64,000 nucleotides of DNA from Spirochaetia bacterium. Its GTDB lineage: Bacteria > Spirochaetota > Spirochaetia > CAKZLE01. A program made the translations under genes and the position numbers. Below are positions 1-64,000 of the stretch, piece after piece (the first letter of the stretch is position 1; each line of letters opens with the position of its first letter). The DNA lies in assembly GCA_963677595.1 (NCBI GenBank), contig OY782041.1, forward strand, positions 4,032,001 through 4,096,000. Reading direction: 5' to 3'. The notes under the pieces were generated by a model. That model worked only from the letters and a program-made list of their open reading frames with translations, searched no databases and was not told the DNA's origin.

Positions 1-2028
1 GGGCGGGAGGTCCTTGAGGACCTCATCCTTCACTCTCCGCAGGAGGAAGGGGGTGATCATGCGCTGGACCGCCTTGAGTGCGTCGGTATCGTGCTCGACG
101 GCCACGGGGTCACCGAACCGGTGACGGAAGGAGCCGAAGGAGGAGAACATCCCCGGGACGATGAACCGGAAGAGTGCATAGACTTCGAAGATATTGTTCT
201 CGATCGGCGTCCCGCTCAGGGCTATCCGGTGCCCCGCCTGCAGCTTGAGCACCGACCTTGAGATCTTTGACTGTATATTCTTGATCTGCTGGGATTCGTC
301 TAAGACCACACAGCTGAAGGGCCTATCCTGAAGGATCTCGATGTCATTACGTACCGTATGGTAGGTGGAGAGGATGACATCCTGGGCATACACCTCGTCG
401 AGGGAGCGTGATCCCCCATGGTAGATCGCGACCTGGAACTGTGGGGCGAACTTCCGGAACTCGGACTGCCAGGTATAGAGCAGGCTCTTCGGCATGACGA
501 TCAGGGCGGGATGCTCTTCGGACGGGAGTACGACTGAGAGCAGGGAGATCGCCTGGATCGTCTTCCCGAGCCCCATGTCATCGGCGAGGCAGCAGCCGAT
601 GCCGTGGGTATAGAGGTAATGGAGCCAGGAATAGCCGTCCTTCTGGTAGGGTCTCAGCTGTGCCTGGATCTCAGGGTCCGGATGGGTATAGCCCGAGAGG
701 TCCTGCAGACCCTTGAGCGTCTTTCGGAACTCATCCACGGTCTCATGCGCGATCTCCTCGTCGAGCATATCCTCAATTCCCGGGATATCGAAGACAGAGA
801 GCTTGACGGCACTCTTCTTCGACCTTCCGAGGAGGATCCTGATCTTCCTGATCCACTCCTCAGGGACGATCACCTTCTTGCCGTTATTCGCGGGTATATA
901 GCCGTATTCCTCATAGAGGGCGAAGAACCGTTCCATGCTCAATGCCTCATCATCGAGTTCCGTGCCGACACTCCCTTCAAGATACCCCCGCTCCCCTTTC
1001 TGGATCTGCACATGGAGCGGCAGCTTCCTGATACTGATATCGAAGGATTCCAGGTGGGACGCCCCGCTGAGGGCATAGCTGCTGATCAGCTCCCCCAGTT
1101 CCCCGGAGAGGAAGGAGAGGGCGAACTCCCGGTCGAGGATGAAACGGTCCTCGACACGATAGAAGCCTGCAGGGATGTGTCTCTTCCGTGCATGGGATGC
1201 CATCTGCCTCTCCAGGTTCCTTGAGATCACCTCAAGCTCTATATCATAGATGAGGGGAAATACCTCGAGCCGGGAGGAGTGTCCATCGAAGTTCGTCCCG
1301 AACGAGGGCCTGAACCCGTTGACGAAACCGGTATCGAGTCCCTTGCAAACGAAGCCGGTATGGAGGTGCAGGGACCCGGCAGCATCGATGGTATCGAAAT
1401 AGAGCGAGGCGGATACCGGACGAGGTTTCCCGGCTGCTATGTGGAGATCCGGCGAGATCATATTGGGTTCGTGGGTATAATGGCAGAAGAGTGCTGCCAC
1501 CTCCCCGAGCTGCTCCTCCGGGAACTTCCAGGAGAAGAGTTCCAGGTCCCGGTATTCCGGGAACCGCTTGATGCGAAGCAGTCCCGTCTCACAGATGACG
1601 AAACCTGGTGCTATCGAATGGAGCAGCTTATGGACCTTACCTGAGAGGTCTACGAGCTCCACGACAGCCTGCCAGTGCCCTGCACCTTCAGCGCGTGTAA
1701 GCTTCAACTGCAGTTTCCCCCTGCCGGGTGAAAGGGGTATGGCTTCTGCCCGGTTGCCAACCAGCACCCCCAGGGAGGCAGCAGTCTCAAGGAGGTCCAG
1801 GTTCCGTTCCAGGGGGAGGCTCCCTTCTTCCCCACTCCCTGCCCGTTCCCCGAACTCAGCAAGGAGATGGAATACTTCAGGGGAGGACGGTGGAAGCCCC
1901 TTCTTCATCGCAAGCTCCAATGCATAGTCATCCTGGTCCCTCTTCAGCCTCAGGGCATTGGCTTTCACCGCAGTGGAACCGGTCCCAGTAGTCAACATGG
2001 AACCAAAATGTGTGTGGATCGATCTCAT
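1..2028 (-). CDS. SNF2/Swi2-family helicase-like ATPase (3' end runs off the window)
   Basis: Not in the ORF track because it has no stop in the window. Manual translation from ATG 2028 (AAGGA upstream, in-frame TGA at 2067-2065) reaches LRPYQKDGYSWL...GCCLADDMGLGKTIQAI; a DESQ Walker B and ALSGTPIEN follow. Confidence 0.9.
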   Translation of the reverse strand, partial: MRSIHTHFGSMLTTGTGSTAVKANALRLKRDQDDYALELAMKKGLPPSSPEVFHLLAEFGERAGSGEEGSLPLERNLDLLETAASLGVLVGNRAEAIPLSPGRGKLQLKLTRAEGAGHWQAVVELVDLSGKVHKLLHSIAPGFVICETGLLRIKRFPEYRDLELFSWKFPEEQLGEVAALFCHYTHEPNMISPDLHIAAGKPRPVSASLYFDTIDAAGSLHLHTGFVCKGLDTGFVNGFRPSFGTNFDGHSSRLEVFPLIYDIELEVISRNLERQMASHARKRHIPAGFYRVEDRFILDREFALSFLSGELGELISSYALSGASHLESFDISIRKLPLHVQIQKGERGYLEGSVGTELDDEALSMERFFALYEEYGYIPANNGKKVIVPEEWIRKIRILLGRSKKSAVKLSVFDIPGIEDMLDEEIAHETVDEFRKTLKGLQDLSGYTHPDPEIQAQLRPYQKDGYSWLHYLYTHGIGCCLADDMGLGKTIQAISLLSVVLPSEEHPALIVMPKSLLYTWQSEFRKFAPQFQVAIYHGGSRSLDEVYAQDVILSTYHTVRNDIEILQDRPFSCVVLDESQQIKNIQSKISRSVLKLQAGHRIALSGTPIENNIFEVYALFRFIVPGMFSSFGSFRHRFGDPVAVEHDTDALKAVQRMITPFLLRRVKDEVLKDLPP

Positions 2029-2189
2029 ACTCAGCAGTCCTTCATAGTCATTGAAGGGAGTATATCATAAGAAGGTGAGAGAGAACATGTATAAGTGTTC
2101 CTGATTGGTATATATGACCTCATGTCATCCTAGGATGGAGATTGTTCTGGATATAGAATCCTTCCCTTTTGAACAAAGATTTCGCCAAC

Positions 2190-2218
2190 TTGATTCTCCT
2201 CACAGGCATCGTTATACT
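2190..2218 (+). promoter_or_regulatory. sigma70-type promoter for small ORF
   Basis: TTGATT-17 bp-TATACT. Confidence 0.55.
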
Positions 2219-2245
2219 TGCTTTAGACTGACCGGGGAGCATTTC

Positions 2246-2395
2246 ATGGATAAAAAGAAAGAGATCCAGACATTCATCAAAGAGTTCGAGAAAAGAACGA
2301 AGGAGATCACTTCATCCAAGAAGAAAGCCAGAGAATACCTGATCAGTACTGGAATCTACACAAAATCAGGCAACCTCTCAAAGCACTACAAGTAG
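2246..2395 (+). CDS. Small basic hypothetical protein (49 aa)
   Basis: GGGGAG RBS before ATG 2246; MDKKKEIQTFIKEFEKRTKEITSSKKKAREYLISTGIYTKSGNLSKHYK; promoter upstream. Confidence 0.6.
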   Translation: MDKKKEIQTFIKEFEKRTKEITSSKKKAREYLISTGIYTKSGNLSKHYK

Positions 2396-2399
2396 GTAT

Positions 2400-3224
2400 C
2401 TATCTCATATCCTGTAAGAAGTCAATTGTTGTAAGCAGGATTGCACAAAGCTTTACCTCTACCTCTTTTCCTGTCTTTATTACTTCTGCATGACTCAGCG
2501 GCTTATCAAGAATACCTGCTGCCATATTGGTCACACAGGAGAATCCAACTACGTTCAAATCCAGGTAATTCGCTACTATCACTTCCGGGACTGTCGACAT
2601 ACCTACAAGGTCTGCTCCAAGTATTCCTGCCATCCGAATCTCAGCCGGAGTCTCATAACTGGGGCCATTGAATGCCATATACACTCCCTCTTGTAGCTCA
2701 TAACCCAATTTCTCAAGTATTCCAGCTTTAATCTTCATCCGCAACCTACGGTCATATGCATCACTTACGTCAGGGAATCTTGGACCATAGTTATCATCAT
2801 TTGCCCCTTTCAAAGGGTTATATCCCATATAATTGATATGGTCTTTAAGCATGATGATATCACCGGGCACATATCCCCTATTAACTGCTCCTGCTGCATT
2901 CGTCAAAATCACCTGCTTGACTCCAAGTGACTTCATGATTGCAATCGTTAGTACAATATCATCCTCATCGGTCCCCTCGTAAAAATGCGTTCGTCCTGCA
3001 AACACACACAAGTCATCATGTATCCTCATAACACCTGCATGCCCAGAAATCTTTCCGACATGCATCCCATCGATCTCACTGTACGGGATATCTACACCAT
3101 CGATGGTATGTAGTATAGAAGAGAGGCCTGAACCAAGTACTAACCCGGTCTTTGGTTGACAACTGCTTACCAGCCGTATTGCATCTACAGCTTTCTCTAC
3201 TCGTTCAAAAAAGTTTTCTTTCAT
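2400..3224 (-). CDS. punA: Purine-nucleoside phosphorylase (trimeric PunA/XapA type)
   Basis: GLVLGSGL, GRTHFYEG, LTNAAG, GPSYETPAE, VGMSTVPE, TNMAAG, SHAEV motifs; start moved to ATG 3224 after GAAGGA. Confidence 0.92.
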   Translation of the reverse strand: MKENFFERVEKAVDAIRLVSSCQPKTGLVLGSGLSSILHTIDGVDIPYSEIDGMHVGKISGHAGVMRIHDDLCVFAGRTHFYEGTDEDDIVLTIAIMKSLGVKQVILTNAAGAVNRGYVPGDIIMLKDHINYMGYNPLKGANDDNYGPRFPDVSDAYDRRLRMKIKAGILEKLGYELQEGVYMAFNGPSYETPAEIRMAGILGADLVGMSTVPEVIVANYLDLNVVGFSCVTNMAAGILDKPLSHAEVIKTGKEVEVKLCAILLTTIDFLQDMR

Positions 3225-3387
3225 GGTTCTTCCTTCTGAAAATGGGTATGAGATTATACCCAAAGTGCATATACAAACATTCCTGCGTGATCAGATTCAG
3301 ATCACCCAATGATCCTTATCAGAGATTATTCCCCTGTTGATTTTGCTGTGGTGCTTAGTATCCAAGCGCCTATGTATGAGAAACATT

Positions 3388-4722
3388 TCAATAATCGAGT
3401 CTTCCCATAAGCATAGCTCGTAAATCCTGTTCCACAGCCATAAAGGATTGGTCCCCAGCAAGATTGATCTGCTCATCCGGATCATGTACCATATTGAACA
3501 GCATATATGGCTCAAGATCCTGATTGAAGACGATTTTCCACTCCTCCGTCCTGATCATATATTCATGATTGAGTTCAGAGAGAACATGATCTCTTGGTAC
3601 GGTTGACAATGGATCCTGAGCATCACAGAACACACTCTCTCCCCCGCCGATACGGGTGATCATGGGTCCTATATCCATGAGCTCAGTCAACTGATGGGAT
3701 TCTTTAGGAACGGTCTTTCCTGGTAAGCGAACTATTAGGGGGATATGGACAGAAGATTCAAGGAAGTTCGATTTATAGAACCTATCTTGGTCCCCATTCA
3801 TCTCACCATGATCAGAAGTGAAGATTATTGCTGTATCTTCAAACTCTCCCCGTGCCTTCACAACGTCAATGATCTTGCCGATCTGTTCATCGATCAAGGT
3901 AATGTTCGCCGCGTAATTACGTCTGACTTCCTGTATATGCTCAGCCGTCGGTCGATCATAGGGAAGCGGTTGATCAAATGTTCCTGTAGCCCTATCAGGG
4001 TTGCTGTCAGTGAATCGGGGGATCGCATCCGGGAATGTGGTGTGCCTATATCGTTCCACATATTCATCAGGGGCATCCCAGGGCTCATGGGGCCCGCCGA
4101 ATCCGACAAAACAGAACCAGGGCTTTGAATCATGGTATGTCTCAAGATAAGAACAGGTCTCTCGCCCGACGTAGATATCAGGATACTCTTCCAGGGGGAG
4201 CACATGAGGCCGTACTGTCGCAGGTCCCTGTTCATATCGATCAGCATAATCGTCCTGAAGCTGTTTCCATAACCCCTTGCTCTGCCATCCTGCTGTCATA
4301 TGGGAGAGAATCGAAGTACTGACTCTCGGTCCGGGAATCTCGTTCACATCATCGAACCCATAGCTGTTCAGCAATGGTTCTGCCCTTCTCATATCGGGGA
4401 TTGACCCGTTATGGGGATACAAATGGACCTTCCCGATACAACTTGTATGGTACCCAAGCTTTTTCAGTTCCTGAACGTAATTAGGTGTATCTGGGGAGAG
4501 GGTATGAGGATCATTGTTCCATAACCCATTCTCATGGGGATACGTCCCCGTCATGAGAGCCAATCTGGCCGGTGCGCATAAGGGAGCATTCGAGTAGGCA
4601 TTGCAGAAAACCATTCCCTGCCGTGAAAGCCAATCGATGTTGGGGGTCTCTATGGGGTACCCTTGGAATCCAAACACGTTATACCGAAGCTGATCAAGCA
4701 TGATACACAGGATATTCATCAA
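3388..4722 (-). CDS. Cys-type sulfatase-family hydrolase (cytoplasmic)
   Basis: NILCIMLDQ, LCAPARLALMTG (CxPxR), GKVH, PHEP, FTSDHG. Confidence 0.9.
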   Translation of the reverse strand: MMNILCIMLDQLRYNVFGFQGYPIETPNIDWLSRQGMVFCNAYSNAPLCAPARLALMTGTYPHENGLWNNDPHTLSPDTPNYVQELKKLGYHTSCIGKVHLYPHNGSIPDMRRAEPLLNSYGFDDVNEIPGPRVSTSILSHMTAGWQSKGLWKQLQDDYADRYEQGPATVRPHVLPLEEYPDIYVGRETCSYLETYHDSKPWFCFVGFGGPHEPWDAPDEYVERYRHTTFPDAIPRFTDSNPDRATGTFDQPLPYDRPTAEHIQEVRRNYAANITLIDEQIGKIIDVVKARGEFEDTAIIFTSDHGEMNGDQDRFYKSNFLESSVHIPLIVRLPGKTVPKESHQLTELMDIGPMITRIGGGESVFCDAQDPLSTVPRDHVLSELNHEYMIRTEEWKIVFNQDLEPYMLFNMVHDPDEQINLAGDQSFMAVEQDLRAMLMGRLDY

Positions 4723-4725
4723 GTA

Positions 4726-5589
4726 TTACCCCTTGATCCCGCTCGAGGTCATTCCGGCAATATAGTACTTCTGCAGGAAAAGGAACAGAATGATGACCGG
4801 TATTGTCGAGAGAAGCGATGATGCGAAGATCAGCTCCCACTCGACACTCTGGTCTGTGAAGAGATTCGCTATCGCTACGGAGATCACCTGTTTATGCTCG
4901 TTCCTGATGATGATCAGAGGCCATACATAGGAATCCCAGGCAAGGAAGAACTTGATCAGCCCCCCACTGATGAGTGCCGGTACGATATTCGGGAACATGA
5001 CACTCCAGAACACTCGCTTATGGGAACACCCGTCGATAATCGCTGCATGATAGAGATCATATGGTACCTCTGCGAAATGGTTCGAGAACAGGAAGATCAG
5101 AAAAGCATCAGCTACCCAGGGAAGGAATAGCGCAACGAACGTATCACTCAAGCCCAATCCCTGCACTACCAGGAACGTAGGGATCATCCTTGCCTCGAAC
5201 GGTACAAGCATAGTGAACATGATGAGCAGGAAGATCGTTTTCCTGCCCGGGAAATCGAGCATCGATAGAACGAATGCCGTCATACTGCAGAAGATCATGG
5301 TTGTAGATACCGTAGCAGCTGACAATAATAGACTGTTGAATATATTCCGGTAAAACTCAAGATCAACGATGAGCCTGACAAAGTTGTCTACCGTCGGAGC
5401 AAGCGGGATGAATGTCTTCCAACTCATAGGTATCACAAAGGTGAAGAGTTCACTTCGCGTCTTGAAAGCTGAACCGATCATCCACAAGTATGGAAGCAGG
5501 AAGAGGATTGCCAGCAGTCCAAGACCAATCACCTTGAGCAGCGTATGGAAATACCTGTTTCCGGCAGCTTCTACTCGTATATTACTCAT
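4726..5589 (-). CDS. Carbohydrate (CUT1) ABC transporter permease, MalG-like
   Basis: Multiple TM segments, EAA-like loop DLYHAAIIDG, WDSYVWPLI. Confidence 0.9.
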   Translation of the reverse strand: MSNIRVEAAGNRYFHTLLKVIGLGLLAILFLLPYLWMIGSAFKTRSELFTFVIPMSWKTFIPLAPTVDNFVRLIVDLEFYRNIFNSLLLSAATVSTTMIFCSMTAFVLSMLDFPGRKTIFLLIMFTMLVPFEARMIPTFLVVQGLGLSDTFVALFLPWVADAFLIFLFSNHFAEVPYDLYHAAIIDGCSHKRVFWSVMFPNIVPALISGGLIKFFLAWDSYVWPLIIIRNEHKQVISVAIANLFTDQSVEWELIFASSLLSTIPVIILFLFLQKYYIAGMTSSGIKG

Positions 5590-6491
5590 ATACTGCTCCT
5601 CCGATTCCTAGAGGTATAATATCGCTGCAGACCGGTGACTACTATCAGGATCAGAGCCAGGATGACCGACATGGCGGAAGCGTACCCCATCCGGTTGAAC
5701 GTGAATGCATACTCGTATATATGCATCACCACGACCCTGGTTGAGTCCACCGGGCCTCCCCCCGTGGTCAGGAGGATGGGACCGAAGACCTGGAAAGCCC
5801 GTATCGAAATCGTCATCAACAGGAACACTATAGTACGTTTGATCAACGGCAGGGTGATATAAATCTGCTGCTGCAGATAGCTCGCGCCATCAATCGTCGC
5901 CGCCTCATAGTACGAGGCGGGGATAGCGAACATCCCGGCAAGGAAGAAGAGCATCGTGAGCCCGACATTCTTCCAGACCGTGATTCCCACGATCGAATAG
6001 AGGGCCTGACCAGGACTGGTGAGGAACGGCTGGTGCGGGATCCCCACCAGCTGGAGCATAGCGTTAAACAAACCGTTCGTTGGATGCATCATCAGGCCGA
6101 GAATCGTGGTTATGACGACCATCGAGGTAACGACAGGCAGTAATATGAATGTCCGAAAGGCATCAGTCCATTTGTGTTTCCTGACCAGCAGGAGTGCCAG
6201 GAGGAACCCGAAGATCAGCTGTAATGGGACCCTCAGGAGGAAGTAGTTGACCGTCACCTTCAGGGAGTGGAGGAACTGCTGGTCTTTGAACGCGTTGACA
6301 TAGTTCTTCAATCCGAGAAACACCTTTTTCCCTGATATGAGGTTATAGGAATAGAGACTGTACTGTACTGCCTTGATGATGGGGACTAACTGGAATACGA
6401 TAAGCAGCAGGAGTGTCGGTATCGTGAAAAGCAGGATCGTCACTAACAGTTCTCTCTGCCCTGAACCGGGTATATAGGTGATTTTCTTCAT
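5586..6491 (-). CDS. Carbohydrate (CUT1) ABC transporter permease, MalF-like
   Basis: FLGLKNY, YYEAATIDGA EAA loop, MGYASAMS; start moved to ATG 6491. Confidence 0.9.
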   Translation of the reverse strand: MKKITYIPGSGQRELLVTILLFTIPTLLLLIVFQLVPIIKAVQYSLYSYNLISGKKVFLGLKNYVNAFKDQQFLHSLKVTVNYFLLRVPLQLIFGFLLALLLVRKHKWTDAFRTFILLPVVTSMVVITTILGLMMHPTNGLFNAMLQLVGIPHQPFLTSPGQALYSIVGITVWKNVGLTMLFFLAGMFAIPASYYEAATIDGASYLQQQIYITLPLIKRTIVFLLMTISIRAFQVFGPILLTTGGGPVDSTRVVVMHIYEYAFTFNRMGYASAMSVILALILIVVTGLQRYYTSRNRRSSI

Positions 6492-6516
6492 TACACCATT
6501 CCTCTTGATTCTGTAT

Positions 6517-6539
6517 AGCAGGGGCATGACGCCCCTGCT
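6517..6539 (-). other. Intercistronic stem-loop after the SBP gene (mRNA stabiliser or partial terminator)
   Basis: AGCAGGGGC-atgac-GCCCCTGCT perfect 9-bp stem between SBP and first permease. Confidence 0.6.
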
Positions 6540-6557
6540 CATAGTCAGTCTGTACTA

Positions 6558-7856
6558 CTACTTGAACTGAGCCAGCTGAGATTCCAGCTGGTCGATCTTC
6601 TGTTTTACTGTTGATTCGACATCAGCCCCAAGCGCAAGGTCAGGATACAGGTTGAATCCCATGATCTGGTTATAGAGCACATACCCGGGAGTCAACGGCC
6701 TTGCCTCTCCATACGCATTCATGACCTCTACGAAGAATTTCTGGTAATCTTCCTGATAGTATTCCGGGTACTTGTCTGCGAAGTCGGTTCGTGAGACTAT
6801 ATCACTCCCGCCAATTGCATCAAAATAGAGTTTAATACCATCATCAGATCCCGCGAACTTGATAAAATCCTTGGCAAGCGTCTGATTCTTTGATTTCGCC
6901 GAGATTCCCATGGTGAAACCGCCGGTATGGACGATCGGCGTCTTGAAGAATGGAATCGGCATCAACCCCCATTCCGTCTCCGGGAACTTATTGTTGAATG
7001 TCGAAGCTGAAGACATGAAAGAGATCATGGTAATCGCCTGTCCTGTCCCGAAGGCATCAGGGACCTCAGCTGACGGAGCCAGTTCATAACGCGTGTAGAG
7101 ATCCTGGAAGAAATGATATGCTTCCATAGCCTCCGGAGTATCCCCGTATCCATGAACCGTCAGACCATCTTCTGAGATCGCCTTATAGGTGTTGGATCCC
7201 TTCTCCCCTGCACTTCTGATCATTGGCGTGATCCAGAAATCTCCCGTTCCCGGATTACTGAGAAACACAAGGCCCCAGACATCCTTTCCAGCCTGTTCCT
7301 TCACGACATCCTTCACTTTCTGGACATTGGTCAGCCATTCAGACCAGGTCCAAGGATGTTCGATATCAGGAGCGGTGATTCCCGCCATATCGAAATATGT
7401 CTTGTTATAGTACATTGCAGAGCATGCTTCTCGGAATGGGTAGGCATAGACTGATCCATTGTAGCTGACGGCTTCGATAGTTGATGCAAGGAACTGGCCC
7501 TTTTCGCTATCGGAAAGGATATCATCGATCGGGGCAAGCCCTCCGTAATAGGCATAGTTCCTGATATCAGTGGACCCTGTCGTGATGATATCATCCACAT
7601 CGTTAGAAGCCCACATAACCTGAAGCTGTTCTTTGTATTTTGCGAATGGCACTGACCTGATAGTGACAGTCACATCAGGGTTTTCGACCTGATACGCATC
7701 TGCAATTGCCTGGAACCCGTCAACCAACCCCGGGCTCTGCGGGAGGAAGAGTTTCAACTCCCCACCTGTCGCAGTCGCCTCTTCCTGGGATCCCCCCGCC
7801 CAAATGAATGAGATCCCAATGATCATAATCAGCAGCATAATCAATAATTTCTTCAT
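6558..7856 (-). CDS. ABC transporter sugar-type solute-binding protein
   Basis: Signal MKKLLIMLL...IWAGGSQE; MYYNKTYFDMAGI and WTWSEW motifs of SBP family 1; start moved to ATG 7856. Confidence 0.9.
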   Translation of the reverse strand: MKKLLIMLLIMIIGISFIWAGGSQEEATATGGELKLFLPQSPGLVDGFQAIADAYQVENPDVTVTIRSVPFAKYKEQLQVMWASNDVDDIITTGSTDIRNYAYYGGLAPIDDILSDSEKGQFLASTIEAVSYNGSVYAYPFREACSAMYYNKTYFDMAGITAPDIEHPWTWSEWLTNVQKVKDVVKEQAGKDVWGLVFLSNPGTGDFWITPMIRSAGEKGSNTYKAISEDGLTVHGYGDTPEAMEAYHFFQDLYTRYELAPSAEVPDAFGTGQAITMISFMSSASTFNNKFPETEWGLMPIPFFKTPIVHTGGFTMGISAKSKNQTLAKDFIKFAGSDDGIKLYFDAIGGSDIVSRTDFADKYPEYYQEDYQKFFVEVMNAYGEARPLTPGYVLYNQIMGFNLYPDLALGADVESTVKQKIDQLESQLAQFK

Positions 7857-7954
7857 CTTACAACCCCTTATCTCTTGTAGAGTTACGCTGCAGAACGTGA
7901 AGGCCTTATACACTCCTGCAACTGTATGTGTCATTGTAGGGCACAATGCGAATC

Positions 7955-7976
7955 AAACAATGCCATGTGGCATGTT
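7955..7976. promoter_or_regulatory. Palindromic operator copy 1 (ATGCCA-N2-TGGCAT) upstream of SBP gene
   Basis: 22-bp AAACAATGCCATGTGGCATGTT identical to 11766-11787; minus-strand TACAAT at 7938-7933. Confidence 0.75.
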
Positions 7977-8079
7977 CATACCATTCTTTGAAAAAACTTT
8001 CCGATCTCCGTTTCAGCTATACGACCTGCAGGTAGCATACTCTGAGAGAATAAACTGGTAATTGGTGTGAAGTGACCTG

Positions 8080-8808
8080 TCATATTTGATCGAACAGATC
8101 TTCTTCGCGCTTCAAGAAGCCCGAGATACGCTCCATCTGCACTGCAGAGATGGTGATCTTTTTCTTGATGATGGATGCCATATCACGATCGACTAATTCC
8201 CTGCAAAGGCGGTACATGGTCCTGATGCTCATTCCGAGTTCCTGACAGATGGCTTCCCTGGTCTCTTTCACGATTATGACTTCCGCAGGTTGAACCTTCC
8301 TTCCATATTGCTGATAAATAAAGTTAACCAGTGAATAGTATCCACTGTAGACAACCATCTTTCCATGAGAATTGATGGACGGGTACAGTTGCTGTGCGAA
8401 GATCCTTACCAGCTTCTTTAGGGCATGAGAATCTTCATCGAGCCAGCGGGAAAGGACACTCTTCCTGATCCTGATATACGAGGACTTTTCTGCTGCTTCG
8501 ATCGTAGTAGTGGCTATGGAGTACCCAGAGAAGAATTCCAACAAGCCGCTGAGAGACCGGCCGCTCCTATTGGTACTACGGGTTGAGGAGAACTCGAACA
8601 CCCTGCCATTGTTGAACTCATTGATGACCCGGTTGTTACCAGCATACAGAATATAGACAAAGGGGTTCTCTGTCCCTTTCGTGATGATCTTATGTCCTGC
8701 CGGGACGGTAATCAGTTCCAGCTGGGCAATGAAGCGTCTGGGCATGTCAGCAAATAGGTCCTGTAGCCATTGATTCGTTTCGATAACCTGCTTCACACTC
8801 ATTTCCAT
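8080..8808 (-). CDS. Crp/Fnr-family transcriptional regulator
   Basis: N-terminal cNMP-like beta domain (IITKG...VYILYAG, GLLE); C-terminal HTH TREAICQELGMSIRTMYR. Confidence 0.85.
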   Translation of the reverse strand: MEMSVKQVIETNQWLQDLFADMPRRFIAQLELITVPAGHKIITKGTENPFVYILYAGNNRVINEFNNGRVFEFSSTRSTNRSGRSLSGLLEFFSGYSIATTTIEAAEKSSYIRIRKSVLSRWLDEDSHALKKLVRIFAQQLYPSINSHGKMVVYSGYYSLVNFIYQQYGRKVQPAEVIIVKETREAICQELGMSIRTMYRLCRELVDRDMASIIKKKITISAVQMERISGFLKREEDLFDQI

Positions 8809-8841
8809 ACCGCTTGTCTCCTCTTGTGGGCAGTATACAAT

Positions 8842-10323
8842 CTAACCATCCAAAAGAGCCATACCTTCACTATCACCAAGCTGCTCAAGCTCGTCTCCTA
8901 GCATCCTCCGAAAAGGCTCTGCCAGTTCTTCATCATCTTTCAGGTTATGCAGTTCGTAGGGATCCCGCTCTAAATCATAGAGTTCAGAAATATCATCCTC
9001 ATTCACAGTATACTTATGCGTACCGGTAATCAGGGTCCTGCTCATACAGGTATCGCGGTACCCCTGCCCGTAACTCTCAAGCATCATCTGTGTCCTGCCG
9101 GGTCTCTCAAGTCGGCATACGGGAAGGAGGCTCTCCCCGTCAATCGGTTGTGAGAACGTGATCCTGGCAGCATCAAGGATGGTCGGGGCGATATCGATCG
9201 AATTCACGAGATTGTTCATCCTGCTGCCGCCGTACTCATTCCGGGGCAGTTTCAGAGCCAACGGGATACGCACAGTCTCCTCTGTCATGAATGAGCCTTT
9301 ATCGAATATCCCCCCATGACTACCGAGTCCATCTCCGTGATCACTGGTCCATATGATCAATGTATCTTCATACATGCCGAGTTCTTTCAGTTTCTGGATG
9401 ACCAATCTGGCAGCATCATCTGTCATGGTGGTCTGTGCATAGGCCTTCACCATGATGTCACGCCACTCTTCCCATGAGAAGATACTCGGGATAATCAACT
9501 TGAACTGTTCATCTGCAATCGGCCTGTTCATGTTCCGATAGGTCCCTGGTTTGTTCGAGAGATCATCTGAGAAATTACCATATTCCCTTATCTGAGAAGC
9601 ATCATACATATCGACGAATTCCTGAGTTGGAAAATAGGGTTGATGCGGACCCCATAGATCCAGTCTCAAGTGGAATGGCCCCTGACCATCCTCACGGGCT
9701 AGCTGTTCCAACTGCCTGCAGGCCATATCAGCCAGGAAGTATCCCTCATGTGTCTCTTTCGGTGTGGTCGTGATGCCTACACACGGTTCTCCACACCAGG
9801 TATGAGTACAATGATAATGGTCATTGCCTTCATAGAGTTCCCGAAACTGCTTCTTTGATGAGTTGTTCCAGAAATATCTCTCGATGCTGTGCTCGGCAGG
9901 GGGAAGTCCCTTACGTCCTATGTACTCCTTATATTCTTCAGTGATATAAGGATTCCCATAGAACTCTGGACAGAATCCTTCTGCATGATGATCCAGAGCT
10001 GTTCCGGGACCCGCATGCCATTTCCCGAAATAGAAATTCCTGTATCCAGCTTCCGAGAGCTTATCAAGATAGATCTCGTGATCATAGGGAGATTCCGTCT
10101 GGTTGTGAATATTCCGATGATGGTGAGGATAGAGCCCTGTTAGCAGAGTCCTCCGTGCCGGCCCGCACAGGGGAGTGACCGCATAAGCACGTTCGAAGAG
10201 AACAGAATCCTTCGCCAGTGCATCAAAACCCGGGTGCAGCGGCTTTTCGCCGCCATCCCAACCATGTCGATAATGGAGCTGATGATCTGTTACGATCATC
10301 ACGATATTTGGTTTCCTATTCAC
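8842..10323 (-). CDS. Cys-type sulfatase-family hydrolase
   Basis: KPNIVMIVTDH, LCGPARRTLLTG, GKWH, PHQP, WTSDHG, ELYDLERDPYE. Confidence 0.9.
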   Translation of the reverse strand: MNRKPNIVMIVTDHQLHYRHGWDGGEKPLHPGFDALAKDSVLFERAYAVTPLCGPARRTLLTGLYPHHHRNIHNQTESPYDHEIYLDKLSEAGYRNFYFGKWHAGPGTALDHHAEGFCPEFYGNPYITEEYKEYIGRKGLPPAEHSIERYFWNNSSKKQFRELYEGNDHYHCTHTWCGEPCVGITTTPKETHEGYFLADMACRQLEQLAREDGQGPFHLRLDLWGPHQPYFPTQEFVDMYDASQIREYGNFSDDLSNKPGTYRNMNRPIADEQFKLIIPSIFSWEEWRDIMVKAYAQTTMTDDAARLVIQKLKELGMYEDTLIIWTSDHGDGLGSHGGIFDKGSFMTEETVRIPLALKLPRNEYGGSRMNNLVNSIDIAPTILDAARITFSQPIDGESLLPVCRLERPGRTQMMLESYGQGYRDTCMSRTLITGTHKYTVNEDDISELYDLERDPYELHNLKDDEELAEPFRRMLGDELEQLGDSEGMALLDG

Positions 10324-10335
10324 ATCACTCCCCTG

Positions 10336-11715
10336 TTATTCCTTCCATGCCTCTAACACATTATACTCAGGAAGTTCAGAAATCATATTGATTCCATCAA
10401 ACTTCTCTGACGTATATAAGGAGAAGAATGCTTTGATCCGTTGCTGGAGCTCCTGTTTGATCTCTTGGTACTCAGATTCATGATAGAAGTTTTGAACCTC
10501 GTCCGGATCACGCACAAGGTCCGTTAATAGGGATTTCCCTTCGTCAGGGAACTCTATCAGTTTATATCGGTTGGTCTTTACCATCCTGACTGGACCATAC
10601 TCCCCAAAGTGAATATCCTCCCATGTGCTGGCGTCTCCCTGATTCGTGACAAGGGATAGGAAACTCCTGCCTGGGTATGTGCAGTTTTCCGGGCACCTGA
10701 TCCCAGCAGCGTCGAGGATAGTCTGGAAGAGATCTGTATGATTGACGAATTGGCTTCTTCTCTGTCTGTTGAAGAGCCTGTCAGGGCTATACAGGATCAT
10801 CGGGACACGGATTGACTGTTCAAGCATGTTCACCGGGTAGGTGGCATTCCCTTTACCCCACAGTCCATGATCCCCGCAGTTCAGCCCGTGATCTGATGTA
10901 TAGATGATGATGGTATTCTCTAATAACCCCTGGCCTTCCAATTCATCAAGAATGGTTCCTACTGATTCATCGATCTGGGTTACTGCTGCATAATACTGGC
11001 AGAGCGCCTCGACAGGATCTTTGCGTGTATCATCAAGCGACTCGTTCCTCTGGATCCCGAACGGGTAATGCACGCTGTTGTCCCGAGATGATACACCTTT
11101 ATCACGATACATATTCACCAGCCGCTCAGGATGATTCCGCCACTGGCTATGTGTTGCATAATGGCCGATGGTCAGGAAGAAAGGCTTCTCAGTCTCCCGG
11201 GATCTCAGGAATGTTACAGCTTCATTCGTGATGGTCCTCGTCAAAGGTCCCTCACAGGTCACGGGTTCTGCCCCCCGATAGAACGTCCTTGGTCCCCCAT
11301 GGTTGATGGGATATGCCGTACCTATGGAAAATGAGTAATCAAATCCGGTTTTCGGTATCAGTTCCTGGCCAAGATGCCACTTCCCGATGAGAGCAGTCTG
11401 GTAGGAGTGCTGCTTGAATATCTCCTGAAGAGTCAGCTCATCCTTCATCCAGTACTTGTTATCATCACGGTCAGGAGTATTCCCAAGATAGTCATGGACC
11501 CCATGCTGTGATGCGTACCGTCCAGAAAATAAACATGCTCGTGCTGGGGAACAAACAGGCGTCGGAGTGAACGCATTCTCCATGACAACACCCTGGTCAG
11601 CCAAGTAATCAAGATTTGGCGTCTCCACAAACGCATCTCCATAACAACTATTTGCCCACGCGGCATGATCATCAGTCACAAATAGTACAATATTCGGTTG
11701 TTCTTGCATAAACAC
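10336..11715 (-). CDS. Cys-type sulfatase-family hydrolase
   Basis: PNIVLFVTDDH, VCSPARACLFSG, GKWHLG, YTSDHG, HGLWGKG. Confidence 0.9.
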   Translation of the reverse strand: MFMQEQPNIVLFVTDDHAAWANSCYGDAFVETPNLDYLADQGVVMENAFTPTPVCSPARACLFSGRYASQHGVHDYLGNTPDRDDNKYWMKDELTLQEIFKQHSYQTALIGKWHLGQELIPKTGFDYSFSIGTAYPINHGGPRTFYRGAEPVTCEGPLTRTITNEAVTFLRSRETEKPFFLTIGHYATHSQWRNHPERLVNMYRDKGVSSRDNSVHYPFGIQRNESLDDTRKDPVEALCQYYAAVTQIDESVGTILDELEGQGLLENTIIIYTSDHGLNCGDHGLWGKGNATYPVNMLEQSIRVPMILYSPDRLFNRQRRSQFVNHTDLFQTILDAAGIRCPENCTYPGRSFLSLVTNQGDASTWEDIHFGEYGPVRMVKTNRYKLIEFPDEGKSLLTDLVRDPDEVQNFYHESEYQEIKQELQQRIKAFFSLYTSEKFDGINMISELPEYNVLEAWKE

Positions 11716-11765
11716 TACTCCACATTCTAAAACCTATGTGGAAACTATAATGTGTCGGAGACAAG

Positions 11766-11787
11766 AAACAATGCCATGTGGCATGTT
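11766..11787. promoter_or_regulatory. Palindromic operator copy 2 upstream of first sulfatase
   Basis: Identical 22-mer to 7955-7976; minus-strand TATAGT at 11749-11744 at the same distance. Confidence 0.75.
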
Positions 11788-11999
11788 ATGTGCATTACGG
11801 CTCAATATGATCTCTTGTGGAATTGGCTTCTCGATATAAACAGCCAGTTCTCTCCCAAGCAACGCTTTCCTGAATTATGTTAAATATGTTCAATCACGGT
11901 GTGTATCATGACGGTTTTCCATACAAAGTAACTTCGTAAAAAGCATTGGGATTGCATCCATCTGCAATCCCATAAGAATCTTAACACTCCTCCCGGTCA

Positions 12000-13266
12000 T
12001 CACAGGAACTGCGGTTGATGCGTATCATGCCAGGGCGCAAGTTTCTCTATGGCCCGGGCTGCCCTGAAAACCAGTTCATCATTGAACCGGTTGGCTAGGA
12101 TCTGCAGGCCCACCGGCATGCCGTTCACAAAACCCGCAGGGATGCTTATGGCGGTCAATCCAAGTATGTTTGCGAAAGATGTGAATGCGGAACTCGATGT
12201 TTCCCTATACGCCTGGTATGGATACGGCATCTCGAAGGGATCTTCCGGTCGTAGAGGGGAGATGATGTTCAAGGTGGGGGTGCACAGGAGATCATAGGTC
12301 TCGAATATACCGTCCGCCCACAGCTTGAGGTTCTTTCGTTCACGTAAGGCCTCTATCTTCTCTTCCTTTGTGGTCGGAGCTGCCCCGGCGTGGGTTATGC
12401 CCATCATCTTTCTTGTCGCGGGATTGAGGAGCCCCATCTTCTCAGCTGTCATCTCCCCAAGGACAGCTAACCGGTCTTTTGACATCATGATGGTTTTAGT
12501 CCCGATCTCCATGAAATCTTCCGGGATCCTGATATCTGCATCACCTATGAGTGCACCTGCCTGCTCGAACAGGCTGAATGTGTCATGAATCCGCTTCGTC
12601 ACGTCTGGTTCATAATCGGACCTGGTGAAGCTGTCTTGAACAACTCCGGCAGCTGTTCGGGGATCCTACCCGGGCTGGGGAAGAACCCGACCACCCCGTT
12701 GTGGTGCGAGGGTATACGGGTGGAGCCGCCGCCGTCACTGCCGATCGAGAACGGTGACATCCCTGCTGCGACTGAGGCGCCGCTCCCGCCGCTGGAGGCC
12801 CCGCTTATCCTTGAAGGATCCCAGGGGTTCACGGCTTCCCCGGCGATCGAGGTAACGGTCCGTGTCGTCATCGCGAACTCACTGGTCTGAGTCTTGCCCA
12901 GAATGATCGCCCCAGCGTCCTTCAGTCGTTCGATGAATAGCTCGTTCGTTACCGGCATGTAATCTTTCAACAGTTCAGACCCACGGGTTGTCGGGTACCC
13001 GGAGTAATCGTAGAGATCCTTGACAGAGACCGGAAGTCCGCACAGCGGTCCCTGCTCCTCCCCCCCCGTGCTATTGCCTCATCGATTGCCTTGGCTTCTG
13101 CTAACACCATCTCTTCCTGTACGCTGATGTAGGCATGCAGTACCGGTTCAAACTGCTGTATTCGATCCAGGTAGTGCTTCGCGACTACCACAGCGGATAG
13201 TTCTCCAGATCTGATCATCTCGACCAGTTCATATCCCGGTACCCAGGTTATCTCTTTCGTATTCAT
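12000..13266 (-). pseudogene. Amidase-signature (GatA-like) amidase pseudogene
   Basis: Three ORF pieces. A frameshift in a G8 run (13060-13067) hides GPLCGLPVSVKD. GASSGGS and GSDGGGSTRIP are present. A second break near 12615 jumps from PGPI to DYEPDV, consistent with an internal deletion. C-terminal GMPVGLQI. Confidence 0.85.
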
Positions 13267-13551
13267 TGAGATCCTCCATTTACAACCCTATAGATAGATG
13301 CAGGATAGCACTGATTCAACCTGTTCAGTATTGTACAGATGTCATCATATGTGCAGATAGATGGTAACCGCTGCTCACATACCGAAGAGTTGATCATGGA
13401 GTACTGCAGGACACTGGTAGTAAAGACAGGTTTCGATGCAGTTTCTGTAAGTTCTATTTCCAGGGCGCTACATCTCAGCCGGGGCTTTTTCTATTACCAT
13501 TTCGGGGATAAGTTCGATCTGGTCAACAGGATCATCGAACATGATCTCCAA

Positions 13552-14106
13552 TGACATCCTCCCCGACCCAAGGGTCGGGGTATCCTAGTCATTGGTTAAA
13601 ATCAAGTTCTATCTGACCCGAATAGATTTTCTTGTATTCGTCCTGTTTCCCTTGATTCTCTATGTATCTTCTTATGGTTTCCTTCCCTGCGTACAGCCCA
13701 ACGGTATTTGCGTAAAACCCTGCTGTCCACAAAGATCCTCCCCATAGCTGTTCCCGTCTAATCTTTGGATGCCTCTTAAAGATCTCCCTTGCGGTGATAC
13801 TTTTGATGGTCGTTACGATTTTACTCACAGCCATCGTCGGAATCCCTTGTACCAAAAAGTGCACATGGTCTTCTTCCAATCCTATCTCGATAAATCGTAA
13901 CTCGTATCGTTGTTCGATTCCCAGGCAAATCTCTTTTAGGCTTTCCTCTACCTCACGGGTAAAGATCTTCCGTCTATACTTTGCCGGAAATACCAAATGA
14001 TACATTAGAAGGCTCTTGTTATGACTTTTATAGATATGTTCATCCATCCTTCTAATGTATCATACTCAACCGCCCCAAGGGGCGGGGAATGTAACCCCCT
14101 TCAGAT
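13552..14106 (-). mobile_element. IS200-type element (tnpA only)
   Basis: Subterminal hairpins CCCCGACCC-aa-GGGTCGGGG (13561-13580) and CCGCCCC-aa-GGGGCGG (14070-14085); no target duplication; ends uncertain by 1-2 bp. Confidence 0.88.
13589..14047 (-). CDS. tnpA: IS200/IS605 Y1 transposase
   Basis: YHLVFPAKYRRK, HUH motif DHVHFL, LWGGSLW, catalytic Tyr in IRRYIENQ. Confidence 0.95.
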   Translation of the reverse strand: MDEHIYKSHNKSLLMYHLVFPAKYRRKIFTREVEESLKEICLGIEQRYELRFIEIGLEEDHVHFLVQGIPTMAVSKIVTTIKSITAREIFKRHPKIRREQLWGGSLWTAGFYANTVGLYAGKETIRRYIENQGKQDEYKKIYSGQIELDFNQ

Positions 14107-14573
14107 TCAGTGGTCATCACAGTAGGGGGCCATCCGGATTTCGTGTATCTTGGCTCCAATACGATGCTCGAAATGATGAAGGACAACCAGGTATTCTACA
14201 GGCGGGTATTTGATGTATTCGGGTATGAATCCTTCTTTGACTATTTGGGGAAACTGATCAGGAGGCAATTACTGATATGGATCCAGAAGAGGGATCTCCC
14301 CCCGGAGATATCGATCGAGTTCGTGGTCGACTTCTATACCGGGGCCATCCAGAAAGTGATCAAGACCTGGTTCGACGGAGGGCTGGCAACTCCTCCCAGG
14401 GAGATCGCAGAACAGCTGCATCTTCTCATTGAGGCACATTGAATCGTGACAATACCGTCTCTTGACGATGTGTTTCAGGGCGTATGAAATTCAACTCTTT
14501 GGGATCTACAACCCTGGTATTGAAACGACCATGCACGCTTGACGTTATTACTGTATAGCGTTATTATTATAGT

Positions 14574-14855
14574 ATGATAAATTCCTTTAAAGACAAGGAA
14601 ACCGCAAAGGTCTGGGACCAAACGTACTCGAAGCGATTGCCAAAGGATATCCAGCGCATCGGTCTCAGGAAACTGATCATGCTGCATAAGGCAAGAGACC
14701 TGAATGATCTGAAAGTCCCTCCAGGGAATCGACTGGAATTCCTATCGGGAGATAGAGAAGGTCAGTATAGTATTCGGATCAATGAACAATGGAGAATCTG
14801 TTTCAGGTGGAATCAAGGACAGATTGAAGATGTAGAGATCGTAGATTACCACTAG
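14574..14855 (+). CDS. higB: HigB-type toxin (RelE superfamily)
   Basis: MINSFKDKET, DLKVPPGNRLE, YSIRINEQWRICF, EIVDYH. Confidence 0.93.
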   Translation: MINSFKDKETAKVWDQTYSKRLPKDIQRIGLRKLIMLHKARDLNDLKVPPGNRLEFLSGDREGQYSIRINEQWRICFRWNQGQIEDVEIVDYH

Positions 14856-14864
14856 GAGAAGAAC

Positions 14865-15158
14865 ATGGACAGGATACCTGATATTACACCCGGTGAGATT
14901 TTGTATGAAGAATTCCTCATCCCCATGCATATCACAGCCTATCGTCTCGCAAAAGACACGAAAATACCGGCAACCCGCATTTCAGAAATCATCAAAGGCC
15001 GCAGGAAGATAACAGCAGACACAGCCTTGAGACTTTCTGCCTACTTCGGCAACTCAGCTGAGTTCTGGGTTGGTATCCAGGCTGAATATGATCTCAGACG
15101 CGAGAGACGCAGAATCTCAGATGAACTGATGACTATCCCACATATTGAGGCATCATAG
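14865..15158 (+). CDS. higA: HigA antitoxin
   Basis: PGEILYEEFL, ISEIIKGRRKITADTALRL, SAEFW..Q..YDL. Confidence 0.93.
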   Translation: MDRIPDITPGEILYEEFLIPMHITAYRLAKDTKIPATRISEIIKGRRKITADTALRLSAYFGNSAEFWVGIQAEYDLRRERRRISDELMTIPHIEAS

Positions 15159-15341
15159 AACCAGGCTGTATGCAAAATACTACGTCCAAAAAGCTTCTAT
15201 GTATGCTGCATAGACCTTATGGAAACACATCCAACACATACTTCTATAGTCATAGCAAGCCACAAGTCATCATTATTCCCTGTATTGAAGAAAAACATAG
15301 TATAATATTTTAGATCAAGGGTTATCGTACTTGGAGGGAAT

Positions 15342-16304
15342 ATGCAGCATCTCCTTCTCCTATATCTCATTGTAAGTATACTTCCCGGAATAGCTGCCTT
15401 GACCGTCCTCTCTGCTTTGACCACAAGACTCCGGATCAAGGCTCTCACCTATTACCTCATAGCATACGGCAGCTTCACAGTCTCTATCCTCATCAACCTG
15501 ACGATGTTCTATCTGGGGATAAACATCTCAAAAGAGATATCCTACGGTCTCTATATTCTCATCATCATCGGGATCCCCTTTTCCATCCTCATGCATACGA
15601 TGCTGACGTTGGCAGTGAATGAAGCGACAAGACCGCCAGGTAAGCGATTCATTGACGGATTCATCATCCTGATCGGCTTCGTTGAGCTGGGACTGTTCTT
15701 CACTCCCCTATTGATGCAGTATTCCAAGGAGACTCACAGCCTCATCTTCGGCCCGATATACCCTCTCAGCAGCATCATCGAGATCATCAGTATCATCTAT
15801 GCGATCACCCTGGTCATTATTCTCCGCAAGAAGATCACCGATACTACCATCAGGAAGTACATCATCACCCTCATCATCATCATTGCGGTGTTCCTGCCGG
15901 CGATCGGGCATGACCAATTCTTCTTCTTCGGCATCCAAGCCATCAATGAGGTTCCTATCGAACTCATCCTCTCACCGGTCTTCTATATGGTACTCTCCAT
16001 TGTGACGCTGATCTTCGGCACAAGATTCCTGAAATCCACTATCAGACTGGAACGATCGGTGAACTCGACTGCCCGGGAATCGAATCAGCTTACGATAGAG
16101 GCAAAGATACAGGAACTTGCGAAGCGTGCAGGATTATCTGAACGGGAAGTATCTATCATCCCTCTGATAGGCAAAGGTCTTGGGAACAAACAGATCGCAC
16201 TTGAGCTGAATATATCTTCCAAGACAGTAGGGAACCATATCTATAACATCTATAAGAAACTAAAGATCTCAAGCAGATATGAGCTCTTAGCCCTGTTGAA
16301 TTAA
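15342..16304 (+). CDS. Membrane-embedded LuxR-family one-component regulator
   Basis: About 7 hydrophobic segments, then LSEREVSI...GLGNKQIALELNISSKTVGNHIYNIYKKL. Confidence 0.88.
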   Translation: MQHLLLLYLIVSILPGIAALTVLSALTTRLRIKALTYYLIAYGSFTVSILINLTMFYLGINISKEISYGLYILIIIGIPFSILMHTMLTLAVNEATRPPGKRFIDGFIILIGFVELGLFFTPLLMQYSKETHSLIFGPIYPLSSIIEIISIIYAITLVIILRKKITDTTIRKYIITLIIIIAVFLPAIGHDQFFFFGIQAINEVPIELILSPVFYMVLSIVTLIFGTRFLKSTIRLERSVNSTARESNQLTIEAKIQELAKRAGLSEREVSIIPLIGKGLGNKQIALELNISSKTVGNHIYNIYKKLKISSRYELLALLN

Positions 16305-16307
16305 CAT

Positions 16308-16387
16308 ATTCCCCTACTTTTGGGTATCATTCCTCAGTCATTTGAGAACCATTCCCCATTTCTCTCTCCCTATGGTGGTGCTAGGCT
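16308..16387 (+). promoter_or_regulatory. Candidate LuxR/NarL-type binding repeats plus extended -10
   Basis: ATTCCYC at 16308, 16329 and 16351 (21/22 bp spacing) with intervening TGGGTA/TGAGAA; TGcTAGGCT at 16379-16387. Confidence 0.4.
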
Positions 16388-16415
16388 TTAATCATCACCT
16401 TTCAAGGAGTCAGGA

Positions 16416-17030
16416 ATGAAAAGATTAACCGTTTTAGTGCTATTGATCATCTGCAGTACGCTGCTCTATTCAACGCCTCAGGAGATAGACCTAGGCAGCC
16501 TGCAGTCATCAAGGAGTATGTTCTCACTATCTACAGGATATGCTTCCGACCTTTCAGGGGCTCAAGGCTATTCAGCATTCATCAAGTCGTCATCTTTCAT
16601 AGGAGAGAGCCCCTTCTATTATGGATTCGCCTCCCTGCTTGGGATGTTCTCAACTACCGATGAGAGTTTCTTTGAGACGGGAGTCCTGTTCGGGTATACC
16701 GATGAGATCGATGACACGAATCTCTATTACGACCTGTTTTTCGATCTCCTGGTCACAGGAGGCCGTATCAACAATGCGACCTCAACCTACCAGGCATCCG
16801 CCCCTGCTCTCCATCTGGGAATGGCTCTCGGGTTCCCCTCCACTTCTGATATCGATGGGGCCATCTCCATCGCACCAGTCATACGTCCCTACAACCAGCA
16901 GACAGGGCTTTGGGACTTCTCGAGAAGTTATATCAACCTCGGTGTGACCTTCAATATGAAATCCTTGATAGTAGGAAAGCAATTACCATGGAAAGAATTC
17001 CATGAATCAGCAAAGAGCGAAGGGGAATAG
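16416..17030 (+). CDS. Exported hypothetical protein (possible beta-stranded outer-membrane protein)
   Basis: AAGGAG RBS, signal peptide, aromatic/Gly-rich alternating strands. Confidence 0.65.
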   Translation: MKRLTVLVLLIICSTLLYSTPQEIDLGSLQSSRSMFSLSTGYASDLSGAQGYSAFIKSSSFIGESPFYYGFASLLGMFSTTDESFFETGVLFGYTDEIDDTNLYYDLFFDLLVTGGRINNATSTYQASAPALHLGMALGFPSTSDIDGAISIAPVIRPYNQQTGLWDFSRSYINLGVTFNMKSLIVGKQLPWKEFHESAKSEGE

Positions 17031-17031
17031 T

Positions 17032-18837
17032 ATGAAACTTTTTATCAGAGCATTGATCATCTTAGTGATCATCAGCCTGTTAGTCCTTGTGTTCATCACG
17101 TTGGCAGGCTGCACGAGTCTATCGGAGGAACAGGAGGGATCAGTGATACCCCCGACACACAGGTCAATCGGGACACTGACCGATACCATCCATAAAGAGA
17201 TGAAAGCAAAGAATATCACGGGGATTTCCATCTCGGTCATGAACTCTGAAGGTCTCCTCTGGGCTGACGGATTCGGTCTGGCCGATAAAAAGCACAAGGT
17301 TGCTTTTACCAGAGACACTGTTTCCAATGTAGGGTCGGTATCAAAACTCATAACCTCTGCTGCGATCATGCGACTGGTTGAGATGGGTCAGGTTGACCTG
17401 GATGAACCGGTATCAACCTATATCCCGGAATTCAGGCCCGTAGGGGCTGAGCATTCCTCTACACCTATTACCGTACGCATGTTGTTGAACCATGAATCAG
17501 GATTGGAATCTGATGCGTTCCAGGACTTCTTCCTGGGTTATGACCGACCGGACGATTTCCCTGTCCCATATCGGAAGGCTATAGATGCGGTAAATAGAAG
17601 CGGGATCGTAAGAGATCCATACGAAATCTTCTCTTACTGCAATCTCGGATACTCACTGCTGGGTATCATCATCGAGAGAGCGATGGGAGAGAATTTCCAG
17701 CAATCTGCCAAGGAATTAGTCTTCGATCCCCTGGGGATGGATGACTCATCTTTCAATATTGATGACATCCCGGAAGGGAGGATGGCAATGGGATACCTCC
17801 AGGGTAAACCCAAAGAACTCCCCTACATCCGTGACATGCCGGCAGGCAGCCTCAACAGTACAGCGACTGATATGGGGAAGTTCCTGCAAAGCATGCTTGC
17901 TTCATACACAACAGGGGAAGGACTGCTCTCCCGGCAGACTGTGCATGAGATTTTCAGCCCCTCCAATATCGATGTAGCTGCTGATCTTGATTTCAAGATC
18001 GGCCTAACCTGGTGGATAGTAGATCTCAAGGATCTGTCCGGAGAGTTCATCGTAGGACACGGCGGGGACCTCCCTCCCTACCATGCCCTGGTGATCATGC
18101 TGCCCGACAGGGATATATCAGTATTCGCTATGGTCAATTCTGTAGAGGGCGTCGGTTCTTTCAGTTTGGCGAAGATTGTGACAGAAGCTGTCAGGACCTT
18201 CCTGGATGAAGAGGTCGAGCAGAGTATTGCTAAGAAATCAGATCAAAGCCCGATCATAGAGATCCCGGCATCCCTGAAGGCATACCTCATAGGCTATTAT
18301 GCCTCTCCCGTAGGACTTTCCCAGATTAAGGAATCAGGGGGCAAGTTAAAGATCTTCACGTTCAATAAGTGGTTAGATGCATATTACCATGAGGATCACA
18401 GCCTCACTTTGGGATATAAACTCTTTGGGATCTTCCCCATACACATGCCTGTCTTCGATGAGATCTCTATCAGTCTGGAAGATATCAATGATGCACCTGC
18501 AATAAACCTGCGCATCCAGGATATCCTCATCAGTCCTGCAGTGAAGATCGAACCAACACCTATAGATCCCAATTGGATCGCACGTATCGGTAACTATGAG
18601 CCTGTGGAGACTGAAGTCATGCCGCAGTACACTGATTTCACGATCGATATAGACAAGGAGAGTGGGTTTCTCTGTCTCAACCTGAAAAGCGAAGGAGAAT
18701 GGTCAAGATTCCCGCTTCAGACAATCAACACAACTACTGCACAAGTGATGGGAATAGGAAGGAGCCTTGGTGGTTATCTCAGGATCGCCGAAGAGAGTAC
18801 CATCAGTTTCCAGAATTTCACGTTGAGAAAGAAATAG
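17032..18837 (+). CDS. Beta-lactamase-family serine hydrolase, predicted lipoprotein
   Basis: Lipobox-like LAGC, SxxK (GSVSK), LLNHESG, YxN (YCN), HGG; start moved to ATG 17032. Confidence 0.88.
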   Translation: MKLFIRALIILVIISLLVLVFITLAGCTSLSEEQEGSVIPPTHRSIGTLTDTIHKEMKAKNITGISISVMNSEGLLWADGFGLADKKHKVAFTRDTVSNVGSVSKLITSAAIMRLVEMGQVDLDEPVSTYIPEFRPVGAEHSSTPITVRMLLNHESGLESDAFQDFFLGYDRPDDFPVPYRKAIDAVNRSGIVRDPYEIFSYCNLGYSLLGIIIERAMGENFQQSAKELVFDPLGMDDSSFNIDDIPEGRMAMGYLQGKPKELPYIRDMPAGSLNSTATDMGKFLQSMLASYTTGEGLLSRQTVHEIFSPSNIDVAADLDFKIGLTWWIVDLKDLSGEFIVGHGGDLPPYHALVIMLPDRDISVFAMVNSVEGVGSFSLAKIVTEAVRTFLDEEVEQSIAKKSDQSPIIEIPASLKAYLIGYYASPVGLSQIKESGGKLKIFTFNKWLDAYYHEDHSLTLGYKLFGIFPIHMPVFDEISISLEDINDAPAINLRIQDILISPAVKIEPTPIDPNWIARIGNYEPVETEVMPQYTDFTIDIDKESGFLCLNLKSEGEWSRFPLQTINTTTAQVMGIGRSLGGYLRIAEESTISFQNFTLRKK

Positions 18838-19207
18838 GATAACAGGAAGAAAGATTCACGGTACTCAGCTACATCGAATGCTCTACCTACCAGAAAGAAA
18901 GCCAGTCTTCTCTTCATAAAAGAGTGACTGGCTTTCATTCATTGTATCAAATTCGTCTTTTAAAGATGATATTCGTACCCTTTCAGATGAAACCACTGGA
19001 TATAGAGAGCCTGAAATGACAAATACTGGAATGACTGGCAGTGTACAGAACGGCCTAAGCCTGATAACGGAGACGGGTTTCCGTTCAATGACTACAACAA
19101 CGGACTCCCATGGAAGAGACCCAAGACCGTAGTGCTTCATTGGAATCTATCATGTAACGGTAACAACGCTCGACTAGTGTCAGAAATACATGGCTACCAA
19201 CACAGCG

Positions 19208-19239
19208 GATCCCCCTGAATCATACGAATAGGGGGGATC
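19208..19239. terminator. Hairpin terminator downstream of AOR operon
   Basis: GATCCCCCT...AGGGGGGATC imperfect stem about 20 bp after the transporter stop. Confidence 0.5.
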
Positions 19240-19259
19240 TTGATGTACTAGCAAATTGG

Positions 19260-20546
19260 TTATCTCAATATCCGCAGGAAAATGAGCAACTGCATAACCA
19301 TGAGGCCCAATCCAAGATAGACAAATTGCTGCCAGAACCCCCTCTTCCGTTCTGCAGCCTCTGGCATATTCGCGATACAGATTGCCCCGGCATCTGAGAA
19401 CGGCGAGAATCCTGCAAACATCGCTCCTGCTGCAATATATGAGAACAATACGGCAGGGGCCATACTAGTGAAATCACCTATTGAGAAAACCAGCTGCCCT
19501 AACGTCGGTATGACCACACTGAACGAGCTGGAGAACAGGCTCATTACTGCAGCAATAAGCGTAATAATGTATTTTACCAAGTCTGATGCCACATTTGCCT
19601 GCAGCAGCTGAATGAGGGTATCGATAAACCCTGCCTCTGCAGCCATATCTATCATGACCCCCATACCACAGACTAAGATGATCGTAGACATGGGAACCAT
19701 TTTCAGAGCATCCTCTTCAGTGCCGATCTTGAATACCATTCCCAGTATTGCAGCCAACGTACAAACCCACATAATATCCATTTTTGAACGTACGTACGTC
19801 AAGAAACTGATTCCAGGGAAAATTGAAGCCAGAAATGGCGGCACAATGACAAGAATGACCGATGCAATGATAAGAATCAGGGTAGTCCGCTGTTTTTGAT
19901 TGAATGCTTGCGGTCTTTCCAGATCAGTGGCACTGAGCTTATAACATTTTGTGATGATATATAGTCCTGTAAACATGATGAAATGAAGTATCGTAACATT
20001 CCGAAGGGTACTATAGATAATCGTATCTGCCATCTCCGGGAACCCTTGGGTATTGCAGATATTATATACGATCATCCCTCCCATGGATATTGGTGTAAAA
20101 CTACCTGCTGACGCACCAAACAGAATAATCGCAGACCCTAATAGTTTCGGCATTCCGATCTGAGTAGCGATAGACATGACCATCGGGGTAAGGAAGACCA
20201 GGACAGCAAAAGGTCCAGCTCCCATGCCCCCGATAATGAATGCAGTCACCCACAGTACGTATGGAATGATCGGGGCGAAGTTACGAGCCATATAAACAAG
20301 TTTCCTCCCCATGAGATCAATCGTCCCATTGACGATGGCAAATCCATAGAAGAACGTCACCGCGAATAATCGGAAAAACAGACTGATCGGCCAGGATGCG
20401 ATGACCTGTGACGCAGATTTGTCCATAACGAAAATACCGATGATGAAACTGAGAATCAAGGCAATATAGCCAATGTTAACTTTCAGAATAAGGCTTAATA
20501 TGATGGTTAGAATGATTGCGTAAATAAATAGTATTGGTAAACTCAA
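19260..20546 (-). CDS. MatC/SLC13-like (IT superfamily) carboxylate transporter
   Basis: N-terminus VNIGYIAL...WPISLFFRLFAVTFFYGFAIVNGTID matches the MatC_N pattern; C-terminal FSPFSDAGA; AAGGAG RBS before TTG. Confidence 0.8.
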   Translation of the reverse strand: MSLPILFIYAIILTIILSLILKVNIGYIALILSFIIGIFVMDKSASQVIASWPISLFFRLFAVTFFYGFAIVNGTIDLMGRKLVYMARNFAPIIPYVLWVTAFIIGGMGAGPFAVLVFLTPMVMSIATQIGMPKLLGSAIILFGASAGSFTPISMGGMIVYNICNTQGFPEMADTIIYSTLRNVTILHFIMFTGLYIITKCYKLSATDLERPQAFNQKQRTTLILIIASVILVIVPPFLASIFPGISFLTYVRSKMDIMWVCTLAAILGMVFKIGTEEDALKMVPMSTIILVCGMGVMIDMAAEAGFIDTLIQLLQANVASDLVKYIITLIAAVMSLFSSSFSVVIPTLGQLVFSIGDFTSMAPAVLFSYIAAGAMFAGFSPFSDAGAICIANMPEAAERKRGFWQQFVYLGLGLMVMQLLIFLRILR

Positions 20547-20600
20547 AGTGTTATCTCCTTACAAAACGTTTCAATTTTTTATGTTAAGTATTCAATGATT

Positions 20601-20855
20601 TCAGCCGCCGTGCGCCTGACCAAAAACGTATAATCTATCTTCCGGCTTCAATCGGGCATTTCCATCTGCCCGCCTATCGTTCAAAGCCACTACACTGGTA
20701 TTCATAATATCATCCCCGAAGATAGAATGAAGGAAGCCTTCAACCGTTGTCCCCTCTTCTACCTGCATACGTATCTCTTTTGCACGTTCCAAACCTGCGA
20801 AAGGTTCAGCTGGTGATATGTAAGACATAAACATGATATGAATCTTCTGCCCCAT
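20601..20855 (-). CDS. MoaD/ThiS-family sulfur carrier
   Basis: 84 aa ubiquitin-like pattern ending LKPEDRLYVFGQAHGG (C-terminal GG), directly after AOR. Confidence 0.85.
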   Translation of the reverse strand: MGQKIHIMFMSYISPAEPFAGLERAKEIRMQVEEGTTVEGFLHSIFGDDIMNTSVVALNDRRADGNARLKPEDRLYVFGQAHGG

Positions 20856-20858
20856 TTC

Positions 20859-22586
20859 TTATATATCCATTCCATATGGTAATGCGCTTTGGACATCCTC
20901 ATCAGGAATATCAAATACGCGATTATCAACGGACGGCAAGCCCTCTGTATACATGAACTCAGGCAATCGATCATCCTTCTGGGTGAATCCAGCCAGACGA
21001 TTAAACTCTTTTTCCATACCCAGACACTCTGTCGCCAATGCAAACAATTTGCCTCTATCCCAATCACCACCGAACTTGCCCTTCATGATGTCTGCCAGCA
21101 GAGGCCAGCTGTCAGGATTTCCTGCGCAGGAGCTTGCGAAAATGCATGCTCCCATCAGATCAAAGAGCGCAAAAATTACCTGCATTGTATTGGATACTTT
21201 TACTTTACCCTCATTCTCATAGGAATTTGGATCCATGTTCCTAGTCGGCGCATTTCCTGCTGTATGGTCTGCCCCCATCGGAGAGATCGCATAGGTGATA
21301 CCAGTACCTTTCAATCCTCTGGGATCATAGCCCGCCATGGACTGTTTCTTGACGGTCGGTATCCTGCTCACCCCGAAATGCGTTCCAGCATAATAGGTAC
21401 CGTTACCTAATACTCGGCCAAGCTCAGTACCTTCTTGCAGTTCTTTGAATAACCCGCGGACTGCCTCCTGGTCTCCCCATCCGATGATTCCGGCTTCCAT
21501 GCACACAGCAAGGGTACAGCCAAGTTCCATGGTATCAAGTCCTAGATCGTCGCATTGACGATCCATCCAGGCGATGAAATCGAGGTCATCGATTTCACAG
21601 TTCGGTCCACAGAGTGCAATTGTTTCATATTCCAGGGCTGAAGTCACATGGTTACCTGCAGGATCAACATACTCGTTGGAACATTTTATAACACAGCCTC
21701 TCTGGCACGCATGGCCAGTCTTCCCTCCGCGTTCGTTGATCATCTCTGCCATCTTCTCACCGGATACATTCCCTGCCTTATCCCAACGTCCATCACTGTA
21801 ATTCTTTACGGGCATCCATCCCATGGTATTACAGATCCTCACCAATGAGGCAGTACCCAGGTAGGGCAGCACGTCTTTGACCGTCGGGACGTTACGCAAT
21901 AGCTGGATATATTCACGATTGGCTTTGAGAAACGTATCCTTATCATAATATGAGGCCGGGACCTTCACCTTATCCTGCTTCAACACTATTGCCTTGATGT
22001 GCTTACTTCCCATCACGGCACCCATTCCACCTCGCGCAGCCGCACGAGCCGGATATTTATCAAGATCTGTGATCTGGACGGAAGAATTGAGATACTGCCG
22101 CTCTCCAGCGATGCCAATCGATATAACGGCAATCTTATCCCCGAAATCTTCCATCAATTTCTCTGTCAGAGCGTAATTATTCAAACCCATATAGGAATCT
22201 GCCTCTATAAGCTCCGCATCGTTATCCGTTATTTTGATAATGTACCATGATTCATCTGCAGGTTTTCCCTCCAGGACAATCGCCTTTATACCGAGAGATC
22301 CCATCATCCCTGCAGCAATACCACCAGAATTAGCTTCCTTGATACCGCCAGTCAGAGGACTCTTGCCCCCTATCGACAGACGAGAGGAAGTCGTGAATGC
22401 TGTATTGTTTAGAAGTCCATTACAACATATGAATTTATTTTCAGGCCCTAACGGATCACATTGAGGATTCACTTCATCAAGCATCAGTTTGACGATAAGA
22501 CTTCTACCACCATACATCTGCATCTCTTGGGGAAATTCCTCCCATACTAATTCCTTTCTATCAGCTTTATAACTTAGCCTGTTCAT
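20859..22586 (-). CDS. aor: Aldehyde:ferredoxin oxidoreductase (tungsten/molybdopterin AOR family)
   Basis: KSPLTGGIKEANSGG, AARGGMGAVMGSKHIKAI, CQRGCVIKC, EYET, DDLGLDTM, YDPRG, GADHT. Confidence 0.93.
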   Translation of the reverse strand: MNRLSYKADRKELVWEEFPQEMQMYGGRSLIVKLMLDEVNPQCDPLGPENKFICCNGLLNNTAFTTSSRLSIGGKSPLTGGIKEANSGGIAAGMMGSLGIKAIVLEGKPADESWYIIKITDNDAELIEADSYMGLNNYALTEKLMEDFGDKIAVISIGIAGERQYLNSSVQITDLDKYPARAAARGGMGAVMGSKHIKAIVLKQDKVKVPASYYDKDTFLKANREYIQLLRNVPTVKDVLPYLGTASLVRICNTMGWMPVKNYSDGRWDKAGNVSGEKMAEMINERGGKTGHACQRGCVIKCSNEYVDPAGNHVTSALEYETIALCGPNCEIDDLDFIAWMDRQCDDLGLDTMELGCTLAVCMEAGIIGWGDQEAVRGLFKELQEGTELGRVLGNGTYYAGTHFGVSRIPTVKKQSMAGYDPRGLKGTGITYAISPMGADHTAGNAPTRNMDPNSYENEGKVKVSNTMQVIFALFDLMGACIFASSCAGNPDSWPLLADIMKGKFGGDWDRGKLFALATECLGMEKEFNRLAGFTQKDDRLPEFMYTEGLPSVDNRVFDIPDEDVQSALPYGMDI

Positions 22587-22625
22587 ATACCACCTCTCCT
22601 TTTGGCTAATTATATTTCAAATTAT

Positions 22626-22641
22626 AGCAAAAACAATGCCA
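22626..22641 (-). promoter_or_regulatory. sigma54 (-24/-12) promoter of aor operon
   Basis: TGGCATTGTTTTTGCT with exact GG/GC spacing, about 40 bp upstream of the aor ATG. Confidence 0.85.
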
Positions 22642-22901
22642 ATTCCTAATTTATAAGTTCTGAAGAACATGCAATACCAGAAATACTGATTGCTTACAAT
22701 TCATTACCACGCATCTAGACAGTGTCCTGAAAAAGGTTGAACACGAATCATCCCACTCGTATCTCTTCAATACCTGCCCCCTAAGCATATTTTACGTATC
22801 CTTATACCGATTGCTATGAGATCTCGATTCTATTGGAGAAATTATCCAATATCAGCTCTTCGCTGAGAATTTCCTGCTCTCCTCAATTAAGACTGACATA
22901 T

Positions 22902-22949
22902 TGTAAGACTTGTTTACAAGCATGATATAGCATGTAAAGTATGTTTCCA
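22902..22949. promoter_or_regulatory. Paired enhancer (UAS) sites for the sigma54 activator, aor side
   Basis: TGTAAG-acttg-TTTACA (22902) and TGTAAA-gtatg-TTTCCA (22933), 31 bp apart. Confidence 0.75.
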
Positions 22950-22957
22950 TTATTTAT

Positions 22958-22986
22958 TTGCTTCCGGTATGTTCTTAGGTTATAAT
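22958..22986 (+). promoter_or_regulatory. sigma70 promoter of the activator gene
   Basis: TTGCTT-17 bp-TATAAT. Confidence 0.65.
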
Positions 22987-23057
22987 CAAAAACTTGATGA
23001 AACTTAGTGGTTTACATCCGATAATGTATGGTCTGGATGACCTAAGGAGCTGTAGAC

Positions 23058-24554
23058 ATGGCGCATGAAGTAATGAACGCTTTTATAGCTAATTTGGACA
23101 AGAATGGTCTGGATGGGAAAAACTTTGTAGACTCCATGAGAGACACATTGAAATATATGGAGATTCCAGATATCGCATATTTGATCGTCAACAGAAGCTA
23201 CCAGATAGTATACTGTACGGATAACTATCCAGCATTGATCGAGATAGATACTTCGGTAAACGGGATAATCGGTAAGACGATCTCAAACCTGATCGGGGAG
23301 TTCCTCTATGATAAGGATCCTTCCATTATAGACAAGAAATGCCTGGCCTCAGCCATTAATGCATTTCAAACCAAATCCTGTGTACACTCTCTTCGAAGGC
23401 TGCTCAGCGGTAAGGAACTCATGGTGTATGCAAAGCCTATCCTCGACAGAGCAGGAGAAGTCCTCTGTGTCTTGAACAGTGTCATCAACGTCACGGACGT
23501 CGATCAACTGCGGAACAAAGTCACTACATTTTATGAGGTACTGGGAATCAACATCTCATCGAACTTTAAAGTAAAGATGATCTCTGAGAGTGAGGTACAT
23601 AAAAAAACGATTGCACGAGCAAATCGAGCTGCCGAATTCGAAGCGAACGTACTCATCACAGGAGAGAGTGGAAGCGGTAAGGATGTACTTGCTAAGTATA
23701 TCCATTTCTGCAGTAAGCGCAGAAATAAGAGATTGATTCAGATAAATTGCTCAGCCATACCAGAAAGCTTGTTAGAGAGTGAACTTTTTGGATATGAGGG
23801 AGGCGCATTCTCCGGAGCGAAACGCAAAGGGAAACTCGGGCTTCTGGAGCTGGCGAATCATAGTACCATCTTCTTAGACGAGATTGGAGATATCCCGCTA
23901 GCAACGCAGGTAAAACTGCTTAATTTCATCCAGGACCGAGCGTTCTATCGTGTAGGGGGAACAGAGAAGATCGAGGTCGATATTCGTATCATAGCGGCTA
24001 CCAATGCAGATCTCAGGCTGAAGATTGATAATAACCAGTTTAGGGAGGACCTGTATTATAGACTAAATACCATCCCGATCAGTATTGCCCCGTTGAGAAA
24101 TCGCAGGGAAGATATAATCCCTCTTATTGAACAATTCGAATATGAAAGTAATCTGCAATATAAAATGGATAAACATTTTTCCATCGAGGCAAAAAGCTTC
24201 CTCCTATCCCTTGACTGGCCGGGAAATATCAGGGAGATGCAGCATTGTGTAGAGCGTTTGATGATCCTGACAGAGAAGGAGACCATTGAGGTTGACGATA
24301 TCCTAGCTGATCAGCAATATGACGGCAAACAGAAATCCACTGTTCATACCAATAGTGATGAGGATGAGGGAGTGCTCGTGAAATCCCTGAAAGCTGTTGA
24401 ATACCATCTACTGAAGAAGACTGCTGAAGAGTATGATTCCAGTCGAAAGATCGCAGCGGTCCTAGGTATTAGTCATACTGCGGTCAACTCCAAATTAGCT
24501 AAGTATGGTATTGCCATCAACGGAAAGAAGAAATCACAGCCAGGAATCTTGTGA
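23058..24554 (+). CDS. sigma54-dependent enhancer-binding activator (PAS-like + AAA+ + TyrR-like HTH)
   Basis: GESGSGKD, ESELFGYE.GAFSGA, FLDEIG, RIIAATN, FREDLYYRL, WPGNIRE, HTH SSRKIAAVLGISHTAVNSKLAKYG. Confidence 0.93.
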   Translation: MAHEVMNAFIANLDKNGLDGKNFVDSMRDTLKYMEIPDIAYLIVNRSYQIVYCTDNYPALIEIDTSVNGIIGKTISNLIGEFLYDKDPSIIDKKCLASAINAFQTKSCVHSLRRLLSGKELMVYAKPILDRAGEVLCVLNSVINVTDVDQLRNKVTTFYEVLGINISSNFKVKMISESEVHKKTIARANRAAEFEANVLITGESGSGKDVLAKYIHFCSKRRNKRLIQINCSAIPESLLESELFGYEGGAFSGAKRKGKLGLLELANHSTIFLDEIGDIPLATQVKLLNFIQDRAFYRVGGTEKIEVDIRIIAATNADLRLKIDNNQFREDLYYRLNTIPISIAPLRNRREDIIPLIEQFEYESNLQYKMDKHFSIEAKSFLLSLDWPGNIREMQHCVERLMILTEKETIEVDDILADQQYDGKQKSTVHTNSDEDEGVLVKSLKAVEYHLLKKTAEEYDSSRKIAAVLGISHTAVNSKLAKYGIAINGKKKSQPGIL

Positions 24555-24821
24555 GCATGATCGATATCTAAGGATGAATCCATCTTGATACCATTGGCCG
24601 TACATTGGTGATGGGATCTGAAACTGCAAGCCTAGAGCAACAAGGGAAAAACTGATACAACGGTATGAGAACTTTTCGATATCTGCAGCATCTCTGCTCC
24701 TTGATATCTGCCAAAACTCCATGATCCAGGATTCAAAATCCAGTTGAGCTCAATAGATTCTGTATGACATGCCAGACAGTAAAAACAGCAGCAATCTAGA
24801 ACAAAGGGATTAATAGAATAT

Positions 24822-24869
24822 TGTAAACATTTTTTACGAAAATATAGATTCCTGTAAACATGTCTTGCA
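24822..24869. promoter_or_regulatory. Paired enhancer (UAS) sites, GRE side
   Basis: TGTAAA-cattt-TTTACG (24822) and TGTAAA-catgt-CTTGCA (24853), 31 bp apart. Confidence 0.75.
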
Positions 24870-24931
24870 GCATATACTGATTATGAGACAAATCGATAGG
24901 ACTGCATTGGTTACTCACCATATTCTTTCTA

Positions 24932-24947
24932 TGGCATGATAATTGCT
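24932..24947 (+). promoter_or_regulatory. sigma54 (-24/-12) promoter of GRE operon
   Basis: TGGCATGATAATTGCT with exact spacing, 47 bp before ATG 24995. Confidence 0.88.
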
Positions 24948-24994
24948 TATTACTTTTACATATTTCTTAATCTTTCTAAAGGAGGAGATTAATT

Positions 24995-27433
24995 ATGGCT
25001 GAAATGATGGAACTAGCCGAAAAAGAACGACTAGGGATGGTCACAGCAATGGGCAGCACGGACAGAATCCGGAGACTGAGCCATAAGTCCTACACAACAC
25101 CACAATCAATCTGTTTACACCGAGCAAGAGCTTATACTGAAGTTTTTGCTGAAACAGAAGGTGAACCAATAGAATTGAGACGTGCAAAAGGCTTCAAAAG
25201 AGCATTGGAGACTGTACCGGTTCTCATTGAAGAAGATGAACTTGTTGTTGGTAATCGTGCTTGTCGTATCCGAAGCGTGCCTGTCATTCCAGAGTGTCAT
25301 GGGGCTTGGCTTCAATGGGATCTGGAAAAGCTTCCGACTCGTGAGCAGGATTCTTTTGAAGTACCCCCAGAGCAGATGAAAGAGGCAAAAGAACTTCTGG
25401 CATTCTGGAAAGGAAAAACCATCTTTGATGAATGGGCTGCAACAGTGCCTGGGAATATGGCAGACAAACTGCTTGGGACAGGATGGGCCGATATTGCCTG
25501 CGGTGTCTTTTTCCTGGGGTACCATTTCACCCCACCATGGGAAAAAATCGTAAATGGGGGAATAAAGGCTTTTGAAGATGAAGTAGATGCACGCTTGGAC
25601 AGCCTTGATTACCTGAAAAATCCACAGGATATGGGAAAAGAGGTCATTCTTAAGGCCTTTAAAACCATCATCGAAGGGATTAAGATCTTCGCTGCCCGGT
25701 ATGCTGAAAAAGCACGGGAACTTGCTGCTACTGAAAAGAATGCTACAAGAAAACAGGAGTTACTCCGAATCGCAGAAAACTGTGATCGTGTTCCCTATTA
25801 TCCAGCCAGAAATTATTACGAAGCCATACAGTCAGTCTGGTTTGTACATACCTTGATGCATGTTGAGGGAACTGGGCCCGTCTATACGTTGGGACGTTTT
25901 GATCAATACATGTATCCATTTTATAAAGCCGATTTAGAAAGTGGTGCCATCACGAAAGAAGAGGCGGTGGAACTACTTGAGAATTTCTATATCAACTGCA
26001 ACAACAACCTGTTCCTGTATGATACACAGTCTGCCTATAATTCCGCAGGTTTCACACAGTACCAGGTAATCTCTCTTGGTGGAGTAGATGAAACCGGCAA
26101 AGATGCTTCTAATGTTATCACTTATCTCTGCCTTGATGCTGCAAAGACCCTAAGGACTGTACAGCCAGACCTATCATTACTGTGTCACCCCAGGGAAACG
26201 CCGTATGAATTGAAAATGAAAGCTGCTGAACTGGTAAGGGAAGGACTGGGCCTGCCAAAGTTCCATAGTACAGAAACGATCAAGACCGGCTTAATGTCCC
26301 TGGGATATACCCTGGAAGAAGCCCGTATGGGATGGGTCAGGGGCTGTAGTGAATTGTACGGTCCGGGATCAAAGCAGTACGGGCATACAGCAGGGGCTTT
26401 TGTGAACATCACCATGGCTCTTGAAGCTGCTCTGTTCAATGGGATCAAGCAGGTTAAAGGACAAAAATGGAGTGGCGAACAAATTGGGTTAGCAACTGGC
26501 AATGCAGAGGATTTCTCTAGCTACGAGGAACTGGTCGACGCATTGAAGGCACAGTTGACGTTCATGCTCCAGGAATCGCACATTGGCGGATCGTATATGG
26601 AATTGGCTCAGAAGAATTTCCCGCAGCTCCTCCAGAGTCTGTTCACTGACGATTGTATAGGTTCATGCTTACCTGCGAATGCCGGCGGGGCAAAAATCAA
26701 TGTCGGTCCAGGTCTGGCAATCTGTAGTGGATGGGCAACGATCGCTGACTCACTCGCTGCCATCAAGAAGCTGGTCTTCGAAGAGAAACGAATTACCATG
26801 CATGAGCTGTTAGAAGCACTTCAGGCTGACTTTGAAGGCTATGGAGCAATCCAGAAGATGCTGTTGAACAATGCCCCTAAATTCGGGAATGACATTGACT
26901 ATGTAGATGACATTGCACGGGACATATTCAAGCATGTACATGATGAAGGAAGGAAACTGGTTGGGATCAATGGGAATATCAACAGTGTAGGTACTGATAT
27001 ATCTGTCTCCCACATCATATTTGGTTCCTTTATAGGTGCTACACCAGATGGTAGGAATGCAGGAAAAGCTCTTTCTGACAATGTCGGACCATCTGACCAG
27101 AGAGATGTCAACGGTCCGGTAGCCCACATCAATTCTGTGACTAAAATGCCAATTGAACGAGAATTCGGGTCGATCCATAACATCTATCTGACCAATATCG
27201 ACACCGAGGACAAGATGCATGACATGATTCATCTGGTTGATACCTACCATATGCGAGGAGGCCATCACCTGCAGATAAACTGTATTGACAAGAACGTGTT
27301 ACTAGATGCACAGAAGACACCGGAAAAATACCCTTCACTGATAGTCAGGGTTGCCGGATACTGTGCATATTTCAACGATCTGTCAAAGTATGTTCAGGAT
27401 TATATTATATCTCGAACTTCCGTGAACTTCTAA
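24995..27433 (+). CDS. Glycyl radical enzyme, PFL2/glycerol-dehydratase-like clade, unknown substrate
   Basis: 812 aa; DELVVG, LGRFDQYMYPFY, Cys loop RGCSE (Cys451/Glu453), PKFGND, GATPDGR, RVAGY (Gly788); AAAGGAGG RBS. Confidence 0.95.
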   Translation: MAEMMELAEKERLGMVTAMGSTDRIRRLSHKSYTTPQSICLHRARAYTEVFAETEGEPIELRRAKGFKRALETVPVLIEEDELVVGNRACRIRSVPVIPECHGAWLQWDLEKLPTREQDSFEVPPEQMKEAKELLAFWKGKTIFDEWAATVPGNMADKLLGTGWADIACGVFFLGYHFTPPWEKIVNGGIKAFEDEVDARLDSLDYLKNPQDMGKEVILKAFKTIIEGIKIFAARYAEKARELAATEKNATRKQELLRIAENCDRVPYYPARNYYEAIQSVWFVHTLMHVEGTGPVYTLGRFDQYMYPFYKADLESGAITKEEAVELLENFYINCNNNLFLYDTQSAYNSAGFTQYQVISLGGVDETGKDASNVITYLCLDAAKTLRTVQPDLSLLCHPRETPYELKMKAAELVREGLGLPKFHSTETIKTGLMSLGYTLEEARMGWVRGCSELYGPGSKQYGHTAGAFVNITMALEAALFNGIKQVKGQKWSGEQIGLATGNAEDFSSYEELVDALKAQLTFMLQESHIGGSYMELAQKNFPQLLQSLFTDDCIGSCLPANAGGAKINVGPGLAICSGWATIADSLAAIKKLVFEEKRITMHELLEALQADFEGYGAIQKMLLNNAPKFGNDIDYVDDIARDIFKHVHDEGRKLVGINGNINSVGTDISVSHIIFGSFIGATPDGRNAGKALSDNVGPSDQRDVNGPVAHINSVTKMPIEREFGSIHNIYLTNIDTEDKMHDMIHLVDTYHMRGGHHLQINCIDKNVLLDAQKTPEKYPSLIVRVAGYCAYFNDLSKYVQDYIISRTSVNF

Positions 27434-27451
27434 CTGAGTAAACTTGACCGG

Positions 27452-28411
27452 GTGATAACAATGACGAAGGAAACCAAAACGAACCTAAGGAACCGAGACC
27501 AGGCATTCATCTTCAAGATTGATAGATATGCAACTCATGATGGTCCCGGGATCAGAACTACTATCTTCTTTAAAGGCTGTCTGATGAACTGCACATGGTG
27601 CTCCAATCCTGAGAGCCAGAAGACAACAGCTGAGCTTGGTTTCCTCAAGATGAAGTGTGTTGGCTGTGGCACCTGTATCAACAGCTGCCATGCCGATGCT
27701 CTTTCCCTGAAAGATGAAAAAGCGACCATTAATAGGGAACTGTGCGATAACTGCTTCGACTGTGTGCCAGTGTGTCCATCAAACGCACTGCAGATCTATG
27801 GCTACGAGGCTACTTTACCGGAATTAATGGATATCTTGAATCGAGATAGGCACATCTACCGTCGTTCCGGCGGTGGTGTGACCTTGACCGGTGGCGAACC
27901 GACTCTGCAGTATTCTTTCGTGAAAAAATTGCTGGAAGAATGCAGGCGGGTCGGAATCCATACAACGTTGGAAACTTGCGGGTTCTCGAGTCCAGAAGAT
28001 TTCAAGCAGTTATTACCCTATGTTAACTGGTTATATTTTGATCTGAAGCATTGTGACCCGGATCACCATCGAAAGGTAACAGGGAACTCAAACAAGATCA
28101 TCTTGCAGAATCTTACCTTTGCATCCCACTACATGCAGGAACATGGCAAACCTCTGGTAGTCAGACAAGTTGTTGTTCCTGGAATTAATGATACTCAGTG
28201 GATCGGCAGGATGGTTGAGCTGATTAGTCAGTTACCCTATGTGACAGCCATGGAGTTTTTACCATACCATAATTATGGTATGGACAAGTATGCCGCTATC
28301 GGGAAGGTGTACGATCTCACGGATGTAAGACCTCCCGCAGAATCAGACCTGAAAACATATGTTGAAATGGCAGAAGCCAGAGGTCTGAAATGTACTATTG
28401 GAGGACTGTAG
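27452..28411 (+). CDS. Glycyl-radical activating enzyme (radical SAM with ferredoxin insert)
   Basis: HDGPGIRT, CLMNCTWCSNPE, extra CVGCGTCINSC and CDNCFDCVPVCP, GGVTLTGGEP, LPYH. Confidence 0.95.
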   Translation: MITMTKETKTNLRNRDQAFIFKIDRYATHDGPGIRTTIFFKGCLMNCTWCSNPESQKTTAELGFLKMKCVGCGTCINSCHADALSLKDEKATINRELCDNCFDCVPVCPSNALQIYGYEATLPELMDILNRDRHIYRRSGGGVTLTGGEPTLQYSFVKKLLEECRRVGIHTTLETCGFSSPEDFKQLLPYVNWLYFDLKHCDPDHHRKVTGNSNKIILQNLTFASHYMQEHGKPLVVRQVVVPGINDTQWIGRMVELISQLPYVTAMEFLPYHNYGMDKYAAIGKVYDLTDVRPPAESDLKTYVEMAEARGLKCTIGGL

Positions 28412-28463
28412 AGTAGATGAATCAATAGAACCAATAGTATAAAAAAACAAATAGGAGACAATA

Positions 28464-29105
28464 ATGAGTGATATTAAAAAGGCAACCAGTGCGCCTGTAG
28501 TAATGTTTATAATAGCTATTCTGGCATTCGTAGATGGAATTAACCTGCTCGGTTTCTTACCACCAGAAACAACACTTCTCCGAGGAGTCTTCGCAACCCT
28601 AGCCTATCCTACATATTATTTTGCAGCAAAGAACCACCTAGAAATCGGTGATGAGCTTTTTGCCAGGACGTTCTTATTCTTTGGATTATTCTTCTCTTTG
28701 ACAGGAATCATCATGCTGGTACAAATGTTCGCAACAATGGCAGGCATCCCCTATGATACCAAGATGATGGGCGTGGTATGGTTTGTAGTAGTTCTTTATC
28801 TGCTATCTGTAATGCCTGCATTCTGGTATGGCGATAAGGTCTGCCTGCTGTTCATGATCACTGCAACACTCGGCTTCCTGATAATGTCAATCGTCAACTT
28901 CCAGTTCAGTTTTAGCTTTTGGCCAGGATTTTTCGTCATTGCCGGGATTTCCTTCTCAATTACCGGTCTAACTGCTGCGTATTTCGGGATGTTCCTCATG
29001 CTGGTCCCTCTCGGAGTTGTTCTGCCATTAGGAAAACCAATCTTCAAAAAGAAAGAAACCGTTTCTGCAGGTTCAGTAAAAATAGCAACGTCGGAAGAAA
29101 TCTGA
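28464..29105 (+). CDS. 6-TM membrane protein, divergent AceTr (GPR1/FUN34/YaaH, SatP-like) candidate
   Basis: ATSAPVVMF resembles ANPAPLGL; EIGDELFARTFLFFGLFF resembles the GNTFG...F..YG.FW segment. Confidence 0.55.
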   Translation: MSDIKKATSAPVVMFIIAILAFVDGINLLGFLPPETTLLRGVFATLAYPTYYFAAKNHLEIGDELFARTFLFFGLFFSLTGIIMLVQMFATMAGIPYDTKMMGVVWFVVVLYLLSVMPAFWYGDKVCLLFMITATLGFLIMSIVNFQFSFSFWPGFFVIAGISFSITGLTAAYFGMFLMLVPLGVVLPLGKPIFKKKETVSAGSVKIATSEEI

Positions 29106-29127
29106 TAGTTTCATAATCAATAATCAT

Positions 29128-29157
29128 CCCCCCTCAAAAGGATTTCTTATGAGGGGG
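29128..29157 (+). terminator. Hairpin terminator after GRE operon
   Basis: CCCCCTCA-AAAG...CTTA-TGAGGGGG stem. Confidence 0.55.
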
Positions 29158-29390
29158 TCTGTTATATCGTCTTACATCCTCAAGAGAATAGCATCGGTAT
29201 ATAATCAAACTGTTAGATTATTCATGGAGCCAAAAACCCCTACGTTGAATCCGTTGCTTTTTTTTCTTCACAAAGAATAAGTATACCCGATGGGGTGACG
29301 ATTTAACCTAATTGGGCTAAAAATGAAAAAGCCAATCTCCCATTTATAGAATATCAGCTTTTAATTTGTATCAATTTCGTCTTATAAAGA

Positions 29391-29474
29391 TGCCGGAAAC
29401 GAGACTTGAACTCGTACAGCTTTAAGGCCGGGGGATTTTAAGTCCCCTGTGTCTACCAATTCCACCATTCCGGC
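29391..29474 (-). tRNA. tRNA-Leu (TAA)
   Basis: GCCGGAATGGTGGAATTGGTAGACAC-AGGGGA-CTTAAAA-TCCCC...GAGTTCAAGTCTC-GTTTCCGGCA; long variable arm; CCA not encoded. Confidence 0.97.
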
Positions 29475-29572
29475 TGATGTTCATACATACTACCGGTGAG
29501 ATAGGCATTGGTCAACTAGCAATGTTATTTTCTGCACTTGAAACGAAGGTGCTAATGCAGTAGGGTCAACCT

Positions 29573-30346
29573 ATGAGATTCATCGATTCACACTTCCATC
29601 TTCACCATCTCGAGAAGCGGGGGCTAAACATCCCGGCCATGATGGAGCGCCTTGCTGCTGCCGGCTTCATCGGCGGGCTCGACATCGGGGTCGACCCCGA
29701 TGATATAGCTATCCGTAAACCGTTACTTGATGCCTATCCCTTCCTGCACTACTCCGTGGGGCTCTACCCGAGCCATGCGGAGGATGAATCGGTACAGTCA
29801 CTGCTTGACGGGCTTGAAGCCTCTATTAATCGCTATGCACCCCATGCCCTCGGGGAGATCGGGCTTGACTACCACTGGGGGTTCTCCACCCCTGAGCGGC
29901 AGCAGGAGCTGTGTATCGAGCAGATCGGGATTGCCAACCGGTACAGGCTGCCGGTCCTCATCCATAACCGGGAAGCAGACTATGACATGGTCACCCTGCT
30001 GAAGGGACACCGGCCTGAGTACGGGCTGGTCATGCACTGCTACTCTGCAGAGCAGGAACTCTTCGATGAGTTCGTCTCATTGGGAGCCTATCTCTCCTTT
30101 GCCGGGAACCTCACCTACAAGAACAGTGAACACATTCGGTACGCTGCTGAACATGTCCCGCTTGAAAGGATACTCATCGAGACTGACAGCCCCTACCTTG
30201 CCCCCATACCGAAACGAGGTAAGGTCAACACGCCGGAATACATCCCCTACACCTATGAGTTCGCCGCAGGTTTGCGGAACATGGAACCTGAGGAGTTCTC
30301 CGAGATCATCTGCAATAACTATTCAGCTCTTATCCCTAACGCATGA
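29573..30346 (+). CDS. tatD: TatD-family nuclease
   Basis: IDSHFHL, GEIGLDY, IHNREA, MHCYS, ETDSPYLAP. Confidence 0.93.
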   Translation: MRFIDSHFHLHHLEKRGLNIPAMMERLAAAGFIGGLDIGVDPDDIAIRKPLLDAYPFLHYSVGLYPSHAEDESVQSLLDGLEASINRYAPHALGEIGLDYHWGFSTPERQQELCIEQIGIANRYRLPVLIHNREADYDMVTLLKGHRPEYGLVMHCYSAEQELFDEFVSLGAYLSFAGNLTYKNSEHIRYAAEHVPLERILIETDSPYLAPIPKRGKVNTPEYIPYTYEFAAGLRNMEPEEFSEIICNNYSALIPNA

Positions 30347-30890
30347 AGGAGAAACCGACCGAGAGGCCCGGGTTGATCACACCGAAAGGCACGAACCGCA
30401 GGTCAAAGTCGATCTCGGCAAAGAGCTGGGTGGGGTAGATCGTGTAGCTGAAGCCGGTCTTCCACCGGATGAGGCTGTCGTTGAGCAGCGATGAGTACCC
30501 TGCCCCGTCATTCTGCCCGTCACTGTCTGCATCGACACCGAGATTGGGACCATAATAGAAACTGGTTCCCGGGCCCATATAGACCGCCATGTCCCCGTAG
30601 TACATGGTGAGCTGCGCCAGGGCATAAGCCGATACCATCAGCAGGCTGCTGGGGTTGTTCGAGTCATAGCCCCGTGAGTTGGTCGGGAAGTACTCCACGG
30701 AGAACTCGGATCCGACCAGTCCCCGGCCCCCAATGAACCGGTAGTCGATTCCAGGATGGACCTGGAATGTACCAGTCGGGGCGATCTCCCCGGTCAAATG
30801 GGCCCCGAACGAGCTGTCAACGGCGAAGGTCATCGTGGTCGGTATCAGTATCATCAGTGCGGCAAAGCACAATATCTTCTTCATGGTCAT
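30336..30890 (-). CDS. Exported hypothetical protein (probable small beta-barrel)
   Basis: AGGAG RBS before ATG 30890, signal peptide, terminal amphipathic strand PGLSVGFSF. Confidence 0.65.
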   Translation of the reverse strand: MTMKKILCFAALMILIPTTMTFAVDSSFGAHLTGEIAPTGTFQVHPGIDYRFIGGRGLVGSEFSVEYFPTNSRGYDSNNPSSLLMVSAYALAQLTMYYGDMAVYMGPGTSFYYGPNLGVDADSDGQNDGAGYSSLLNDSLIRWKTGFSYTIYPTQLFAEIDFDLRFVPFGVINPGLSVGFSFMR

Positions 30891-30900
30891 GCAGTAACTC

Positions 30901-31809
30901 CTAGTAGGGCACGAACACCCTAGTCGATCGTATGAATTGTATCTCATCACGGGCATTTATTGAAGCACCTGGGAGCCGATCACCGATCCCTTTGTAATCG
31001 ATGCTGATACTCCCGTATAATGACTCCCTGCTGCCGGGAAGGTACTCGCCTCCCTCGATGATCGCGAGCATCCCGCCCTCTTCGAGATTCCTCACGACGT
31101 TCACCGAGTCGGCACCTCCCATGACGCAGACGATCTCCACCCCCTTCCCGGCGAGCCGTGAGACGGCGTCCTTGCCCTTCGCATCGGTGATCGAGGCTCC
31201 GTCGACCGTGATGAGCTCCGGCCGGTTCTCCAGGTCGCTGAAGAGCAGCGGGAGAAGCTCCTCAGGGGCAGCTGTGTAACCGAAGGCTGAACGGTTGTAG
31301 ATCACCCCAACCCGGTGCAGGTCCTCATAGAGGCCGTGAAGCAGCGTATCTGCATCATCCCAGCCCTCGTGGATGTCATAGACGAGGTAGATGTCGCCGT
31401 AGGAGAGGGAGAGTTCCTCGGCTTTCTGGGCTTCAGTTGCCTCCACCCAGGCCGCGAGCTTCGCGCCCTTCTCCTGGAGGCTTGCCAGTTCCCCGCTCAA
31501 GCGGTCATCCTTCTTCAGGGCGTACTCCGAGGAGAGCATCGGGGAGAGCAGGACGACCTTGGCGGTTGAACCCTGCAGCTCCCGGCTGAATGTCCCGGTC
31601 TGGTCGGCCTGGTCGTAGAGGATGGTCCTGAAGCCCTGTCCCGCACGGTCTGCACCCTCCCTGAGCTCCCCCAGGTGGTCATCGGTCAGCAGGACCTCCT
31701 CGTAATAGGGGTCCGAGATGAGCAGGATGCCAGCCTGCCCTGAACAGCCGGTAAGCAGGAGAGAGATGAGAAGGATGGCACTGGCAATGGATACAGCCCT
31801 GACATTCAT
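30901..31809 (-). CDS. Hypothetical lipoprotein
   Basis: LLLTGC lipobox; 302-aa ORF with core-like codon usage. Confidence 0.7.
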   Translation of the reverse strand: MNVRAVSIASAILLISLLLTGCSGQAGILLISDPYYEEVLLTDDHLGELREGADRAGQGFRTILYDQADQTGTFSRELQGSTAKVVLLSPMLSSEYALKKDDRLSGELASLQEKGAKLAAWVEATEAQKAEELSLSYGDIYLVYDIHEGWDDADTLLHGLYEDLHRVGVIYNRSAFGYTAAPEELLPLLFSDLENRPELITVDGASITDAKGKDAVSRLAGKGVEIVCVMGGADSVNVVRNLEEGGMLAIIEGGEYLPGSRESLYGSISIDYKGIGDRLPGASINARDEIQFIRSTRVFVPY

Positions 31810-31965
31810 ACCAGTAGTCTACCAATGGGTATCAGGGAGGTCAATACGAATTATTATTGTGCCTGAGGTGCTGATTAATATCTTCAGGCTAGCGACTTAT
31901 TGACCAAAGGGGTATAAATACAGTAGGTTCTTAGGTGAATTCAACTTTAAATCAAGGGGTAACAC

Positions 31966-32958
31966 ATGACTTCCTACAAAGAATTGGGATTGGTAAATAC
32001 CAAAGAGATGTTTGCGAAGGCAGTTGAGGGCGGGTATGCGATCCCGGCTTACAACTTCAATAACATGGAACAGCTCCAGGCTATCATCATGGCCTGTGTC
32101 GAGACAAAGTCTCCTGTCATCCTCCAGGTATCGAAAGGTGCTCGTGACTATGCGAACATCAACCTGCTGAGGAACATGGCCAAGGGCGCCGGCGAATATG
32201 CGAAGGAACTCGGCTGCGAGATCCCCATCACGCTACACCTCGACCACGGCGACAGCTTCGAGACCTGTAAGGAATGTATCGACAACGGGTTCTCATCCGT
32301 CATGATCGACGGTTCACACTTCCCCTACGAAGAGAACGTGGCACTCACCAAAAAGGTCGTAGAGTATGCGCATGCACGAGGCGTGACCGTCGAGGGCGAG
32401 CTCGGCGTGCTTGCAGGTATCGAGGATGACGTGGTTGCAGAGCACTCAACCTACACCCAGCCTGAAGAGGTCGAGGACTTCGTCTCCAAGACCGGTGTGG
32501 ACTCCCTCGCTATCTCGATCGGTACCAGCCACGGTGCCAACAAGTTCAAGCCCGAGCAGTGTACGAAGAACGAGGACGGCGTCCTGATCCCGCCCCCACT
32601 CCGATTCGACATCCTCGAAGCTATCGAGAAGAAACTCCCCGGCTTCCCAATCGTCCTCCATGGTTCATCATCAGTACCGATGGAGTACGTGAACACCATC
32701 CTGAAGTACGGCGGCAACCTCAAGGACTCCGTTGGTATCCCTGAGAGCCAGCTGAGAAAGGCAGCTGCTTCCGCAGTCTGCAAGATCAATATCGACTCTG
32801 ACGGACGGCTTGCCATGACCGCTGCTATCCGACAGCACCTTGCCGAGAAACCCGGGGACTTCGATCCCCGTAAGTACCTCGCTCCTGCAAGGGCAGAACT
32901 TAAGAAGATGTACATGCACAAGAACATCAACGTCCTGGGTTCCGCAGATAAAGCTTAA
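31966..32958 (+). CDS. fba: Class II fructose-1,6-bisphosphate aldolase
   Basis: LHLDHG, SSVMIDGS, VEGELG, GTSHG, VLHGSS, KINIDSD, FDPRKYL. Confidence 0.96.
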   Translation: MTSYKELGLVNTKEMFAKAVEGGYAIPAYNFNNMEQLQAIIMACVETKSPVILQVSKGARDYANINLLRNMAKGAGEYAKELGCEIPITLHLDHGDSFETCKECIDNGFSSVMIDGSHFPYEENVALTKKVVEYAHARGVTVEGELGVLAGIEDDVVAEHSTYTQPEEVEDFVSKTGVDSLAISIGTSHGANKFKPEQCTKNEDGVLIPPPLRFDILEAIEKKLPGFPIVLHGSSSVPMEYVNTILKYGGNLKDSVGIPESQLRKAAASAVCKINIDSDGRLAMTAAIRQHLAEKPGDFDPRKYLAPARAELKKMYMHKNINVLGSADKA

Positions 32959-32974
32959 TAGTCCTTTGAACTTC

Positions 32975-33012
32975 AAGACACCCTTTTTCCCATGAGAAAG
33001 GGTGTCTTTTTT
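32975..33012 (+). terminator. Rho-independent terminator after fba
   Basis: AAGACACCCTTT...AAAGGGTGTCTT plus T run. Confidence 0.85.
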
Positions 33013-33134
33013 GTATCCTAAAGGCCATCTGGTGACAGCAGGCCTTTGACTATCCAATTATGTCATGCTATAGTTGGAGATAACTTACTAATTATTAATA
33101 CATGAATGTCATACATGATGTATAAGGAGGTATA

Positions 33135-33665
33135 TTGGCCGCTAAAGAACAACGGATCAATAGACAGATTCGTGCACGTGAAGTCCGATTGATCGACCAG
33201 GACGGAGAGATGAGGGGTGTCGTGAACATCCGGGAAGCCCAGACCATGGCTGAAGAGGCTGGTCTTGACCTTGTCGAGGTCTCACCGAACGCCAACCCGC
33301 CCGTCTGCAAGATCCTTGACTACGGGAAGTACAAGTACGAGCAGGAGAAGAAGCTCAGGGAATCCAGGAAGAACCAGGTCCAGATCAAGCTGAAAGAGAT
33401 CAGGATGCAGCCCAAGATCGAGAAACACGACCTTGAGTTCAAGACGAAGCATATCGCACAGTTCCTCGATGAGGGGAACAAGGTAAAGGTCACCATCCGC
33501 TTCAGGGGAAGGGAGATGGCCCATACCGAACTCGGCCGAGTCGTGTTGGACAAGGTGCTGCTGCTTCTCGGGGACCAGGAGGTAGGATTCAACCTCGACC
33601 GGGCTCCGAAGATGGAAGGCAGGTTCATGTCCATGATTCTAAGTCCCATAAAAGCAAAAAAATAG
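33135..33665 (+). CDS. infC: Translation initiation factor IF-3
   Basis: [46 protein letters not shown]; non-AUG (TTG) start after AAGGAGG. Confidence 0.97.
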
Positions 33666-33724
33666 CATGATCATGCGGACAGGTATTGACAGGTTCGCGT
33701 TAATCATCTAATGATACCAAGGAT

Positions 33725-33810
33725 GCGCTCCTCCTCTTGGGAGGGGAAGCCGTCGCCATCTCGTTGAGATGTTTCTAAAGCAGACCTGGGGGGATCTTGT
33801 TCCTCAGGGA
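33725..33810 (+). promoter_or_regulatory. Structured leader upstream of rpmI (possible L20 autoregulatory leader)
   Basis: Three hairpins (33731-33746, 33757-33771, 33785-33808) in the 171-bp infC-rpmI gap; TTGACA at 33686. Confidence 0.4.
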
Positions 33811-33836
33811 GGCTATTTTTACAGAGGTGAACTTAT

Positions 33837-34037
33837 ATGCCTAAGATGAAAACAAGAAAAGCAGCTGCAAAGCGCTACAAGGTAACTGGATCTGGTAAAG
33901 TGAAGTATAAGAAGCAGGGGCTTCGACACATCCTTACCAAGAAGAGTACGAAGAGAAAGAGAAACCTGCGACATGCCGGACTCCTCAGCGAAGCAGAGAC
34001 TGAGAAAGTACGGAAGATGATGCCCTACAATTTCTAG
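33837..34037 (+). CDS. rpmI: 50S ribosomal protein L35
   Basis: [35 protein letters not shown]. Confidence 0.97.
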
Positions 34038-34065
34038 AGTACACTTGATAAGGAGAATATGAACC

Positions 34066-34422
34066 ATGCCAAGAGCAGTTGACGGAACAAGACGAAAAGA
34101 TAGAAGGAATGATATCCTCTCCCAGGCGAAAGGATACTACGGACGACGAAGCACCAACATGAGGACAGCGAAGGACGCTGTCATCAAAGCCGGCCAGTAT
34201 GCCTATAGAGATAGACGAAGGAAGAAAAGAGATTTCCGACGATTATGGATCACCCGTATCTCTGCCGCTGTCCAGGCTGAGGGTATGAACTACTCTCAGT
34301 TCATCAACGGCCTGAAGAAAGCTGAGATCACAATCAACCGGAAGGTCCTTTCCAATATGGCAATCGAGGACAAACAGGCTTTCTCTGTTTTAGTTTCACA
34401 GGCTAAAGAGGCTCTGCAGTAG
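34066..34422 (+). CDS. rplT: 50S ribosomal protein L20
   Basis: [37 protein letters not shown]. Confidence 0.97.
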
Positions 34423-34455
34423 AGAAAAGGATCAGAGACCTCATTGGAGTAACTC

Positions 34456-34848
34456 ATGATTACATTGGATAAAGTACAATTACTGGAAGAACGGATCAGG
34501 AAGGCAGTGGCGCTGATCAACCGCCTCAGACAGCAGAATGAGGGGTTCAAGGAACAGATCAACATCCTGAAGATGCACAACGACGAGCTGAAGGATTTTG
34601 CCAACACCTACAACAAGGACAACGAGATGATCGAGCTCGGTCTCTCGAAAGCCATGGCTTATCTTGATGATGTTGAGGGGCTCAACGACATGATGCCCGT
34701 CGAGGATTATCTCAGGAACCAGGAGTTCGCTGAGATGGACAACGCCAGTGCATCTGAGGCTGACTTCGCTGATGATGAACAATCCAATGAACCGGTAGAT
34801 GATACCGATACGATCATTAATTATGAGGATTCAGACCCTCTTATATAG
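34456..34848 (+). CDS. ZapB-like coiled-coil protein
   Basis: MITLDKVQLLEERIRKAVALINRLRQQN coiled coil with acidic tail; position between rplT and 6S RNA. Confidence 0.6.
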   Translation: MITLDKVQLLEERIRKAVALINRLRQQNEGFKEQINILKMHNDELKDFANTYNKDNEMIELGLSKAMAYLDDVEGLNDMMPVEDYLRNQEFAEMDNASASEADFADDEQSNEPVDDTDTIINYEDSDPLI

Positions 34849-34889
34849 TTGCTTCAACAGCTGTGAACCTACTGATCTTACGTAACAAC

Positions 34890-34940
34890 ATACACATATC
34901 ATAATCCTTGAAAAGGGCCTGTGATATGTGTATATTTCTT
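34890..34940 (+). terminator. Long hairpin after the rplT operon
   Basis: ATACACATATCATA...TGTGATATGTGTAT then ATTTCTT. Confidence 0.5.
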
Positions 34941-34954
34941 ATTGAAGCAAGATG

Positions 34955-35132
34955 AATTTCCTGCAGTGTGCGAGATGGGCATTAATCTCTTGGGTCAACT
35001 AACATAATCGGGATTCTGTCTTTCCTAGCTTGAATTGAGCTCTCTTCTGAGTTCAGGATAGCTGGAACAGGAAACCCACTTGAACAGAAGAAGTTCAAGA
35101 GGTATCGACTCGGACCGGCACTGCGGGTTTTT
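34955..35132 (+). ncRNA. ssrS: 6S RNA
   Basis: About 180 nt; 5' CCTGCAGTG pairs with 3' CACTGCGGG, CGAG pairs with CTCG; internal ACCCACTTG; ends in T run; downstream of zapB-like gene. Confidence 0.75.
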
Positions 35133-35151
35133 TTTGCCCGGGAACTAAAAC

Positions 35152-36261
35152 ATGTCAGAACTACAGAACGAACCATTACAGAATATCGTATATATCTCGA
35201 TCCCAGAGGATGCCAAACGGGAGATCAACGGGTTCACCCTGAACCCGAAGAAGCTGATCCCCATCGAGATCCCCGAGGACCGGGAGAAGTGGACCTTCGA
35301 GGAGCTCTCATGGGAGATGATCGTCTCAGCCATGCTGAAGATCTTCGCCTACAAGCCGGAACATGAGGACATCGAGTACTACCGGAGCTTCATCCAGGCC
35401 GTGCAGCCCAACCTCGTGGCTGAACTTACCCAGACAGGCATCATCAAGGCCGAGGCCAAGGACTTCGCCCTGGCCGAGGAGATCTTCCTCGCCCTCTGCC
35501 ACCTCGCACCCGAGGAGGAGACGACCTTCCTCAACCTGGCCTTCGCCTATGAGGAGCAGTATGATGCCCTCTTCGACGATGGAGATATGAAAGGAGCCGA
35601 GGCTGTTGCTGACAAGGCCCTGGGGACCTACCTCGAGGCTCTGGAGGCACATCCTGATTCAGTAGACGTCCACTTCTACTTCGGCTACTTCAACCTCAAG
35701 CAGAGCAACCTCTCGAAAGCCCTCGAGTACTTCGAGCTCTTCCTCGGCCTGGCAGTCGATGACGAACGGGCACCTGAGGTCCAGAACATCGTCTCCTCCA
35801 TCCGTAACCAGAACCAGGATGACGACCAGTTCACCGAAGCCTTCTCCCAGATCAAGAACGGCAATGAGCCCGAGGCGATCAGCCTCATCGATGACTTCCT
35901 CGAGCGGCATGATGACGTATGGAACGCCTGGTTCCTCAAGGGCTGGGCACACCGGAGACTCGGAGAGTATGCTGAAGGGAAATCTGCCCTCGAACATGCC
36001 CTCGAGCTGGAACAGGGGAATGTCGACATCTTCAACGAGCTTGCCATCTGCTGCATGGAGACAGGGGAGCTCGAGGGTGCACGGAAGTACCTGAACCGGG
36101 CACTGGTGATCGAGCCTGACAACGTCAAGATCGTCTCCAACCTCGGTATCCTCGAACTCAAGCGCGATGATACCGCTGCCGCCCTCCACTACTTCACCAT
36201 AGCGGCAGAGCTCGACCCTGCTGACAAGATCGCCCAGCAGTACATCAAGGCACTGAGCTGA
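35152..36261 (+). CDS. Tetratricopeptide-repeat protein
   Basis: Repeated TPR signatures (NAWFLKGWAHRRLGEY, NELAIC, SNLGIL...LDP). Confidence 0.85.
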   Translation: MSELQNEPLQNIVYISIPEDAKREINGFTLNPKKLIPIEIPEDREKWTFEELSWEMIVSAMLKIFAYKPEHEDIEYYRSFIQAVQPNLVAELTQTGIIKAEAKDFALAEEIFLALCHLAPEEETTFLNLAFAYEEQYDALFDDGDMKGAEAVADKALGTYLEALEAHPDSVDVHFYFGYFNLKQSNLSKALEYFELFLGLAVDDERAPEVQNIVSSIRNQNQDDDQFTEAFSQIKNGNEPEAISLIDDFLERHDDVWNAWFLKGWAHRRLGEYAEGKSALEHALELEQGNVDIFNELAICCMETGELEGARKYLNRALVIEPDNVKIVSNLGILELKRDDTAAALHYFTIAAELDPADKIAQQYIKALS

Positions 36262-36262
36262 C

Positions 36263-36706
36263 GTGGGTGAGCAGACCCTCCGGTCTTCCTCGCCGGAGAT
36301 GACCCTGGAGATCGGGATGACCCTCGGGAGGAACCTCTCCCCCGGGGCCGTCATCTCCCTTCGGGGCTCACTCGGCGCAGGCAAGACCATGATCGCCAAG
36401 GGGATCGCCCTGGCGCTCGGCATCACCGAGCCGATCACGAGCCCGACCTATACCCTCCTCCAGGAGTATGAAGGTACCCTTCCCCTCCACCACATGGATC
36501 TCTACCGCATCGAGAGCGTCGATGAGTTCGAGATGCTCGGGACCGAGGAGCTGCTCTACGGTGAGGGGGTGACCCTCATCGAGTGGAGCGAGACGATCGA
36601 CGAGATCCTTCCTGAGGATACCATCTACATCCGCTTGACCATCGAGGAGAATCAGGACAGAATGATACACATCAGCGGGGCATCCTATGAACATATTGGC
36701 TTTTGA
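36263..36706 (+). CDS. tsaE: t6A biosynthesis ATPase TsaE
   Basis: GSLGAGKT, SPTYTL, HMDLYR, IEWS. Confidence 0.95.
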   Translation: MGEQTLRSSSPEMTLEIGMTLGRNLSPGAVISLRGSLGAGKTMIAKGIALALGITEPITSPTYTLLQEYEGTLPLHHMDLYRIESVDEFEMLGTEELLYGEGVTLIEWSETIDEILPEDTIYIRLTIEENQDRMIHISGASYEHIGF

Positions 36707-37364
36707 CACATCAGCAGATTTTCTGAACATCGCACTGAAGACGAAGAACTCGTTCTATGAGGTCAATCATCGTATCGGCCTCAAGCACTCCGAGCACCTC
36801 CTCCCGGAGGTGGAGCACCTGCTCTCCTCCGCACGGCTCAAGGCCTCGGAACTCGACCTCATCGTCTGCACGAGGGGCCCCGGCTCCTTCACCGGCCTGA
36901 GGATCGGCTTCGCTACCGCGAAGGGACTCTCCCAGGGGGCGGATGTACCCCTGGTATCCATCTCGACCCTCGACCTCTATGCAGAGGACGCAGTCTTAGC
37001 ACATGCCGTGACCGTCCCGGTCATCGATGCGAGGAAGAAGCGGTTCTATGCCGCTGTCTACTGCGACGGCAAGAGTATCACCGAGGAGCTTGACATCGCC
37101 TCAGTCGACCTGGCGGCACAGCTTGACCCGGAGGTACCGGTCGTGCTCACCGGTCCTGATGCCCCATTGTTCCTGAAAGAGCTCGGGGAGACCCGGCTTG
37201 ATGTCTCTATCGATCCCGGCTGCCTGCGGGGACATGGGAGAAGCCTCATAGCGCTCGGATTGGCACGATTCAAGGAAGCCGGGGTTGACCCCGACGGCCA
37301 GGGCCCGGTCTACCTGCGCAAGAGTGAGGCTGAGATTGCGAGGGACAACGGGCTCATCGACTGA
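36687..37364 (+). CDS. tsaB: t6A biosynthesis protein TsaB
   Basis: ILAFDTS, HSEHLLP, GPGSFTGLRIG, DARK, PVYLR. Confidence 0.95.
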   Translation: MNILAFDTSADFLNIALKTKNSFYEVNHRIGLKHSEHLLPEVEHLLSSARLKASELDLIVCTRGPGSFTGLRIGFATAKGLSQGADVPLVSISTLDLYAEDAVLAHAVTVPVIDARKKRFYAAVYCDGKSITEELDIASVDLAAQLDPEVPVVLTGPDAPLFLKELGETRLDVSIDPGCLRGHGRSLIALGLARFKEAGVDPDGQGPVYLRKSEAEIARDNGLID

Positions 37365-37447
37365 GGGAAGAAAATACTTTACTTTTCTTTCGTTTATGAT
37401 GACATTGGTAGGGAATAACAGACATGAAGTATATGGAGGTGGTTACT

Positions 37448-38398
37448 ATGCCAGAGGGAACATTTCATAAGGACATGATTATCATAGGCGGCGGGGCGGC
37501 AGGCCTCACTGCAGCTCAATACGGGGGTCGGGCGAACCTCGACACCCTCATCATCGAGGAGATGGCTCCCGGCGGGCAAGCCCTCATCATCGACGACCTG
37601 GAGAACTACCCGGGCTTCCCCGAGAAGATCAGCGGGTTCGAGCTCGCACAGAAGCTCACCGTCCAGGCTGAGAACTTCGGAGCCCAGATCCTGGCAGCGA
37701 CCGTGAACGGGATATCCAAGGAGGGAGACCTCTTCACTGTAGTCACCAGCAAGGGGATCTATACCACCAACGCCGTCATCCTCGCTACCGGTGCGAAGCA
37801 CCGGAAACTCGGGATCACGGGGGAAGAGGAGTACTCGGGCCGCGGCGTCTCCTACTGCGCGACCTGTGACGGCCCCTTCTTCCGGAACAAGAAGATGCTC
37901 GTGGTAGGGGGCGGTGATGCAGCCTGTGACGAGGCGCTCTACCTCTCGAAGCTCACTGATGAGCTCGTGATGATCCACCGGCGGGACCGGTTCAGGGCCC
38001 AGAAGTCTTTGGCTGACCGGATACTGAACCATGAGAAGATCGATGTACGGCTCAGCCATGAGCTGAAGGAGATCAAGGGAGACGGGAAGAAGATCACCTC
38101 CGTCGTCTTCTACGACAAGGAACAGGACCAGGAGTACGAGGAAGCCTTCGATGCCGTCTTCATCTTCGTCGGGTCCATCCCCCAGACAGCCCTCGCGGGT
38201 GAGGAGGTCGAGAAAGACGAGACCGGCTACATCATCACCGACCAGGAGATGTGCTCATCCCTCAAGGGATTCTATGCCGTGGGCGATGTCCGGGCGACCC
38301 CATTCAGGCAGCTGATCGTGGCTGCTGGAGAGGGAGCGGTAGCCAGCCACTGTGCGGCTCATTACATCGACGAACTGCACGGTCAGGCCTATAAATAA
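37448..38398 (+). CDS. trxB: Thioredoxin reductase
   Basis: IIGGGAAGL, ENYPGF, GVSYCATCDG, GGGDAA, HRRDRFRA; ATG 37448 after GGAGG. Confidence 0.95.
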   Translation: MPEGTFHKDMIIIGGGAAGLTAAQYGGRANLDTLIIEEMAPGGQALIIDDLENYPGFPEKISGFELAQKLTVQAENFGAQILAATVNGISKEGDLFTVVTSKGIYTTNAVILATGAKHRKLGITGEEEYSGRGVSYCATCDGPFFRNKKMLVVGGGDAACDEALYLSKLTDELVMIHRRDRFRAQKSLADRILNHEKIDVRLSHELKEIKGDGKKITSVVFYDKEQDQEYEEAFDAVFIFVGSIPQTALAGEEVEKDETGYIITDQEMCSSLKGFYAVGDVRATPFRQLIVAAGEGAVASHCAAHYIDELHGQAYK

Positions 38399-38420
38399 CT
38401 AATTATTAACAGGAAATTCA

Positions 38421-38450
38421 GACGGGACAGCGTTTGCACTGTCCCGTTTT
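38421..38450 (+). terminator. Rho-independent terminator after trxB
   Basis: GACGGGACAG...CTGTCCCGTT plus TT. Confidence 0.75.
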
Positions 38451-38490
38451 AACTTGACGTCTTTATTGATACATGGTCTAATCATAGTAT

Positions 38491-39933
38491 ATGAAGATCC
38501 TTATGATAACCAGTGAGGCTGTGCCTTTTATCAAGTCAGGCGGGTTGGCAGACGTAGTTACTGCGCTCTCCCACGAGCTGATCGAGCACGGCCATGACGT
38601 CCGTATGGTCCTCCCCTTCTATAAGGATATCACCTTATCAGGATCAGAACGGAGAACGGCTTCCTGCTCAGTCCCAATGGGCAGCGAGAGGGAGGAGTGC
38701 TCCCTCGTAGAGTACACCCTGGAGGGACTCCCCTGCTATTTTCTTGACTCACCGCTCTTCCGAGACCGGAAAGGGATCTACGGAGAGAGTACCCATGCAC
38801 CCTACCCTGACAACCTCTACCGGTATGCCATGTTCAACAAGGCCGTCATCGCGATGTGCGAGGAACTCGACTGGGTCCCTGACGTATTCCACTGCCATGA
38901 CTGGACCACCGGTTTCATCCCCTCCCTCATGAGGGGAACGGATTCCTGCTCCGCTTCGAAGAGCATCATGACGATACACAATCTCGGGTACCAGGGAGAC
39001 TTCTCAAAACACGAGATCAACATGATCGGGCTCTCTGCCGGTGAGGTCTTCACCGAGGAAGATATCGACTACTCGAGCAGGCTCAACATGCTCAAGATCG
39101 GGATCGAGCTTGCCGATGCGGTCACGACAGTCTCCCCGACCTACGCAAAGGAGATCCAGACCAAGGAGTTCGGGCATGATCTCGAAGGGATCCTTCAGAA
39201 GAAGCAGGATGTCCTCTACGGCATCCTTAATGGCATAGACTATACCGAATGGGATCCCGCTACCGATACTTACATACCCCACCAATTCTCTCTCGAGCGT
39301 GTCGGGGACAAGGACCTGAACAAGCGTGAACTCCAGAAGTACTGCGGGTTCCCGGTGAACCCCGCCCTTCCTGTCTTCGGCATGGTCTCCAGGATCGCCG
39401 ACCAGAAGGGGTTCAGGGAGCTGTGCAGCGGTTCCCCCTCCGTCCTTGAGCGGATGATCATGAACATGGATGCCCAGTTCGTGATCGTTGGGACCGGGGA
39501 CCGGGACATCGAGGAGTACCTCAAAGGCCTCTCGAGGACCTATGACAACTTCTCTGCCCAGATCGTCTTCAACAACTATATAGCCCACCTCGTCGAGGCG
39601 GGGTCTGACTTCTTCCTCATGCCGAGCCGCTACGAACCCTGCGGGCTCAACCAGATCTACTCCCTGAAATACGGGACGCTCCCGATCGTGAGGAAGACCG
39701 GCGGGCTCGCAGATACCATAGAACCGATGGATGGGGACTACACGACCGGGACAGGGTTCGTGTTCGACCAGATGTCCGGAGAAGCCATCTACGATGCGGT
39801 GGAGCAGGCCTACGCATTCTGGGGAAGCCCGAATGAGATCGTGACTGCCGCGAAGGTACGGGCTATGGGCAAATCGTTCACATGGAGACAGGCTGCAGAG
39901 GACTACTGCACTGTCTATAATAACGTGATATAG
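38491..39933 (+). CDS. glgA: Glycogen synthase
   Basis: KSGGLADV, HCHDW, TIHNLGYQG, QKG, MPSRYEPCGL. Confidence 0.96.
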   Translation: MKILMITSEAVPFIKSGGLADVVTALSHELIEHGHDVRMVLPFYKDITLSGSERRTASCSVPMGSEREECSLVEYTLEGLPCYFLDSPLFRDRKGIYGESTHAPYPDNLYRYAMFNKAVIAMCEELDWVPDVFHCHDWTTGFIPSLMRGTDSCSASKSIMTIHNLGYQGDFSKHEINMIGLSAGEVFTEEDIDYSSRLNMLKIGIELADAVTTVSPTYAKEIQTKEFGHDLEGILQKKQDVLYGILNGIDYTEWDPATDTYIPHQFSLERVGDKDLNKRELQKYCGFPVNPALPVFGMVSRIADQKGFRELCSGSPSVLERMIMNMDAQFVIVGTGDRDIEEYLKGLSRTYDNFSAQIVFNNYIAHLVEAGSDFFLMPSRYEPCGLNQIYSLKYGTLPIVRKTGGLADTIEPMDGDYTTGTGFVFDQMSGEAIYDAVEQAYAFWGSPNEIVTAAKVRAMGKSFTWRQAAEDYCTVYNNVI

Positions 39934-39945
39934 AGGGGAAACAAT

Positions 39946-41232
39946 ATGAATGACACATTGGCTATCGTTTTAGGTGGAGGAAAGGGGACGCGTCTATTCC
40001 CGCTTACGAAAGAGCGTTCGAAACCGGCAGTACCGTTCGGGGGGAAGTTCCGGCTCGTCGACATCCCGATCTCGAACTGCATCAACAGTGAACTGAAGAG
40101 GATCTACATCCTGACCCAGTTCAACTCCGCATCACTGCACAACCATATCTCGAACACCTACGTGTTCGACACCTTCTCCAAGGGATTCGTCGAGATCCTT
40201 GCAGCAGAGCAGACACCCCAGAGCGACACCTGGTACCAGGGGACCGCTGATGCTGTCAGGAAGAACATCCTCCATTTTCATGACCAGAACCCGAAATACT
40301 ATATCATCCTCTCCGGGGACCAACTCTACAGGATGGACTTCCGCGAGATGCTCAAGACACACCAGGAGTCAGGAGCGGAACTGACCATAGCGGCAAAACC
40401 GATCACCCGGACCCAGGCCACAGGCCTCGGCATCATGGGCACCGATGACTCAGGCCAGATCACCTCCTTCCTCGAGAAGCCTGCCCCGGACCTCGACATC
40501 TCTGAGATGAAGGTAAACCCCAAGCTCCTCGACGGCATCGTCCCCCCCAACAAGGTTCAGGAGAAGGAGTATCTTGCCTCCATGGGTATCTACATCTTCA
40601 ATGCCGAGACGATGGAGAAACTGCTCGACAATGACAAGACCGACTTCGGGAAGGAGATCATTCCCGGGTCGATCGAGGAGATCAAGGTCCAGTCCTACAT
40701 CTTCGACGGCTTCTGGGAAGATATCGGGACGATCAAGGCCTTCTATGACATCAACCTCAATATCGCATCGATCGCACCAGATTTCAACTTCTATGATGAG
40801 AAGATGCCGATCTACACCCACCGACGGCAGCTGCCTGCCACGAAGATGAACTTCTGCACCATCAGCCAGTCACTGGCCTCTGAGGGGTCGATCATCACCA
40901 ACACATCCATCGTCAATTCGGTCATCGGTGTGCGTACCCTCATCGAGTCCGGGGCGAACCTGGACGGGGTCTACAGCATGGGATCCAGTTATTATGAGGA
41001 CGACAAGCAGAAGGCTGAGAACCAGAAGAAGGGTATCCCGAACATCGGGATCGGTAGGGGAACGATCATCAGGAAGGCTATCATCGACCAGAACGCACGG
41101 ATCGGGGACGGCTGCCGGATCGGTATCGACAGCATGGAACGTGTCGATGGGGACTACGGACACTACTGGATCGTCGACGGGATCATCGTCATCCCGAAGA
41201 ACAGCATCATCCCCTCAGGTACGGTAATCTAA
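39946..41232 (+). CDS. glgC: Glucose-1-phosphate adenylyltransferase
   Basis: GGGKGTRLFPLT..RSKPAVPFGG, WYQGTADAV, ASMGIY, WEDIGT. Confidence 0.96.
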   Translation: MNDTLAIVLGGGKGTRLFPLTKERSKPAVPFGGKFRLVDIPISNCINSELKRIYILTQFNSASLHNHISNTYVFDTFSKGFVEILAAEQTPQSDTWYQGTADAVRKNILHFHDQNPKYYIILSGDQLYRMDFREMLKTHQESGAELTIAAKPITRTQATGLGIMGTDDSGQITSFLEKPAPDLDISEMKVNPKLLDGIVPPNKVQEKEYLASMGIYIFNAETMEKLLDNDKTDFGKEIIPGSIEEIKVQSYIFDGFWEDIGTIKAFYDINLNIASIAPDFNFYDEKMPIYTHRRQLPATKMNFCTISQSLASEGSIITNTSIVNSVIGVRTLIESGANLDGVYSMGSSYYEDDKQKAENQKKGIPNIGIGRGTIIRKAIIDQNARIGDGCRIGIDSMERVDGDYGHYWIVDGIIVIPKNSIIPSGTVI

Positions 41233-41648
41233 GCCTCAGGATAGGCCTCAGACAGGGCATCGAGTATTGCCCTGTCTGACCCAGCCATAGGGAGGCGGAA
41301 AAGCTCCTCCAGGGTCAGCCAAGAGACCTTCTGGTGCTCCGGCAGGCAGAATTCAGGATCTTCATCAACGAACTCCACCGCATAGGCAAGCAGCCCGTAG
41401 CTCTTGCCTTTATTCTTGAACGAACCCTCATACAGCAGGTTCCCGACCGTGATGTCGACGCAGAACTCCTCCTGGTACTCTCGGAGCAGGGTCTCCTCAG
41501 GCCGCTCATCGAGTCGGTTCTTCCCACCCGGGAACTCCCAGCTCTCCCCTATCGAGGTCCCGCTCCTGCGCAATGCCGCGAAGAACCGGTTCCCCCGGCG
41601 TGCGACCCCTGCCGTCGATATCCTGTCCACTTCAGATAAGTCCATCAT
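41229..41648 (-). CDS. NUDIX hydrolase (MutT-like)
   Basis: WEFPGGKNRLDERPEETLLREYQEE Nudix box. Confidence 0.88.
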   Translation of the reverse strand: MMDLSEVDRISTAGVARRGNRFFAALRRSGTSIGESWEFPGGKNRLDERPEETLLREYQEEFCVDITVGNLLYEGSFKNKGKSYGLLAYAVEFVDEDPEFCLPEHQKVSWLTLEELFRLPMAGSDRAILDALSEAYPEA

Positions 41649-41730
41649 TCACTCCCAAAAAAAGGCCCCCATCTCGAGAAGCGGGATGAGAACCTGTTTA
41701 CTTCAAAATCTCAGTTATAATCTTTTTCGT

Positions 41731-42192
41731 TTACAGCAGTACGGCACCGGGGAAGAGGAAATGGAAGAACGCTATGCCCATGATGACATAGCCGATGATC
41801 TTCTTGTTCTTGTAGTAGAACCCCTCCGCCTTGTCCACGATCTCCGACTCGAGGAATGCCTGGTCATCATCGAAGAGTTCCTCATCATCACCACTCTTCA
41901 CCTCTTTCCCAAGACTCTGCATCTCGAATCCGTAGAATACGGCAACCGCAAGTAGTGCGATCGCGGGGAAGAAGTCCCCGAGGACCACCGGGCCCGGGTC
42001 GATGGGACTGATCATCTTCAGGATGCCCGAGGCAGCCGTGAGGACGAGCAGGACGATCGCATTGGTCTGGTTGCTGAAGATGAGGTTGCGTAGCCGCTCG
42101 ATAGTGGGGAACCGCTCCCCATGCTCCTCGACCAGCAGGATCATAGCCCCGATGATCAGGAACAGTATTGTCAAGAAATAGAATTGAACCAT
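41731..42192 (-). CDS. Hypothetical membrane protein (4 TM)
   Basis: GGAG RBS; hydrophobic segments; ends FHFLFPGAVLL. Confidence 0.75.
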   Translation of the reverse strand: MVQFYFLTILFLIIGAMILLVEEHGERFPTIERLRNLIFSNQTNAIVLLVLTAASGILKMISPIDPGPVVLGDFFPAIALLAVAVFYGFEMQSLGKEVKSGDDEELFDDDQAFLESEIVDKAEGFYYKNKKIIGYVIMGIAFFHFLFPGAVLL

Positions 42193-42259
42193 TTGTTACT
42201 CCATATACTATAGAATCAGCTTAATCGAAAGGACTTCCCGGGTCAAGAGAATCATGGTT

Positions 42260-43747
42260 TTACGATCTCTTTTCGACCCGCTCCACTTCCTTCCCGATGT
42301 ATGCCAGCAACTCCTCCGAGATGAACGTCCCCCTGTCCTCACAGCAGGCGTTCCCTGCCGCCTGGTGGATCGTATTCCCAACAATCGCAGCCTCGAAGGG
42401 AGATTCTGCCCGCAGCACCATCGCGGAGACGATCCCGGATAGGACGTCGCCGGAACCGGCAGTCCCCATCTTCGGGTTCATCCCCTCTATGACGGCTATC
42501 GAGCCGTCGGGACCTGCGATGTAGTTGATGAACGACTTATAGAGGATCACGGCCCCGCGCTCGTTCGATACGCGTTGCAGCTCCCCATAGAGGTCACCAC
42601 TCTCCTCACCGGCAAGGGCACAGAATTCCCCGGGATGGGGAGTGAGGATCATCCCGCCTGAAGTTTTTCCTGTTTCCAGGCCTGCGAACAGCCTGATCGC
42701 GTCTGCATCGAGCACCACCGGGGTATCGCAGCGGAGGATCTCTCCCAGCTGCAGGGAGCGGTACTCACCGGTACCCCAGCCTGGTCCTGCAAGGATGGCA
42801 TCAAAACGGCTGAGCTCCCCCGCAGGGATGAGATCCCCCTCCTCTACCGGCTTCACGATCACCGAAGAGAGCTTCCCTGCCAGGATCGGGTAGATGTCCC
42901 GGTCGCAGAAGAGGGTCACCAGTCCCGCCCCTGCTCGCAGGGCTGCCTCTGACGCCAGGGCTGCAGCCCCGGTATAGCCTGCTGATCCCGCGAAGACGGC
43001 GATATGTCCCTTCCGGTTCTTATAGGCATCGGCTGGCAGTTCGGAAAGCATCGCCTCCTCGCCGAAGATGAGGTCCACCCCTGTATGGTACTCCTCGAGG
43101 AGTCCGGCCGGGAAGCCGGGATTGATGGTGATGATCTCCCCGCAGTGCATCCGCATCGCAGGCAGGTAGAAGAGCTGCTTGTTAAGCCCGAAGGTGACCG
43201 TCAGGTCAGCATTGAGGATGACGGAGCCCTCCTGCGCATAGTCGCCCATCCCGCTCGGTATATCGATCGCGACCATCGTGAGGTAATCGATCGAATTGAG
43301 ATACTCGATGATCTCAGTGGCCGCACCTTTCCGCAGGGGGCCCTGCAGCCCAGTGCCGGTGATTCCGTCGAACACGGTCTCGGAGCCGTTGATGAGATCC
43401 CTCCAGTCATCGTCCTCCCATGTGTATACCGGGAGCCCGAGCCTGCGGCAGATAGCCAGCTGCAGGGCAGCTGCCTCGCCGAGTTCTTCCTTGACGAGGA
43501 GGATCGAGACATCGATGAACCCCTGCATCGAGGCTTCCCTCGCCATGACCAGGGCATCCCCGCCGTTGTTGCCGCTCCCGGCAATGAAGAGGAGCGGTGT
43601 CTCAGGGTCTGTCTGTTCGAGCAGCTCCATGGCTGCATGGAACCCCTTGACCCCTGCCTGCTCCATCAGGACCAGCCCGGGGATGGCATACTCCTCCTGG
43701 GCCCGTCTGTCGATCTCCTGCATCTGCTGCGATGTTACCAGATTCAT
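42260..43747 (-). CDS. nnr: Bifunctional NAD(P)H-hydrate epimerase/dehydratase
   Basis: LMEQAG, GSGNNGGD, DIPSG, GPGWG, VLDADA, LTPHPGE, GSGDVLSG. Confidence 0.93.
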   Translation of the reverse strand: MNLVTSQQMQEIDRRAQEEYAIPGLVLMEQAGVKGFHAAMELLEQTDPETPLLFIAGSGNNGGDALVMAREASMQGFIDVSILLVKEELGEAAALQLAICRRLGLPVYTWEDDDWRDLINGSETVFDGITGTGLQGPLRKGAATEIIEYLNSIDYLTMVAIDIPSGMGDYAQEGSVILNADLTVTFGLNKQLFYLPAMRMHCGEIITINPGFPAGLLEEYHTGVDLIFGEEAMLSELPADAYKNRKGHIAVFAGSAGYTGAAALASEAALRAGAGLVTLFCDRDIYPILAGKLSSVIVKPVEEGDLIPAGELSRFDAILAGPGWGTGEYRSLQLGEILRCDTPVVLDADAIRLFAGLETGKTSGGMILTPHPGEFCALAGEESGDLYGELQRVSNERGAVILYKSFINYIAGPDGSIAVIEGMNPKMGTAGSGDVLSGIVSAMVLRAESPFEAAIVGNTIHQAAGNACCEDRGTFISEELLAYIGKEVERVEKRS

Positions 43748-44056
43748 AGTTACCCTCTCATCTCAAATACCCGTATCAGGTTAAAAGGTTACATGCTGTT
43801 GTATAGATCCCTCTGCATGGATACCCAGACCCGGTGGAGGACCTGCAACATGTTATAACCATAGCATGAAACTGTATTTCTTTCACGTACCCCGTTGGAT
43901 CACGACACGTACTTCTCCACAGAATGCCAGGGCAATCGCGTAAAAAGTAAACAAGGCCAATAAGCCCAGGATTTGAAGATTTCAGATTCTGGGCATTCTT
44001 ATCTGGATTAAAGTATATGGTTGTGCTACCATATACCTACGTGAAGGAGGCAACTC

Positions 44057-44629
44057 ATGGGAAGGTTTCCAGCATGGGCGGAGCGCCAGAAAAGAAAAGG
44101 GACGGTGATCAAGTCAGATGGCAAAGGTCACTACTCACTGTACAAGAACTCGTCGAAGCGAGTCCCGGGGAAGAAGAACCCGCAGCCTGTCCAGACGTAT
44201 ATCGGAGCCATCACCCCAGACGGGGTGATGGAGCGATTCGACATCAACAGACAGTCCAGCGGCATCAGGATATGGGAATACGGATTCTCGTATGCCCTGC
44301 AGGCGCTTGCCCCGCCCTCGTTCCTGAAGGATCTTGGATCAAAGGACCGGGCGATCTTAGTTCTGGGGTGCCTCATCGTTTCGGAATCGGATGAATCATA
44401 CTTGTACCGGAGCAGGAGCTCATGGTGTGACGGGTGTGACGGCACCTGCATCTCGCTCCAAAAGAAGAAGCTGGAACGGCTTATGGGGTTCCCCTTCGAG
44501 TATCTTGCACCGCTGAAGATGATACGACTTGCCGAGATTGGTGGCCAGTTGGTCATGACAGAGATAGGAGAGCTGCAGAAGCGAATCCTAGAAGAAACAG
44601 GAGTAGAACTGCCATGGGACATTCAGTAA
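44057..44629 (+). CDS. IS-borne accessory ORF, transposase N-terminal-like
   Basis: AAGGAGG RBS; 190 aa; basic N-terminal ...HYSLYKNSSKRVPGKKNPQPVQTYIGAIT; overlaps the transposase by 16 nt. Confidence 0.7.
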   Translation: MGRFPAWAERQKRKGTVIKSDGKGHYSLYKNSSKRVPGKKNPQPVQTYIGAITPDGVMERFDINRQSSGIRIWEYGFSYALQALAPPSFLKDLGSKDRAILVLGCLIVSESDESYLYRSRSSWCDGCDGTCISLQKKKLERLMGFPFEYLAPLKMIRLAEIGGQLVMTEIGELQKRILEETGVELPWDIQ

Positions 44630-45852
44630 AGAAACAACGAAGAGACGAGAGACAGCGAGCTGTTGAGGCATGGAGGATCAGCCTGCGGGAGGCCTTCTCC
44701 CGCATTCCCGACCCACGTGACGTGCGGGGTAAGCGGTACCGGCTTGATGACATTCTCATCCTGGCGACCTACGGGACCCTCTGGGGATTCACAGATTTCG
44801 TGAATATGTGTGCGGAGCTGGAATACCACCTGAACTATTTCCGGCAGTTGCTTGGGGTTGAGCGGATACCGTCACATGACTGTTTCTCGGCAACCTTCGC
44901 AGCGATAGACTCTGAACAGTTTATGACCTGTTTCATGGAATGGCTGTCCCAGATTCTGAGCTCGAGGGGCAAACACATCGCCATAGACGGCAAAGCCGTC
45001 AGAGCGGCCTGTGAGAAAGCCCACTCGAGCTACGTGCCGTACATCCTGAATGCTTTCCTGGTGGAGGAAGGCGTGCTGTTCAGCCAGATGCAGATCGATG
45101 CGAAGAAGAATGAGATTTCGACGATCCCGGAGTTCCTCGACTGGCTCGACCTCAATGATTCGATCGTTACTATCGATGCGATAGGGGCCCAGTACGAGAT
45201 TGCCGATAAGATCGTGGCCAAAGGCGGGGTGTATGTCCTGCCGGTGAAGCTGAACCAGCCGTCACTGCAGCAGGACATCAAAGAGTACCTGGAGAATTAT
45301 GGAGAGCCGGATTTCGATGACATCTCCTACCTGGAGACCGTCGACAAGGACCACGGGAGGATCGAAACCAGGAAATGCTACTACTCGGAGGATGTGTCCT
45401 GCCTCGAGTTCCAAGAGCACTGGGGCACGGTCAAGGCGATCGGTATGCTGGAACGACAGCGGATCGTGCTCAAGGATGCAGTCGATAAGAAAACCGGTGA
45501 GATCGTGAACGCCGATGAGGTGTCAGAGGAGCTGGTATGCTACATCATGAGCGCACCGCTTGGTGCTGAACAGTTCATGCACATCGCACGCGATCATTGG
45601 AAGATCGAGTTGTTCCATTTCTCTCTTGATACGTCCTACCTTGAGGATCGGTGCACCGCCAGGAAGGGGAATGCCATGCAGAACCTCTCCCTGCTGAGGA
45701 AGCTCGTGATGAACCTGACCAAGCTTGATGACGACCCAAAGATGGTGAAAAGCTCTCAGAAAGGCCGGCAGATCCATTACCGTCACAGCTATGCGTCCTG
45801 TGAGAAGCTGCTGTTCGGAATCCTCCCAAGAAGGTACCAGGATCTCTTGTAG
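44614..45852 (+). CDS. ISAs1-family DDE transposase
   Basis: IPDPR, IPSHD, IAIDGKAVR, KKNEI, IVTIDAIG, VKLNQ, HGRIETR, RDHWKIE. Confidence 0.95.
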   Translation: MGHSVKKQRRDERQRAVEAWRISLREAFSRIPDPRDVRGKRYRLDDILILATYGTLWGFTDFVNMCAELEYHLNYFRQLLGVERIPSHDCFSATFAAIDSEQFMTCFMEWLSQILSSRGKHIAIDGKAVRAACEKAHSSYVPYILNAFLVEEGVLFSQMQIDAKKNEISTIPEFLDWLDLNDSIVTIDAIGAQYEIADKIVAKGGVYVLPVKLNQPSLQQDIKEYLENYGEPDFDDISYLETVDKDHGRIETRKCYYSEDVSCLEFQEHWGTVKAIGMLERQRIVLKDAVDKKTGEIVNADEVSEELVCYIMSAPLGAEQFMHIARDHWKIELFHFSLDTSYLEDRCTARKGNAMQNLSLLRKLVMNLTKLDDDPKMVKSSQKGRQIHYRHSYASCEKLLFGILPRRYQDLL

Positions 45853-46214
45853 CGCTGTAGCCTGAACTTCACAACGTACGGCCAGACCCGGTTCTGCTAT
45901 GGAGCAGTTCCGGGTACCTGCGTCCGCCCAGCCCTGGATAACTCGGAGATCCTGGCAACAAGCTGAGGCATGAGGGGTCGCAATCGCAGCTACGACCTCT
46001 ATAAAGCCTATTTTGTCAATACCTTCACGCAATCCCTTTTAAGCGATTGCCTTGACAGAATGCCTCCTCCCATAGCGTACGGCATCACCGTTCTGAACCA
46101 AGGTAGAAGCTGCTGATTCCCGGTGCAACAATCCCTGCATTATATGGTATACTGAGCGCAGGTAATTTATTATATTATCACTGTACGTATAAATCTTCGA
46201 CAAGGATTCCAATC

Positions 46215-48938
46215 ATGGCCAAGAACATATTGAAAGCACTTTTCGGGACGAAGCAGGAGCACGACATGAAGCACCTCCTCCCGATCCTCCATACCATAAA
46301 CAGCAGGGAGAGTTGGGCAGTGGCTCTTCCCCAGCAGGATTTCCCCCTCCAGACGCAGAAACTCAAGGAACGGATCGCCCAGGGGGAGAGTCTCGAGGAA
46401 CTACTCCCTGATGCCTTCGCCCTCGTGCGAGAGGCAGCCAAGCGGGTCCTCGGGGAGCGGCTCTACGATGTCCAGATGCTCGGGGCGATCGTGCTCCACC
46501 AGGGAAAGATCATGGAGATGAAGACCGGTGAGGGGAAGACCCTCTCCTGCGTCCCCGCAGCTTACCTCAATGCGCTCAAGGGTGAGGGTGTGCACATCAT
46601 CACCGTCAATGACTACCTCGCCGAACGTGATGCCGACTGGATGAGGCCGATCTACACCTATCTCGGCCTCACAGTCGGGACGATCCTCTCCAATATGGAC
46701 AACGAGGTACGGCGGCAGTCCTACGGCTGCGACGTTACCTATGGGACGAACAACGAGTTCGGCTTCGATTACCTCAGGGACAACATGAAGTGGGATGCTA
46801 CACAGAAGATACAGCCGAAGCACTCCTACTGCATCATCGATGAGATCGACTCGATCCTCATAGATGAGGCGAGGACGCCGCTGATCATCTCCGGGCAGGC
46901 TGATGATGACACGAAGAAGTTCTTTGACGTGAACAGGATCGTCGACAGCCTCAAGGAGTGTGCGAAAGACCCCGAGACCGGTGATTACCCCGAAGAACCT
47001 GTCGGGGACTACCAGGTCGATGAGAAGGGAAAACGGGTCACCTTCACCAACGAGGGGATGAACTCGATCGAGGCACAGCTGCAGAAACGATCCATCATCA
47101 CCGGCTCACTCTTCAACGACGAGAACTTCGAGTATATCCACTACGTGACGCAGGCGGTGAAAGCACATACCCTCTTCAACATCGATGTCGATTATGTGGT
47201 CAAGGAGGGTCTCGTACAGATCGTCGATGAGTTCACCGGCCGTATCCTCTACGGACGCCGGTACTCTGATGGGCTGCACCAGGCGATCGAGGCGAAGGAA
47301 GGGATCAAGATCGCCAAGAGGAACCGGACGCTTGCCACGATCACCTACCAGAACTTCTTCAGGATGTACGGCAAGCTCTCGGGCATGACCGGTACCGCAG
47401 ACACCGAGGCAACCGAGTTCCAGAAGATCTACGGGCTCGAGGTCGTCGTCATACCGACGAACAGGCCCGTCGCGAGGAAGGATGAGCATGACCTCATCTA
47501 CTACAACGAGGCCTTCAAGTACCAGGCGATCTGTGATGAGATCGCCGAGAACAACCGGCGGGGACAGCCGATCCTCGTGGGAACGGTGTCGATCGAGAAG
47601 TCGGAGCTGCTTTCTGCTTTCCTGACGAAGCGCGGGATACGCCATGAGGTCCTCAACGCGAAGAACCATGCACGGGAGGCCCTGATCATCGCCGAAGCCG
47701 GGGCTAAGGGTTCGGTGACCATCGCGACCAACATGGCTGGTCGAGGTACCGATATCAAGCTCGGGGGGAACCCCGACTACCGGGCACGGAAGCGCTGCGG
47801 CACGGACGCGAGCGATGAGGAGTACCGCAAGGCCTACGACCTTGAGTACGGGAAGTGGAGAAAGGACTACCAGGAGGTCAAGGACCTCGGCGGGCTCTAT
47901 ATCATCGGGACCGAGCGGCACGAGTCGCGACGGATCGACAACCAGCTGCGCGGCCGTTCCGGCCGGCAGGGAGACCCGGGACGTTCCAGGTTCTACCTCT
48001 CGCTCGAGGATTCCCTCATGCGGCTCTTCGCGCGTGACAACGTCAAGGCGCTCATGGGCAGGATCGGCATGGCGAACGGGGAACCCATCTACCACTCCAT
48101 GATCACCAATTCCATCGAGAAGGCCCAGTCCAAGGTCGAGGAGCGCAACTTCGACATACGAAAGCACCTGCTCGACTATGACGATGTCCTCAACGAGCAG
48201 AGGAACTTCATCTACGGCCAGCGGGATGCCATCCTCTCCGATGATGACCTTGAGAAACGTGTCCTCTCAGCCTCGAAAGAGATCCTCGGGGACATCATGG
48301 AACAGGTGCTCGGCAGCACCAAGGACCCGGAAGCCGCCGTTCACCACCTTGAATCATTGGTTAGTGAGAATTTCCGCTTCAAGCCGGTAGTAGAGAGTAC
48401 CCACCTGAACACGAAGCATGCCGACCAGTTCGTCGACCAGATAACCGAACAGATGCAGGGCCCCTTCGAGGAGAAGATCGCCAAGATCGGGGCTGAGCGG
48501 TTCAACACCTTCCTCAGGTATGAGTACCTCAAGCAGATCGACACGAAGTGGCAGGATCACCTCGAGCAGCTCGAAGCCCTCAGGGAAGCGGTCTACCTTC
48601 GCTCCTACGCACAGAAGAACCCGCTGCTCGAGTACAAGCTCGAGGGCTTCGATATCTTCGATTCCATGCTCATCGAGATCAAGCACACCATCGCGAAGAT
48701 GGCCTTGAGGATACAGATCCAGGAGAAGACGACAGTAGGCAAGCGGGCCCCCCAGCAGAGGACTTCCGAGGTGCACCAGGATGTGATGCAGTTCGCACAG
48801 CAGCAGGCACAGAACAAGCAGGCTGGAGCCCCCGATGCGGCGACCGTGAAGCGGACCTACCCCAAGGTGGGAAGGAACGATCCCTGTCCCTGCGGGAGCG
48901 GCAAGAAGTACAAGCACTGCCACGGACGGGATGCCTGA
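46215..48938 (+). CDS. secA: Preprotein translocase ATPase SecA
   Basis: [39 protein letters not shown]-terminal [19 protein letters not shown]. Confidence 0.98.
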
Positions 48939-48950
48939 CAGACGGTCACT

Positions 48951-48974
48951 GGACAGGGATAGGTATCCCTGTCC
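48951..48974. terminator. Hairpin between convergent secA and LysM gene
   Basis: GGACAGGGATA-gg-TATCCCTGTCC perfect inverted repeat. Confidence 0.65.
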
Positions 48975-49028
48975 TATAGGTCTGAGATTGGTCTGATCGA
49001 CTTAAACGTGTTTGAAGAAATCTGATCC

Positions 49029-50204
49029 CTAGAAGAACTCTTCCGGGTCGATGGCGACCCCGTCCTTGGTGATCTTGAAGAAGAGCATCGGGGTGAGGAT
49101 CCTCCCGGTATTGCCCATCGTCCCGATCCTATCCCCCTGTTCCACGGAGTTGCCTACCTCGACGTAGAGCCTGTCGAGATGGCCGTAAGTAGTCTGGTAG
49201 CCGTTGTCATGGTCGATGACGATATACCTGCCGAGATCTCCCTGGTTGTTCTCCACGGCGATGACGGTGCCGGTATTGGCGGCATCCACCCGGGTGCCGA
49301 GTTCATCCTCGATATACACCCCGTCAACCCTCTTGATCTCGCCGGTGATGATATCCTCCATGGAGGAGGCGAACCCGTAGGTTATCCTTCCTTCAGCAGG
49401 CCGGGTGAAGAGCGTGTTCATGACGATCTGGTAGTCTTCCCTGCTGATGACCCGGTTCGGGATGAAGAGCCTCTCCCCGATCCTGATCAACGAGGACTTG
49501 AGTCCGTTCACGTCCGCTAAGGTCACATACCCCATACCGTAGCTGTAGGCGATGACCGAGAGGCTGTCCCCAGCCTTGACGGTATACATCTGCCCGTCGC
49601 GATCCGGGATGCTAAGGCTCATGCCCACCTTGATGTCATTCACGTCCGAGATGCTGTTGACACTGATCACAGTCTCCGGGAGGAGGCCGTAGGAGGCAGC
49701 GATACGGTTGACCGTATCACCGGCCTTGACGGTATAGGACGTATAGGAGACCGGTGTGTTCGAGATCTCACCGGCTTCTTCGTAGGCAGGGCCCTCCGGT
49801 TTCGGAACTGTATCTTCGACCGGCTCCCCTGCCTCCTCGGCAGGCTCATCAGCCGGTTCCTCCGCAGGAGCTACCGGTACAGGGGCCTCTTCCGAAGGTG
49901 CGGGGGTATCGACCGGTTCGGTGACATCAGGTTCTGCTGCAGGGACGGCCTCCGGGACCTGGATGATCTCCCCGAGGGCATCCTCCACGGCCTCGTCATC
50001 CGCGATGACGATCGAATCCAGTTTCTCAGCGGCGCCTTTCTCAGCAGTGTTGTCGCTGCGGATCAGCAGGACGATGGCGCCGACAGCCAGGAGGATCAGG
50101 ATGATGATGACAGTCGTGATGATGTTCTTGATCGTCCTGAACCTGCGGTCCTCTTCCCGCGCCTTCGGATCTGAGGACATATCGTCATATGATTGATGGG
50201 CCAT
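49029..50204 (-). CDS. LysM + M23 peptidase-domain membrane protein
   Basis: TM anchor, Pro/Glu-rich linker, two LysM (YTVKAGD), M23 YQTTYGHL...IGTMGNTG. Confidence 0.85.
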   Translation of the reverse strand: MAHQSYDDMSSDPKAREEDRRFRTIKNIITTVIIILILLAVGAIVLLIRSDNTAEKGAAEKLDSIVIADDEAVEDALGEIIQVPEAVPAAEPDVTEPVDTPAPSEEAPVPVAPAEEPADEPAEEAGEPVEDTVPKPEGPAYEEAGEISNTPVSYTSYTVKAGDTVNRIAASYGLLPETVISVNSISDVNDIKVGMSLSIPDRDGQMYTVKAGDSLSVIAYSYGMGYVTLADVNGLKSSLIRIGERLFIPNRVISREDYQIVMNTLFTRPAEGRITYGFASSMEDIITGEIKRVDGVYIEDELGTRVDAANTGTVIAVENNQGDLGRYIVIDHDNGYQTTYGHLDRLYVEVGNSVEQGDRIGTMGNTGRILTPMLFFKITKDGVAIDPEEFF

Positions 50205-50258
50205 AACCTGTTACCTACTATCGACAATTCTTACTAATCATATTAATATATTTTCACA

Positions 50259-51932
50259 ATGGATTCCAGAGGAAAAAAACTGTTTTACTATTTGCTCGTC
50301 TCTCTGACAGTCATTGTGACAGGCGTCATGATCGTCCATTATGCGGTGATCATGTTCCCTTCCGACACCAGGGAATACCATGAGCCCCTCGTCTCGAGCC
50401 GCGTCCAGCGGGGTACGATCTATGACCGCAACGGTACCATCCTCGCCTATGAGACCCCCTACTACTCCTGCGCCGTCCTCATCCGGGAGATCGACTCGAT
50501 CTCAGAGACCGCCGATGACCTCTCGCTCCTGCTCTCCATGGACCGACAGGATATCTTCGACAAGCTTGATGCGAGCACGACCTATGCACTGGTCAAGAAA
50601 CGTCTTGACGACGCCGAATATAAGCAGCTGCGGAGCGCGATCGACAGCGGGGACCTGCCCGGCGTTACCTTGGAGAAGCGGTACGGCAGAGTCTACCCGC
50701 AGCTTCAGCACGGAGCCCATGTCATCGGGTTCACCAATATCGACAATGTCGGCCTCGCCGGGGTCGAGTATACCTTCGACAGGCTGCTCTCCCCCCTGCC
50801 AGACCCCTCGAAGGACATCACCTACGGGGATGACATCTATGTGACCCTGGACCACAGGATCCAGTACTCAGCAGACGTCCACTGCCGGGAGCTCGCCGAG
50901 GAGCATGACCCTGACAGCGCCACGGTCCTCGTCATGGATGCGAAGACCGGGGAACTCCTCGCATGGACCTCCTACCCCTGGTTCGACCTCAACGCCTACA
51001 ACACCGCCACTGCCGAGCAGCGGCTCAACCGCCCGATCAACTCGATGTATGAACCCGGCTCGGTCTTCAAGGTCTTCTCACTGGCCTCCATCCTCGCTGT
51101 CGGGGAAGCGAACACCAACGAGATCTTCCTCTGTGACGGTTCCTACACCTTCACGATGCCGAACGGCAAGTCAGCCACGATCAACTGCCTTGCCGAGCAT
51201 GGGGAGGTCGGGCCGCGGGAGATGCTCAAGTACTCCTGCAACGGGGCAGTCGCTTCCTGGTCCCTCCAGACCGATGACGATCTCTTCTATGAGTACCTGA
51301 ATGCCCTGGGGTTCAATGCGAAGACGGGAATACAGCTCCCCGGCGAGGCTTCAGGGATGATCCAGCCGGTCTCCAACTGGTCTGGCCGGTCGAAACCGAC
51401 GATCGCCTTCGGCCAGGAGCTCGGCACCACCGCCCTGCAGATCGCTGCTGCGGCAACGGCGCTCACGAACGCGGGGGAACTGCTGAAGCCGAGGATCATC
51501 CATGCAGTGTTCCACCAGGAGGACGGGACCTTCGAGTATCCGGGAAGGGAGGTCGTTCGTGAGGCCCTCCCTCCAGAAGTCGCTGCGAACGTGCTTGATA
51601 TGATGCAGGCTGGTACGGAACCGGGAGGGACAGCCGTGTTCGCGAAACGGGACGGCGTCGCTGTGTCAGCGAAGACGGGGACCGCCCAGCTGCTCGATAT
51701 CGAGACGCATACCTACTCGCCTGACCATGTCCTCGCATCGACGCTGGCTATATTACCGGCTGACGACCCGAAGTACATCATCTACGTCTCTGCAGACAAT
51801 CCCAAGGGGGGACAGTACTATGGGAGCCGCGTCGCGGCCCCTACGATCGAGAAGATCACCTCTGACCTGGTCTCCATGGGACTCCTCACGAGTGATGAGA
51901 GCGAGATCCTCTATCTTTCCGATGACCTCTGA
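50259..51932 (+). CDS. Class B penicillin-binding protein (FtsI-like transpeptidase)
   Basis: RGTIYDRNG, EPGSVFK (SxxK), SCN (SxN), KTGTAQ. Confidence 0.92.
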   Translation: MDSRGKKLFYYLLVSLTVIVTGVMIVHYAVIMFPSDTREYHEPLVSSRVQRGTIYDRNGTILAYETPYYSCAVLIREIDSISETADDLSLLLSMDRQDIFDKLDASTTYALVKKRLDDAEYKQLRSAIDSGDLPGVTLEKRYGRVYPQLQHGAHVIGFTNIDNVGLAGVEYTFDRLLSPLPDPSKDITYGDDIYVTLDHRIQYSADVHCRELAEEHDPDSATVLVMDAKTGELLAWTSYPWFDLNAYNTATAEQRLNRPINSMYEPGSVFKVFSLASILAVGEANTNEIFLCDGSYTFTMPNGKSATINCLAEHGEVGPREMLKYSCNGAVASWSLQTDDDLFYEYLNALGFNAKTGIQLPGEASGMIQPVSNWSGRSKPTIAFGQELGTTALQIAAAATALTNAGELLKPRIIHAVFHQEDGTFEYPGREVVREALPPEVAANVLDMMQAGTEPGGTAVFAKRDGVAVSAKTGTAQLLDIETHTYSPDHVLASTLAILPADDPKYIIYVSADNPKGGQYYGSRVAAPTIEKITSDLVSMGLLTSDESEILYLSDDL

Positions 51933-52789
51933 TGTGACATGAGCCGCCTCACCAGGCCGCTGATCCCGGTGCCGAGCGAGTTGATGATGATCTGGTTGTC
52001 GATGATCTGGGCCATCTCCTGCATCTTCACTGATGCGGGACATTCAGGATAGCCGTCGACGAAGGGCTTGCGCTCGAGGATCGAGTTGCGGACCTTCCGG
52101 TCCTCTGTGATCGTCCCGAAGTGCTTCACATGCAGGCCGAGGAAATGGACGGCAGCACCCTTGAGCTTTGCATAGATCCGATCTCCCTGCTCCTCGGTGA
52201 ACGCCCTGTTCACGATGATGTTCAGTTCCGGAAGCATGGAACGCTTCGCCCGGGAGAGCACCTTGATCACCCCGTAGGCATCCTGGAGCGAGGTCGGTTC
52301 CGGGTTCACGATGATGAATGCATCCTCGGCAGCCAGGACGAAGTCGATGACGTTCCTCGTGATCCCCGCACCGGTATCGATGATCAGGTAATCGGCCTCA
52401 GAGAGTTTCTGGAGTTCACGTATGAAGAGCTTCCGCTTGTGGTCCGGGAGGTTCGCGATGCTGGCCATCCCCGAGACCCCGCCAATGACCTTCATGTTCC
52501 GGTAGCGTGTCGGTACGATGACATCCTGTATGCTTCTCTTCCCACTCAGCACATCAGCCAGGGTGTACTTGGGGCGTATCCCGAGCATGATATCGACATT
52601 GGCCATCCCTAAGTCTGCATCGAGCAGGAGCACCTTCTTACCCGACCTTGCGAGCTGGACCGCCAGGTTGACCGCGATGCAGGTCTTCCCGACCCCGCCC
52701 TTCCCGCTGGTCACCGTGATGATCCGAGTCTCTCTCCTGGTCATATTCCGCAGGGTCTCAGCCTGGTCGGTCACAGCGTCTCCCTCCAT
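51911..52789 (-). CDS. flhG: FlhG/FleN MinD-like ATPase
   Basis: N-terminal DQAETLR, TSGKGGVGKT, DADLGMAN, DTGAG, PEPTSLQDAY. Confidence 0.9.
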   Translation of the reverse strand: MEGDAVTDQAETLRNMTRRETRIITVTSGKGGVGKTCIAVNLAVQLARSGKKVLLLDADLGMANVDIMLGIRPKYTLADVLSGKRSIQDVIVPTRYRNMKVIGGVSGMASIANLPDHKRKLFIRELQKLSEADYLIIDTGAGITRNVIDFVLAAEDAFIIVNPEPTSLQDAYGVIKVLSRAKRSMLPELNIIVNRAFTEEQGDRIYAKLKGAAVHFLGLHVKHFGTITEDRKVRNSILERKPFVDGYPECPASVKMQEMAQIIDNQIIINSLGTGISGLVRRLMSHQRSSER

Positions 52790-53859
52790 TCGTTCACGTC
52801 ACCTATCTGGAAGTTTGCCAGGTCCACCGAGAACCCCTGGAGCTTCTGGAGGAAGAGCCCCTCCGTCATGGGCAGGAGGTCCTGCGGGACCCGCTGTCCC
52901 GTCGCCAGGTAGAGGACGGGCAGCTCCACCTCATGCATGAGGCTGATGAGGTTCCCGACGAGTTCCGTCTCATCGAGCTTGGTGAAGATGAGGCTCGAGA
53001 TGGGGAAGTCCGCGAACCGGTCGATCATGCGGTGTATATCGGAGTTCTTCATGGAGGCGGAGACCGCCAGCACGAAGAGGGCGTCCCTGCGGTTGATGCA
53101 GGGGGTGAGGACATCCACCATCTCCTGGTGGATCTCCACATCCTTGGGACTCTTCCCGATCGTGTCGATCAGGACGATGTCGGTCTCCTCAGTCTCCGCA
53201 AGCATGGCCTTGAGCTGCTTTTGCGTCCTGACCTCCTCCACCGGGATGCCCATGATCTCCCCGAAGGTGGTGATCTGGGCACGGGCACCGATCCGGTAGC
53301 TGTCGATGGAGATGATCCGGATGCTCTTCCGGGCAGTTTTCCCCTTTGCATCCATCCCCTGGAGGGCTGCGATCTTGGCGATGGTGGTGGTCTTCCCGAC
53401 ACCGGTCGAACCGAGCAGGATGAACCCGTGAGGCATGGCGATCTGGTGCTTCCGGTCGACCTTGATGCTGTCGCTTATCCAGGAGAGCACCTTGAGCTCG
53501 GTGAACTCATGGTCGTCGAGCTCCTCAGGCTCGCACTCCTGCTTCAGTCGGTCGATGACATAGCTGACATAGGCAGCCGTGAACTCGTTGGCGATGAGGA
53601 GCTCCCTGATATGGCTGAAGTCTCCATCACAGAAGAGCCGCTTCTGCGGCTCGGGCTCCTTACGGACGACCTCGGTACGAGGTGCAGGCGTCTCGATGAT
53701 GTAGGCGGAGACCTCGAAGATGTCGCGACGGCCTATCCCGAGAAACCCCCGCTTCTCGATATGCTTCGTTGAGTACACCCGTATGTCAGCACCATACTGC
53801 CTGTGCAGCCTGGAGACCGCCTCATCGTAGGAGGAAGCCCGCTCCGTCACGTATTCCAT
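52771..53859 (-). CDS. flhF: SRP-family GTPase FlhF
   Basis: N-terminal B domain (YG.D...GFLGIG), [39 protein letters not shown]. Confidence 0.92.
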   Translation of the reverse strand: MEYVTERASSYDEAVSRLHRQYGADIRVYSTKHIEKRGFLGIGRRDIFEVSAYIIETPAPRTEVVRKEPEPQKRLFCDGDFSHIRELLIANEFTAAYVSYVIDRLKQECEPEELDDHEFTELKVLSWISDSIKVDRKHQIAMPHGFILLGSTGVGKTTTIAKIAALQGMDAKGKTARKSIRIISIDSYRIGARAQITTFGEIMGIPVEEVRTQKQLKAMLAETEETDIVLIDTIGKSPKDVEIHQEMVDVLTPCINRRDALFVLAVSASMKNSDIHRMIDRFADFPISSLIFTKLDETELVGNLISLMHEVELPVLYLATGQRVPQDLLPMTEGLFLQKLQGFSVDLANFQIGDVNEWRETL

Positions 53860-53883
53860 AATCTCTTCTGGGATCTCCTTCCC

Positions 53884-55263
53884 CTACAGGATGTACCGGC
53901 TCAGGTCCCGATCCTCCATGATATCCTGCAGCCGGTCATCCACGTATTGTTCGGTGATGGTGATCGTCTGCCCGGTGAGCTCACTGGCGTTGAAGGAGAC
54001 ATCCTCGAGCAGCCGCTCCATGATGGTATGGAGCCTCCTGGCCCCGATGTTCTCCGTCTTCCGGTTCACTTCTGCCGCGATCTGGCTCATCCTGCGGATC
54101 GAGTCATCGGTGAACTCGATCTCGACGTTCTCGGTCCGGATCAGCTCGGTATACTGCTTGGTGATCGCATGCTCCGGCTCCCGCAGGATCCGGTAGAAGT
54201 CATCACTGGTGAGGTCGTTCAGCTCGACCCGCAGGGGGAACCGCCCCTGGAGTTCGGGAATGAGGTCCGACGGCTTGCTCATATGGAAGGCACCGGCCGC
54301 GATGAAGAGGATGTGGGAGGTGTCGACCATCCCGAACTTGGTATTGACCTTGCAGCCCTCGACGATGGGGAGGATATCTCTCTGGACCCCTTCTCTCGAT
54401 ACATCCGGCCCGCCGCCCCCGTGCTTGCCGATGGCGACCTTGTCAATCTCATCGATGAAGATGATCCCGAGCTGTTCTACCCGGTCCTTGGCTATGTCGC
54501 TTGCCCGGTCCATGTCGACGAGCTTGTCCATCTCCTCCTCGAGCAGGAGTTCCTTGGCACGCTTGACAGTGACGCTCCGTTTCTTCTTCTTGCCGCCGAA
54601 GATGTTCCCGATGCTGTTCATGGCATTCTGCAGGTCATCCATCGACCCCCCGGCCATGATCTCGACCCCTGAGGCAGGCTTGTTCGATACGGAGACCTCG
54701 ATCTCGCGCTCATCGAGCTTACCGTCCCGGAGCATCTTGCGGAACTTTTCCCGCGTGCTGGTCTTCTCGCTCTCCCCATCCGGTGCGACGACGATGACGT
54801 CCGTCTCCTCAGAGGCTTTCTCCGGCTTCTTGGCCTTGACCCCGGGCAAGAGGAGGTCGAGCAGGTGCTCCTCAGCACGCCGCTTCGCCTCTTCCTCGAC
54901 AGCCTCTGCCAGTTCTGACTTGACCATCGAGACGGCAACACTCATGAGGTCCCTGACCATCGACTCGACATCACGGCCGACATAGCCGACCTCGGTGTAC
55001 TTGGATGCCTCGACCTTCACGAAGGGTGCCCCGCTGAGGCGGGAGAGCCTCCTCGCGATCTCGGTCTTCCCGACACCGGTGGACCCGATCATGATGATGT
55101 TCTTCGGGGAGATCTCCTCCTGGAGCTCCTTGGGGAGCCTTCTCCTCCGAACACGGTTCCGCAGGGCAATGGCGACGACGCGCTTGGCCTCGTCCTGCCC
55201 GATGATGTATTTATCAAGTTCCCTGACGATCTCGGCAGGTACCATCTCATCCAGATTCCTCAT
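53884..55263 (-). CDS. hslU: ATP-dependent protease ATPase HslU
   Basis: [45 protein letters not shown]. Confidence 0.97.
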
Positions 55264-55796
55264 GCTTCCAACTCCTCGACAATGATGCTCCCGTTCGTGT
55301 AGATACAGATCTCCGATGCGATCTCAAGCGCCTTCCGTGCCGTCGTTGCGGCATCATAGGCATCCACATCCATATAAGCCCGTGCCGCGGCATAGGCGTA
55401 GGACCCGCCGGAACCGATCGCGATGCAGTCATGCTCAGGCTGGACCACGTCCCCCGTCCCCGAGATGAGGAAGGTGACATCCTTGTCCGCCACGATCATC
55501 ATGGCATCGAGCTTCTGCAGGGTCCTGTCGGTCCTCCACTCCTTTGCCATCTCCACGGCAGCCCGGGTCAGGTCACCGTCATACTGGGAGAGTCTCTTCT
55601 CTATCAGCTCGAAGAGCGTGAAGGCATCTGCCGTCGCGCCGGCGAAGCCGGTGATCACCCGGTCATGGTAGAGCCTGCGCACCTTCCGTGCGTTCCCCTT
55701 CATGACGGTATTCCCCAGGGTGACCTGTCCGTCACCCGCTATTGCCACGCTCCCGCCCTTCCTGACGGCTAATATGGTGGTCCCTCTAAAACTCAT
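55260..55796 (-). CDS. hslV: ATP-dependent protease subunit HslV
   Basis: [28 protein letters not shown]; start moved to ATG 55796. Confidence 0.96.
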
Positions 55797-56712
55797 CGTT
55801 AGTTCTCCTTCCATGCGGATGGGCATCAGTATACACATCCTTCAGCCGCTTCACGCTGACATGTGAATAGATCTGGGTCGTCGAGATGTTCTCGTGCCCG
55901 AGCAGCTCCTGCACTACCCTGATCCCTGCGTCGTGGTCGAGCAGCTGGGTAGCGAAGGTATGCCTGAATGTGTGCGGCGTCACGTGTTTTTCTATCCCTG
56001 TCTTCTTCGCATATGTTTGAAAAATATAGTGAACACCCTGCGGAGTCAACTGTTTTCCCTGTTTATTGATAAAAAGTGAGGACGTGCGCACCGGATCGGC
56101 ACCAAGGCCCTCAAGATAGGTGCTCCTCAGCCTCAGGTAGGTCCCTATATCCGAGACAGCAGAATCAGAGAGGAAGACAAACCGGTCCTTGCTCCCCTTG
56201 CCGTGGACGATGACCCGACCCCGGGGAAGGTCGAGGTCCTTCACCTCCATGGCCAGCAGTTCCGAGAGCCTGCAGCCCGTCGAGTAGAGGACCCGGAAGA
56301 TCACCCGGTCGCGCATGCCGAACACGTCGTGGCCCGGGGCGTGGATGAACCTCCGCACCTCCTCGACAGTCAGCACAGCAGGGAGGGTCCGCTGCCGCTT
56401 CATGCTCTTCACCAGGGAGAAGGGGTTCTCCGAGACGATCTCGAACCGAAGGCAGTAGGCGTAGAAGGTCTTGACCCCGGAGATGATCCGGTTCATGCTG
56501 CTCTCGCTGTAGGAATCACGCTTGAGACCAGTGACGAAGCGCCTGGCGTCCTCGAAACGCAGAGAACCGAATACCAGCCCCTGACTGCCGATGAATGCGC
56601 CCAAGAGCTTCAGGTCATGCGCATAGGCACTGACCGTGTGGTCAGAGAAGTTTCGTATATCGCGGCAGTAGACGAGATAGGAATCGATCGCGGCATCAAG
56701 GTCAGGGTTCAT
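55786..56712 (-). CDS. xerC: Tyrosine recombinase XerC
   Basis: [39 protein letters not shown]; position between dprA and hslV. Confidence 0.85.
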
Positions 56713-57682
56713 CGTTCCTCCAGATCACAAAACGTTGGGAGCCGTACCAGATCACCTTCTCCACGCTGCTCCCCTGCGGGGGAGCACCCTGCGTGACCTG
56801 CAGTCCCATTGTACCATTCCCGCCTACGGCCCTCAATAGGTCCTGTAGGCTTTCGACCACCACGGCCCCGTCCTCTGCCAGCTTCCGGGTACCGTCCGAC
56901 CGCGGGGAAGCACACATGGCCCCGTCCACGAGAACGTCCCTTCCCTGCTCGAGCGCGAAGTCAGCCGTGATCAGCGCACCCGAGGCTGCGGGGGCCTCGA
57001 CGATGCAGACGGCGGAGCTCAGCCCGCTCAGCAGCCGGTTGCGCTTGGGGAAGGTCCATCGCTTCGGGCCCATCCAGGGAGGGAACTCCGTCAGCACCCC
57101 TCCCCCTGCATCGATCATCTTCCGGCAGAGGCTGATATGCGCCTTGGGGTAGATGCTCTCCAGCCCGCTCCCGATCACCGACCAGGTCCTCCCGCCCGCA
57201 CCAGCTGCCCCGGCATGGGCTGCCGCATCGATCCCGTAGGCCAGGCCTGAGAAGACAGGGCATCCTCCCAGGGCCAGCGAGGCACCGATCATGAAGGCAC
57301 GGTGTATGCCGGCTGTCGTTGCCCGCCGGGTGCCCACGACCGCGACCCCGGCCGCGGCAGGCGGCAAGTTCCCCCACACGTAGAGCAGGTAGGGGGGATC
57401 GTAGATATGCCTGAGCAGGGGCGGGAACTGCTCATCCGCTGCACTGAGGAGGCTGTACCCCCCTCGGGCACATGAGTTTGCTGCCATGTCTGCCTGGGAA
57501 CTGAGCTTCGTACGGTCATAGACCGAGGATGCGTACCTCCTGCCGATCAGGCGTGAGATAGCACGGTGGTCGAGGGTGAGGATCGTCCTGGTATCAAGTA
57601 GGCTCTCGATCCTCTGTGCTTCAGCCGCTGACAGGTTCGGTATGAGGCTGATGCACAACTGCTTGTATCGGTAATCATCCAT
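56702..57682 (-). CDS. dprA: DNA-processing protein DprA/Smf
   Basis: VAVVGTR, SGLAYGIDAAAH, FPKRNR, VEA...SGALITA. Confidence 0.93.
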   Translation of the reverse strand: MDDYRYKQLCISLIPNLSAAEAQRIESLLDTRTILTLDHRAISRLIGRRYASSVYDRTKLSSQADMAANSCARGGYSLLSAADEQFPPLLRHIYDPPYLLYVWGNLPPAAAGVAVVGTRRATTAGIHRAFMIGASLALGGCPVFSGLAYGIDAAAHAGAAGAGGRTWSVIGSGLESIYPKAHISLCRKMIDAGGGVLTEFPPWMGPKRWTFPKRNRLLSGLSSAVCIVEAPAASGALITADFALEQGRDVLVDGAMCASPRSDGTRKLAEDGAVVVESLQDLLRAVGGNGTMGLQVTQGAPPQGSSVEKVIWYGSQRFVIWRNDEP

Positions 57683-57720
57683 TGGTTTCCTCCATACCTA
57701 CTATGAACAGGAAAAAACCG

Positions 57721-58632
57721 TTATTGATTCAAATCTTCGATCTCCGGGAGGAATTTCTTATGGTAATCCTGCAGTTCGTCCGTGCAGATGTGCGTGTAGA
57801 TCTGCGTGGTGCTGATGTCGCTGTGGCCGAGCAGCTCCTGCACGACCCTGAGGTCGGCACCGTTTGACAGCAGGTGTGTCGCGAAGGAGTGGCGGAGGGT
57901 ATGCACCTTCGATTCCAGCCCCGCGGCAGCGGCATATTTCCTCACCATCCTCCAGGCGGCCTGCCTGGTCACGTCCGTCCCCCTGGAGGAGAGGAACACG
58001 CTCTTGGTCATCCTGCCCGGCTTGAGGTATTCCGGTCCGCGGACCTCTTTCATATACCTCTGCAGCCAGTAGAGGGCGACCTCCCCGATGGGGATGATCC
58101 GCTCCTTGGATCCCTTCCCGATGACCCGCAGGAGCTCTTCGGAGAAGAAGATATCTGAAACTTCAAGGCCTACCGCCTCGCTCACCCGCAGGCCGCAGGA
58201 GTAGATCAGCTCGATGAGGGCCCGGTCCCGGATGCCCATCAGGCTGTCAGTATCGATCCGTGCGAGGAGTTCCTCTACCTGGGAGACCGTCAGGACCGAG
58301 GGGATCCGGCGTGAGACCTTCACGCGCTCGACCCGGTCTGCCGGGTTGTCGCTGCGGAGACGGTCATGCTGGAGGTACCGGAAGAAGGACCTGATGACCG
58401 TGACGGCCTTCGCGATGGTCCTGGCATCGAGGCCCCGCTCGCTCTTCTCGGAGATGTAGGAGATGAGCCCGGCTGGATCGACTGCGAGGGCATCGGTCCC
58501 GATTCCCTCGAGATGCTGCAGGAACAGCTCGCTCTCCCGCATATAATCGCTGACCGTCGACTCACTCAGCCGGAGTTCGACGGTCAGGTAATCCTCATAG
58601 TGATCGAGGAGGGTTCGTGAGGCAGGGAGCAT
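57721..58632 (-). CDS. xerD: Tyrosine recombinase XerD
   Basis: [47 protein letters not shown]. Confidence 0.88.
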
Positions 58633-58637
58633 CTGTG

Positions 58638-59834
58638 CTATTTCTTCTCCCGTGAGTAGCGCAGTGCTGCCGGGTAGGAGAGATCATCTGATGTCTTCCC
58701 GGGACTCTGCATCCGCTCCTTGAGGTCCTGCCACCGGTCGATGGTGATGACCTCCTGGGGGATCTCCCGCTTCTCCGGCTCAGGAGGCTTCCTGAAGCCC
58801 ATGAGGTTCTCACTCTTGTGCTTGGTACTGAACTCCTCATAGGAGGGTTCCTGGCGATCGAACCCGGTAGCCACGAGCGTCACCTTGAGCTTGCCCTCGA
58901 GGTTGGGGTTGTGGGACTGGCCTGCGATGATCAGGGCATCCTCATCTGCATTCTCCGTGATGATCTCGACCACGTCCTGGTACTCCTTGAGGGTCAGGTC
59001 ATCCCCTCCCGAGAGGTTCACGAGGATCCCCTTCGCGCCCTCGATCCGTGCGTTCTCGAGCAGGGGGTTGTTGATCGCCTGCTCGGCAGCGATGATGGCG
59101 CGGTCAGCACCTTCTCCCACGCCGATGCCCATGAGCGCGTCGCCGCGTCCCTTCATGACGGTCCTGACGTCGGCGAAGTCAATATTGATCTCACCCGGTT
59201 CGGTGATCAGCTCACTGATCCCCTGCACGCCCTGCCTGAGGACGTCATCGGCGATCTGGAAGGCCTGCTTGATCGGGGTATTCGCCTCGACGATCTTCAG
59301 CAGGTACTGGTTCGGGATGATGATGAGGGTATCGACGCACTTCCTGAGACGCTCGATCCCTTCTGTTGCGAGGGTCTGCTTCTTCTTTCCCTCGAAGATG
59401 AAGGGGGTGGTCACTACCGCCACGGTCAGGGCATTCATGCTCTTGGCGACCTCGGCGATGGCAGGTGCCGCACCGGTACCGGTTCCGCCGCCCATCCCGG
59501 CAGTGATGAAGACCATGTCGGTGCCCTCGATGATCTTCTTGATGTCATCCTCGGACTCGATGGCAGCCTGCTCCCCGATCTCGGGGATACCGCCGGCACC
59601 GAGCCCCCCGGTGAGCTTCGACCCCAGTGGGAGGCGCTTCTCAGCCTTTGACCGCTGCAATGCCTGCACGTCGGTGTTGAGGGCAACATACTCGACGTTC
59701 TTCAGCCCTGCGGCAATCATCCGGTTGATCGCGTTCCCGCCGCCACCGCCGATGCCGAGGACCTTGATGACCGTAGGGGTCGAACGTTCCATAATATAAT
59801 CATCTGAATTCGGTAATATCTCAATGTTCATCAT
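58638..59834 (-). CDS. ftsZ: Cell division protein FtsZ
   Basis: [26 protein letters not shown]-terminal DLSYPAALR; ATG 59834 after GGAGG. Confidence 0.97.
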
Positions 59835-59852
59835 ATTCCTCCCCACTGCCTG

Positions 59853-61097
59853 CTAGAACAGTGTCTCAAATACATTCTTTATCTTCGATCCCAATCCACG
59901 CTTCGGCCTGGAATCAGGTTTGACCTCGATCACACCGCTTCTTCTTGCATCATAGAGGACCAGGCCGATCGCCGTCGAATACCGGAGATCGAACTGGTTC
60001 ACGTCGAAGCCGTCGAAGGGTTTGAAGCTCGCCCGTCTTGCCGGCCGGTCGAAGAGCTCTGCGGCGAGCTCGGTAGCCCCAGGCATCATGGCCCCGCCCC
60101 CGGTCAGGGCAACGCCCCCGAAGGAGTGGAGCAGCCCGCGCTTGTCGAGCATGTTCCGCAGCATGGCGAAGGTCTCGGCGACCCGGGGTTCGATGATCTT
60201 GCAGAGCTCCTTCCGCGGCATGCGGATGGACGGCAGCCCCCCCACCTGGGGGAGGATGACCATCTCATGGTCATCGATCATCGGCTCATAGCATGACCCG
60301 TGGGCGATCTTCATCTCCTCGATCAGCTGCAGGGGCTGGTTGAGCACGAAGGCCAGGTCAGCGGTGACCTGGGACCCCCCGATGTCGATCCCGCCCACGA
60401 AGACCGGGGCACCGTGGAGGTAGCCGACCATATTGGTCATCCCCGCCCCGAGGTTGATCAGCAGCGTCCCCATCTCCTTCTCGTCACTTGAGAGGAGCGC
60501 CTCCGAGTCAGCGAGCTGCTGCAGGACCCGTCTCTTGGTGATCAGGCCTGAGCGCTTGATGCACTTGTCTATATTCTGGGAAGCGGTGACCGAGCCGGTC
60601 ACGATCATGACCTTCGTCTCGAGCCGGTGGCCGATCATGTCGATAGGGTCCTTGATCCCGCTGCGCCCGTCGATGCTGAAATCCTGTACCAGGGTATGGA
60701 GGATCTCCCGGTCGAGCGGGAGCTCGAACGCCCGTGCGACCTCCATGGACCGGTAGATGTCATCAGACCGAATCTCCTGGTCCTTGGAATGGATGCCTAC
60801 CACCCCCTGGGACATGAGCCCCTCGATATGGCTGCCCGAGACGCCGGTGACGATCTGCTTGATCTCACATGCGGCCTCGATCTCGATCTCCCGCCTGATG
60901 TTCGAGATGATCCCGATCACGGACTCTATGTTGATGATGTTCCCGGCACGTACCCCTTCGGCATGCTGTTCCTTGAAGGCAATGATCCTGACACTCCCGT
61001 CCGGCTGCTTCGCACCGGCGACTGCGCAGATCTTCGAGGTCCCGATATCCAAGCCGAGGATGGTATTGTCTGTAACCAAAACATGCTCCTTTCTCAT
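59853..61097 (-). CDS. ftsA: Cell division protein FtsA
   Basis: GLDIGTSKI, EILHTLVQDF.IDG, EKEMG, LTGGGA, C-terminal amphipathic helix. Confidence 0.95.
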   Translation of the reverse strand: MRKEHVLVTDNTILGLDIGTSKICAVAGAKQPDGSVRIIAFKEQHAEGVRAGNIINIESVIGIISNIRREIEIEAACEIKQIVTGVSGSHIEGLMSQGVVGIHSKDQEIRSDDIYRSMEVARAFELPLDREILHTLVQDFSIDGRSGIKDPIDMIGHRLETKVMIVTGSVTASQNIDKCIKRSGLITKRRVLQQLADSEALLSSDEKEMGTLLINLGAGMTNMVGYLHGAPVFVGGIDIGGSQVTADLAFVLNQPLQLIEEMKIAHGSCYEPMIDDHEMVILPQVGGLPSIRMPRKELCKIIEPRVAETFAMLRNMLDKRGLLHSFGGVALTGGGAMMPGATELAAELFDRPARRASFKPFDGFDVNQFDLRYSTAIGLVLYDARRSGVIEVKPDSRPKRGLGSKIKNVFETLF

Positions 61098-61865
61098 CTA
61101 CTCACCACTCTCTATCATATAGGTATCAAATACCTTATACTGAAGCAGGGAACCAGATGACTCACTCTTCCCGATCAACAATGCAGCTCGAACAGCCTCT
61201 TCAAGCCTACCCCCAGATATGGGGTTATATAATATCAGATCCAAGGGGAACCCAATATATGTAATATGTATCGTGATTGCCTTACTGTTATTTGTACCGT
61301 ATTTTACCTCCGATATCAAGTTATATATATCAGCTGCGGCATTCTTTAATTCATTAAGCATGGGAATATATCGCAAGGCATCACGTATGCCCTCCCCGAC
61401 TGCTTCACTGCCTGTCGGCTGCTGGTCCAACTCGATGAATGGGATGGTGTTGCGCAGCCTCGATACCAGCTTCTCATAACCTTCGAAGGTCGTCCCGTCG
61501 CTGTTCACGACCGTCTCGACATCGGCGGAGAAAACGGCTATCGGCACCTTGGGGACGATCGTGATGAACAGCGACCCGGGATACTTCTTCCGGACGCTGC
61601 AGCTCTCGATGATCCCGAACCGTTCCAGGTAATCGGTGATCCGCCGTTCGTCGGCATCCGGGTAGCTCAAGCCCCTGAGTGATTCCAGGTAGCTCTCTGC
61701 CTCGGCCGGCAGGACCGCCTGGTCAGTCAGCCCGTGGATCTCGATATAATCGATCGTCTGCCTCGGATAGACCAGGGTCAGGAAGACGATCGAACCAGCC
61801 GCGGCAAGGCCTATCAGTCCAATGAGTATGCTTGCTGTCAATCTGATGTGCCTTCCTGCCAACAT
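61098..61865 (-). CDS. ftsQ: FtsQ/DivIB-like protein
   Basis: Single TM plus POTRA-like SVRKKYPGSLFITI; position between ftsW and ftsA. Confidence 0.75.
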   Translation of the reverse strand: MLAGRHIRLTASILIGLIGLAAAGSIVFLTLVYPRQTIDYIEIHGLTDQAVLPAEAESYLESLRGLSYPDADERRITDYLERFGIIESCSVRKKYPGSLFITIVPKVPIAVFSADVETVVNSDGTTFEGYEKLVSRLRNTIPFIELDQQPTGSEAVGEGIRDALRYIPMLNELKNAAADIYNLISEVKYGTNNSKAITIHITYIGFPLDLILYNPISGGRLEEAVRAALLIGKSESSGSLLQYKVFDTYMIESGE

Positions 61866-61872
61866 CCTCCCC

Positions 61873-63048
61873 CTATTCGAAATCTATAGCCCGGGACTGC
61901 CCGGGGTCTTCGTCAGGCTCCGGCCTGACCGGTTCACGCTCGGCGATGATCTTCACCAGCAGCCCGCACATGCCGAGGTTCATGAGCAGGTTGGTCCCCC
62001 CTGCCGAGAAGAACGGCAGCGGGATCCCCGTGGGGGGCACGATGCCGCTCACCACGCCGATGTTCAACAGTACCTGCCAGATGAGGATATGGGAGATGCC
62101 GAACCCGGTCAGGTAGAGGAAACGGCTGCCATCCTCGTGGCGTGCCGCCCCGCGATACCCCATATACACCAGCAGGAAGAAGGCGATGATCACGAGCAGG
62201 ACCCCGATGAAGCCGAACTCCTCGGCGAACGAGGCGAAGATGAAGTCCGACTGCACTTCCGGCAGCTTCCCGAGTTTGTAGGTCCCCTGCCCGAACCCCT
62301 TGCCGAACAGCCCGCCTGAGGCGATGGCATCCAGTGATATATTCACCTGGTAGTTGATCCCCGACGGGTCGATATCCTTGAAGATGAACCCGATGACCCG
62401 CTTGAGCCGGTACTCCTCCGTCAGGAGGAGCAGGATCCCGGGGATCCCTGCCAGGGCCAGGTAATAGACGAGGTAGGAGACCTTCACTCCACCGATCAGC
62501 AGGATCGAGAAGCAGAGGAAGAGGAAGACCATGGTGGTCGAGTAGTCACGCTGGATGATGATGAGCAAGGCTGAGAAGAAGATCATCGCGATGGGGACGG
62601 TCGCCACCCTGAATGAATCGAGAGTCTTCTCCTTCTTCGTCAGGTAGCTCGCCAGGTAGAGGATCACCGCCACTTTCAACAGTTCCGAGGGCTGGAAGCT
62701 CAGCGGACCGAGCCGCAGCCACCTCGTGGCACCGAGACGGGTCTCGCCGAGCGGCGTGAAGGAGGTCAGCCCCATGAGGATGAAGCTCAGGATCAGCAGT
62801 GCGGGGATCATCATCCTGATGAAGGAGATCGGCAGGTAGTAGATGACCGCAGCTGCGGCACATCCAGCCGCGGCGAAGATGAGCTGCCTGCGGAAGAAGT
62901 AGTCCACCGGGAGGTCAAGGCGCAGTGCCTTGTCGTACGAGGCTGAGTAGAGTGTCGCCAGCCCGATACCAAGAAGAAGCAATACGAGCATGGTGCCCAT
63001 GATTGCTTCTTTCCGGTTGTTGTCCTGGTAGTCCTGCAGATTCTCCAT
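61873..63048 (-). CDS. ftsW: SEDS peptidoglycan glycosyltransferase FtsW
   Basis: GATRW, FQPSE.LK, LPEVQSDFIF...EEFG, PPTGIPLPFFSAGG. Confidence 0.95.
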   Translation of the reverse strand: MENLQDYQDNNRKEAIMGTMLVLLLLGIGLATLYSASYDKALRLDLPVDYFFRRQLIFAAAGCAAAAVIYYLPISFIRMMIPALLILSFILMGLTSFTPLGETRLGATRWLRLGPLSFQPSELLKVAVILYLASYLTKKEKTLDSFRVATVPIAMIFFSALLIIIQRDYSTTMVFLFLCFSILLIGGVKVSYLVYYLALAGIPGILLLLTEEYRLKRVIGFIFKDIDPSGINYQVNISLDAIASGGLFGKGFGQGTYKLGKLPEVQSDFIFASFAEEFGFIGVLLVIIAFFLLVYMGYRGAARHEDGSRFLYLTGFGISHILIWQVLLNIGVVSGIVPPTGIPLPFFSAGGTNLLMNLGMCGLLVKIIAEREPVRPEPDEDPGQSRAIDFE

Positions 63049-63062
63049 CTCTTTTCAGCTCC

Positions 63063-64000
63063 CTACATCCTCAACGCGATGAGTAATCCTATCAGCACGC
63101 AGATCATGCTGAAGATCCAGAACCGGTGCACCACCTTCACCTCCTTCCACCCCATCTTCTCGAAATGGTGGTGGATAGGTGCCATCAGGAAGACCCGCTT
63201 CTGGCGGATCTTATAGGAAGAGACCTGGATGATCACCGAGAGTGCCTCCATGATGAAGACCGCCCCGATGAAGAGCATCAGGATCTCGTTCTGTGTGATG
63301 ATGGCGATCATCGAGAAGACCCCGCCTATGGCCATGGAGCCCGTATCGCCCATAAAGACCTGCGCTGGACCGGCATTATACCAGAGGAACCCGAGCAGGC
63401 CGCCGATCATCGAGGAGAGGAATACGATCAGCTCGATCCGGTCATCGCCCATGAACTCCCCTACCGAGGTGTGCAGCGAACCGGTGACCGAGATGAACCC
63501 GAAGACGATCATCGCCGCGAACGAGATGATCCCGAGTCCTGTCGCCAGGCCGTCCAGCCCGTCGGCGAGGTTGCAGGCATTCACCATCAGGACGATGTAG
63601 AGGATGGCGAACAGGTAGTACCAGCTGCCGAACGGTATGTAGAGGGTATCGGACCAGGGTATGTAGACCGCGGTCTTCAGCAGGGAGAAGATATCGAGCT
63701 CGAAGAGGAGGAGATAGGCAAGGATCACCTGGAGCGCGATCTTGTACTTCGCCTTGAGTCCCTCGCTGTTCGCACGATAGAGCTTCAGGAGGTCATCCCA
63801 GAGGCCGATGACGCCGAAGCCCGCGAGTGCGGTCAGGGAGATCACCACGATCCTGAAGGACCGCACCCACAGCAGGGTCGAGACCAGGATCGCGAGGATG
63901 AAGAAGATGCCCCCGACTGTCGGGGTACCGCCCTTCTTCAAGTGGGTCTCCGGCCCGTCCTCCCTGATCGTCTGCCCGATGGCATGCTTACGCTGGATCC
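63063..64000 (-). CDS. mraY: Phospho-N-acetylmuramoyl-pentapeptide transferase MraY (5' end outside window)
   Basis: Frame open to the window edge (GQTIREDGPETHLKKGGTPTVGG), NLADGLDGL, FMGDTGS, MAPIHHHFE. Confidence 0.96.
   Translation of the reverse strand, partial: IQRKHAIGQTIREDGPETHLKKGGTPTVGGIFFILAILVSTLLWVRSFRIVVISLTALAGFGVIGLWDDLLKLYRANSEGLKAKYKIALQVILAYLLLFELDIFSLLKTAVYIPWSDTLYIPFGSWYYLFAILYIVLMVNACNLADGLDGLATGLGIISFAAMIVFGFISVTGSLHTSVGEFMGDDRIELIVFLSSMIGGLLGFLWYNAGPAQVFMGDTGSMAIGGVFSMIAIITQNEILMLFIGAVFIMEALSVIIQVSSYKIRQKRVFLMAPIHHHFEKMGWKEVKVVHRFWIFSMICVLIGLLIALRM

Follow-up and report, generated by a model that had tools for sequence, protein, structure and literature searches.

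We identified a 10.4-kb low-GC islet of exactly seven genes in a Spirochaetia genome, between a tRNA-Leu gene and a repeat of the tRNA-Leu 3′ flank. The islet pairs an oxygen-sensitive glycyl radical enzyme (GRE) with an aldehyde:ferredoxin oxidoreductase (AOR), which together are likely to convert a small hydroxy acid to an acid of higher oxidation state, independently of coenzyme A (CoA).

Gene content and control signals of the islet

The islet lies in a 64-kb window, the whole stretch of DNA that was analysed (Table 1). The first-pass annotation described two divergent operons (aor–moaD–MatC-like and GRE–activase–channel) around one enhancer-binding protein (EBP), and the open reading frames bear this out; the boundaries, from tRNA-Leu to the flank repeat, are new. 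The repeat-bounded segment contains just the seven islet genes, and we found no internal repeat copy that splits it. Third-position GC content (GC3) is 0.45–0.51 in the islet genes and 0.68–0.78 in three host genes. In run X1, the islet is a single 10,634-nt contig at a depth of 34, its flanks have depths of 70–113 with strain variants, and contig depth halves near the left boundary repeat; the islet seems to be absent from a co-occurring strain. The clade to which the GRE belongs is missing from all five same-order genomes examined. The att-like repeat, the shift in GC3 and the strain-variable depth strengthen the reading of the islet as one unit, and the seven genes with their matching control signals were likely gained together as one 10-kb piece.

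Table 1 Features of the islet and its boundaries (positions in the 64-kb window)
Feature	Position	Strand	Details
att-like copy of tRNA-Leu 3′ flank	18941..18969	-	25/29 identical; followed by hairpin; left islet boundary
Closing hairpin, aor operon	19208..19239	-	z -3.1; no clear U tract
MatC-like/CitMHS (SLC13-type) carboxylate carrier, 428 aa	19260..20546	-	PF07158 E 6e-31; PF03600
MoaD/ThiS-like sulfur carrier (WorX-type), 84 aa	20601..20855	-	C-terminal GG
W/Mo aldehyde:ferredoxin oxidoreductase, 575 aa	20859..22586	-	AFOR_N + AFOR_C
Sigma54 -24/-12 site, aor operon	22627..22641	-	41 bp before AOR start
Enhancer pair TGTAAA-N5-TTTACA	22902..22949 (starts 22902, 22933)	.	31 bp apart
Sigma54 EBP	23058..24554	+	Sigma54_activat + HTH_50; PAS-like N terminus
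Enhancer pair TGTAAA-N5-TTTACA	24822..24869 (starts 24822, 24853)	.	31 bp apart
Sigma54 -24/-12 site, GRE operon	24932..24946	+	49 bp before GRE start
GRE, 812 aa	24995..27433	+	PF02901 + PF01228; H177, C451-S-E453, G788
GRE activase	27452..28411	+	TIGR02494 above cut-off; radical SAM CX3CX2C + ferredoxin-like insert
SatP/AceTr-fold six-helix channel, 213 aa	28464..29105	+	Divergent subfamily
Closing hairpin, GRE operon	29129..29157	+	z -3.5; no clear U tract
Right repeat copy (tRNA-Leu 3′ end + flank)	29365..29393	-	
tRNA-Leu(TAA)	29391..29474	-	Insertion site

As first described, each operon has a −24/−12 site, a matching enhancer pair and a closing hairpin, although neither hairpin is among the terminators listed by a terminator scan. 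The two sigma54 sites are the sole matches with at most one mismatch in the window, and such a site arose in 4 of 3,000 (aor) and 1 of 3,000 (GRE) shuffles of the intergenic regions. Enhancer pairs arose in none of the 3,000 shuffles of each region, and the 4.3-Mb genome holds the two islet pairs, one weaker pair and no others. Promoters and enhancer pairs thus match across both operons, in keeping with the claim of one regulatory unit. The EBP combines a PAS-like sensor, an AAA+ domain with a GAFSGA loop and a TyrR-type helix–turn–helix (HTH); the host has rpoN, and this single EBP would likely switch on both operons.

The sigma54 promoter, the TGT-N10–12-ACA enhancer type and the aor–moaD order resemble the AorR regulon of Clostridiales (a sigma54 EBP with aor–moaD), which the available text of PMC6615313 links to alcohol synthesis; the likeness is one of promoter and enhancer type and gene order. 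The same text assigns this enhancer type to 15 clostridial EBP groups. It lists neither a GRE nor MatC for the AorR regulon, and its main text contains neither ‘glycyl’ nor ‘pfl’; our literature search found no description of GRE–AOR coupling. The left half is not new as a regulon type, going by the same part of PMC6615313. It is very improbable that an AorR-like EBP–aor–moaD–matC module and an unrelated GRE operon, under different activators, came to lie side by side in an island by chance. The solitary AorR aor–moaD regulons elsewhere (in the available text of PMC6615313), an EBP–aor–moaD set without a GRE (locus L165), the generic enhancer motif type, the 11 EBP matches in the genome and the lack of conserved partner genes would all fit such an origin, but the 17-bp palindromes paired at 31-bp spacing lie before these two operons only (bar the one weak pair), and the islet is unsplit and one piece in run X1.

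A GRE from an unnamed clade

The GRE has the marks of the pyruvate formate-lyase-like class: both domains, invariant G788 and C451, and an adjacent radical SAM activase. Its structure model has a pLDDT of 94.7. The clade is rare and unnamed (82 relatives at 47–80% identity) and separate from the characterised GREs compared; identity to solved GREs is about 35% at most, and the GRE scores under every NCBIfam equivalog cut-off, as expected of the uncharacterised enzyme first proposed.

Among 78 aligned core clade members, C451 and H177 are each conserved in 78 and E453 in 75; three members lack the Cys-loop Glu. H177 aligns with the His that donates a proton to the departing hydroxyl, His164 in glycerol dehydratase (GD) and His160 in HypD. 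GD expels water through His164, and six of six C–O eliminases retain CXE (PMC13450708). A clade profile scored propanediol dehydratase (PD) at 729 bits, GD at 720 and CutC at about 700, followed by HypD (637), C–S lyases (586–620), AAD (538) and HPAD (345); the isomerases HplG, YbiW and PflD reached 518–589 bits, against 720–729 for the diol dehydratases. By profile, then, the GRE is closest to diol dehydratases and CutC, and the His/Cys/Glu triad agrees with the eliminase-type site and aldehyde-forming nearest relatives proposed at the outset. The CXE motif is not eliminase-specific, and is also found in isomerases and HPAD.

Like GD of C. butyricum (1R8W/1R9D) and PD (5I2A, 9RCO), the GRE has the fold (TM 0.93–0.94), the CXE motif, a His at the water-expelling position and an activase with a ferredoxin insert, and these two rank first by profile. 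Unlike them, it is 34–35% identical, sits in a separate clade with other pocket residues replaced, and lies with an AOR rather than beside an alcohol or acylating aldehyde dehydrogenase or a microcompartment. The residues that we take to be the second His/Ser pair, Asp and Tyr of GD (H281/S282/D447/Y640) are replaced, with P295/V296, A466 and D668 at those places. We therefore reject assignment to either dehydratase: identity is 35%, the GD pocket is incomplete and the clade stands apart from P0109.

CutC (5A0U, 5FAU), an aldehyde-forming 1,2-eliminase, is the best single-sequence PDB match, and Thr465 aligns with its active-site Thr. The GRE is not CutC, however, with 550 bits against a TIGR04394 cut-off of 1050 and no microcompartment (BMC) genes in the genome. 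Several aromatic positions that presumably form the CutC cage differ, and His177 stands where CutC has an Asp that we assume binds TMA. HypD (6VXC) shares the His/Cys/Glu residues, and S350 and S670 align with its carboxylate-binding small hydroxyl residues S334 and T645; the S670 position presumably also corresponds to a Ser of GD. HypD was nevertheless rejected (560 bits; NF043068 cut-off 1100): its D278, which binds the amine, and D339 are P295 and Q355 here, it falls in a different clade, and the islet lacks a P5C reductase. No conserved Arg or Lys carboxylate anchor was found, R449 occurring in 21 and S350 in 17 of 35 members.

Further candidates that we rejected are HpsG (544 bits; NF048011 cut-off 1000), HpfG (444 bits; NF048009 cut-off 1000) and the isomerases YbiW, PflD and HplG (29–31% identity; no PTS/aldolase or ornithine-pathway neighbours). 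YbiW-like and PflD-like sequences, labelled from motif and score, fall in another clade. The C–S lyases IslA and IseG anchor sulfonate with two Arg and one Gln (PMC13450708); the GRE is 30–33% identical to them, and among the pocket positions tabulated for its clade none carries a conserved Arg.

Decarboxylase models fit poorly (IAD 390 of 1100 and HPAD 280 of 1150 bits), which bears on a reverse order of steps. The AOR would then make an acid such as an arylacetate from its aldehyde, and the GRE would decarboxylate or cleave that acid. An aromatic, hydrophobic pocket (F172, F173, Y176, F178, F353, Y356 and F469), the TyrR-type HTH, the use of the Cys-loop Glu by HPAD and IAD, its loss from three clade members and the oxidation of phenylacetaldehyde by P. 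furiosus AOR (PMC13328260) speak for this order. We nevertheless consider it improbable: those scores are far under the eliminase model scores, AAD and HPAD are among the lowest-ranking entries by clade profile, no HPAD-type small-subunit reading frame was found beside the GRE, and the GD-type His is invariant in the clade.

The AOR and the genomic neighbourhoods of relatives

The AOR is a single-subunit Class I WOR (P. furiosus AOR match, E 2e-67; best homologues 49–59% identical). It has four cluster Cys and the EYET and DXXGLD motifs, to which we ascribe their presumed roles in AOR; WorX lies nearby, and there is no gene for a small FeS subunit, as the Class I definition requires. The enzyme is intact. 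It resembles P. furiosus AOR and Class I WORs (PMC13328260) in its one catalytic subunit, ThiS-like neighbour and pterin and cluster motifs but, unlike P. furiosus AOR, belongs to a clade of ~570-aa bacterial enzymes in which the Cys spacing is CX3CX3C, and has no solved close relative. The 84-aa MoaD/ThiS-like protein has no Pfam match and is 39% identical to a 77-aa reading frame that clusters with a gene for a paralogous AOR. The host has MoeA, and its best TupA- and TupB-like genes fall below cut-offs (218/400 and 209/320); from the Tup-like genes, we predict that the cofactor contains W rather than Mo.

The recurring AOR, MatC and channel partners sought for the GRE were not found. An AOR adjoins 2 of 27 clade GRE loci (0.9 expected by chance; P(≥2) = 0.22), so GRE–AOR linkage does not exceed the chance level in hosts this rich in AORs, and MatC, channel and EBP adjoin none of the 27. 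Both AOR-adjoining loci belong to an outer subfamily, with AORs ~28% identical to that of the islet; at L116, GRE, activase and AOR form one same-strand run. None of the inner-subfamily loci examined has an AOR, MatC, channel or EBP, and around the nearest AOR relative for which context was available (53%, G595), the ~40 kb examined contain no GRE. Loci of a related clade of split GREs carry either an acylating aldehyde dehydrogenase (L010) or, in its stead, an AOR plus CoA-transferase (L007, L006). Neighbours of clade GREs include esterases, lactamase-like hydantoinases, hydroxy- and amino-acid racemases and TRAP systems.

These neighbourhoods also bear on whether the two enzymes act in sequence. 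The operons could instead be co-regulated while the GRE, of eliminase or isomerase type, turns a secondary alcohol into a ketone that host enzymes consume, and the AOR clears a side-product or co-occurring aldehyde. At an inner-subfamily locus (L113) with an identical R449/D668/S350/S670 set and a near-identical active site, a gene for a beta-keto acid cleavage enzyme follows the GRE, which hints at a ketone product; SDRs adjoin 5 of 26 clade GRE loci, isomerases and HpsG also keep CXE, the GRE–AOR linkage is not enriched, and Class I WORs are mostly described as aldehyde detoxifiers (PMC13328260), whereas the islet AOR is proposed as a pathway enzyme. Nonetheless, this arrangement is fairly unlikely: the islet has no ketone-handling enzyme, the AOR operon itself encodes a carboxylate carrier and has the enhancer pair seen before the GRE operon, and the isomerases score below the diol dehydratases.

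Proposed pathway and transport

On balance, we slightly favour a single predicted co-regulated pathway in which the GRE dehydrates its substrate to an aldehyde and the AOR oxidises it to an acid, free of CoA. The activase would install a radical on Gly788 that passes to Cys451, which would take hydrogen from the CH2OH carbon of the substrate; Glu453 would deprotonate that hydroxyl and His177 protonate the neighbouring leaving OH, as in GD. The GRE would thus likely remove water from a small hydroxylated substrate, and the putatively W-dependent AOR would likely oxidise the aldehyde with electrons passing to ferredoxin, then to Rnf or [FeFe]-hydrogenase. Such ferredoxin sinks exist in the genome (two RnfD-family and five [FeFe]-hydrogenase-family matches). 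As first noted, the islet holds no dehydrogenase or shell gene; BMC has no match in the whole genome, and all seven Aldedh matches lie outside the islet. In the part of PMC11489063 available, the HpfG–HpfD–HpfXYZ pathway of Enterococcus gilvus for DHPS similarly proceeds from GRE dehydration of a dihydroxy anion through an aldehyde to an acid that is probably exported, but its oxidation step requires NAD+ and CoA and brings a gain of ATP, whereas that of the islet would be CoA-free and ferredoxin-linked.

The channel, co-transcribed with the GRE, would most simply admit a monocarboxylate substrate, and the MatC-like carrier, which shares a transcript with the AOR, export a dicarboxylate product. 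Because co-transcription fits this direction better, the channel probably imports and the carrier exports, opposite to the first-pass annotation, whose direction was at odds with its own example of glycerate to malonate. Monocarboxylate import and dicarboxylate export together point, tentatively, to a terminal dihydroxy acid converted through a semialdehyde to a diacid. Our preferred example, 3,4-dihydroxybutyrate to succinate via succinate semialdehyde, is speculative and quite improbable taken singly; glycerate to malonate is equally speculative and less probable still, as the carrier is just 26–33% identical to plasmid-borne SLC13 permeases (~26% to Sinorhizobium homologues), and a search of the 95%-complete genome for the alpha subunit of malonate decarboxylase gave none. 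Of the original interpretation, the regulatory unit, uncharacterised GRE, eliminase site, AOR and ferredoxin sinks are supported; the conserved gene set, malonate and the transport direction are not. It is possible, if doubtful, that a clade of GREs whose substrates are dihydroxy (or hydroxy-amino) carboxylic acids forms with a tungsten AOR a minimal CoA-free, shell-free energy module. If so, the islet GRE would be the first such member of its clade, and the variable pockets of ~80 clade members would span a substrate series across sediment and groundwater anaerobes.

The MatC-like carrier scores 108 bits for PF07158 (cut-off 23). The AlphaFold model of the channel resembles the SatP succinate–acetate channel (5YS3, 5ZUG) in its six-helix fold (TM 0.73–0.75, E 1e-5), and the ESM Atlas also leads to Gpr1/Fun34/YaaH. 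Unlike SatP, to which it is 15–18% identical, the channel has no Pfam or NCBIfam match (PF01184 none at E 0.1; weak in 1 of 23 relatives, E 0.007). The N-terminal signature motif of AceTr/SatP, with the sequence we take it to have, is degenerate in the channel. Members of its subfamily lie in short-chain acyl-CoA clusters at 9 of 13 loci, and one adjoins the EBP–aor–moaD set at L165.

A seven-gene islet between tRNA-Leu repeats

The seven genes form a real, well-delimited and uncharacterised module and occupy a discrete islet, a point absent from the first-pass annotation. All seven open reading frames (ORFs) sit where that annotation placed them, and Pfam and NCBIfam bear out their identities, with reservations on two of them. 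Pfam gives no match for the MoaD-like ORF, whose assignment rests on the GG at its C terminus and on a 39% match to an ORF clustered with a paralogous aldehyde:ferredoxin oxidoreductase (AOR); direct comparison with a ThiS-family paralogue gave no alignment. The second reservation concerns the channel, described as AceTr-like, which has no family match by sequence: a word-based search recovered only the protein itself among 591 candidates, and a profile of 23 aligned sequences had no match among PDB sequences. The fold search was the sole approach that resolved the channel; its AlphaFold model, built on 23 remote relatives, has SatP as the only match at E < 0.001, and the ESM Atlas agrees with a SatP-type assignment. 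Neither the sensor region of the enhancer-binding protein (EBP) nor the MatC-like protein has a meaningful PDB sequence match.

Both proposed σ54 sites are present, 41 bp (AOR) and 49 bp (glycyl radical enzyme, GRE) ahead of the start codons, and are the only matches in the window at one mismatch or fewer; shuffling the two regions produced such promoters in 4/3000 and 1/3000 cases. The matching enhancer pairs also hold up, with a common 17-bp palindrome and 31-bp spacing; no pair arose in shuffled sequence (0/3000), and genome-wide there is only one other, weaker pair. Both closing hairpins fold, with z about −3, but lack U tracts. The host genome encodes rpoN. We found no IHF consensus between enhancers and promoters and, in the window, no copy of the 18-bp TyrR-type box.

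The 29 bases at the 3′ end of tRNA-Leu(TAA) are repeated, with four mismatches, on the far side of the islet (table). At up to seven mismatches, the only other copies in the 4.3 Mb lie at tRNA-Leu(CAG) and 30 kb and 42 kb beyond it, and one of the displaced copies carries a tRNA fragment. Such a pattern at both tRNA-Leu genes would be expected of attachment sites, and the tRNA-Leu(CAG) region is likely to be a second tandem island array. No integrase lies between the islet's two repeats. Among compared genomes, G003 has a flank resembling the repeat after the tRNA and G002 and G004 do not; the stretches examined of G001 and G005 do not include the tRNA. GC3 is 0.45–0.51 in the seven islet genes versus 0.68–0.78 in three host genes. 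In sequencing run X1, from which the window itself may derive, the islet is a single 10,634-nt contig at depth 34 with no variants, and both flanks stand at depth 70–113 with variant contigs, a pattern that, contig depth being a crude measure, fits a second strain without the islet. A joined form without the islet is not among the contigs listed for the three runs compared.

Positions of features in the window, in the host genome (G000) and in compared loci (L handles)
Feature	Position	Content
Low-GC operon	2400-11715	three sulfatase-like ORFs, ABC sugar-type transporter, Crp-like regulator, purine nucleoside phosphorylase-like gene (read off translations)
Gene group	12000-15158	amidase split into three ORFs; IS200 transposase within TetR-type gene; presumed HigBA-like pair
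Just beyond left repeat	15342-18837	membrane LuxR-type regulator, hypothetical protein, 611-aa beta-lactamase-fold serine hydrolase
Islet contig, run X1	18758-29391	
Left repeat	18941-18969	
MatC-like carrier	19260-20546 (-)	
Channel	28464-29105 (+)	213 aa
tRNA-Leu(TAA)	29391-29474	
tRNA-Leu(CAG) region	G000:C1:2179322-2221400	tRNA, then same 29-bp flank; displaced copies at 2209171, 2221339
Three family GREs	L104:7879-16894	
Split GRE	L006:9968-12529	
Split GRE	L007:9914-12522	
Split GRE	L010:3191-5828	
Split GRE	L022:2352-4974	
Split GRE	L025:80-2653	
Activase-GRE-MatC-like operon	L118:8613-13422	
Activase-GRE-MatC-like operon	L170:8765-13435	
Orphan GRE operon	L041:1512-8689	
Orphan GRE operon	L047:121-6967	

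A candidate pathway and its glycyl radical enzyme

In the reading that we favour, as somewhat probable, the activator would switch on the aor and GRE operons together, the GRE would form an aldehyde by dehydrating a vicinal-diol-type substrate, and the AOR would oxidise this aldehyde to the acid with ferredoxin. The channel, co-transcribed with the GRE, would import that enzyme's substrate, and the MatC-like carrier, co-transcribed with the AOR, would remove the acid; the first-pass annotation had import by MatC and exit through the channel, and co-transcription suggests the reverse. The scheme would suit a dihydroxy acid as starting compound and a diacid as end product, a tentative possibility. 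Conversion of 3,4-dihydroxybutyrate to succinate would be a long shot, and the glycerate-to-malonate example proposed earlier is more doubtful still; esterase, lactamase and keto-acid neighbours suit the former somewhat better.

The GRE is uncharacterised, as had been claimed: it scores under every equivalog cut-off (bits/cut-off: HypD 560/1100, CutC 550/1050, HpsG 544/1000, HpfG 444/1000, IAD 390/1100 and HPAD 280/1150) and its identity to solved GREs peaks at about 35%. Among the 120 matches listed of 981, at least 82 relatives are 47–80% identical, those few that are named belonging to assemblies of Chloroflexota/Dehalococcoidia, Syntrophorhabdales, Thermodesulfobacteriota, Peptococcaceae and Pseudomonadota. 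In a tree of 44 rows (a quick IQ-TREE search without bootstrap, containing no cut-off-passing CutC) this family is a clade with support of 100, set apart from rows annotated as glycerol dehydratase (GD), HypD and YbiW/PflD-like, and is nested in a broader group without a name, to which a naturally split GRE also belongs. The clade is rare. Its pattern is absent from five of five same-order genomes, leaving the window's own genome alone of the six in its order, and occurs in 3/401 genomes in the class of G042 and 1/96 in that of G041; no GRE above 37% identity to that of the islet was found in 40 relatives, and 77 of 80 genome-scan loci hold non-family GREs at 33–38%. Across the GRE superfamily, a new clade has tended to mean a new reaction.

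Pocket residues, assigned from alignments, include H177, C451 and G788, invariant in the 78 core members, and E453, kept in 75 of them; most remaining positions vary, which suggests a series of substrates across the clade. Among characterised enzymes, profile comparison puts propanediol dehydratase, GD and CutC closest, each aldehyde-forming. A ketone-forming GRE accompanied by a detoxifying AOR is a rival reading that we regard as rather unlikely. The available part of a 2026 review (PMC13450708) describes CXE as shared by eliminases, isomerases and HPAD and names GD His164 as the water-expelling acid; H177 aligns with this His. That the AOR instead supplies an acid to a decarboxylase GRE seems improbable. 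HypD contacts its carboxylate through S334, Y450 and T645 and its amine through D278 (PMC7077986, available text). These residues align with S350, F469, S670 and P295 of the islet GRE, a mapping that appears compatible with an amine-free hydroxy acid as the dehydration substrate; only 17 of 35 inner-subfamily members retain S350. A carboxylate-anchoring role for R449 was rejected: the position is variable (R/K/Q/D), and an acidic residue at 667/668 tends to accompany it, as would fit a structural pair. Three family members (P0017, P0018 and P0065 / L003) have C-S-G replacing CXE and may have different chemistry.

Gene neighbourhoods and partner families

Our 27 family loci comprise 22 of 27 stretches of a first set, 3 of 80 and two from further sets, with one fragmented locus (L094), two lacking a GRE ORF (L095 and L098) and two duplicates of L104 (L105 and L106) dropped; 18 are at least 6 kb, and near-duplicates include L002/L107 and L001/L112. 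The recurring partners anticipated earlier did not emerge. An AOR lies beside two of the 27, against 0.9 expected by chance from 61 AFOR_N matches in 13.4 Mb of four host genomes (P of at least two = 0.22): in L116 it is directly 3′ of GRE–activase and shares their strand, and in L109 it lies about 5 kb upstream. MatC-like, channel and EBP genes each accompany the family GRE at 0/27 loci. No other locus examined has the islet's combination of genes, although its parts are all of known kinds. With this singularity on one side and the enhancers common to both operons on the other, we rate chance juxtaposition as very improbable.

When 26 of the loci were clustered, the neighbours that recurred were LIV-type binding proteins (6), SDRs (5), hydantoinase/oxoprolinase A (3), BD-FAE esterases (3), class III aminotransferases (2), glycine-reductase B (2) and TRAP (2); four family loci have racemase-family genes, and L113 has a beta-keto acid cleavage enzyme. 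Loosely, these hint at small chiral hydroxy or amino acids freed from esters, lactones or lactams. A single 18-kb contig (L104) carries three paralogous family GREs with differing pocket residues, beside two proteins of 380–432 aa that have no Pfam/NCBIfam match and recur in L002 and L114.

The AOR is single-subunit with intact motifs and a ThiS-like neighbour, and its sequence places it in Class I of the scheme in PMC13328260, the available part of which gives a defined physiological role for only 5/92 WOR clades. Its best homologues are 49–59% identical; the sole close one with context (1/112 genomes) has no GRE nearby. A σ54 aor–moaD regulon with TGT-N10-12-ACA enhancers is already known, that of AorR (PMC6615313, partial text). 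The channel subfamily occurs in 28/112 genomes; of its best 13 loci, nine are thiolase/crotonase/acyl-CoA dehydrogenase-type clusters, a context that links it to small monocarboxylates, and one of the nine runs on into EBP–aor–moaD. At loci L157–L165, in the class of G445, butyrate-type acyl-CoA gene clusters contain a SatP-fold channel subfamily that has no annotation. The MatC-like gene is found in two of 60 relatives, each time directly behind a different uncharacterised GRE (L118 and L170). The host genome has TupAB-like, MoeA, Rnf-family and hydrogenase-family genes and seven Aldedh matches, all of the latter outside the islet; it contains no BMC or malonate decarboxylase alpha match.

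The closest described pathway, HpfG–HpfXYZ, oxidises its aldehyde via a CoA ester (PMC11489063, available text), whereas the AOR route proposed here would be CoA-free. Our literature search, mostly of titles and abstracts and with few subscription papers, found no description of GRE–AOR coupling or of this GRE clade; PFL, MatC and sigma54 terms are absent from three supplements of PMC13328260, whose full neighbourhood dataset may lie outside them. Entire GRE clades are without experimental validation, according to the accessible portion of PMC13450708. The islet is compact and self-contained: it encodes the GRE and its activase, the oxidoreductase, two transporters and a candidate ligand-sensing activator, the ligand of which could lead to the substrate. 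If true, the coupling would add a CoA-free, ferredoxin-yielding exit to GRE aldehyde chemistry and give functions together to two unstudied clades, one of GREs and one of AORs.

Split and other uncharacterised GREs

The naturally split GREs of five genomes form one clade, 35–37% identical to the islet GRE, and its position beside the islet family is moderately supported. A barrel ORF of about 750 aa is followed by a separate glycyl-radical-domain ORF of 91–109 aa and, in four of five, by the activase; spare-part proteins are known for PFL only, in the part of PMC13450708 available. Their neighbours include an acylating aldehyde dehydrogenase or an AOR, CoA-transferase III and crotonase: L010 has a σ54 activator, acylating aldehyde dehydrogenase and crotonase, and L007 and L006, from genomes with 9–10 AORs each, have an AOR, CoA-transferase and dehydratase (L022 and L025 cover stretches too short for this comparison). 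This alternation of acylating dehydrogenase and AOR would be expected of an aldehyde product, but the clade is distant from the islet GRE and AORs are abundant in the two genomes that have one here.

The GREs of the activase–GRE–MatC-like operons in two host relatives (L118 and L170), 67% identical to each other, represent a second uncharacterised family, with a GCLD Cys loop and an Arg/Lys-rich pocket segment. L041 and L047 carry an operon for an orphan GRE with a GCME loop, an activase, a thiolase-like protein and an AMP-binding ligase. One 5-Mb Chloroflexi assembly (G043, the source of L003 and L120) has 24 GRE and 21 AOR matches.
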